Below, one piece after another: positions 1 through 35,527 of a stretch of DNA of 35,527 nt. Both the position numbers and the translations under genes were made by a program. This stretch comes from Jimgerdemannia flammicorona (Eukaryota): positions 1 to 35,527 of the forward strand of contig RBNJ01000250.1 of assembly GCA_003990765.1 (NCBI GenBank), in the 5' to 3' direction. Positions within the stretch are counted from its first letter, which is position 1. Every line of letters starts with the position of its first letter. The notes under the pieces were generated by a model that was not told the origin of the DNA, did not search any database, and worked only from the letters and a program-made list of their open reading frames with translations.

Positions 1-61
1 TTTTTTGCCATTCTGGCTGACCTTTCATGGGTACCCTCTTTTCAATTCCTCCTCACGAAAG

Positions 62-557
62 CGTACGGTGAGATAGGCAACCCTGAGGCCAAGATACCAG
101 GTATACGTCTCTCCACGCCGGGGCCAAGGCGTCGTTGAAGATATTCGTATGTTGTTTGTCTCTCCAAGCGTATGTGTTGTCCTCAAAAATCTTGTGAATC
201 GTAATCACCAGGCAACGCCACGCTGATATTTGAGATCGAGCTCATGAACATTGACCCCAACATTGAGTACGTCAATTTTATTTTATTTTTAGTCACCATC
301 ATTCCACGTCTCATCCGTACACTAACAACCATCTCTCCAGGAACCGCTATTCCAGCCTGACCAAACTGGTGCCGTACGTGCTGATCGCCTGCATCCTCTT
401 TGCGGCTTACCGCTTCCGGCGCTTTGTTACGATCCGCCGCGGCGCCGCGCAGGAGGACATCGAGTTCTCGGCGCTACACGATCATGTTGGGGGTGGGCTG
501 CTGGGGCGGGGCGAGGACGAGGACGAGGAGGGAAGAGCCGCGACTAAGCAAGATTAG
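62..557 (+). CDS. 3' exons of an FKBP-type peptidyl-prolyl cis-trans isomerase with C-terminal TM helix (exons 62-100, 212-266, 341-557; 5' part outside window)
   Basis: Splicing GT..AG introns 101-211 and 267-340 (branch ACTAAC at 321-326) gives (A)YGEIGNPEAKIP-GNATLIFEIELMNIDPNIE-NRYSSLTKLVPYVLIACILFAAYRFRR...TKQD*. AYG..G....IP.NATLIFE.EL is the FKBP domain C-terminal signature. CpG-rich and undamaged. Confidence 0.9.
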
Positions 558-3261
558 TGAAAAGGGAGCGTTGCGGAAGCTAATGGGTTGCTGGGATGAG
601 GTGAGGCGTGCGACGATGCTTGGAAGCTTGGCGAATGTGTAGGTATGTCAGCAAACTTCATTGTTGATGTAATAGCGTGAGTGGCAATTTTTTTCTGTGT
701 AGCTATAATCAATCTTTCTCAAAGTAAAAGAAGCACCAAAGACAGTATTGGTGCTTACGGTTTTCTTAACGATTAAAGAAATATACATTAAACATTTTTT
801 ATATTTATTTATTATTTTTGCAGTGGATATTATAATTGATATTATAATTATTATTGTCATTATTCTCTTATTTATTATATGACATAGTGTGTGAAGTATA
901 TGTTGATCATACAATTTTACAATTTACTTGCATTGTTATTAATATCTACTATACTTATATTTCTATCAAGGAAGGTATTTCTCCGATTGTATATTAATAT
1001 TATGTGTTTGAGCGTCGATCTTTGAGACAGGATGGGTTGATTATATCACGTGAATCGTGTTGCATACAAACTACGTTTTTATATCTTAAACTAGCTATAC
1101 ATATAATTACATATTTTGCGGATTACCGTATTGGCCAAATAGGGGGGTCGTCTCAAGCGGAGCGTGACGTCGCAACCTATTTAACTTAACATACTATCCT
1201 GTTTGTAACACAAATTCGCCCCCAAAAGATAGGCACGTAGATCCAATTATACTGAGAATATTGAACTGTTGTTTATTTAAATATGTTACTAAGATATTTA
1301 TACAAAATAAAAGAGACAAGTGCAGATAAGAAATATATAAATAAAAAATCGATTACCAATAATATCTACTGATTTTCACGGCTTACTGTCTTTCCTCATG
1401 GCTTACTGTCTTTCTTCTAATGAGAAGGGTGCTAATTTGCTCTGTTAATTCATCGATAAAGCTGCTGGCTTCACCAGCATTAATTTCCTCCATCCTCCAA
1501 TATGTATCTCGCACCTGCTCCATCATTTCATTTACTTGTTGTCTTCTTTTCTCTGCTTCTAATTCAGCTTGTGTTCGCTCTAGTTGAGGTATTTCAACTA
1601 GCTCGCGTCTTTCATAAATTTCATAACCGCATTCTGCAAACATTTGCTGAAAGTTTTTCCATGCTTCTGCTGTCAGCAATTTAGTGCCGTACATATGTTC
1701 ATGGAAGATATGCTTGCAAGGTAATAAATACTCATTGAAAAACTTGCAATAGTACTTCAGTGTTGTAAGACCAGGTGTTGACATTTTATCAGTCAATCTT
1801 TTTTCTACTGTCTGAGCTTCATTAGTAATTAGCCTTTGAATAGGAGTAGGAAACTTATGTATCTCTTGAAGAATATCAACAGATATACCAGCTACTGAGA
1901 GTTTGCTAGTACAAAACTCAAAAGCAGTATGTGCCACATTATTAAATTTTTTAGTATCTATGGCTTTAATCTTTTGACAAGTATCTATAATATTTAAAAA
2001 AAAAACTTACCAATTAAACCATATCTATCTGAAGAAGTTAAGGATTTAAGCTCACTATAATATGATTTTAATGGACTTATTAAAGTTACTTAAAGAAGAA
2101 GTAGACAGTACTATTGTGCTCAAAGTCTCTACATCTGAGTATTTTTTTTATAGTTTCTAGTTATATATTGTTTGATACTATCAAGAGAACATATTTGAAT
2201 AGCCTCTTATATAGCATCTTTACATCTAATTTGAGTTCTTCTATATATTGTACTAATCATTTTATTATAAGTTTCTTCATGATAAATTTTGCTAATCTAT
2301 ATATATATAATATATATAGTATATAGAATAATTTTGCATTTCATCTCTCTAGCTATAATTCTAGTACTTTAGTAATACTATTGGCTTCAATACTATTTTG
2401 ATCAGAAAGTATATAATATATATACCAGTTTAGAGCAAACCAATGAATTTTCTTTAATCCTTAAAAGACTATAATACTGTCTTTATTAGTAATAAAAAAA
2501 ATGTCTACCAATATTTCAGCATTCATATATATTATGAATATATAAGGTAAAGAGCCACTATCTCTACTTATTAGTTTTATGTATTGAATCAATAAGTGTG
2601 AGCTATCTATATCTTGTCAATTTTTCAAGTTACTCTTATTTTATAAAAGCAAAGCCTTTTGTAGATTGTAATATTGAGCTGAATTATTTATATTGAAAGT
2701 TTTTTTCTTGTAAAAATTTTAATATCTCTTAAATATCAGTTTCTAGAGATTTGTCACCAATAAGTGAAATATTTAATAGACTATATAATATTCATCACAT
2801 ATTTGCTATATCTTTTGAGTCAATTACTGAATATCTAAATTTTTACTAAATATATTTATAGTAAGCTTTACAACAGTCTTAACAATTGCTGGAGGAGTAT
2901 AGACTTTGCTGACTTCATTATTTATCAATTGTTTGATAATTTTTAAATATTTGACCATATCACTCTTATCAAGAGTATATGTATAATTTGGAGTATTATT
3001 GGTAAATATATCAATATATACTGTTTATATTGCAATTATAATTATAGTTCTGATTTTTGCAAAGCATATATATGTATATCTGAATTACAGATTGTTATCT
3101 TTTATCATTTTTCATTTACCACTTCTTCTTGATGAATACTGGACTCTTGGTGTTTGTTGAGATGACAAATCCAAATTTTAATCTGATCACTATTTGTCTA
3201 TTTACTTTTGGTAAAAGATGTTTAGACATTTGACACATAGGTCTATTAATTGTTAAATTTG

Positions 3262-3665
3262 TATAACATTTTAGTATAGTTTATTTCTTTTCTTTGTCCT
3301 TCTTCAATATTCTATAATCTTCTGATACTTTCCGAATACTTAGAAACCCTTTCTTGGTGCTGAGCATTCTCTAGTACTTATTTAGTTAGTCACTGATTGT
3401 CCTGGAAACTTGTAGAACTTTATTTGTCATCATTTATCATCTTTACCAAGAACTTTCCTCTTGGTATTTTCCTTTGATTTCTCAGATCCTTCTGGATCCT
3501 TTTTTCAGATCTTGTATAAATATTCCCTTTGTTCTCATAAATAAAGTCTTAGAATATTTTCTCCCAGAAATCCTTTGAAGAACACTTGAATCCTTAGTAT
3601 CTCTTTGAGCTACTTAGGACTACCAGAATTAGTTGCTTTCTCATTTAGAAACTAGAACCATTACA
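3262..3665 (+). repeat. 5' LTR of element 1
   Basis: T(A)TAAC...TTACA. Colinear without gaps with 8892-9295. TATAAATA at 3515-3522, AATAAA at 3540-3545. Confidence 0.97.
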
Positions 3666-3667
3666 CT

Positions 3668-3679
3668 TGGTAGCAGTGG
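3668..3679 (+). promoter_or_regulatory. Primer-binding site, probably initiator tRNA-Met
   Basis: TGGTAGCAGTGG lies 2 nt after the LTR. Element 2 has TGGTAGCAGCAG, implying ancestral TGGTAGCAGCGG. TGGTAGC is complementary to the ...GCUACCA 3' end of initiator tRNA-Met. Confidence 0.75.
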
Positions 3680-4779
3680 TGAAGTTACACCTAGCCTTAT
3701 CAAGATACCTCTCAAGATATCAGTCACAACACTATAGAGGATAATGGGTGGAACCCTTTATACAGTACCTATGGTCCAGGTAATGCCTCATATAATCAGT
3801 ACAATCAGCAAGAAGAGGAGGAACAGCAAAACCCTACTCAGTCGAATGGGGCTATCAAGAGTCTTTTGCAGACTGCATTAGCTCATATTGCTCAACTTCA
3901 AGAATGCATAGAAAGAAAGGAAAGTAAGGCCCCCACTCATATCTCTGCACCTCTACTGATATCAATACATCTGACAGCAGTCACTATCAAGCCTCAGAAG
4001 CCTGACACTTTTGATGGTCAAAGAGGAGGACTGTCTACTGATGCCTGGCTTTTCCAATTGGAGCAATATGGAGAACTGACCAATTTGGAAGAAGCAACAC
4101 TAGTCCAATTTGCTGCCACACTCCTCTAAGGGAATACCACAATCTAGTGGTGAAATCATGTCCAGAATACCAGATTCTCTGGCTGAATCAAGACCTGGGA
4201 CAAATTCTCTGATGCTATTCAAGGCCAATTCAAACCAGTCAATAGCACCAAGGCCGCATGAGACCATCTGGCAAATATCAAACAACTCAAGTCTATGTAA
4301 GCATACAATGCACAATTCCTGTCAATCCTGTTAGAATTACCACATGTCACTAAAGATGAGAAGGTTGACCAGTACATCTGAGATCTAAAAGGTCAATCCC
4401 AAGTTCATGTTGAACTAGAAGAATCCAAGGACCTGGATATAGCAATGAAAATTGCTGATAGGTTTGATGTCATCACCTATGGTCAATACTTTGAATAGAA
4501 GAGACTGCCTTTCAACAACAACAACAACTACAGAAGGGAGGAACCCAAAGTCAGAACTGTTGGACCTGCCTCTATGGACCTAGATACTATCAATAAGAGC
4601 AAGAAAGGCAAGCTGATACCTGAGGAAAAGGAGTGTCTCAAGAAGGCTGGAGCCTGCTTCTTTTGTCATCAGCCTGGTCACATTGCAACCAAATGTCCCA
4701 AGAAAACTGCCAAAAACCAAAGAGGATCCTGGTCCTGTCCAAAGACACTCAAGGTCAACCAGTTGAACAAGAAGTTGTA

Positions 4780-5187
4780 CTCAATTTCATACAAGTTAAC
4801 CCCAAGGCCCAGATCCCTTAAGTATAGTCAGAAGGAGCCATTGGTTTAAACCTTCAAGCAGTACAATAAGTCACTATTCTGGCACATGAAAGAAGGCTCA
4901 TTCCAACTGGTCTTTCAGTCGAAATCCCCAAGGAACATTATGCAAGAATTGTGCCAAGATCTAGCCTTAGTTTCAAGCACTCATTAGATATTGGTGCTGG
5001 AGTCATTGACCCTGACTTCTAAGGTGAAATACAAGTCCTGCTAGTCAATCACAAGAACCAACCATATACTGTCAATGAAGGTGACAGAATTGCACAGCTC
5101 ATTCTAGAGTAAGCTACCCTACCAGTCATCAAAGAAGTCACTAAGCTGTCTTCAACCAAGTGAGATCAGAAAGGCTTTGGTAGTACT
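4780..5187 (+). pseudogene. dut: Trimeric dUTPase domain inside element 1 polyprotein
   Basis: One frame: KAQIP..SEGAIGLNL (motif 1), IPTGLSVEIPKEHYARIVPRSSL (motif 2), GAGVIDPDF*GEIQVLLVN (motif 3), EGDRIAQLILE (motif 4), TK*DQKGFGST (motif 5). It continues in frame into the protease. Confidence 0.95.
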
Positions 5188-8100
5188 GACAAAGTTACAA
5201 GCATAGCCAAGAACTAAGCCTATTCAATACTTATCTTCAAAGGTCTAGTCAAGGGATAAGAGCTAGATGTTCTCATAGACAGTGGAGCTGTTGGGAACTT
5301 CATCAACAAGAACCTTATCAACAAGCTCAAGATTCTCACCAAACCAGCCAGCAAGAATAGTGGAGTTGTCACTGCAGATGGCATCACCTTACCAATTGAC
5401 TCAATTGCTGCTAAACTTTCCCTCAAGATCCAGAAGTATTGGGAACATTTAGATTTCAAGGTAGCATCACTAGGAGACTATGATCTGATCCTAGATAAAC
5501 CCTGACTTACATGATATAACCCTCAGATTGATTGGACCAAGAATGAAGTCACCTTGATTTAAGATGGAGCCAATATTACTATCAAGCCAGACAAGACTCA
5601 GACAAGAACCCCAATTGCTACCCTTTCAGTAATTCAGTTCAAGAAGGCCCTCAAGAAAGCTACCTGTGCCTTTGTGGTACTGATCCAACTAAAGAAAAAA
5701 GACAAGAAGCTATCAATTAGTGAAAGCATCAAGTTACTGCTGAACAAGTACAAGGATGTCTTCCCAGACAAACTACCTGGTCTACCATCTTCAAGAGATC
5801 ATGACCACAAAATCAAGTTAGTACCTGATGCAGCTATACCTAAGAAGAAAATGTACCACATATCTCCACTCAAAATTGAAGCAGTCAAGAAGGAACTCAA
5901 TGAACTCATTGAGCAAGGAGCCATTCAACCAAGCAAGTCACCCTTTGGCTCCCCAGTCCTATTTGTCAAGAAAAAGGATGATACTCTGTAAATGTGTATA
6001 GACTACTGTGTACTCAACAAGATTACAATCAAGAACTATTATCCACTACCACTCATAGATCAAATCTTTGATGCTCTCAAGAATGCAAAGTACTTCACCA
6101 AGATTGATCTCACCTCTGGGTATCACCAAATTCGAATCAAGCCAGAAGACATACCCAAGACTGCCTTTATGACACCCTTTGGACTCTATGAATTTCTAGT
6201 CATGGCCTTTGGTCTCACTAATGTGCCAGCAACCTTTCAAGACCTCATGCAAACCATCTTCAAGGATCAGCTCTATATCTTTGTACTTATGTACATTGAT
6301 GACATCCTGATCTTCAGTAGTACTGAAGAAGAACACCTCAAGTACATTGAACAAGTCCTCAAGATCCTCTGTGAGAACAAGCTCTATGCAAAGCTCAAGA
6401 AATGTGAATTTTTCAAGGATCAAGTCGAATACCTTAGACACATTGTATCAGCCAAAGGAATTCAAGTAGACCCAAGGAAAATACAAGTCATTGAACAGTG
6501 GCCTGTATCAATAAACCTTACTGAACTCAGGTCCTTCCTTGGTCTGGCTGGATACTACCATCAATTTGTCAAGAACTTCTCTGACATCACAGAATCTTTA
6601 ACAAATCTCCTGTGAAAAGAACCCAACTCTGATCTCTATGTCTCCTACATCTGGGATGCCTTCTATTAACAAGCTTTTCAAGAACTCAAGAACCACCTGA
6701 CCCATGCACCTGTCCTTAGAAACTTGAAGTTCACAGTCACTATAGATATATCTAACTTTGCCATTAGTGCAGTCATTTCTCAAGATGATGGTCAAGGACA
6801 TCGACCTATTGCCTTTGAGTCAAGAAAATTGTCCCCAGCAGAACAAAAGCTGGCTACTCATGAAAAGGAACTTCTGGCAATCATGTATGCCCTCAAGACC
6901 TAGTGATATTATCTAGAAGGAGTTAAGTTTGACATGATCACTAATCACAGGTCCCTTCAGTACATCAACACTCAACCAACCCTTTCTTGCCAACAAGCCA
7001 AGTGGAGTCAACTACTTCAGATCTTTACCCCAAACATCATCTATAAGTCTGGCAAAACTCTAGTTGTACCAGATGCACTTTCAAGGAGACCTGACCTTGC
7101 CGCAATTTTACAAGTCACCATGGCACCTGAATTCCTCAACCAGATCAAGAAGGCATATGAACAAGACTCTCTGGTTCTACAAAGGAACACCAAGGAATTC
7201 AAGGAAAAGTACACCATCAAGGACAACCTCATGTACTATCAAGACAAAGTATATATTTCTGCTAACCCTGAACTATGGTATAAGATTCTTTATAAACATC
7301 ATGACTCCCCACTAGCTGGCCACCTTGGAACTGAGAAGACTATCAAGAATATCCAATGAGACTACTACTGGCCAAACATGCTCAAGGAAATCAAGGAGTA
7401 TATCCAAAGCTGCGATCTTTACTAAAGAAACAAGTCAAGTAACCAAGCACCTACCAGTCTTCTACAACCCTTGTCAATTCTGACCAAGAAGTTCAAACAA
7501 GTCACAATGGACTTCATTGTGCAACTCCCACAAACCAAAACAGGCTATGATGCTATTGTTGTATTTGTGGATTATCTCACCAAGATTACAATCACCGAGC
7601 CAACCACAATCAATACTACTACCCCAGAAATTGCAAGAATCTTCTTCAAGACTGTCTTCTGTCATTATAGACTTCCCCAAGTAATTATCAGCGACCATGA
7701 CCCCAAGTTCACAAGTCACTTCTGGCAAGCACTCTTCAAGACCCTTGGAACCCAAATTGCTATATCCACTGCCTTCCATCCTCAAACTGATGGACAGACC
7801 AAGCGAATGAACAGAACACTTGAACAAATGCTCAGAAACTATGTGTCTTATGAGCAAGATGATTGGGACTACTACCTGACCTATGCTGAGTTTGCCTACA
7901 ACAATGCCAACCAATCATCAACTGGTCTTTCCCCATTTCAGCTACTTCATGGTCAAAACCCCAAGATCCCTGCGAGCCTAGTTCAATTCCAGCAATTCAG
8001 TCACACTCAAGTCCCTATAGCCCAGAACCTTATTGACAAAATGAATTCCCTTCTCAAGATCACCACTACAAACCTACAAAAGACTCAGCAATATCAAGCT

Positions 8101-8410
8101 AAGTATGCAGATAAGAAGTGGCAAGATGTCATATACAACATTGGTGATATAGTTCTACTCAAAGCTGACAACATCAAGGCTCAATCTCAAGTCAATTGCC
8201 AGTCAGCCAAATTTCAGCCCAAGTACCTTGGACCCTTCGAGATCACTGAGCAAGTCTCTACCTGGTCTTACCATCTCAACTTACCAATAACCATACATAT
8301 ACACCCAGTATTCCATGTATCATATGTAACTCAAGGCCTGGAATCAGTCACCCCCATACCCTGGCTGAATTCCAACACCATCAGCACCAGTCATAGTTAA
8401 AGACCATATC

Positions 8411-8560
8411 GAGTATGAAGTTGAGAAAATTTTAGACAAGTGAGTCCAATACTGTTACACAGAATATCTAGTCAAGTGGATGGATTACCCTGAATATAAT
8501 GCCACCTGAGAATCTGCTGCCAATCTCAAAAACTCCCAAGATCTCATCCAAGAGTTCGAG
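8411..8560 (+). pseudogene. Integrase C-terminal chromodomain, element 1
   Basis: EYEVEKILDK*V....EYLVKWMDYPEYNAT*ESAANLKNSQDLIQEFE. Confidence 0.93.
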
Positions 8561-8878
8561 TAAAAAGGAACTCATTGACTGTCCATGAGGTTCTCCTCTT
8601 AGATAGTAGATGACCTACTGTACTGATCAGGCACATTACACATTGGGGCTCTCTAAGGGATACAGTATCAGAAGCAAGAGATATAGGAGAACCCTATTAA
8701 TCCTACAACTAATGAGGTTTGAACCAGTTCTCATCTGATCAAGATAATACTTTGGCCCTCGCCTTATACAAGGATGGCCAATCCTTGGCAATGAGTCAGT
8801 ATATTTAATTTGAAGTTTCTTTTAGTCTTATTGTTTATTATATATAACTTTGAGAATTCAACAAGGACATTAATTCTT

Positions 8879-8891
8879 AAGGAGGGAGAGA
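8879..8891 (+). promoter_or_regulatory. Polypurine tract, element 1
   Basis: AAGGAGGGAGAGA directly before the 3' LTR TGTAAC. Confidence 0.9.
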
Positions 8892-9295
8892 TGTAACATT
8901 TTAGCATAGTTTATTTCTTTTCTTTGTCCTTCTTCAATATTCTACAATCTTCTGGTACTTTCTGAATACTTAGAAACTCTTTCTTAGTGCCAAGCATCCT
9001 CTAGTACTTATTTAGTTAGTCACTGATTGTCCTGGAAACTTGTAGAACTTTATTTGTTATCATTTGTCATCTTTGCTGAGAACTTTCCTCTTGACATTTT
9101 CCTTTGATTTCTCAGATCCTTCTGGATCCTTCTTTCAGATCTTGTATAAATATCCCCTTTGTTCTCATGAATAAAGTCTCAGAATATTTTCTCCCAGAAA
9201 TCTTTTGAAGAACACTTGAATTCTTAGTATCTCTTCAAGCTACTTAGGACCACCAGAATTAGTTACTTCCTCATTTAGAAACTAGAACTGTTACA
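8892..9295 (+). repeat. 3' LTR of element 1
   Basis: TGTAAC...GTTACA terminal inverted repeat, 404 bp. Confidence 0.97.
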
Positions 9296-9430
9296 ATTCG
9301 TTTACTGAGAGCTAAAATGGCTGCTATATATCAAAAGCTATATTTATATTTCCTTTATTATTAATATAGTTACCATTATAATAAACTGTCAGATATAATA
9401 ATATTAAGATATGATAGAATTGTGATAGTT

Positions 9431-9730
9431 AGTCAATCTAGAAGAAAACTAGATACTAATTGTTCTAATAATCATACTATTATTCAGATAATTTTCTAAT
9501 TTCTAAAAAGTGTTTTCTGTAGATGATGAACTATTTGGTCAGACAGTCAATAAATGTAATAGATTTATAATAATCAGTCAATTTAGAAAAGAACTAGATG
9601 TTAATTGTTCTAGTAATTATACTATTATTCAGATGAATCTCTAATTCCTAAATACCAATTAAAGAAAACTAGATACTAATTATTCTAGCAGTCATACTAT
9701 TATTTAGATAATTTCCTAATTTCTAAAAAA
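9431..9730. repeat. ~75-80-bp degenerate repeat, three copies (starting ~9431, ~9576, ~9656)
   Basis: Recurrent AACTAGATRYTAATTRTTCTAR...ATACTATTATTYAGAT...CTAATTYCTAAA core. Confidence 0.8.
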
Positions 9731-9857
9731 TATTTCCTAATTATAGCAATGATGAGATAGTGAACTGCTGAGCAATAATAGATGATAAAAAACTGCTGAG
9801 TAGTAATGATAGATAATAAAAAACTAGTAGACAATAATAGATAATAATATTACTGAG

Positions 9858-9926
9858 TAGTGAAGATATGGTCTTGAGGGATAGTGAAGATATAGTCTCA
9901 GAGAGCAGCAAAGATATAATCTTGGG
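9858..9926. repeat. Left part of 24-bp minisatellite split by LTR element 2
   Basis: About 3 units of (AAGATRTRGTCTYRGRGRRCAGYA-like), ending in TSD TTGGG. Confidence 0.8.
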
Positions 9927-10352
9927 TATAATAATTTCACAGTCATATTTAGTCTTAGTATATTTTCACATCTTTTAGTTAGTCTTTTCTTGTCATTTCT
10001 TAAATATTCTACTATGTTCCACTACCTTCTACTTGCTTAAAAACCTTCTCTCAGCACTCAGATACTACTAGAATATTCTTGTCTTTCCTTAGCATCAAGT
10101 ATCTTATCTTAGCTAGTCATGGAACCTTTTGGAATATTGTAGAATAGTATTAGTCAGCTTTACTGAGAACCTATTTCTTGATATTTCTCTTTCTTTCTAA
10201 GATCCTTCCAGATCTTTCTTTCAGATCATATATAAATATCCTTATTATTTATCTAAATAAAGCTTAGAATATTTTCTCTCAGAAATTCTTTAAAAATACT
10301 TGAACCTTTAAGTATTTCTCTAAGCTACTTTAGGCTAACTAGAACTGTTACA
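9927..10352 (+). repeat. 5' LTR of element 2 (426 bp)
   Basis: TATAATAATTTCACAGTC...GAACTGTTACA. Matches 15474-15938 except for a 39-bp deletion near the end. Confidence 0.95.
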
Positions 10353-10400
10353 CTTGGTAGCAGCAGTGTCATTATATCTTGTCTTATTAAAAAACCTTAT

Positions 10401-13400
10401 ATGAATTTGGAAACCAGTCACAAATAGTCATATGAATCTGAAATAATCCATGAAGAGTCAGTCTATCAGCCAGACCTCTCTGCTACAGAAGAAGTGAGAG
10501 AATCACAGCTCAACATAGAGAATATAATCAATGCTATAGTCTATCAAATCCAAGAACTTCAAGTATAACTAGAACAGCAGAAAATAAGAACTGTAAGTAC
10601 ATTACATTCTGCTATAGTATTATTAGTTTCAAGCCACTCAAGCCAGATACCTTCAACAGCCATTGAAGAGAGCTATCTATAGATACATGGATCTTCTAGT
10701 TAGACTAATACTTTGAGCTCACAAAAATGAAAGAAGACATATAAGTCCAATTTACTACTATACTTCTCTGAGAAAATGCAGCTATCTAATAGCATAATCA
10801 TATCATAGTTACCTCTATATACTTATATATATATATAAATCAGAGACTGGAAAGCCTTCAAGAGAGCCTTTTATAAGCAGTTCAAGTCTACTAATGCTAC
10901 CAAACTAGCCAGAGACAAGCTAGCAAACATTAAGTAACTCAAGTCTATACAAAGCTACAATGTACAATTTTTGTCAATTCTACTCAAGCTACTAGTGATA
11001 TCTGAGGACAAAAAGATAGACCACTATGTCTGAGGTCTGAAGAGAAATACACAAGTCAAGGTCAAGCTAGAAGAGCCCAAAAATCTTAATGAAGCCATGA
11101 GAATTACCAATAGGTTTGATATTATCACCTTTGGTAACTGCTTTGAACCAGAACACTACAAGAAGAACCACTTTGAGAACTGTCACAAGAATCAACCAAA
11201 GATAGTTGGTCTAGCACTAATAGACCTAGATACTATGAACAAAAAGAACACCAAGCTTACCCTTGAAGAAAAGGACTGCCTGAAGAAATCTAGAGCCTGT
11301 TTTTTCTATTGTCAAACAGAATACATTGCAACCAAATATCCTAAGAAGACTAGTAAACTCTCAAGATCAGTCACCATATTGTTCAAAGATACATCTGTCA
11401 ACCCCACTACTAGTCAACCTAAGCTTAAGATCAAGAAGCTTCATCTGAAAGCCCAGACCCCTCAATATCAAATAGAAGAAGTCATTGGTCTTAACCTATA
11501 CTCTGTCAAACAAGTTACCATTCCAGTCAAGGGCCAAACTCTAGTATCTACTGGAATTGCAGTTCAATATTCTGAAGAACATTATGCCAGAATTGCACTA
11601 CAATCAAGACTTAGTGTCAAATATTATTTAGATATATGTAGGTACTAGTATCATTGACCCAGACTTTTAAGGACAAGTTCAAGTTCTGCTTATTAACCAG
11701 AAGGATCAAAACTATACAGTTAAGAAAGGAGACCAAGTTGCACAAATGATTCTAGAAAAAGCCAGTCAACTCAAGATTACAGAAGTCCAAGAACTCTCTG
11801 AAACCCAATGAGATCAAAAAGGTTTTGACAGTACTAATCAAGTAGCAAGTCTTAGTGAAAATTAAGCTCAAGCTATGCCCATTTTCAAAGGCCTAGTCAA
11901 AGGAAAAGAAGTTTAAGTACTCATAGACAGTAGAGCTACAGAGAACTTCATCAATCAGAATCTCATTAAAAGCCTCAAGATCCTTACCAAGCCTAATAGT
12001 ATAGTTACTATAGATGGTACTCTGTACTCTATTGAGTCAATTGCCACCAAACTACCCATTAAGATCCAGAAATATTGGGAATGAGTAGACTTTGAGATTG
12101 CACCACTAAGAGATCATAACCTGATCTTAGAAAAACCCTGACATATGAAATATAATCCAGACATTGATTGGTATAAGAATGAAGTTACTCTACTTCAAGA
12201 TAGAGCTAATATCACTATTAAGACAGACAAAACCATGAGTAAGACCCAGATTGTAACACTGTCAGCTATATAGTACAAGAGAGTACTCAAAAAGATAATA
12301 TATATCTTTATTGTAATAGTCCATTCCAAGAAATAAGACAAGAGACTATCAGTCAATAAAAGTATCAAGTTACTGCTAGAAGAATTCAAGGATGTCTTTC
12401 CAGACAAGCTATCTGGTCTACTGCCTACATGAGAAGTTTATCATGAAATTGAACTGACCCCAGAAGCTGTATCATCCAAGAAACACATGTACTATATATT
12501 GCCACTTGAAATAGAAGCAGTCAAAAAGGAACTAGAAGAACTACTTATATGAGAAGCCATTCAGTCAAGCAAATCTCCTTATGGCTCATCAGTCTTATTT
12601 GTCAAGAAGAAGGATGGTATCCTATAAATATACATAGACTATCATACACTCAACAAACTCACTGTCAAGAACTGCTATCTACTACCCTTGATTGATCAAA
12701 TCTTTGATACTCTCAAGAATATCAAGTACTTCACTAAGTTAGATCTCATGTCAGGATACCACCAATTCAAATCAAGCCAGAAGACATTTCCAAGACTATA
12801 TTTATGACTCTCTTTGGACTCTATGAATTTCTGGTCTTAGTATATAGTCTCACTAATGCACTTACTACATTCTAGACCTTGATGAATAAGATATTTAAGA
12901 ATCAACTATTTATTTTCCTGTTGATATATCTTGACAATATCCTGATCTTTAGTACAAAAAGAAGAATACCTCAAACACATTTGTATAGTTCTGGAGATTC
13001 TGTGAAAATACAAGCTTTATGCCAAGCTCAAGAAGTGTGAATTCTTTAAAGAACAAGTTGAATATCTTGGCCACATTGTCTCTGTATAAGGAATTTAAGT
13101 AGATCTATACAAGATAGAAGCAATTAAAGAATGGCCCATTCTGTCAAACCTTACAGAACTCTGATCCTTTCTTGGTCTAGCTGGCTACTATTACTGCTTT
13201 GTCAGAAACTTCTCTGATATTACCAAGCTACTGACTAATCTCATAAGAAAGGCCTTGTACTCAGACTACTATGTACCCTATATCTGAGACCTCTTCTGTC
13301 AATAAGCCTTTCAAGAACTCAAGAACCACCTGACCCATACTCTAGTCCTACATAATGCAGATCAAGGCCTAAAATTCACAGTCACTACTGATGCATCAAA

Positions 13401-15145
13401 TTTTGCCATTAGAGCAGTCCTGTCATAAGATAATAGCAAAGGACATCATCTTATTACTTTTGAGTCCTATAAGTTGACCTCAGCTAAATAAAAACTAGCC
13501 ACTTATAAGAAGGAACTACTGGTAATAATATATGCACTAAACCACTGGTGATATTATCTAGAAGATATTGAGTTTGATATTATTACTGATCATCAATCTC
13601 TCAAGTACATCAACACTGTCATATCTATAAGTCAAGTAGAGTCTCAAGCTTCAAACCTTCAACCCAACAATCATCTACAAGCTTAGCAAGACACTTATAG
13701 TACCAGATGTCTTATCAAGATGCCCAGACCTCACCACAATCATACAAATTACCTTGGCATTAGAATTCCTAGACCAAATCAGATAAACTTATAAAGAAGA
13801 CACAGTTGCCACTAGAGTTTTCTCAAATAAGCTCAAGGATATATATACTGTTGAGAACAATCTGATCTATCATCAAGATCAAGTCTATCTATCTGAAAAC
13901 ATAAACCTATACTATAAGGTTTTGCAAGAACACTATGACTCTCCAACACCACTACTATTGGCCAAGCATGGTCAAGGAAATCAAGAACTATGTTGCCAGC
14001 TATGATCTATATTAGTATGATAAGTCTATCAACCAAGTGTTAGTCAGTTTGCTATAACTACTGCCAATTCTTATCAAGAAATTCAAGCAAGTTACCATGG
14101 ACTTTGTAACTTAACTACCATAAACTCAATCTGGTGTTGATGCTATTTTCATATTCATTGACCCCTGACCAAGGCTATGGTTACTGAACCAACTACTACT
14201 AATGCTACTGTACCTGAGATTGCAAGAATCTTCTTCAAGTCCATCTTCCATCACTATAGCCTACCATAAGTAATTGTCAGTGATCATGACCCCAAGTTCA
14301 CCAGTTACTTCTGGCAAACTCTCCTCAAGACCCTGGGAATTTAATTGGCTATGTCTACTATCTTTCACCTACAAACTGATAGACAAACCAAATATATAAA
14401 CAGAACTCTAGAACAAATACTTAGAAACTATGTTTCTTATAAGCAAGATGATTAGAACCACTATCTGACTTATGCAGAGTTTGCATACAACAACACTATC
14501 CAATCATCTACTGGTCTTTCTCCTTTCTGGTTACTCTATGGTTAAGATCCTGAGACCTCTGCAAATCTATTCTCTTTCAAGAAAAGTAGTCAAATATAAG
14601 TCCCAACTGCTAAGAACCTTACAGATAAAATGGATGAACTACTCAAGATTGCTACCATGAATCTTCAGAAAACTCAACAGTATCAAGCCAAGTATGCTGA
14701 TAAGAAATGCTGTAATATCACTTATACTGTTAGAGATTAAGTTCTACTGTCTACTGAGAATCTCAAGATACAATCTCAAGTCAATTGCTCTTTGAACAAG
14801 TTCCAACCTAAGTATATTAGACCTTTCAAGATCACTGAACAAGTCTCTGCATCCTCCTACCACCTCAAGCTATCTGAAATCATAAGAGTACACCCAGTCT
14901 TTCATATGTCATACCTCAAGACCTGGAACCAGTCACCACCCTACTCTGGTTGAATTCCTAAGCCTTCTGTCCCTATGATTATTGAAGACTATATTGAGTA
15001 CAAAGCTGAGAAAATTTTTGACAAATAAATCTGCTACTGCCATCCTGAATACCTAGTCAAGTAGATGGGTTATCCTAAATATGATGCTATCTGGGAACCA
15101 CTGATCAACCTCAAGAACTCTCATGATCTAGTTTAAGACTTTGAG
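10401..15145 (+). pseudogene. gag-dUTPase-pol-chromodomain polyprotein of element 2 (start approximate)
   Basis: LKPDTFN (Gag), decayed knuckle ACFFYCQTEYIATKY, VLIDSRA, YLDN (decayed YLDD), MDFV/SDHDPKF, and chromodomain EYKAEKIFDK..EYLVK*MGYP...WEP at 14996-15145. Small deletions, e.g. in the integrase HHCC region near 13945. Confidence 0.9.
11424..11835 (+). pseudogene. dut: Trimeric dUTPase domain inside element 2 polyprotein
   Basis: LKIKKLHLKAQTP..IGLNL, STGIAVQYSEEHYARIALQSRL, IIDPDF*GQVQVLLIN, KGDQVAQMILE, TQ*DQKGFDST. Confidence 0.93.
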
Positions 15146-15473
15146 GCAAAATACATTGCCCAATCTCTGTAGTGACTTTCTTGGATTGTTGATGACCTAT
15201 GGCAATAATTAGTGCCTTATGCATCAGAAGTTTACTTTGGGACCTAAGAATTAGTAAAACATTTAATAAATAAGAAGTCCATCGAAATGAAGCTACTAGC
15301 TAGATTTGAACTCCTCCCAGTTAGTTAGTCTGATAATAGACCCTCTGTCCTATACAAGGATGACCAATCTCCACCAATATACCAATAAAGATTTGAGAAA
15401 TTTTGGTTAAGTATATCTAGTCTTATGTTATCTAAGAACTTAATGAGGACATTGGTTTTTAAGGAGAGAGAGA

Positions 15474-15938
15474 TATAACAATTTTACAGTCATATTTAGT
15501 CTTAGTATATTTTCACATCTTTTAGTTAGTCTTTTCTTATTATTTCTTGAATATTCTATTATATTCCACCACCTTCTACTTGCTTAGAAATCTTCTCTCA
15601 GTACCCAGACATTACTAGAACATTCTTGTCTTTTCTTGGTACTAAGTATCTTGTCTTAGCTAGTCATGAAACCTTTCAGAACATTATAGAATAGTATTAG
15701 TCAGCTTTGCTGAGAACCTATTTCTTAGCATTTCTCTTTCTTTCCAAGATTCTTTTGGATCTTTCTTTTAGATTATATATAAATATCCTTATTCTCTGTT
15801 TGAATAAAGCTCAGAATATTTTCTTCCAGAAATCCTTCAAGAATACTTGAATCTTTAAGTATCTCTCTAAGCTACTTTAGATCAATTAAAACTTCCAGAT
15901 TTAGCTACTTCCTCTTTAAAGAAATTAGAACTGTTACA
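15474..15938 (+). repeat. 3' LTR of element 2 (465 bp)
   Basis: TATAACAATTTTACAGTC...GAACTGTTACA, following the PPT. Confidence 0.95.
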
Positions 15939-16340
15939 TTGGGAGTGGTAAAGATGTGATCTTGAAGAGCAGTGAAGATACAGTCTCAGAGGGTGGTAAA
16001 GATGTGATCTCATGGGACAGTAAAGATGTAGTCTTGGGGGACAGTAAAGATGTAGTCTTGGGAGATAACAAAGATGTGGTCTTGGGAGGAGTAAAGATGC
16101 AGTCTTAGAGGATAGCAAAGATATAGTCTCAGAGAGGAGCAAAGATGTAGTCTCAGAGGACAGCAAAGATGTGGTCTTGGGGAGCAGTAAAGATGTGGTC
16201 TTAGAGAGCAGTAAAGATATAGTCTTGGGGGGCAGTGAAGGAGAGAGAGTGAAGATGTGGTCTTAGAGGGCAGTAAAGATATTCTTAGAGAGTAATAAAG
16301 ATATAGTCTCAAAGATAGCAAAGATATAGTCTCAGGTGGT
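15939..16340. repeat. 24-bp minisatellite, roughly 16-17 units (right part)
   Basis: Unit e.g. AAAGATGTAGTCTTGGGGGACAGT. The minus strand gives an 8-aa repeat such as LPPETISL / LSSETTSL. Confidence 0.9.
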
Positions 16341-16407
16341 AGCAATAGAGATATTGTACAGTTTTAGTAGTGCTGAATAAAAAAAAATAATACCACCTAG
16401 TAGATAT

Positions 16408-16411
<4 letters not shown>

Positions 16412-16464
<53 letters not shown>
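16412..16464 (+). repeat. A53 homopolymer
   Basis: Direct reading of the sequence. Confidence 0.95.
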
Positions 16465-16466
<2 letters not shown>

Positions 16467-16544
16467 GCTAAGTACAGTGACTAATTATAAAATAATAGCT
16501 ACAATAGATGATAGAGGAGGTTTGAATAGGTGAGGTATAGGCGA

Positions 16545-17165
16545 GTGAGATAGAGAGGAGGTGGGGGTAGAGAGAAGGTATAGATAGATAGAATAGAATA
16601 AAAAAAAAAAAAAAAAAGATAGATAGAATAGAGAGAAGAAAGAGAAGAAATAGAAGAAGATTTGGAGATTCAGAAGAGTGGAAAGAAGGAGAATAATACT
16701 CTGAATATTATTTTCCCTCTCATTCACAATTATATTTTCTACTATAAAAATTGCTAGCTAACCTATCTAGTATCTATTCTCTATAGTTAGAGACAATTTA
16801 CTAATATATAACAATTTACTACTGAGTGAGAATAGAAGTGTAGAGAAGACAGAATAGAGAGGAGGTGTGGGTGGTGGGGTAGAGAGGAGGTGTGAGTGAG
16901 TGGGATAGGGAGGAGGAGGAGAAGGAGGAGGAGAAATGAGAGAAGATTCAGATAAGTAGAGAGGAGGTTTAGATGAAGTGGGAAAAAGAACAATTCCTAT
17001 TCAAATATTATTTTTCCTCTCATTTATAATTACATTTTCTACTATAAATATAATCTATCTAGTATCTGTTCTCTGTAGTTGGGAGAACAATTTATTAGTG
17101 TGAGATAATTTACTATGGATAATAATTTACCACTGAGTAATCAGACAAGTATAGAGAAAGCAGAT
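16545..17165. repeat. Diverged tandem duplication of ~310 bp (about 16545-16860 and 16860-17165)
   Basis: Both copies show a GA-rich tract, then AATATTATTTTYCCTCTCATTYAYAATTAYATTTTCTACTATAAA, then CTATCTAGTATCTRTTCTCTRTAGTT. Boundaries approximate. Confidence 0.75.
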
Positions 17166-17236
17166 ATTAAAGTGCTTAAATCTTATATAAGGGAAGAATT
17201 CAAATGAAGGAGGTCATGTTGGAGATATATTACCAT

Positions 17237-20200
17237 ACACCTTTCTTTGATAATATTTGAGTTATATAATTTTCTAATAATACTCACAACTTCATTTTTG
17301 GAAAAAAGATACTAACAATATGGTAACTGAAGAGCATTCTGAGATATATACTGAGTAGGATAACCCTAGTATATTCAACTGACAGTATGTGGGAAGAAGT
17401 CATGACTTGGGGGGAAGTATGAGGGGCTTGCTGACTAGCAGATATAGAAGAGAAGAAAGTAGTACTAAGGAACAGGAGATAGGGAGAATAAGCTTTACAG
17501 ATAAGATGAAGGGAGATAGACTGATGATGACGATTGAACTGGAGGGCTGGCTGAGAAAGAGCAAGAAGATAGTAAGAGTTATCAGTTCTGGGAGTATAGC
17601 AAAGGCAGCAGAGCTGGGAGAGTAGTGGTTGGAAAGAGTGAGACTGCTGATGGTAAAGAGACTACTAATTTGGAAATAAATCCAGATGTGACAGTTGATG
17701 GAGAATCTGGACAGAAGAAGGGTATAAGGCCTGGAGATCTGGCAGACAGTATGATAGGACTAATGGCAGCACTATTACTCAAGAAATCAAGGTCAGAATT
17801 TGCTATCATATTGTGTTTCCAAGGCTTGGTAGTAATAATAAGAATGATTTTGAGGCTCCTGGTCCAGGAGGTAAAGGGGGCTACTTTAGTAAAGTTTTTG
17901 AAGAGACTGGAAGGGGTGGAGATCAGCTTCAAGAAGAAAGAGATACTACTAGAGGTAATAGAGAAGGGAGTAGTGGTGGTGGGGGGGGGGTGGTAATCTC
18001 TATGGCCTGGTACTTACACTGGGATCTCTGAGTAATATAGCTGATAGTACTGGATATTCCTATAGTATTGAAGGAAATAGCTAGAAGATTGATTGTAGAG
18101 ACCATCAAAAAATATAGGGAGATTGTGGATATTGGGTTTAGGGTCTGAGAAGATACCAAATTCCAGACAGAAGATGTGGACATCAGAGTGTAACTAGTAG
18201 ATAAAGAGAATATGGGGAAGGTGAGAGACTGGCTGATAGTTCTTAAGTAGGGACCTAGAGTGCAAGGTCTTATGAGTAAAAAGGATGATAGAGGAGGAAG
18301 AGAACTTGCTGGAAGCATTGAAAGATCTAGCTAGAGCTATGGAGAGAGGAAGATTAGTCTAGAAGGAGTACAAGGCCAAGACAGTGGTAGAGATTATTAA
18401 TGATAAGAAGGTATAATTGAATTGAATGACCTGGGAGAGGATACAGAGAAGGCATATCTAGAAGGAGCTACTAGCTAAGTTGAGAAGAGGGATAGCTGGG
18501 GGGACTACCACTAAAGAGATGGAGTTGAAGATAAGTGCTTGGACAGGAGAGAAGAGAGTGGTATAAGAGGAGGCTCTAGGAGGGAGAGAGGACACTGGGC
18601 AGAGTATCATTGTAGAGGATGCAGAGATGATAGAGGGGGAGCACATATAGTATGGGATATCAGATGGAGCTGGAAATGAGGACAAATTGCAGAATGTGCT
18701 GGAGGAGAATTGGGATAAGTCAGTGAGAAGGAATGCTGAGAGGGAATAGATAGAAGGGAGGTTGAGAGTGGCTCAGAGGGTGGCAGAGGCTGAGGCTAAG
18801 AAGAAATGGCTATAGAAAATGCTGGAGAATGTAGCAGCTGAGAAGCTAGGGGGAGAGGACTTCCAGGTACTGAGTGAGGTAAAATCTTGCATAGGGAGGA
18901 GATGTTTCAGAAACTCTGAGATGAGATAATAGTAGCACTGTTAGAGACCAAGAAGTATCAGATTGATGATGCCAGAGAGGCAGTACTTATGGCAGTTGTG
19001 AATGATAGAATAGAATACATATGAGGCCTAAGGAAAGAGCTGGCAAAGTAGCAGGTGGTATATAAGAAATACTATACAGAGATGAAGATAGTAGATGGAG
19101 CAGATTGTCAGGAGATCTTAGAGACATTGGAGGCTCAACAGAGAGAGACTGATGAACTGGAGGCAGAAAGAAATCTGGATATTACTGGAGATACAGTAAG
19201 TATGAAATTATAGAGTAAACTGTAGTACTTCAAATAACATTATTCAATATAAACAGTATAACTAAAATCTTATCTCTGAATTTCAATGGACTCTGAGAGA
19301 TAGTGAGGTAGCAAAATATCTTTGGATAGCTAAAAGAGACTGAAGCTAATTTGTTCTTACTGTAGGATATTGAGTGTAATAGAGATCTGAATAGTCAGAA
19401 CTGAACAAAATAATGGGGTAGAGTAGCTATTTGGTAAAGATATGGGCATTTTGATTAGAAAAGGCAAGGGAGACTTGAGAGATATTGAATATTGGGGGAG
19501 TAGGGTAATATGGGGAGTCTGAAAGAGGTCAGACTAGAGGCCTTTGATAGTTGGGTCTTGTTATTGCCTAGTAGATAGAGGGGAGAGGGTAGAATGGATA
19601 TAGAAGCTATAAGAGTCTAGAGCATTAGTGGAGACCAGAATTGATTATCTAGGGGAGACTTTAATATAATATATAATAGAAAGATAGACAGAACTAATAG
19701 AGATAGAGAGATAGTAGGCAGGAGTGGGGGTATAGAAGACTGAGAGAAAGTTGAATGTTTGAGCTCATTAGGAGATGTAGAGAGGCTTAGATGGGGGGAT
19801 TGAAGAGTCTTCATTCACTGGATAACAGGGCTAAGATTGACTGGATATTGACTATAGATTGCTGGGGAATTGATATCTAGAGGTCTTTGGAGACTGTTTG
19901 ATATCTATGTTCAGATCACTGGAGTCTTTTAGGAGAGAGGTGTTTGAGAGTAGTGGGGAGTAGCCTAGACATTGGTGACTAAATACTTCCTTACTAGAAG
20001 AGGCTACTCTATAGGAGACATGGGTAATAGACATTAGCTCTAGGATTCTTGACTGGAGGGTAGTAGGCCTGGGGATTGGGAAGTACTAGATATGATTGAA
20101 ATCTAAGGTACAAAGATACTGAGGGGAGGTAGGAAGGATATAGAGTGCTCAGAGGAGAAAGCAGATGAGGTGGGCCTTCCAGAGGTTGGAAGGATTGTTG

Positions 20201-21407
20201 GTATCCTGGGCAGATCTAGTAAATAGAGGAAAGAAAGGAGATTGGCATATACAGCAGACCAGACTAGAGGTGGAGGAGCTAAAGGACATTCTGTGGCAGA
20301 AGGAGGAGCTACAGATTAGAGGCATGGCAGCCAGACTGTAGTGACAGGAATTGAAAGAGAGAAAGCAACTTACTAAATTTTTGTCATAGATGCTACAGAT
20401 AAGAAGAGTTCAGCAGCAGTGGAAGGGAGTCTTGGATGAGGCTAGGGAGTTGGTAGTTGGGATGTTAGAGATACTGGACCAGTTGAGTAGGTGGTGGAGA
20501 TATCTATAGAGTGAGGAGGATGGAGGAGAGAAAGTATTGATAATTGACAAATACTTGGAAGAATGGTACTCTGACCCAGTGATAGGCTTAGGCAATCTTG
20601 GTACTGCTGTCCAAAGAGAGGAGATTCATAAGTTCTGTGGACAATGAGCTCTGAGACTGTGCCAGAGAAAGATGGACTACCATAGAATTTCTGGAAATAG
20701 ATAGCAGGAATTGAGTTGGCTCTGAAGGAATTGATAGAGATGTATGATGAAGTAATAGATTCTGGGACATGGATTGGAGGGCAGAGGCTGGGTCTTATGA
20801 CTCTACTGTTTAAGAATAAGGGGAGGAGAGAGGAGTGGAAGAACTGGAGACTGATTATACTTCTAGATATAGATCACAAGTTAGTCACAAAGATACTGGT
20901 GGCTAAGCTGTAGAGAGTGGTCCAGCAGGTCCTGGGGGCTGAGCAGAGAGGGTTTGTAGAAGAATGTCTTATTAGAGATGGAACAGTCTGAGCACATAGC
21001 ATTATTGAGGATACTTGCACTACTGGGGTAGATAGATAACTGGTTTTTCTGGACCAGGAGAAGGCCTATAACAAGGTCTAATAAGTGTGATTAGAGAGGA
21101 TGCTACAGTATATTGAGGTTCCCTATAGAGTCTAGAGGATCTTGATCAGTCTGCTAGAAGAGAGTTAGGTGGTTATCATAGTGAATAGATATAGAGGTGT
21201 TTCTTTCTCTCTAGGCAGAAGAGTGCCACAGGGGGATCCACTGTCTCTGATTTTATATATACTATCCCTGGAGCTGCTTTTGGATAGGATATGGCAAAAG
21301 GTGCCTTTGCTGATAATATAGTAGTTAAGCTGGAGTCAGTTGTAGACATTGAAGTATTAAAAGATACAGTAGAGTGATATGAGACATACTTAGATGCTAA
21401 GCTCAAT
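17237..21407 (+). mobile_element. LINE A (L1/Tx1 clade), 5'-complete, heavily decayed, interrupted in RT by LINE B; remainder expected beyond the window
   Basis: 5' end ACACCTTTC, ORF1 ATG at 17320, ORF2 from ~19249 with APE motifs (LNFNGL, GDFN, SDHW) and RT motifs (KNWRLIILLDIDHKL, FLDQEKAY, PQGDPLS, AFADN). Breaks off at ..DAKLN. Confidence 0.9.
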
Positions 21408-22149
21408 AACCTTTCACTGATAATATTCAAGTGATATAAGACTCAGACAACACTTTCTGCAACATTTTTGATAAAAGAAAACTAGCAATATGGATAGTAA
21501 TGAGTATACTGGTGAGTATATTAGCTAGGGGGGCAGTAGTACCTTCAACTAGCAGTATGTCAGGAGGAGGTAAGGAGATGGTTTGGGGATACTAGAGCCT
21601 CCTATGGTTGGTTGTAGTACTGATATTAGAGGGTGGGGCAGATTGAGGCAACAAGGAGAGGGAAGGATGACCTTTGCTAATAAGGTCAAGATGGGGAGAA
21701 TGGTATTGGGTCTGAATAGTTGGTTGAGACTGGGGAAGGCATTGACAGCTTCAGCTAGGGGACAGAGAGGGGCTCCCATGAGAGGGGCAGACAGTAGGAA
21801 GGAGAGAGAAGTAGGGGCTAGAGATGTAACTGCTGATAGCATGGTGACTGGAGATCTGAAAAAAAATCCAGATGTGACAACTATTGGTAGATCAGGACAG
21901 GAAGAGAGCACGAGACCTGGGGATCTGGCAGATGGTATGACTGATATAGTGTCAACACCATTACTCAAAAAGTTGAGGTCAGAATTTACTGTCACATTGT
22001 GCTTCTAAGGCTTGGCAGTAACTGTAAGGATAATTTTGGGACTGGTGATACAGGAGGTGAAGGGGGTAGCTTTAGTGAAGTTTTTGAAGGGGAAAGAAGG
22101 GGTCAAGGTTGGATTTGAGGAAGAGGCATTGTTGTTGGAGGCTGTGGAG

Positions 22150-22168
22150 AAAGGGGTAGTAGTGGGTA
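22150..22168 (+). repeat. Target-site duplication of LINE C (second copy 28056-28074)
   Basis: (AAA)GGGGTAGTAGTGGGTA occurs before the 5' end and directly after the poly(A) tail; 16-19 bp. Confidence 0.95.
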
Positions 22169-22259
22169 CAAGTCGGACATCTCTTTCCAGTATCATTCAG
22201 GTTACACAACCTTTGGAAGGCACTTTCAACATCATTTTTGGTGAAAAGAGACTAACAAC

Positions 22260-24283
22260 ATGGCAACTGACAGGCAACCTGAGGTGCATACTGGGCAGGG
22301 TGGCCCAAGTACTTTCGACTGGCAGCAGGTGGGGAGGGGTCCAGGCCTGGAGGGGGTATGAGGGGCCTGCTGGCAGGTGGATGTGGAAGGGGTGGAGGAG
22401 GTGATAGAGAATCAGGTTCTGGGAGGACAAGCTTCATAGAGATGGTGAAGGGGAGACAGCAGGTGTCAGGGCTAGAGGGCTGGCTGAGGAAGGGCAAGGA
22501 GACCAAGAAGGTGACAGTGCAGGGGGGAGCGGCCCTTGGAAGGGGGGGCAGTAGAGCTGGAGAAGTAGTGGCTGGGGGGGGTGTGACTGCTGATGGTGAT
22601 GGGACTGTCAATCTGGAAAAAAATCCAGATATGATGGCTGGTGGCGAGGCTGAGCAGCTGAGGCTTAGAAGACAAGGGGACTTAGCGGATAGTGTAATGG
22701 GTCTGGCGGTGGCCCCATTACTCAAAAAATCGATCTCAGTATTTGCAGTCACACTGTGCTTCCGGGGCCTGGCAGTGATGGTGAAAATAGTACTGGGGCT
22801 CATCGCTAAGCAGGTGGCAGGAGCTACGTCAGTGAAGTTTTTGAAGGGACTGGAAGGAGTGGAGGTGGGTTTTGAGGAGGCAGTACCACTGGAGGAGGCA
22901 CTGAAGGTTGGATTGGTGGTTAGAGAGGTGTGTATTCTAATAGTGCAGTGCTTGAAGTGGGACCCCAGGGTGGTCCAACTGCTGGTGAAAGGAGTGCCAA
23001 TAGTGATAGCGATGGAGACAAGAAAGAGAGTTGAGGATTTCATAGCAGAATATGGAGAGGTGGTGGATATTGGGTTCAGGGTCTGGGAAGGGACCTCACT
23101 CAGGACTGGTGATGTGGATGTAAGAATTCAGCTGGCTGGGAAAGAAGCCACTGGGAAGGCAAGGGACTGGTCTTTGGCGATGGTCTGGAGAGCGATCCTG
23201 TGTAAGGTGACAAGGGTGAAGGGAAGTGAGGAGGAGGAGAAGGATTTATTGGAAGCACTAGAAGAGCTGGGTGGTGCTGTAGAGAGGCAAGCAAAGGCTT
23301 GGGAGGCTTTTGTAGAGTCGACACACTTGGAGGTGGTGGATGGAAAGTGGATTTGAGTGACCAAGGAGCAGTGGGAAAGGGCTCAGGGGCATAAGAGACA
23401 GAAAGAACTACTGGCCAAGCTGGATAGCAGACCACTGGGAGAGGCGAGTAAGGTGAAGGGCACAGGGGGAGCCAAAGTGAGTGTCTGGGCTAGCGAGGGG
23501 GAGGGGAAGGACAAGAAGGAGGCGGGAGAGAACAAGGAGAAGGCTAGGAAGGACCCATATGCTGATGGTACACTGGAGGTTTGGGAGGAGGACTGAGAGG
23601 GTTCTCCTACCCCTACCCCTCTCATCAGGCATGGCCTGGCTTCCCAGAACAGGGTGGTAGAAGATGTGCCAATGCAAGGGGCCCAGAGGGTGCAATTCGG
23701 AGTTCCGGAGGTAGTATATGGGGGACAGGTGGTGGCGGCTGGTGAGGAGGAACTGGTAGATGTCCTGGAGGTATGAGATGAGTCTGCAAGTGCTGGAGCT
23801 AACACCACAATGTTGGATGGAGGGAGGCCAGTGACTCTGGGGGAGAAAGAGGTGGGGAACTTGCTTTGGATATACCAGATGATGAATAACCTGATGGCAG
23901 AAGAGTTGGGAGAGGTGGACTTGCAAGTGATGAGTGATGAACATTGGGCAGGGATACTGCAGGGGGATGGCATAATGAAGGCATTGAAGGTGGAAATTCT
24001 TGTGGTGTACCTGGAGGAGGAAGGGTATGAGGTGGATAAGGAGAGGGAGATAGAGATAGTGGTTGTTGCTAGAGAGAGGGCTGAATACTGCTGGAACAAG
24101 CATCATGGACTACAGCTCTGACAGGAGGCGTACATCGAATACTGAGAGGAGTTCGAGGAGAAGGCAGATGGAGAGATGAATGAACTGCTGGCTGGATTGG
24201 AGGCTCAGAGGGCAGAAGAGGAGGAGGTGGCTGCGGAACATAATCTGGACATGGCACAGGAGGAGATGAGCATAGAGCAGTAG
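22260..24283 (+). pseudogene. LINE C ORF1 (~675 aa; Gly/Arg-rich N-terminus, RRM-like core, acidic helical C-terminus)
   Basis: MATDRQPEV...RGLLAGGCGRGGGG; VQLLVKGVP...IAEYGEVVDIGFRVWEGTSLRTGDVDVRIQL. One frameshift near 22350 and a few TGA stops. Homologous in all four LINEs. Confidence 0.85.
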
Positions 24284-24316
24284 AGACTGATTGATGACAT
24301 AACATATTTCATCATT

Positions 24317-27300
24317 ATGAACAGTACAACCAACATTTTCTCTTTAAATGTGAATGGGTTACAGGGTGCTTCTTGACATAGGAACATTTTTACTTAGATG
24401 AAGGAATTGGAGGCCAATCTCTTCCTCTTGCAGGATGTCCGGTGCGAAGATGACTCTGATAGGATAGAATAGACAAAGGAATGGGGAGGTGTGGCAATTT
24501 GGAAGGGCAAGGTTGGGATTTTGATTAGGAAAGGCAGAGGGGAGATACAGAATGTGAGGAGCTGGGGGGAGAGACTGGTCTGGGGAGAGTGAATTTGGGC
24601 AGGCTGGGAGCCAGTTATGGTTGGCTCCTGCTACTGCTCTGCAGTACAGGGTGAGAGAGTAGATTGGATGAAAGGCTTACAGGAGAGTGGATTACTTGCA
24701 GAGGCTGGGGTGGATATGCTTGGGGGAGATTTCAATATGGTTCGGAATATACTGTTGGATAGAACAGATAGAGGATGAGGTGCTGAGAGCAGGAGTGGAG
24801 AACTGGTGGCATAGGAGGAAGTAGAAAGACTAAGTGCACTAGTAGATGCTGGAAGGGAGTGCTGGGGGAATAGGAGGGTTTATACATATTGGGCAGGGGG
24901 TCTGGGGGCTAGAATCAACTGGATTTTGAAAGCCAGCTGCTGGGGTCTAGATGTTTGGAAGTCACTGGAGGTGGAATGGTGTCTATGGTCAGATCACTGG
25001 GGGCTTTTGGGACAGGGGTGCTTTGGGGGAAGTGGGGATGGGCCTGGACATTGGTACCTCAATTTCTCTTTGTTAGATGACAAGACTCAGTGGGATGAGT
25101 GGGCAAAAGACATTCAGCTGAGGGTGGAGAACTGGAGGCAGGAAGGGGCCTCAGTTGGGACTCAGTGGATGAGGATGAAGGAAATGGCCAGGATTTACTG
25201 GAAGGAGGCTGGCAAGGAGGCAGGGAAGCAGTGAAAGCAAAGAGTATGTTGGGCCTCCACTAGATTGATGAGGCTCCTGGAGGAGTGGGTGAGGCTGATG
25301 ATATTGGAGGGAGAAGAAGATTGGAGATTAATGAGGGCGAAAATGGAGGTTGGGGAACTTCAACAGGTGCTGCAGGAGGAGGAAGAGGCAAGGGTACAGA
25401 GGTCTTCACTGGCAGGATCTGGAGGAAGGAGAGAGGCCTTCCAAGCTTCTTACAAGGGCCCTTAGGGTGAGGCAGGTACAGCAATGGTGGGAAGGGGTAT
25501 TGGACTCCAATGGTGTACTGGTGCATGGTATACAGGACATTCTTAGATCACTGAAGGAGAGATGGAGTAGATTGTAGAGTGAGGAGGAGGGTGGGGCAGA
25601 TGCCGCTACAATTGAATGAACATTGGAGGATTGGCACCCACCACAAGTCGAAGGGCTAGGGGACCTGGTGATATCTGTACAGGAGGATGAGATCCACCAG
25701 GTTCTTGCCATGACAATGCCAGATACGGCACCTGGGGAGGATGGTCTGCCCTGGGACTTTTGGAAGCAATGGTTGGAGTCCCAGGGGTAATGGGAGAGAT
25801 GACAGCATTGTGTGACCTTATTCTACAGACAGGGAGATGGGTGGGAGAGCAGGACCTTGGGCTGGTGACACTGCTTTACAAAAACAAAGGAAGGCGGGAA
25901 GATTGGAAGAACTGGCGGCCAATAATGTTGCTAGATATGGACAGAAAGTTGGTAACTAAGGTGGTGGTGACAAGACTACAGAAGGTGGCCCAGTAAGTCA
26001 TGGGTGTTGAGCAGAGGGGATTTGTGGGTAGTTGGCTCATCAGAGATGGCACTACCTAGGTATATGGCATTATCAAAGGGGTGAGGGCCTGTAGACTAGA
26101 TGGGCATCTAGTCTTCTTGGACCAGGAGAAGGTATATGACTGGGTGTGAAGAGTCTGACTGGCGAAAGTTTTGGATAGAATAGGAGTTCCGCATCAATTC
26201 CAGTCAGCAATGGTCAGCCTACTGGAAGGGAGTAGGGCTGCACTCATGCGTAATGGACATAGAGGGGTAGCATTCCCCTTGGGTAGAGGGGTGCCCCAGG
26301 GGGACCCATTGTCCCCCATTTTGTATGCTCTTTCTCTGGAACCCCTTATGGATAGAATTAGGCAGAGGATAGCAGGGCTCTCTGTCTTTGGCATAGAATG
26401 GAAAGTTGGGGCCTTTGCTGATAACATAGTGGTGGGTTTGGGTTCGATTGCTGATGTTGAGGAGCTCAAGAAGACTGTGGAGTGGTATGAGGAGTACTCT
26501 GGAGCTAAGCTGAATTGGCATAAGTATGAAATGATGGTGCTAGGCAATAGCCTGGTGGGAGGGGAAGTTATAGGAATAATCATCCCCACTGGTGAAGCAG
26601 TGCAATACTTAGGTATCTACTTGTCAGTCTATGGGTCAGTTCTGCCTAGGCTTTGGTGAGAGCAGAGGATTGGAATCTGGGAGGAGGCCCTGTAGAGTTG
26701 GGGGGGAAGACATTTTTCTCTGGCAGAGCAGATCTTGATTTTGAATGTCTACTGGCTGCCAAAGTTGTAGTACCTGGCATATAATCTAGACTTCCCGGCC
26801 TGGGTGGTGAAGAGATTGATGAAGTCAGTGAAGGGATGAATTTGGGCTGACAGGCAGAGTCAGATTAGTTGGGAGACCTTGTCCCTACCAGTGGCAAGAG
26901 GCGGTCTTGGGCTGGTTGACTTTCCAAAACAGTTACACTGCTTGAGAGCATGGTGGCTGAAGAGGGCAGTGGAGTTGAGAGGAGGTGGATGGGTTCCTCT
27001 GCTACAGAAGATCTGGGAGAGGCAGGCATCGCCAAGGGGCTCAACTGGCGATCTCCTCTCCTTGGTTGGACTTCAGAACACTGGACAACTATGATATAAA
27101 GGATTTTGGTGGGGGATTGCAGATGGGGTGCACCACATTAGTATTTGTTGGCAGGGAAATGAAGGAGAGGAGGATTGGGACTCAGCAATATGGAGATAGG
27201 ATTGTATACTGCTGGGTGGCACTCCTTTAATTGAGTTTGACATTAGTGATGGAATAGAATACCAAAGGGGACCAGGCCAGGATCTGTGGCCTAGCAGTTG

Positions 27301-27961
27301 GCAAGGAGTTGGAATTGGCAAAGAGTGGAACTGGCATGGTGTTTGGACCTGGAGTGCTGCAGTGAGAACATGGCTGCTACCAAAGTACTGGGTGGTCTGG
27401 TGGCACATGCTGCAGAGGAATGTTATGCTCAACTTTTGCTCGGGGCACCTTATCATAGGGGATTGCTTCAACTGTGAGGAGTGTCATAATATAGAACAGG
27501 AGGGGGGTTATGTACAGACACCAGAACATTGGCTAGAAGAGTGTGAGGCGTTGGGGGATTTTTGGTGGACAATTGGAGATCACTTGGGGGTATAGGGTAG
27601 GGGTGATGAAGTATGGGGGAGGTGGGAGGACTTGAGGGATAGATTGGTAGGGGGGATAGGGAAGGAGTGGCTTACTTTGGGTTGGACTTTGGCTATTTGG
27701 GTGGGGCTGGCCAGTCATTGGCTATTTGTTTTTGAGGATGGGAGAAGACAGAGCTTGGGAGACCAGTTGCTGTAGTGGCATAGGCTTATGGAAGACACCT
27801 TAACAGGCTGGTAGCTGGGTTGGGGGATGTGGGGTGGTCGGAGGCACCACTTAGTGGAGAAAATCTGTGGGCAAAGTGGGGGGAGAGTTGGGGTAGTTGG
27901 TGAAAGGGTGATTTTTATTCATAAGGAGGTAGGGAGGGGCCCCCCTGTGGGGATTGGGTAG
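24317..27961 (+). pseudogene. LINE C ORF2: APE endonuclease + reverse transcriptase + C-terminal Cys/His motif
   Basis: FSLNVNGL, FLLQD, LGGDFN, RINWI, SDHW, GPGHWYLN.SLL, KNWRPIMLLDMDRKL, QRGFV, LDQEK, RGVPQGDPLSP, AFADN (AFADD in copy D), QYLGI, LPVARGGLGL, CEEC...EHWLEEC. Confidence 0.95.
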
Positions 27962-28028
27962 TGGGTAGGAATGATGTATATTTATTCATAGACTGGTAAT
28001 AAAGGTGGAGTCCAAGTGACTATAAAAG

Positions 28029-28061
<33 letters not shown>

Positions 28062-29749
28062 GTAGTAGTGGGTAGAGTAGTGGTTCCTATAGCAAGATAT
28101 ATGTACTGAGACCCCCAAGTGGTACAGTTGATGGTGTTGGATTTTTCTATGGTATCAAGGGCAAGGACCAGGGAGCTAATTGTGGAGGTGGTCAAGAAGT
28201 ATGGGGAGATCATAGATATTGAGTTCTGAGTCTGAGAGGATACTGATCTCCAGATGGAAGATGTTGACATCAGGGTGAGGCTGGCTGAAAAGGAGAATAT
28301 GGGAAAGATGAGGGACTGACTGGTGACTCTTAACTGGGGACTAGTTGAATGTAAGATTTCACAGGTAAAAGGGATACCAGAGGAAGAGGAGGACTTGCTG
28401 GAGGCTCTTGAGGATCTGGCAGGAGCAGTAGAGAGGAGAAGACTAGCTTGGAAGAAGTATGAAGCCAAGACAGTGGTGGAGATTGTGGATAGAAAGAGGA
28501 TCAGGATGGACAAGAGGGCCTGGGAGAAGGTGCAGGGGAGGTAAATCCAGAAAGAGCTGTTGGAGAAGCTGGGAGAGGGTGGAGCAGGCAGTAGTACAGG
28601 AGAGAGTAGTGCTGGACTAATGGGCTAGAGAGTACAGGATAGCTCAGGATGAGGCCCAGGGTAGATCAAGTGAGGAGGGACTGGGTGGCATAGTGGAGAA
28701 TACAGAAATGGATGAGAAAGTATACCCTCAGTATGGTGTTTCAGGCAGAGCAGGGGGTGAGGAAGAACTACTGAATGTACTGAAGGAGGAGTGGGATGAG
28801 TTAGGGAGGAGGGGTGTATTGGTGGACCCTGTGGTGGGGGTTGATGGGGTCACTTGGGGTGTTGCTGAGGTGGTAGATAAAGAGAGAAAGTGGCAGCTAA
28901 GGAGCTGGGGGGTAAGGACTTTCAGATACTAAGTGATAGACATTGGGAGGAAATTCTCCATGATAAAGAGGTGCTGAGGAAGATTAGGAATGAGATCTTG
29001 GCAGTGCTCTTAGAGTCAGTGGAATATCAAGTTGATGATCAGAGAGAGGGGGCTCTCTGAGAGATTGCAAATAACTGAGCAGAGTACTTGTAGGGTTCAA
29101 GAAAGGTGTTGAGAAGTAGAGAGTAGTATGTACAGATTATTGGGCAGAAATGAAAGTTGTGGATGGGGTAGAGTATCAGGAAATCTTAGAAGCACTGAAT
29201 GCTCAGACTGTAGTAAAGGATGAGTTGGAGGTGGAATGGCACTTGAAACTAGCTGGTGATGAGATAAGTATGGAATATTAGACTGGACTCTCAATATCAA
29301 ACATTATTCAATATGAACAGTACAACTAAAATATTTTCTTTAAATATGAATGGGTTGTGGGTATAGTATGGTGAAGGAATATCTTTAGCTAGCTGAAAAG
29401 GCTGGATGCAGATCTTTTCTTACTGCAGAATATACTATATGAGATAGATATGGATTTACAGGACTGGACTAGAGAATGGAGTGAAGCAGCTGTGTGGACT
29501 GGGTGGGTGGGTATTCTGGTTAGAAAGGAGATGGGGGACATTGGGAATATTGAATATTGGGGGAGTAGGTTGGTGTAGAGAGTATGAAAGAGGCCTGAGT
29601 GGAACCCTTTGACTGTTGGGTCATGTTATTGCTTAGCTGAGAGGGGGGAATATATAGATTAGATTACATTCTTTCTCCAGTAACATTCAGGTTACACAAC
29701 CTTTTGGCAACACTTTTGATATAGTTTCTGGAGATAAGCTACTAGTATA

Positions 29750-31782
29750 ATGGTAACCAATGAGCATCCTGAGGTGTGTTCTGGGCAGGGTGGCCCTGGA
29801 GCATTTGAATGGCAGCAAGTGAGGAGAGGCCCAGGCTTGGGGGGAAGTATAAGGGGCCTGCTGGCAGGAGGACATGGTGGAGGAGGGGGCAGAGTTGGAG
29901 GTCAAGGGTCTGGTAGAGTGAACTTTGCAGAGAAGGTGAAGGGGGGGCAGCAGGGAGCTGGACTGGAGAGCTGACTGAGGGGGGGGAAGATACCAGTGAG
30001 GGCTGCAAGGCAGCAGCCTCATGGGGGTGCCTCTCTGGAGGGCCATAGGGGTGGAGCTGGGGGAGTAGCAGCTGAGGCGGGGACTGCTGATGGGGGTGTA
30101 ACAGGTGATCTGAAAAAAAATCTAGATGGGACTGCTGATGGTGGGCCGAGTGGTAGGAAGGGCACAAGGCCCAGGGACCTAGCAGATGGTGTAATGGGAC
30201 TGGCAGTGGCCCCATTACTCAAGAAGTCGATCTTGGAATTTACTATCACAATATGCTTCTGAGGCTTAGTAGTGATGGCAAAAATGGTTCTGGGGCTGAT
30301 TGCAAAGCAGATGAGTAGTGCAGTATCTGTTAAGTTCCTGAAAGGCCTAGAAGGGATGGAGGTGGGATTTGAGGAGACTGGACTACTGGAGGAGGCTTTG
30401 AAGGCTGAGATGAGAGTGGGTGAGGTGTGCATCCCAATGGTGAGATGCCTGAGGTGGGACCTGAGAGTGGTGCAACTTCTGGTAAAAGAAGTTCCCACTG
30501 TTACTGCTGTAGAGATAAGGAAGAGAGTCGAGGAGATCATAGCAGAGTATAGAGAGGTGGTCAATATTGGGTTCAGAGTATGGGAAGGAACCTCCCTCCA
30601 GACTGGAGATGTTGACGTCAGAATTTGGTTGGCAGGGAGGGAGGCTACTGGAAAGGCTCGGAACTGGCCCTCAGTGATGATATGGGGGGCTTTCTTATGC
30701 AAGGTGATTAGAGTAAAGGGGAGTGAGGAGGAGGAGGAGGAGGATTTGTTGAAAGCACTGGAGGAGTTGAGTAGGGCAGTGGAGAGGAGGGCAAAGGCAT
30801 GGAAGGCATTCAAGGAGTCAATGCATCTTGAGGTGGTTGGAGGGAAGTGAGTCTGCATCAATAAGGAGGTATGGGAGAGGTCCCAAGGGTGCAGAAGACA
30901 GAGGGAGTTGTTGGAGAAAATGGGGGCAGAGGTGAAGAGGAAGGTGGAAGGTAGTGCAACCACTGGAGGTGCTGAGATAAGTGTCTGGGCTGCTGGTAGT
31001 AGAGGAAATGAGGAGGGGGGTCTGGAGGAGGCCAAGAAGGCACTGAGCAAGAGCCTATATGAGGATGGCACATTTGAGGTTTGGGAGGAAACCTGGGAGG
31101 ATTCATCTTCACCCTTCCCCCTTATCAGAAGGGGACCAGCAGTGAGAGGTAGAGTAGTGGAAGATATACTGATGTGTGGTGCTCAGCGGTGTACTTTGGA
31201 GTCCCTAATGTGGAGAAGGGGGAATTGGTAGAGGCAACTGGAGAAGAGGAATTGGTGGATGTCTCAGAGGAGGGATGAAATGAGTCAGCAAGTGTTGGGG
31301 CTGATACTACAATATTGGATGGAGGGAGACCAGCGATCCCTGGAGGGAAGGAGATGGGGAATTTGCTCTGGATGTGCCAGATGATGAACTTGGCAGTAGA
31401 AGAGCTGGGGGAAGTTAATCTCTGAGTGATGAGTGATGAGCATTGGACGAGGATCCTGTGGGGAGAGAGAGTGGTAGCAGCATTGAAGGCAGAAATTCTG
31501 GCAGTATACTTGGAGGAGGAGGGGTATGAGGTGGATCTGGAGAGAGAGGCTACTCTGACAGTTGTAGCAGATGAGCGGACTGCTCACTGTTAGACTAAGC
31601 AGCATAGACTGCAGCTCTGGCAAGAGGCTTGCTTGGAGTACTGTGAGGATTTTGAGGAAAAGGAGGATAGAGAGATAGCTAAGATCCTAGCTGAATTGGA
31701 GGCTAAGAGGGCTGAGGAGGCAGAAGCTGTTACAGAGCACAACCTAGATAGGGCACAGGAGGAAGTGAACATGGAGCAGTAG
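29750..31782 (+). pseudogene. LINE D ORF1
   Basis: MVTNEHPEV...; colinear with LINE C ORF1, ending MEQ*. Confidence 0.85.
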
Positions 31783-31813
31783 TGGACTCATTTGAAACTA
31801 TATAATCTTTCCT

Positions 31814-34800
31814 ATGAATAGTATAATCAATATTTTTTCTTTGAACATAAATGGGCTATGTGGGTCTTTTCGATACTGGAACATTTTTACTTAGCTAAAG
31901 GGATTGGAGGCTGATCTCTTTCTTTTATAGGATGTCAGATGTGAGAATGACTTAGAAGGGCTAGAATGGATGAAGGAATGGGGTGGTGAGGCAGTTTGGA
32001 TGGGAAAGGTTGGGATTCTGATTCAGAGAGACAGAGGGAAGATCCAGGATGTGAGGAACTGGGGTGACAGGCTGGTTTGAGGAGAATGAATATGAGCAGG
32101 CTGGGAGCCAATCATGGTGGATTCTTGCTACTGCCCTGCTGTAAGGATTGAGCATATAGATTGGGTAAAAGGCCTCCGAGAGAGTGGGGTCCTAGCAGAG
32201 GTGGGCATAGACTTGCTTGGTGGAGACTTTAATATGGTCAGAGATGCATTAGTAGATAGGACTGATAGAGGGTGAGGGGCTGAGGGTAGGAGTGGAGGGT
32301 TGGAGGCATAAGAGGAGGTGGAAAGGTTGAGTGCTCTGATGGATGCTGGTAGGGGGATTTGGGGAGACAGGAGGGTATATACACATTGAAAGGGAGGCCT
32401 GGGGACAAGAATTGATTGGATTTTGATGGCAAGTAGCTGGGGCCTCAATGTGTGGAAGTCACTGGAGGTTGAGTGGTATCCATGGTCAGATCATTGGAGT
32501 GTATCAGGGCAGGGATATTTTGGGGGGAGTGGGGATAGGCCTGGACATTGGCACCTCAATTCCTCTTTGCTAGCTGATAAGATACTGTGGGATAAGTGGG
32601 CAGTAGACATTAGACAGAAGTTAGAAGGCTGGATACAAGAGGGTACCCCAGTCAGTACCAGGTGGTTGAGGTTGAAAGATACTGCCAGGGTCTACTGGAG
32701 CAAGACTGGCAAAGTGGCTAGAAGACAGAGGAGAAGAAAGGGGAGATGGGCTTCTGCTAGACTGGCTAGGCTTTTGGAGGATTGGGCTGATCTGGTGGTA
32801 TGAGAGGGGGGGGAGGACTGGAGAGTTAGACAGATGAAAATGAAAATTAGGGAGCTACAACAGGTATTGTGGGATGAGGAGGAGGCACAAGTGCAGGGCC
32901 TGATGGCAAGGCTATGATGGCAGGGGCAGGAGGAAGGAGAAAGGCCTTCGAAGTATCTCACGAGAGCCCTTCAGGCAAGAAGGGTGAAGCAGAGATGAGA
33001 GGGAGTAGAGGCATCTGATGGTTTGCTAGTACATGGTATACAGGACATTCTTGGAGTATTGAAGGAGTGCTGGAGTGGACTTTGGAGTGAGGAGGAGGAT
33101 GGGGCAGATGATGCCACCATTAATCGTGCTCTGAAGGACTGGCACCCACTACAGGTAGAAGGACTGAGTATCTTGGTGTTGCCAGTTCAGGAGGAGGAGG
33201 TCCACCAGGTACTGGCCATGACCACTTTGGGCATAGTACCAGGGGAGGATAGTCTGCCCTGGGACTTCTGGAAGAAGATGGTGGGAGTTCCTGGAATACT
33301 GGGAGAGTTGATGGTATTGTGTGATCTGATACTATAGTCTGAGAAATGGGTGGGGGAACAGGACCTTGGACTGGTGACATTGATTTTTAAGAACAAAGGG
33401 AGGAGTGAGGACTGGAAGAACTAGAGGCTGATTATGCTGCTGGATATGGACAGAAAGCTGGTCACTAAGGTGGTGGTTGCTAGATTGCAGAGCATGGCTC
33501 AGCAGGTCCTGGGTGAGGAGCAGCATGGCTTTGTAGGAGGTCAGCTTATTAGGGATAGCATAGCTTGGGTGCATAGAGTTATTGAGGGGGCACAGGCATG
33601 TGGACTGGATGGTTGACTGGTCTTCCTGGATCAGAAAAAGACATATGACCATATTCAATGAGCCTGGTTAGTGAAGGTACTGGACAGAATCAGTGTATAT
33701 CCTCAGTTCAGGAAAGTGATGATCAGTCTACTGGAAAGGAGTAGGGCTGCCCTTATTTGCAATGGACACAGAGGGGTGGCTTTTCCCCTGGGCAGGGGAG
33801 TACCTCAAGGTGACCCTCTATCCCCCATTTTGTATGCTCTATCCTTGGAGCCATTGATGGATAGAATTCGAAGGAAAATAGTTGGACTTTCCATCTATAG
33901 TATTGGGTGGAAAGTTGGTACCTTTGCAGATGATATGGTGGTTTGGGATTGATTGCAGATGTTGTGGAGCTTAAGAAGACAGTAGAATGGTATAAGGTCC
34001 ACTCTGGGGCTCAGCTCAATTGGCACAAGTGTGAGACAATGATATTAGGTAATAGACTAGTGGGAGGAGATGTCATTGGAACAATTGTCCCAGTGGGGGA
34101 GGCAGTATGGTACCTGGGTATATATTTGTCAGTCTATGGGTCAGTCCTTCTGAGAACCTGGTGGGAGCAGCAAATCGCAATCTGGGGGGAAGCTCTGTGG
34201 AGTTGGAGTGGCTATCACCTATCATTGATGGGGTGAGTCTCAATTCTGAACACTTACTGGCTTCTGAAGTTGTGGTATTTGGTATATCACCTGGACTTTC
34301 CAGCCTGGGTGGTGAAGAGGTTGACGAAACTGGCCAAGAGGTGGATCTGGGCTGGGAAATGAAGTCAGATCAGTTGGGAAGTTCTGTCTTTACCAGTGGT
34401 CAGAGGGGGCCTGGGGCTGGTTGACTTCCCAAAGTGGCTATTCTGCTTACATGCATGGTGGCTGAAGAGAGTGGTGGAATTGCATAGGGGTAGCTGGGTT
34501 CCCCTGATGCAGAAGGTCTAGGAGATAAAGTCATCACCAAGAGGCTCTACAGGAGATCTACTGTCCTTGGTCGGACTTCGAGACATTGGAAGAATATGAT
34601 TCAAAGACTTCTGGTGAGGGGTGGTAGATGGTGCTCACTATATTGGAGTTTGTTGGTGAGAGAATGAGGGTGAGGAGCCATGAGACCTGGCCATATGGAG
34701 ATGGGATCGAGTACTGCTGGGGGGTGTCCCCCTTATAGACTTTGATATCAGCGATGGAGTGGAGTGCCAGAGGGGACCAGGCCAGGATCTTTGGCCCAGC

Positions 34801-35465
34801 AGCTAGCAACTAGTAGGTATTGGTGAGGAGTGGGACTGGAGTAGCATTTGGACATAGAGTGATAGTGTGCGATGTTAGATACTACCAAAGTATTGGGTGG
34901 TATGGTGGCAAATACTAAGAAGAAATGTTATACTCAACTTCCAATCAGAGCACCTTGTCAAAGGAGGGAACTTTGACTGTGAGGAGTGCCACAATGTAGG
35001 GCAGAAGGGGAGATATGTACAGATGCCTAAACATTGGCTGGGGAATGTGAGGTGCTGGGTGACTTTTAGTTAGCAGTTGGTAAGTGACTTGGTATAGCAC
35101 ATAGGGGAGATGGTGAGTGGGGTTGGTGGGAGGATTTGAGGGATAGATTGGTAGGGGGGGTGGGTAATGAGTGGCTTACCCTGGGGTGGGTTTTGGCAGT
35201 TTAAGTGGGGTTGGCCAGTCACTGGCTATTTGTTTTCAAATATGGGAGGAGTTTGGGTTTGGGGACATGGGTCTTGCAGTGGCAGGGGTTGATAGAGAAT
35301 ATTATAACAGGCTGGTGACATAGCTGGAGTCCACAGAGTGGTCGGAGGTGTCAATTGGTGGAGAAAATTTGCCAGAGGAGCAGGAGGAGAATGAGAGTAG
35401 TGGATGGGAGAGTAGTACTTATACAAGAGGGTGTAGGGGGGAACCCCCCAGTGGGAATTGAGTAG
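31814..35465 (+). pseudogene. LINE D ORF2 (APE-RT)
   Basis: Same motif series as LINE C, including GTFADD; many stops and frameshifts. Confidence 0.92.
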
Positions 35466-35527
35466 TGTGAGGAGGTGTTTGTAATTATCAATAGACTAGT
35501 AATAAATGGTGAAGTCCGCATGATTAT

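What the first reader, a model, noticed from the sequence alone, without database searches (positions are those of the whole stretch)
3257..9300. Transition-only, non-CpG-inclusive hypermutation (RIP-like) in a probable non-Dikarya fungus
Seen: by hand alignment the two 404-bp LTRs differ at 30 sites, all C/T or G/A, with no transversions or indels. About 9 are clear CpG events (TG vs CA pairs); the rest are in CpA/TpG, CpC and CpT contexts. The invariant LTR-initial TG has become TA in 3 of the 4 LTRs in the window, which cannot be CpG decay. Even the TSD is hit (ATTCG to ATTTG), and TGG codons have repeatedly become TAG/TGA. Known: RIP is characterised in Ascomycota (CpA bias), with CpG-biased RIP-like patterns in some Basidiomycota. 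Inference: if the host is Mucoromycota, this is a broad-context repeat mutagenesis system outside the groups where RIP is established. LTR-divergence dating is invalid here.
Basis: partly seen in the sequence, partly recalled or inferred. Interest (0 to 1): 0.7.

Follow-up and report, generated by a model that had tools for sequence, protein, structure and literature searches.

The report
Unclustered cytosine hypermutation in fungal repeats
In an early-diverging root-symbiotic fungus, transposons and other repeats lose cytosines to C-to-T changes far faster than they gain any other change, one site at a time and mainly but not only at CG, which looks like the footprint of repeat methylation rather than of classical RIP.

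Summary
The two 404-bp LTRs of a dead Ty3/gypsy element differ by 30 transitions and nothing else; 14 sibling LTR pairs give 290 transitions and 8 transversions. The host is Jimgerdemannia flammicorona (Endogonales, Mucoromycota). Against intact rDNA the change is directional C-to-T. Relative rates are about CpG 220: CpA 30: CpC 24: CpT 5: T-to-C 1, with one trinucleotide fingerprint across transposons and rDNA pseudogenes. It does not behave like RIP. Mutations are neither clustered nor strand-coordinated, CpG dominates, the load falls off next to a gene within one repeat, and the RIP index is negative. No RID was found, but there are three DIM-2-like genes and a Clr4. Best reading: heterochromatin methylation by DIM-2-like enzymes, followed by unrepaired or enzyme-assisted deamination. 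Methylation was not measured, and no direct single-copy SNP control was available. Methylation-linked repeat mutation is known in Zymoseptoria and Tuber; my searches found no report for Mucoromycota. LTR-divergence dating is inflated more than tenfold. The scan noted this same phenomenon before on other contigs of this genome.

The parts
1..557 (+). 3' part of a host FKBP-type isomerase gene; CpG intact; internal control and host marker
   Evidence: Last exon 342-554 is 100% identical over 71 aa to P0021, named J. flammicorona by NCBI, Pfam FKBP_C; CpG o/e 1.14 in 1-1000
1226..3256 (-). Low-copy decayed DNA-transposon remnant (MULE-like by a recalled SWIM-type motif; no Pfam hit). Near-gene end spared, distal part hypermutated
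   Evidence: About 3 close homologues elsewhere; window-side C>T 22 in 774 bp near the gene vs 89 in 966 bp distally; last CpG at 1688; Pfam blank
3257..3261 (+). Left target-site duplication ATTTG
3262..3665 (+). 5' LTR of element E1 (TA...CA), followed by a primer-binding-site-like TGGTAGC
3695..4850 (+). Broken gag (zinc knuckle), 9 premature stops
   Evidence: translation; stop count
4890..8570 (+). Broken pol: dUTPase, aspartyl protease, RT, integrase, SH3, chromodomain-like tail; 15 premature stops counted in 4909-8290
   Evidence: Pfam dUTPase, gag-asp_proteas, RVT_1, rve, SH3_Tf2-1; chromodomain read by eye
8878..8891 (+). Polypurine tract
8892..9295 (+). 3' LTR of E1 (TG...CA); 30 transitions from the 5' LTR
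9296..9300 (+). Right target-site duplication ATTCG (CpG kept here, lost on the left)
9927..15938 (+). Second, more decayed Ty3/gypsy element E2 (69% identical internally to E1), TSD TTGGG; LTRs differ by 54 transitions and 1 transversion over 420 bp
22181..28038 (.). LINE-like repeat (label from the poly-A tail and frames; not scanned against Pfam) with the same fingerprint
   Evidence: 89.6% to L086, 526 transitions and 74 transversions; trinucleotide contexts

Best explanation
Repeats are packed in H3K9-methylated heterochromatin (Clr4) and methylated by DIM-2-like enzymes, densely at CpG and less at CpA/CpC (best in CAY and CCT), hardly at CpT. Each methylcytosine then turns into thymine independently and escapes repair, on either strand, continually after insertion. 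Shown here: direction, contexts, rates, independence of events, dependence on position, sparing of gene islands, and presence of the genes. Inferred: that the DNA is methylated, that the DIM-2 paralogues write it, and how deamination happens. I put slow hydrolytic deamination with poor T:G repair and methyltransferase-assisted deamination at roughly even odds.
For: Direction: dispersed 18S copies vs intact 18S give 600 C>T/G>A, 35 reverse transitions, 96 transversions; the one clearly independent long copy (L036) gives 225/4/21. Rates in 14 E1 copies: CpG 0.73, CpA 0.099, CpC 0.078, CpT 0.018, T>C 0.0033. Same fingerprint in E1 and rDNA (Spearman 0.91 over 12 non-CpG trinucleotides) and in three further repeat pairs. 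Phycomyces transposons are methylated in CG and CHH but not CHG (PMC11258239); here CHG 4.3% vs CHH 6.4%. No strand heterogeneity among copies (chi2 9.7, df 13, p=0.72) and no spatial clustering; simulated same-strand bursts of mean size 2 fit with P=0.0035. CpG loss and CpA+CpC load rise together across copies (r=0.80, n=14). In one low-copy element the near-gene end is spared while the same stretch in homologues is hit (Fisher p=0.025 with one partner). In 30 MITE copies, ends lose more CpG than the centre (33% and 51% vs 20-29%). Three DIM-2-like loci and a chromo-PreSET-SET Clr4 gene. Dim2 causes mitotic C>T in repeats of Zymoseptoria (PMC8016269).
Against: No methylation data. The rate excess (about 220-fold at CpG, 25-30-fold at CpA/CpC) is far above the 10-15-fold that I recall for mammalian CpG, and a TDG/MUG-like repair gene is present. 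Neurospora DIM-2 prefers CpT (PMC13297926), the context spared here. In Zymoseptoria the mutated context (CA) differs from the mainly methylated one (CG), so mutation spectra need not mirror methylation. No canonical DNMT1 was found to explain dense CpG methylation. The CHG-CHH gap is modest, CAA is as low as CAG, and C3657 is nearly tied between DIM-2 and DNMT1 by phmmer. One of four same-strand adjacency tests was marginal (p=0.037). MITE and E1 copies were the top hits by similarity, so they lean towards less mutated copies.
Confidence: 0.62

Rival explanations
1. RID-independent RIP: homologous repeats are recognised by pairing before meiosis, and a DIM-2/Clr4 pathway mutates them, weakly (one or two hits per element per cross), with spreading into flanks.
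For: This pathway exists in Neurospora, needs DIM-5 and HP1 and spreads into single-copy flanks (bioRxiv 10.1101/115501). The genes are present. Dispersed rDNA copies are hit while the intact rDNA keeps 96 CpG in 2,410 bp. Many weak rounds would also look unclustered.
Against: That pathway strongly prefers CpA, whereas CpG leads here about 7-fold. Same-strand bursts averaging 2 or more are rejected. A 600-bp MITE with 1,696 candidate hits keeps 67% of its CpG in 30 copies, and its ends are more hit than its centre. Adjacent inverted arms of 500 bp at 93.7% identity keep 13-14 CpG each, with 11 transitions and 7 transversions.
Confidence: 0.2
2. A cytidine deaminase or a TET-type route attacks repeat DNA without 5mC being the main determinant.
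For: The very high rate and the reproducible trinucleotide preference could be an enzyme's fingerprint.
Against: Both strands are hit alike, and twin LTRs, TSDs (11 transitions, 0 transversions in 25 MITE TSD pairs), DNA transposons and rDNA copies are all affected, so it is not retro-cDNA editing. There is no processive clustering. APOBEC_N and Tet_JBP searches were blank, which is weak evidence in an intron-rich, fragmented genome.
Confidence: 0.08
3. A genome-wide C>T mutation bias, with gene islands kept GC- and CpG-rich by selection or GC-biased gene conversion.
For: No direct single-copy substitution spectrum was obtained.
Against: Whole gene loci picked by gene searches, introns and spacers included, hold mostly 19-55 CpG per 500 bp, next to repeats with 0-2. 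CpG o/e is bimodal in 380 bins. MITE singletons give 87 transitions and 91 transversions. The gradient lies inside one dead element.
Confidence: 0.05
4. Classical RID-dependent RIP, either in this host or because the contig comes from an ascomycete contaminant.
For: The assembly holds a second, ascomycete-looking 18S (L037; assignment recalled).
Against: The window's own gene matches a J. flammicorona protein at 100%, and the mutated rDNA copies derive from the other 18S type. No RID among 6 C5-methyltransferase places; RID is reported only in Pezizomycotina (PMC9963178). RIP index negative; no bursts.
Confidence: 0.03

Closest known systems
Dim2-dependent mitotic C-to-T mutation of repeats in Zymoseptoria tritici (PMC8016269, passages)
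   Same: DIM-2 present; over 95% C>T; confined to methylated repeat regions; not tied to meiosis (inferred here)
   Different: There over 98% of hits are at CpA and CG is not mutated, and rid is present. Here CpG leads, CpC is nearly as hot as CpA, no RID was found, and the host is outside Dikarya
Transposon methylation with deamination in Tuber melanosporum (PMC4165359, PMC4352252, passages)
   Same: Repeat-rich mycorrhizal genome; CpG signature first, CpA second; no RIP-index signal; C>T density higher in methylated transposons
   Different: Tuber is an ascomycete with a RID/Masc1 gene; CpC excess and CpT sparing were not seen in the passages read; CpG erasure here is near total
Phycomyces blakesleeanus transposon 5mC (PMC11258239, PMC7862722, passages)
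   Same: Mucoromycota; DIM-2-like enzyme (sister to C8187); CG > CHH > CHG on transposons, as the mutation ranking here
   Different: Phycomyces also has DNMT1; no hypermutation of its repeats was described in the passages read
RIP of Neurospora crassa, RID branch and DIM-2 branch (bioRxiv 10.1101/115501, PMC12543289)
   Same: C:G to T:A in repeats; transposons inactivated; DIM-2/DIM-5 machinery; intact rDNA spared
   Different: RIP is premeiotic, homology-triggered, CpA-biased and gives up to 108 mutations per progeny in one tester; here events are single, CpG-led and position-dependent, and no RID was found
CpG/TpCpG RIP-like bias in Basidiomycota such as Microbotryum (PMC4352252, passages)
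   Same: CpG-led C>T in transposons without RID
   Different: Linked there to Masc2/DNMT1-class enzymes and TpCpG; here TCG is the least hit NCG and non-CpG hits are strong

Membership tests
RIP (RID-dependent) | C:G to T:A excess in repeated DNA | tested here: met
   290 of 298 substitutions in 14 LTR pairs; 600 vs 35 polarised
RIP (RID-dependent) | RID/Masc1 gene | tested here: not met
   PF00145 and TIGR00675 searches gave 6 places, all DIM-2-like or DNMT2-like; assembly fragmented, and no RID protein was used as query; literature agrees
RIP (RID-dependent) | CpA preference, positive composite RIP index | tested here: not met
   CpG about 7 times CpA; index -0.39 in repeat bins, -0.56 in E1
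RIP (either branch) | Clustered, strand-coordinated mutation per round | tested here: not met
   very weak repeated rounds not excluded
RIP (either branch) | Trigger is sequence homology | tested here: inconclusive
   Position gradient, MITE and inverted-arm controls argue against it; NUMT and paralogue tests found no material
RIP (either branch) | Acts premeiotically | not testable with these tools
   needs crosses or single-zygospore sequencing
DIM-2/5mC-linked repeat mutation | DIM-2-type methyltransferase gene | tested here: met
   C8187 best hit DIM-2 structures E 4e-47 vs DNMT1 6e-31; C11271 N-terminal exon hits only DIM-2; C3657 orthologue near-tied but inside the DIM-2 clade in a quick tree
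DIM-2/5mC-linked repeat mutation | H3K9 methyltransferase and HP1 | tested here: inconclusive
   Clr4-type gene found; HP1 not searched
DIM-2/5mC-linked repeat mutation | Repeats carry 5mC in the mutated contexts | not testable with these tools
   no methylome; analogy with Phycomyces only
DIM-2/5mC-linked repeat mutation | Mutation depends on the DIM-2 gene | not testable with these tools
   needs knock-out or heterologous expression
APOBEC/AID-type editing | One-strand, clustered edits on retro-cDNA; deaminase gene | tested here: not met
Ty3/gypsy LTR retrotransposon | LTRs, TSD, PBS/PPT, gag then PR-RT-IN order | tested here: met

The most novel reading that the evidence does not exclude
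Endogonales run an active, RID-free repeat mutator built on an expanded set of DIM-2 paralogues, at least one of which promotes deamination with its own CG > CAY/CCT specificity. DIM-2-driven repeat mutagenesis would then predate Dikarya and be the ancestral state on which RID-based RIP was later built.
Probability: 0.25. Interest if true: 0.78.

Novelty: new variant of a known kind. Interest (0 to 1): 0.5.

Why it matters
A kingdom-wide screen concluded that RIP-like signatures are confined to Ascomycota (PMC12543289). It included this species and scored its repeats as not enriched for the eight AT-rich tetramers listed (0.76-0.81). CpG decay refills the CpA/TpG pool, so such indices cannot see this process, and other early-diverging genomes may have been missed in the same way. 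The fingerprint gives a site-level prediction for a methylome. It also points to a lineage with DIM-2 but without RID, where the open question of whether DIM-2 alone mutates repeats can be tested (Phycomyces is culturable). In practice, LTR insertion ages in this genome are overstated: 5.1% transitions against 0.14% transversions between twin LTRs.

Tried and rejected
Reads of another isolate for a single-copy SNP control: none was listed. NUMTs as a homology-free test: one 10-kb mitochondrial stretch was searched and gave only short matches that look like mitochondrial repeats; loci were not examined. Recent gene paralogues as a control: only one EF1-alpha and one EF-Tu were found. Metagenome relatives of the Endogone methyltransferase: none. 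ESM Atlas on the window's exon: no usable hit. Loss of T:G repair: rejected as a simple cause, since a TDG/MUG-like gene is present. MITE as an immune repeat: rejected; it carries the signature at a lower dose (CpG lost 292 of 884). CpG o/e of island versus repeat bins is circular, because bins were defined on it; only the bimodality, the CpT enrichment (1.36 vs 0.89) and the RIP index are used. Sequencing or storage damage: rejected, because genes and mitochondrial DNA in the same assembly keep CpG. Rows dropped: of 22 stretches examined for LTR pairs, 6 had one LTR, 1 had no matching TSD and 1 was truncated; of 30 MITE loci, 4 lacked recognisable ends and 1 lacked a TSD. DNMT5 and HP1 were not searched with their own queries. 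The careful tree did not finish; the quick tree is cited.
Full report
OBSERVATION. Window 3262-9295 is a dead Ty3/gypsy element (E1) with 404-bp LTRs, a 5-bp TSD, a polypurine tract and Pfam hits for dUTPase, protease, RT, integrase and SH3. Its LTRs differ at 30 sites, 18 C/T and 12 G/A, with no transversion or gap. By family columns, 12 are CpG, 10 CpA, 6 CpC and 2 CpT events. The TSD change is itself a CpG event. Of 24 premature stops, 13 are at CGA-type codons, 6 at CAA/CAG, 4 at TGG and 1 is mixed. The neighbouring element E2 shows 54 transitions and 1 transversion between its LTRs. CpG is normal up to position 1688 and strongly depleted after it, at o/e 0.00-0.18.

HOST. The last exon of the window's FKBP gene is 100% identical over 71 aa to a protein named Jimgerdemannia flammicorona by NCBI. 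A methyltransferase exon elsewhere in G000 matches two J. flammicorona proteins at 100% and an Endogone protein at 59%. The host is therefore Endogonales, Mucoromycota. The assembly also holds a second 18S that looks ascomycete to me (recalled), but the mutated rDNA copies derive from the other type.

EXTENT AND DIRECTION. The E1 LTR search gave 1,956 candidates, of which 40 were scored. From 22 stretches, 14 clean LTR pairs give 290 transitions, 8 transversions and 2 gaps in 5,644 columns. In 14 full copies, private changes are 560 C>T/G>A, 111 reverse transitions (34 of them at CpG-type columns) and 73 transversions. Intact 18S gives a known ancestor: 8 segments of 7 dispersed copies show 600 C>T/G>A, 35 reverse and 96 transversions, with CpG 61% (near the site-level ceiling), CpA 34%, CpC 31% and CpT 10% of cytosines changed. 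Four of these copies share transversions and are one lineage; the independent copy L036 alone gives 225/4/21. Most long repeat pairs in about 450 kb of sampled DNA have Ti/Tv of 5-50. Gene loci chosen by gene searches hold mostly 19-55 CpG per 500 bp, and CpG o/e is bimodal over 380 bins from 19 contigs, 273 of them at or below 0.2.

SPECTRUM. At 155 CpG-type sites in E1 the copies read CG 498, TG 813, CA 700 and TA 126. Corrected per-cytosine rates are CpG 0.73, CpA 0.099, CpC 0.078 and CpT 0.018, against 0.0033 for non-CpG T>C and about 0.002 for transversions: about 220:30:24:5:1. The T>C figure counts only low-frequency changes, so the ratios are approximate. Non-CpG trinucleotides rank CAC, CAT, CCT > CAA, CCC, CAG > CCA, CCG > CTN, alike in E1 and rDNA (Spearman 0.91, n=12), and three other repeat pairs show a similar pattern. 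A 5' T is least favoured at CpA, and in unpaired counts at CpG. The composite RIP index is negative (-0.39 in repeat bins, -0.56 in E1).

IS IT RIP? RIP should leave same-strand clusters. The C>T to G>A ratio is homogeneous across copies (chi2 9.7, df 13), within 500-bp windows (132.7, df 156) and across single LTRs (24.0, df 27). Neighbouring private changes share a strand no more often than in permutations (0.531 vs 0.538), and spacing is random; one of four frequency cut-offs gave p=0.037. Simulated bursts of mean size 2 fit with P=0.0035, and larger ones essentially never. Position matters within a repeat. The low-copy transposon remnant at 1226-3256 is spared next to the gene (18 window-side vs 41 partner-side changes) but not distally (30 vs 28; p=0.025), and two other homologues agree (22:48 near, 89:45 distal). 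A 600-bp palindromic MITE with 8-bp TSDs sits mostly in CpG-void surroundings but has lost only 292 of 884 CpG in 30 copies (E1: 77%), with more loss at its ends. Its TSDs show 11 transitions and no transversion in 25 pairs, about the same per-cytosine load as E1's TSDs (2 changes in 14 pairs). These copies were top hits and lean towards intact ones, so this weakens but does not exclude a homology trigger.

GENES. Profile and protein searches found three BAH/DUF7893-type methyltransferase loci (C8187, C11271, C3657) and three DNMT2-like places (C58 and C2181, perhaps one split gene, and C1744). C8187 and C11271 match the Neurospora DIM-2 structures best (entries identified in PMC11315935). The C3657 orthologue is near-tied with DNMT1 by score. 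In a quick tree, C8187 is sister to the Phycomyces proteins, and both rows fall with Trichoderma proteins, apart from MET1-like and CMT-like rows. All three read ENV at motif VI; that RID differs there is recalled. A MET1/DNMT1 query found only these loci, weakly. A chromo-PreSET-SET Clr4 gene and a TDG/MUG-like gene are present; APOBEC_N and Tet_JBP searches were blank. These searches work exon by exon in a fragmented assembly and can miss genes: PF00145 missed C11271.

MECHANISM. The simplest chain is: Clr4 heterochromatin, then DIM-2-like methylation (CG > CH), then independent deamination that escapes repair (0.62). The mutational steps are shown; methylation and enzyme roles are inferred. 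A weak homology-triggered DIM-2 branch of RIP remains possible (0.2). The size of the excess leaves open that an enzyme assists deamination.

LITERATURE SEEN. PMC12543289: abstract, passages, sections 8 and 9, and supplement rows. It finds RIP-like signatures only in Ascomycota, and this species has repeat enrichment 0.76-0.81 for eight AT-rich tetramers; supplement files 15-19 were not searched and file 14 had no row. Passages only: PMC9963178 (RID only in Pezizomycotina, DIM-2-like genes in Endogonales), PMC11258239 and PMC7862722 (Phycomyces 5mC), PMC8016269, bioRxiv 10.1101/115501, PMC4352252 and PMC4165359, PMC13297926, PMC11315935, PMC12210899. Searches listed no paper describing repeat hypermutation in Endogonales; I saw most of their hits only as listings. 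The library lacks most subscription papers, and I did not see the original Endogonaceae genome paper, so a prior mention is possible.

VERDICT. The feature is real, strong and genome-wide in repeats. It is a new variant of methylation-linked repeat mutagenesis, in a phylum where I found no report of it, and it is not a member of RIP by the features that could be tested. Earlier notes of this scan describe the same thing on other contigs.

Noticed in passing
window 4890-5200: The Ty3/gypsy element carries a dUTPase between gag and protease (Pfam E 8e-8), also visible in E2, plus a chromodomain-like integrase tail.
   Followed up: partly
L123-L152 (e.g. G000:C3:1161-1777): A high-copy 600-bp palindromic MITE with 8-bp TSDs (hAT type by recalled rule) sits in CpG-void repeat regions yet keeps two thirds of its CpG, best in its centre; it may resist methylation or be protein-bound.
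   Followed up: partly
L037 (G000:C34400): A second 18S rRNA type, 89.6% identical to the main one and ascomycete-looking (recalled), suggests a contaminant or co-habitant in the assembly.
   Followed up: no
L039, L040, L041, L043: Four dispersed 18S fragments share transversions, so one rDNA fragment was amplified after capture, perhaps by a mobile element.
   Followed up: partly
G000:C8187, C11271, C3657; C58, C2181, C1744: Three DIM-2-like paralogues and probably two DNMT2-like genes; no canonical DNMT1 found.
   Followed up: partly
L001-L030: LTR-initial TG reads TA in 5 of 16 5' LTRs but 0 of 14 3' LTRs among the top hits; small numbers, and the query was a TA copy.
   Followed up: no
L155-L164: Mitochondrial DNA is in the assembly as many contigs, with cox1 split by introns and abundant short GC-rich repeats that keep CpG.
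   Followed up: no
L094:2962-3786: A five-unit tandem repeat of about 176 bp whose units differ mostly at CpG (29 transitions, 1 transversion) while most CpG survive: an early stage of the decay.
   Followed up: partly
window 15940-16350 and 9855-9926: Short degenerate tandem repeats of about 20-24 bp flank E2 on both sides, so E2 inserted into this array.
   Followed up: no

Follow-up and report, generated by a model that had tools for sequence, protein, structure and literature searches.

The occurrence of dUTPase domains in LTR retrotransposons is scattered, and the described systems closest to the locus analyzed here are chromodomain Gypsy elements of fungi. In Postia placenta, such elements carry dUTPase at three positions, including the amino terminus of Pol in PosPlaTy3-3; the excerpted text of that study also cites earlier reports of dUTPase in Phanerochaete chrysosporium and in the Tuber melanosporum element Tmt1 and proposes independent acquisitions (Novikova et al. 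2010; PMC2864245). Excerpts of two later studies place the domain between the protease (PR) and the reverse transcriptase (RT) in rotifer elements (Rodriguez et al. 2017; PMC5408684) and also in planarian elements (Arkhipova and Yushenova 2019; PMC6431247), and the text excerpted from a preprint on Entomophthora muscae lists PF00692 as enriched along with retroelement protease families. In betaretroviruses, the dUTPase is described as a protein made trans-frame from gag and pro and containing nucleocapsid (NC) sequence (Hizi and Herzig 2015; PMC4531489).

The window, by which we mean the whole stretch of DNA analyzed (35,527 nucleotides), contains two elements that can be set beside these systems. 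Our preferred reading, to which we assign a probability of about 0.85, is that they are dead copies of two related chromovirus families whose full-length, in-frame dUTPase was maintained by selection, with protection of the cDNA as its proposed role, before the copies were inactivated by transition-driven mutation. According to the excerpted descriptions, PosPlaTy3-3, the Phanerochaete elements and Tmt1 are, like the window elements, chromodomain Gypsy LTR retrotransposons with a dUTPase in Pol, and in PosPlaTy3-3, likened here by description only, the domain is likewise found at the Pol amino terminus, upstream of PR. Novikova and Blinov (2008) and Riccioni et al. (2008) are said to be the earlier sources for the Phanerochaete and Tmt1 dUTPase elements.

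Since the Postia elements are in print (PMC2864245), neither the combination of dUTPase and chromodomain nor the position upstream of PR is new. The first-pass annotation had considered the combination, together with tRNA-Met priming, possibly undescribed in this host group; novelty as such we do not uphold: fungal dUTPase chromoviruses were printed in 2008 to 2010, with PosPlaTy3-3 carrying the domain upstream of PR. When the domains of 51 public retroelement-linked dUTPase proteins were mapped with Pfam, six metagenome polyproteins had the dUTPase upstream of PR, in the Gag-dUTPase-PR layout of the window elements (P0058, P0079, P0301, P0340, P0341, and P0355). It followed PR in 21, lay between RT/RNase H and integrase in 15, and preceded RT, with PR undetected upstream, in 7; a single protein had it after a chromodomain and another before three CCHC knuckles.

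The rotifer (Juno, Vesta, and TelKA) and giant planarian Gypsy elements resemble the window elements in being LTR retrotransposons with a dUTPase but have it between PR and RT; for the rotifer elements, the excerpts describe no chromodomain. Betaretroviruses (MMTV and MPMV) have in common with the window elements the order NC, dUTPase, PR and a presumed role in uracil exclusion; their dUTPase is described as a trans-frame product, whereas it lies in one continuous ORF in the relatives of the window elements, which are themselves Ty3/gypsy elements with a chromodomain and without room for env. The nearest dUTPases and the same layout were found in P0058 and P0301 (Gag-CCHC-dUTPase-PR) and in P0130, P0382, P0383, and P0385, whose ORFs, unlike those of the window copies, are intact. 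The locus extends the scattered record of LTR retrotransposons with dUTPase by two decayed examples and, through the metagenome relatives, by an apparently abundant lineage from soil, and it offers a clean case of a dUTPase under demonstrable selection at the NC-PR junction. The questions that it touches, namely, cDNA protection in particular host cell states and repeated gains of dUTPase by retroelements, were already raised in the literature of 2008 to 2017.

Anatomy of the two elements

The features of both elements are collected in Table 1. Their Pfam matches follow the same order (Ty3 capsid/Retrotrans_gag, CCHC, dUTPase, RVP_2, RVT_1, RNase H, integrase, SH3_Tf2-1, and Chromo), which identifies both as chromoviruses (Ty3/gypsy, Metaviridae); the Chromo match of element 2 (E 7.7e-4) is below the cut-off. 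Chromodomain polyproteins were the proteins nearest to the window elements, and a protein atlas search with the integrase ORF gave mixed eukaryotic taxa. TG..CA ends, a primer-binding site (PBS), and a polypurine tract (PPT) were found as in LTR elements generally, together with a 5-bp target-site duplication for element 2 only.

Table 1. Positions of the features of elements 1 and 2 in the window
Feature	Position	Strand	Evidence and remarks
Element 1 5' LTR	3260..3665	+	starts TGTA..ACA, ends TGTTACA; blastn self-match 3264-3665 vs 8894-9295, 92.8%
Element 1 primer-binding site, TGGTAGCAG	3668..3676	+	2 nt past the LTR; 9 letters match published tRNAMet(i) PBS
Element 1 gag (Ty3 capsid-like domain; CCHC knuckle 4655-4696, CFFCHQPGHIATKC)	3989..4714	+	frame of 3602; PF19259 E 4e-10, PF03732 E 4e-9
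Element 1 gag / dUTPase-pol frame break	4711..4712	+	A run that differs in length by 2 nt from that of other copies
Element 1 dUTPase domain	4780..5199 (Pfam span 4804-5187)	+	PF00692, PDB matches, motif alignment; six in-frame stops
Element 1 aspartic protease (DSGA)	5215..5559	+	dUTPase frame; PF08284 E 2e-7
Element 1 reverse transcriptase and RNase H	5965..7023	+	PF00078 E 3e-29, PF17917 E 4e-28
Element 1 integrase (zinc finger, core, SH3_Tf2-1)	7267..8328	+	PF17921 E 7e-19, PF00665, PF24626 E 1e-14
Element 1 chromodomain	8414..8563	+	PF00385 E 7.6e-10, frame of 3602; another frame break near 8400
Element 1 polypurine tract, AAGGAGGGAGAGA	8879..8891	+	read from sequence
Element 1 3' LTR	8892..9295	+	self-match and end reading; LTR pair ~92% identical
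Element 2 5' LTR	9927..10352	+	target-site duplication TTGGG at 9922-9926
Element 2 primer-binding site, TGGTAGCAG	10355..10363	+	same word as element 1 PBS
Element 2 dUTPase	11424..11862	+	N half (Pfam 11451-11633) read in gag frame; C half (11638-11835) shifted by one frame; two stops
Element 2 3' LTR	15474..15938	+	followed by TTGGG 15939-15943; PPT 15461-15473; LTRs 86-88% identical

The flanks of element 1 differ (AAATT at 3255-3259 and ATTCG at 9296-9300), and its missing target-site duplication may be due to decay or to recombination between two copies. The insertion of element 2 split a 24-bp minisatellite (9855-9922 and 15943-16290), duplicating the TTGGG.

The features of a betaretrovirus or endogenous retrovirus (ERV), namely, capsid and protease of retroviral families, an env gene, and gag-pro-pol spread over three frames, were not found in these elements. 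The capsid is Ty3_capsid, the protease is RVP_2, and gag and dUTPase share one frame in the relatives; only about 315 nt separate the end of the element 1 chromodomain from the PPT, which leaves no room for env.

Both elements had been annotated as primed by tRNA-Met, which is reasonable at the 9-nt level: in the excerpts consulted, the nine letters of TGGTAGCAG open the PBS complementary to tRNAMet(i) that is given in PMC1797187, and the TGGTAGCAGAGC PBS of PMC5445492 starts with the same nine. A search of the whole window returned no tRNA or Rfam family.

The dUTPase domain, its decay, and its intact relatives

Reading element 1 over 4780-5199 in the frame of 4702, with its six stops masked as X, gave a translation of 140 residues that matched PF00692 over nearly the whole profile (E 3.3e-33; 114.6 bits against a curated Pfam cut-off of 22 bits; profile positions 2-128 of 129), which is far above chance. 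In a comparison with the PDB, eukaryotic cellular dUTPases of solved structure and those from large DNA viruses matched the domain at full length (E 6.5e-33 to ~1e-26). The protease, RT, RNase H, and integrase of element 1 are all read in the dUTPase frame, so that the domain is, as first annotated, in frame with the protease and masked by stops (four TAA, one TAG, and one TGA). The diverged counterpart that had been placed at 11424-11835 in element 2 was recovered as two Pfam matches, split by a frameshift and scoring 47.5 and 25.3 bits.

The claim that all five trimeric dUTPase motifs are present at 4780..5187 also holds, with some of them damaged by decay. Aligned with named cellular enzymes, the five motifs of the window dUTPases are recognizable, among them the Asp of motif 3, the Gln of motif 4, and the GFGST arm of motif 5; all five motifs are intact in P0385 and P0058. 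In both window copies, the Asp of motif 1 has become Asn and a stop stands in place of the Arg in motif 3 as well as in motif 5, and motif 2 is changed in element 2. An alternative genetic code in which the stops specify Gln was considered and rejected: two of the stops fall on the invariant Arg of motifs 3 and 5, and the relatives have ordinary sense codons.

Motif 3 reads DPDF in both elements, confirming the Phe that the first-pass annotation had pointed out in place of the usual Tyr. Among 494 proteins scanned, 386 had Tyr and 25 had Phe, two of the latter being the window translations; Phe also occurs in the chromovirus polyprotein P0009 and in the ERV-like P0225, and Tyr occurs in P0385, P0058, and P0301. 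Phe was rejected as a lineage marker on these counts and on the Tyr of P0385, the nearest relative of element 2, and from these alignments it qualifies as a minor recurrent variant.

Both window copies are dead, as shown by their stops, frame breaks, and broken catalytic motifs. The pol frame of element 1 contains 19 stops in 1233 codons, six of them within the dUTPase, and the pol region of element 2 has at least five frame changes. The dUTPase stops sit where intact relatives have sense codons that a transition converts to a stop, and the decay is almost purely transitional, with 31 transitions against 2 transversions between the LTRs of element 1 and 56 against 3 between those of element 2. 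Depletion of CpG is restricted to the repeats, with observed/expected ratios (O/E) of 0.07 in element 1, 0.01 in element 2, and 0.09 in the LINE-like region on the right, and spares the left flank (1-3259; 0.85). CpG sites account for 9 of the 31 LTR transitions in element 1 and for 4 of the 56 in element 2, so that CpG is not their main site; half of the 56 lie in a CpA/TpG context. The repeat-induced point mutation (RIP) indices, TpA/ApT and (CpA+TpG)/(ApC+GpT), were 0.82 and 1.38 in element 1 and 1.06 and 1.18 in element 2, set against classical (Neurospora-type) thresholds of >0.89 and <1.03. Taken together, these patterns suggest a repeat-targeted deamination of cytosine, either linked to methylation or RIP-like, which would hint at a fungal host without proving one.

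Compared by tblastn, the intact relatives P0130 (178 amino acids) and P0382 share about 85% and 79% identity, respectively, with element 1; for P0385, the intact protein closest to element 2, the identity with that element is 67-70%. The CCHC knuckle and the dUTPase share one ORF in the metagenome proteins P0130 and P0382, and P0058 holds Gag, CCHC, dUTPase, PR, and RT within a single ORF. In the window, the alignment with P0130 follows the gag frame to 4714 and the pol frame from 4714, four soil-metagenome contigs are without the 2 letters of the A run in element 1 (4711-4712), and in element 2 the N half of the domain is read in the gag frame. The ancestral Gag-Pol was thus encoded in one ORF, with no programmed frameshift. 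The heptamer TTTAAAC (4846-4852), where gag stops, was weighed as a candidate -1 frameshift site and dropped, as it is outside the gag zero frame, the dUTPase begins upstream of that stop, and the relatives have a single frame.

In one soil metagenome, the family was both diverse and abundant, with 1275 short contigs spread over all 30 bins of element 1. Their differences from the window are mainly T>C (144) and A>G (87), the mark left by decay of the window copy itself. A search of sequencing runs gave sampled-word shares of 0.05-0.12 in soil metagenomes and in two organisms, with no RNA run among the listed holders, and a metagenome scan for loci encoding relatives of P0130 found none. Two small runs of a related organism, guessed to be RNA, showed a depth in the thousands over parts of the LTRs (3462-3865 and 9118-9296) and near zero over the coding region, and some of their contigs bridge LTR to LTR past the interior (e.g., 3575 to 9226), which suggests solo LTRs or LTR-only transcripts.

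Selection on the domain, its proposed role, and its origin

The internal regions of elements 1 and 2 are 67% identical and differ by 975 transitions and 702 transversions, which marks the two as truly separate families. Codon pairs were taken from a protein-guided alignment, and the identical aligned nucleotides recut in the two other frames served as the control. Over 134 codons of the dUTPase, pN was 0.259 and pS was 0.645, a ratio of 0.40 in the true frame against 0.97 and 1.41 in the shifted frames; this ratio is only rough, because dS between the families is saturated (~1.3-1.5). The corresponding values were 0.26 against 1.15 and 1.17 for RT and 0.33 against 0.86 and 1.24 for the whole of pol. 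The dUTPase was therefore under purifying selection between the families, rather weaker than that on RT and similar to that on RNase H and the integrase SH3 domain, in agreement with the claim that it was selected in both families; the dN/dS near 1 that would speak against this claim was not seen.

These values bear directly on the idea that the dUTPase is a passenger, a piece of a host gene transduced or inserted by chance and without a role for the element. Cellular-size dUTPases (~55-60% identity) are as similar to the window domain as are the dUTPases of other retroelements, as a passenger would allow. However, the domain occupies the same position and frame in both families, whose internal regions differ at 33% of sites, it shares an ORF with the CCHC knuckle in the metagenome relatives, its pN/pS departs from the values of ~1 in the control frames, and the family is abundant in soil; these findings contradict a passenger, which we regard as the least credible of the explanations weighed here.

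Our preferred reading, that of a selected and formerly active enzyme, would work as follows. The elements would have encoded a single Gag-Pol polyprotein comprising capsid, CCHC nucleocapsid, dUTPase, protease, RT, RNase H, integrase, and chromodomain. By analogy with retroviral and cellular dUTPases, the domain would have been packaged with Gag-Pol into the particle, where it would have formed a homotrimer and hydrolyzed dUTP to dUMP and pyrophosphate beside RT. Less uracil in the cDNA would then mean less damage by uracil excision and fewer G-to-A mutations, with a benefit mainly in cells having little dUTPase of their own, a cell state that is conjecture. After insertion, a transition-only process restricted to repeats (cytosine deamination, methylated or RIP-like) would have inactivated both copies, and such mutation would account for the stops that mask the dUTPase.

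It is conceivable, but improbable, that the domain was instead kept for a noncatalytic role, as a spacer or in assembly or signaling, as proposed for some dUTPase-like proteins of phages and herpesviruses. The lineage has the motif 5 sequence R-D-Q-K-G-F-G-S-T, compared with R-G-x-x-G-F-G-S-T-G in cellular enzymes, and Leu in motif 1 in place of the cellular Tyr or Ala, and close RT relatives live without any dUTPase. Against such a role, intact relatives keep all five motifs, including the Asp of motif 3, the Gln of motif 4, and the Phe of motif 5; the identity to active enzymes is 45-60% over the full domain; and purifying selection spans the whole of it.

The origin of the domain was approached with two trees. 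The dUTPase tree comprised 115 rows (6 of the window family, 50 mapped retroelement proteins plus P0157, 13 named cellular enzymes, and 45 randomly sampled short proteins); it omits P0303, P0384, and multidomain proteins, and P0157 was placed as PR-dUTPase-RT by reading its sequence. The six window-family rows grouped together (SH-aLRT 91), with P0058 and P0301 as their sister (94), giving eight rows in all. Proteins of other layouts and the remaining upstream-of-PR proteins were scattered among cellular enzymes in this tree, which has few columns and 55 of 112 forks unresolved. The RT-RNase H tree, with 129 rows, joins the two elements as sisters (100) and places them beside polyproteins without dUTPase. 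The closest RT relatives having both Gag and PR (P0008, P0011, and P0007) carry no dUTPase and have 65-68 residues from CCHC to the protease DSG, compared with 188 in P0058; the domain is thus dispensable for close kin. The RT of P0058 falls in a neighboring subclade of the free tree, and a clade of elements 1 and 2 with P0058 was not rejected by the AU test (log-likelihood difference 4.3, p 0.40). One ancestral gain followed by loss in relatives is possible, as is transfer of the module between chromovirus lineages.

The first-pass annotation had proposed an independent capture converging on the betaretroviral layout. Its statement of the layout stands, the order NC-dUTPase-PR being that of betaretroviruses, and the independence of the capture becomes a plausible reading. 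The dUTPases of FIV, EIAV, and MPMV matched element 1 at E values of 2e-15, 3e-10, and 2e-11, and cellular and large-DNA-virus (including chlorovirus) dUTPases did so at 1e-30 to 1e-33; as the retroviral enzymes are far more distant than the cellular ones, descent apart from betaretroviruses fits better, and a source apart from retroviral dUTPases is plausible from these comparisons. No cellular donor stood out among the best cellular-size matches, which have 55-60% identity over the domain and include nematode, mite, yeast, algal, and acidobacterial enzymes.

Common ancestry with the betaretroviral NC-dUTPase-PR module, with no independent capture, would predict the identical order of domains that is described in excerpts of PMC4531489, and the ERV-like P0225, which also has DPDF, shares with the window family a 24-row cluster of the dUTPase tree whose support is weak (82). 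P0225 does not, however, join the window family in that tree; the MPMV, FIV, and EIAV matches fall far short of the ~1e-30 of cellular and chlorovirus enzymes; the RT, capsid, and chromodomain of the elements are those of Ty3/gypsy; and the closest RT relatives are without a dUTPase. We consider such shared ancestry very unlikely.

On the preferred reading of two dUTPase-bearing chromovirus families, we tentatively entertain a further step, which we think has a less than even chance of being right. The elements, together with P0130, P0382, P0383, P0385, P0058, and P0301, could form a chromovirus clade, so far without a name, whose host is a soil eukaryote other than the fungi with described elements of this kind, with one dUTPase gain between NC and PR, the enzyme maybe acting as an NC-dUTPase fusion. 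If so, a lineage of Metaviridae would have arrived by true convergence at the solution of the betaretroviruses.

Other repeats and flanks in the window

In the left flank (1-3259), no Pfam family was found in six frames at E 0.01; this AT-rich flank holds an ORF of 184 amino acids on the minus strand (1383-1937), itself without a Pfam match at E 0.01. Between the two elements, a 75- to 95-bp AT-rich repeat occurs three times within 9414-9729 (9414-9507, 9559-9652, and 9656-9729), with copies 80-89% alike. The right part of the window (16300-35527, plus strand) consists of head-to-tail non-LTR (LINE-like) copies about 7.5 kb apart, 23739-27732 and 31238-35236 being 74% identical, with an RVT_1 domain near 25900-26620. 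Poly(A) runs lie at 16412-16464, 16600-16617, and 28029-28058, and the next copy begins directly after the last of them. The plus strand of this region is 34% G and 13% C, with a GC skew of +0.33 to +0.57 over 19 kb and the low CpG O/E (0.09) given above.

Follow-up and report, generated by a model that had tools for sequence, protein, structure and literature searches.

A nest of four 5'-complete, co-oriented copies of an L1-like LINE family in Jimgerdemannia flammicorona

When copies of one retroelement lie inside one another and all read in the same direction, does the element seek out its own kind, or have its insertions simply accumulated in a place where they survive? We address this question in a stretch of 35,527 nucleotides of Jimgerdemannia flammicorona (contig RBNJ01000250.1, positions 1 to 35,527), hereafter called the window, which carries a LINE array from position 17237 to its end. 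The original prediction described four co-oriented L1/Tx1-type copies stacked like Russian dolls, and proposed that this LINE prefers its own family as a target in sense orientation. Nested arrays of a similar kind are already known from algae and moulds.

Anatomy of the nest

Our analysis confirmed that four dead copies, all 5'-complete and co-oriented, are nested in the window. They are arranged as follows:

17237-21407, + strand: LINE copy A, the oldest tier, with a complete 5' end and its ORF1 ATG at 17320
21408-22168, + strand: LINE copy B, part 1, from the 5' end into ORF1 (ATG at 21490); 22153-22168 is the left TSD of C
22169-28058, + strand: LINE copy C, complete, with the common 5' end at 22177, ORF1 ATG at 22260, ORF2 from about 24320 and poly(A) at 28029-28058
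28059-29665, + strand: LINE copy B, part 2, from the remainder of ORF1 to the middle of the endonuclease; 28059-28074 is the right TSD of C
29666-35527, + strand: LINE copy D, with a complete 5' end and its ORF1 ATG at 29750, colinear with C

Comparison of the window with itself by BLAST matched C to D (22180-28013 with 29670-35517, 71.5% over 5901 columns), A to B in two places (18018-19584 with 28105-29649, 65.5%; 17643-17917 with 21829-22103, 74.2%) and A to C (17287-17921 with 22227-22864, 68.2%). All matches among the four copies were plus/plus, and all four lie on the + strand. Mapped on C, copy A is broken off by the 5' end of B at about position 4307, directly 3' of the FADN motif of the reverse transcriptase (RT), while C and D enter B at about position 750, within ORF1, and about position 2500, within the endonuclease, respectively. 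The predicted insertions of B into the RT of A (21407/21408) and of D into the endonuclease of B (29665/29666) agree with self-BLAST, the reading of the junctions and the mapping on C—in these two cases the 5' junction alone is visible, and the nesting is read from the 5' side. For C, the claim of an insertion into ORF1 of B with a TSD proved exact: the 16-nt duplication GGGGTAGTAGTGGGTA stands without a mismatch at 22153-22168 and 28059-28074 and, together with the 30-nt poly(A) at 28029-28058, marks C as a complete TPRT product, with the TSD and the common start separated by 8 extra nucleotides (22169-22176). Poly(A) and TSD are observable for this one of the four copies, the other 3' ends lying beyond the window; D meets the window end about 6 nt short of its expected poly(A). 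The DNA just upstream of the start of A reads …GATATATTACCATA, and the nested A-D array contains no telomere repeat.

The decay of the copies is illustrated by C, whose single 1952-codon frame holds 37 stops. Pairwise divergence among the copies amounts to 25-35%, which makes a chimeric assembly through confusion of repeats unlikely. As a separate observation, there is a hint of premature stops common to C and D.

Family identity and the common 5' end

All four copies can be lined up from a single 5' nucleotide (A 17237, B 21408, C 22177, D 29666), ACAYC being the 5' end of the family, and the distance from this start to the ORF1 ATG is 83, 82, 83 and 84 nt, respectively—so that the predicted spacing of 82-84 nt holds, with the 5' end complete in all four copies of the window. 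The same start nucleotide was found in a nearly intact relative, L001, which lies on a metagenome contig, making five copies of five. This was the one locus obtained from 111 pattern matches in a search for related loci among metagenome contigs; no locus was confirmed among 239 pattern matches in genome contigs, and none in viral contigs. On the reading favoured below, transcription of the family begins at a fixed site 82-84 nt before ORF1, probably driven by an internal promoter, and the RNA is usually copied to its end, which accounts for the single 5' nucleotide common to the copies. We also considered an R2-style 5' ribozyme, which would generate such an end by co-transcription and self-cleavage, and found no sign of it: Rfam gave no match in the window at gathering score, and three chance-level matches (E 3.5-3.7), none of them a ribozyme, in positions 1-700 of L001.

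The coding capacity of the family is best seen in L001. Its ORF1 encodes 671 aa and is followed by an in-frame TAG, 11 codons and the ATG of ORF2, which encodes at least 765 aa with Exo_endo_phos (1.3e-14, residues 7-210) and RVT_1 (9.1e-27, residues 535-745) domains; RVT_1 was likewise recognized in copy C (5.7e-25). The best relative of ORF2 among solved structures is human L1 ORF2p (1.5e-34), colinear over residues 329-749 versus 322-745. The ESM Atlas returned generic endonuclease-RT clusters for ORF2 and no match at or above 0.9 for ORF1, whose 671 aa in L001 contained no Pfam family at E 0.1. Homology searches beyond the family yielded solely unnamed or generic matches at 25-29% identity. 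Two features place the family in the L1 (APE-type) group—an AP endonuclease N-terminal to the RT within ORF2, seen in L001, and poly(A) with a TSD and without LTRs, seen as A30 and the 16-nt TSD of C in one of the four copies—while insertion into a single specific repeated target, as in the target-specific members of the Tx1 clade, was contradicted by five flanks and two full TSDs.

Age order and the surrounding island

The ratio of observed to expected CpG is 0.007 in A, 0.011 in B, 0.138 in C and 0.085 in D (1, 1, 43 and 25 CpG, respectively), and 0.50 in L001. A and B are equally decayed, B is more CpG-decayed than D (P 0.0045), and clustering resolves A/B and C/D as two subfamilies. The nesting order fits these ages, with A and B old and C and D younger. 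The sense strand additionally shows an excess of G, for which we considered strand-specific C-to-T damage after insertion and rejected it, since the intact relative L001 is equally skewed, even at third codon positions, and along the branches to C and D the rate of C>T changes resembles that of G>A.

The region upstream of the nest (1-17236) holds no remnants of the A-D family detectable by tblastn. It holds the following other elements:

3260-9295, + strand: Ty3/Gypsy element 1, with an LTR pair 92% identical and RT and integrase ORFs on the + strand
9927-15938, + strand: Ty3/Gypsy element 2, with an LTR pair 87% identical and the TSD TTGGG at 9922-9926 and 15939-15943
15944-16464, + strand: 3' part of element E, with 24-bp tandem repeats, AATAAA and A53 (16412-16464)
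16583-16632, + strand: probable poly(A)-only retroposition, AT plus A18 between exact copies of GATAGATAGAATAGA

Gypsy element 2 in turn interrupts the 24-bp repeats of the older poly(A) element E, the upstream part of which lies, separated by it, at about 9855-9921. The poly(A)-only insertion is flanked by the 15-nt TSD GATAGATAGAATAGA at 16583-16597 and 16618-16632, and indicates that extreme 5' truncation does occur in the region. From about 2 kb through the window end, the CpG ratio stays between 0 and 0.18; the - strand carries, at 1386-2006, an ORF whose CpG content is normal.

Origin of the nest and its single direction

We favour, with a probability of roughly 0.6, the reading that the array was built by separate TPRT insertions, all from a single L1-like LINE family with an AP endonuclease, in a CpG-free, gene-poor transposon island of the fungus. 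Copy A would have arrived first, with B entering its RT afterwards or arriving together with it; much later, the younger-subfamily copies C and D would have inserted into ORF1 and the endonuclease of B. Self-nesting and a single orientation would then need no homing device, their most likely source being accumulation in a transposon island, where insertions may survive because no gene is hit. A direction bias would then act on all retroelements of the region, whether through the loss of inverted repeats or through a preference of the endonuclease for one strand here, where the + strand is purine-rich. Copies B and A would continue with their 3' halves downstream of the window, where nesting would place the poly(A) of D, a TSD ending …TATATAGATTAGATT, the remaining ORF2 and poly(A) of B, a TSD ending …GCTAAGCTCAAT and the remainder of A.

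The statistics bearing on target choice and direction are small. All three insertions after A went into family DNA in sense orientation, and the caution voiced at the outset, that three co-oriented events carry little statistical weight, is justified (P 0.125). The four retroelements outside the nest agree with its direction (4/4, P 0.0625), giving seven agreements of seven (P 0.008, post hoc) and the + strand for all eight retroelement insertions in the window. Counted post hoc as it is, a 7/7 agreement demands a cause, and the data name none. As both Gypsy elements, element E and the poly(A)-only insertion share the direction, the bias may be regional or a matter of survivorship and not specific to the family. 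The orientation is not explained by an oligo(A) target rule in its simple form, since runs of AAAA and of TTTT are about equally frequent on the sense strand (17:14 in A, 17:20 in D). Against the island reading, three successive insertions within a nest of 6-12 kb would be very unlikely at random, except in a genome of which the family or the island makes up a large part.

Known systems offer a precedent for a stronger interpretation. The Zepp and ZeppL elements of green algae (Chlorella, Coccomyxa, Chlamydomonas) are described as L1-type LINEs with poly(A) that form nested clusters, about one per chromosome, by targeting existing copies (PMC8226300; PMC3446292). The Zepp cluster of a chromosome is placed at its presumed centromere. 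The likeness lies in L1-type copies with poly(A) nested in each other; unlike Zepp arrays, reported to consist mostly of 3' ends owing to frequent 5' truncation (PMC8226300), the four copies here are all 5'-complete. In Mucor circinelloides, a fungus of the Mucoromycotina, the account of Grem-LINE1 describes L1-like elements with AP endonuclease and RT, co-oriented in gene-free pericentric regions and all directed away from the centromere core, with an ORF1 that carries CCHC zinc fingers and overlaps ORF2 by one codon (bioRxiv 10.1101/706580). Our family resembles them in its L1-like enzymes and co-orientation and differs in an ORF1 without a Pfam domain and in the in-frame TAG and 11 codons before the ORF2 ATG (both from L001); Grem copies are, moreover, presented in that account as interspersed and not described as nested, whereas the copies here are nested. 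In favour of the island reading, orientation bias is documented for endonuclease-driven LINE/SINE clusters in the human genome: CLIQUEs are queues of Alu, L1 and SVA elements driven by the L1 endonuclease, with an inverted-to-direct ratio of 0.385 (PMC3215922). They grow mainly at poly(A) tails and TSDs that recreate a TTAAAA-type target, while the insertions here interrupt coding sequence, and A runs do not outnumber T runs.

Following the Zepp precedent, the integration machinery of the family could favour its own copies in sense orientation, and such nested arrays could mark heterochromatin or pericentromeres. The three later insertions, all in family DNA and in sense, and the full length of every copy fit this idea, as do the precedents in algae and Mucor. 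It was part of the original prediction, of which the nesting, the orientation and the complete 5' ends stood; the preference itself stayed conjectural, with three events only, picked for their striking look, and with two of the five readable 5' flanks (those of A and L001) outside family DNA. Besides, the orientation is equally that of unrelated Gypsy and poly(A) elements, and the three targets lie at different positions. The 5' flanks of the five copies (A to D and L001) and the two full TSDs have neither a motif nor a position in common, in agreement with the earlier statement that strict site specificity is not at work. A single window cannot show that the LINE seeks its own copies, and we regard homing as unlikely. 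Somewhat less credible still is its extended form, in which a so far undescribed L1-like lineage of fungi seeks out existing copies of itself, inserting in sense and, unlike Zepp, at full length, and its co-oriented nested arrays mark heterochromatic or centromere-flanking DNA in an order reported to be without Grem-LINE1.

Comparably improbable is a direction bias of the region as such, under which the island takes or keeps retroelements one way—as the flank of a centromere-like core, by a single replication direction or within a long transcription unit—and the LINE nest inherits that bias. The eight insertions on the + strand belong to four unrelated kinds, and the agreement of the four elements outside the nest speaks for it; the count, however, is post hoc and from one window, the normal-CpG ORF lies on the - strand, and the account of Grem-LINE1 reports none in Endogonales genomes (bioRxiv 10.1101/706580). 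A different possibility concerns the two junctions at which a cut copy meets a 5' end, A|B and B|D, one or both of which might derive from a single retrotransposition in which the RT, on reaching the 5' terminus of a first LINE RNA, switched to an interior position on a second. Co-orientation and complete 5' ends would then be automatic; both junctions are known from the 5' side alone, each donor stops precisely where the RNA has its 5' end, and A and B are equally decayed members of one subfamily. End-to-end template jumping is described for LINE reverse transcriptases (R2, L1); jumps to internal acceptor sites are not known to be its usual form. C, moreover, is a classical TSD insertion, and the difference between B and D in decay and subfamily makes it unlikely that B|D was one event. 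We consider template switching highly doubtful, and retain serial insertion into the island as the preferred reading.

The anatomy of the nest, one complete TSD insertion, the age order and the intact structure of the family are established, and the locus illustrates nested LINE insertion in a clean and well-dated form. The LINE family that it brings to light is an undescribed one, in which the 5' end is fixed, the 671-aa ORF1 has no recognized fold and the sense strand is unusually rich in G. If homing were real, the stops common to C and D would mean that dead copies of the array are still transcribed and re-mobilised. Finally, should self-nesting and a single direction be properties of the family, it would parallel the Zepp elements of algae in a fungus, and would provide a handle for finding centromere-flanking or heterochromatic DNA in Endogonales-like fungi.

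Layout of the nested LINE copies and their common start

Self-BLAST of the window revealed a single repeat family, on the + strand, running from 17.2 kb to the window end. Each piece was mapped on copy C and the junctions were read, which gave four copies of one L1-like LINE family:

17237-21407, + strand: LINE copy A
21408-22168 and 28059-29665, + strand: LINE copy B, in two parts
22169-28058, + strand: LINE copy C
29666-35527, + strand: LINE copy D

In the self-BLAST, C (22180-28013) aligned with D (29670-35517) at 71.5% over 5901 columns, A with B at 65.5% (18018-19584 versus 28105-29649) and 74.2% (17643-17917 versus 21829-22103), and A (17287-17921) with C (22227-22864) at 68.2%. Since the copies are 25-35% divergent, assembly confusion is unlikely. 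A is broken directly past the FADN motif of its RT. B is interrupted twice, by C within its ORF1 and by D about 116 codons into its endonuclease. C is a classical TPRT insertion, with a 30-nt poly(A) tail (28029-28058) and an exact 16-nt target-site duplication (TSD), GGGGTAGTAGTGGGTA, at 22153-22168 and 28059-28074. The four nested copies are as the original prediction describes them.

The 5' ends of A, B, C and D align from a single nucleotide (ACACC, AACC, ACATC and ACATT, respectively), lying 83, 82, 83 and 84 nt before the ORF1 ATG, so that the claim of four 5'-complete copies beginning 82-84 nt upstream of ORF1 holds. The DNA preceding these starts consists of mutually unrelated sequences; in C, 8 additional nt separate the TSD from the common start. 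Together with L001, a relative on a metagenome contig, five of five copies share one start, a sign that transcription begins at a fixed point and that processivity is good. At the LINE 5' end, no ribozyme turned up, HDV-like or otherwise.

Identity, age and decay of the element

C keeps one frame over 1952 codons with 37 stops—one of them the natural ORF1 stop and three located before the frame joins ORF1—and RVT_1 is its sole recognisable domain. A protein collection gave intact fragments 65-83% identical to C, from environmental assemblies; of 8000 candidates scored, 23 proteins reached E 0.001 or better, and top hits outside the family were 25-29% identical. From 111 pattern matches in a metagenome scan, one locus was confirmed, the near-intact L001 (4546 nt). 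After 119 nt of unrelated flank it starts with ACACC at position 120, the same 5' end as in the window copies, and its ATG follows 83 nt further on; ORF1 (671 codons) ends in TAG; 11 codons later, and in frame with it, comes the ATG of ORF2, which runs 765 codons up to the contig end. L001 ORF1 matched no Pfam family, and ORF1 gave no Atlas hit of 0.9 or more. ORF2 carries Exo_endo_phos and RVT_1, and its best solved relative is human L1 ORF2p (1.5e-34, colinear); on these domain grounds the element is classed as an L1-group, AP-endonuclease LINE, of either the L1 or the Tx1 clade.

CpG dinucleotides in the LINE copies
A: observed 1, expected 139
B: observed 1, expected 88.5
C: observed 43, expected 311
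D: observed 25, expected 293
L001: observed 128, expected 256

At the CpG level of D, B would be expected to hold 7.5 CpGs (chance of one or fewer, 0.0045). Over the shared 2.4 kb, A pairs with B (p 0.365) and C with D (p 0.299), with 0.43-0.46 between pairs. CpG loss and pairing thus indicate hosts older than guests, as nesting requires, and by these measures C and D form a subfamily younger than that of A and B. GC content is 54% in L001, 50-51% in C and D, 45% in B and 41% in A; along the branches leading to C and D, C>T (0.17-0.21) and G>A (0.14-0.15) are more frequent than their reverses.

This excess, together with the near-absence of CpG over the transposon nest, fits 5mC-driven or RIP-like decay. 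Both TSD copies and the A30 tail of C are unchanged (22153-22168, 28029-28074), and the body of C needs about 13% substitutions for 37 stops under the measured spectrum; the chance of an intact TSD and tail at that level is about 1e-4 (simulation, run with A29). Either C>T/G>A changes make up almost all post-insertion damage, or the copy that inserted as C was damaged beforehand. Premature stops also fall at the same codons in C and D (22177-26600 versus 29666-34110): among 57 TGG codons of L001, nine are stops in C, nine in D and four in both (hypergeometric P 0.027), with the same stop codon at three of the four shared positions. Such stops could reflect inheritance from a source copy that was itself defective and was mobilised in trans, or mutation hot spots.

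The LINE sense strand is very G-rich and C-poor even when intact (L001, 120-4546: G 39%, C 15%), and its third-position GC skew is +0.55 to +0.62 and has the reverse sign in the Gypsy ORFs of the window (5992-8397), at about -0.36 to -0.39. It therefore belongs to the LINE lineage itself; post-insertion damage is ruled out as its source, because intact L001 already has it.

The surrounding retroelement nest

The LINE array forms the right-hand portion of a larger retroelement nest. CpG observed/expected is 0.77-1.14 in the first 2 kb of the window and 0-0.18 in everything beyond about 2 kb.

3260-9295, + strand: Ty3/Gypsy 1, LTR pair 92% identical
9927-15938, + strand: Ty3/Gypsy 2, LTR pair 87% identical
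16583-16632, + strand: AT and A18 between two exact copies of GATAGATAGAATAGA, a flanking duplication

Gag, RT and integrase of both Gypsy elements lie on the + strand. Gypsy 2 is embedded, with TTGGG duplicated at each side, in a 24-bp tandem array that is part of an older element, E, terminating in AATAAA and A53 (16412-16464). The 16583-16632 feature, probably a poly(A)-only retroposition, shows that truncation does occur in the region, whether by the machinery of the LINE copies or by another.

Between the Gypsy elements, at 9297-9921, a repeat of about 120 bp is present in three to four copies, and after it the 24-bp array begins, to resume at 15944; this stretch is probably the body of E. 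The target DNA of A (16466-17236) comprises two copies of a unit of about 300 bp, with a purine-rich and a pyrimidine-containing half (16664-16821 versus 16963-17115, 75% identical by self-BLAST). In the CpG-normal part, a 207-codon open frame (1386-2006, - strand) matched no Pfam family; it contains a motif that may resemble the SWIM zinc finger of MULE-type transposases.

Orientation, target choice and possible origins of the array

All three later LINE insertions lie within family DNA, and all three are in sense orientation (P 0.125 for orientation). Beyond low-complexity matches, neither the flank of A nor that of L001 resembles the family, so that three of five readable 5' flanks are family DNA, all three from a window picked for this feature. 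The four elements outside the array are also co-oriented (4/4, P 0.0625; seven of seven overall, P 0.008, a post hoc count), and all eight retroelement insertions in the window point in the same direction. As the Gypsy elements integrate by another mechanism yet share the direction, a sense preference specific to the LINE family would not be the simplest explanation. The insertion sites share no common motif, which bears out the absence of strict site specificity. An oligo(A) target rule for orientation fails, AAAA and TTTT runs being about equal on the sense strand (17:14 in A, 17:20 in D). GGGG outnumbers CCCC by 43:0 in A and by 107:13 in C; the endonuclease may favour one strand by its purine/pyrimidine content, a possibility for which only two nick sites are defined.

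Direction and 5' completeness would be explained together by template switching, a single event in which the RT runs to the 5' end of one RNA and switches to another LINE RNA. At B|D, the difference in age and subfamily speaks against this; at A|B, where both copies are equally decayed, it may apply. Two further possibilities would fit the array: homing into own copies, of the Zepp kind, and a direction bias of the region, as in Mucor pericentric repeats. Zepp and ZeppL are described as forming nested clusters that target existing copies, mostly of 3' ends and about one per chromosome (PMC8226300, PMC3446292). Human clusters of L1, Alu and SVA driven by endonuclease have a strong direction bias (PMC3215922), and in Drosophila tandem and nested non-LTR elements are common (PMC5932611). 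Grem-LINE1, whose copies in Mucor pericentric regions all face away from the centromere core, has an ORF1 with zinc fingers and reportedly does not occur in Endogonales genomes (bioRxiv 10.1101/706580); the present LINE differs from that description in ORF1 and in the ORF1-ORF2 junction. The observation itself is confirmed and its interpretation partly supported: the LINE family is undescribed, its arrangement is of a known kind, and the unusual points, resting on one window, are full-length nesting and uniform direction.
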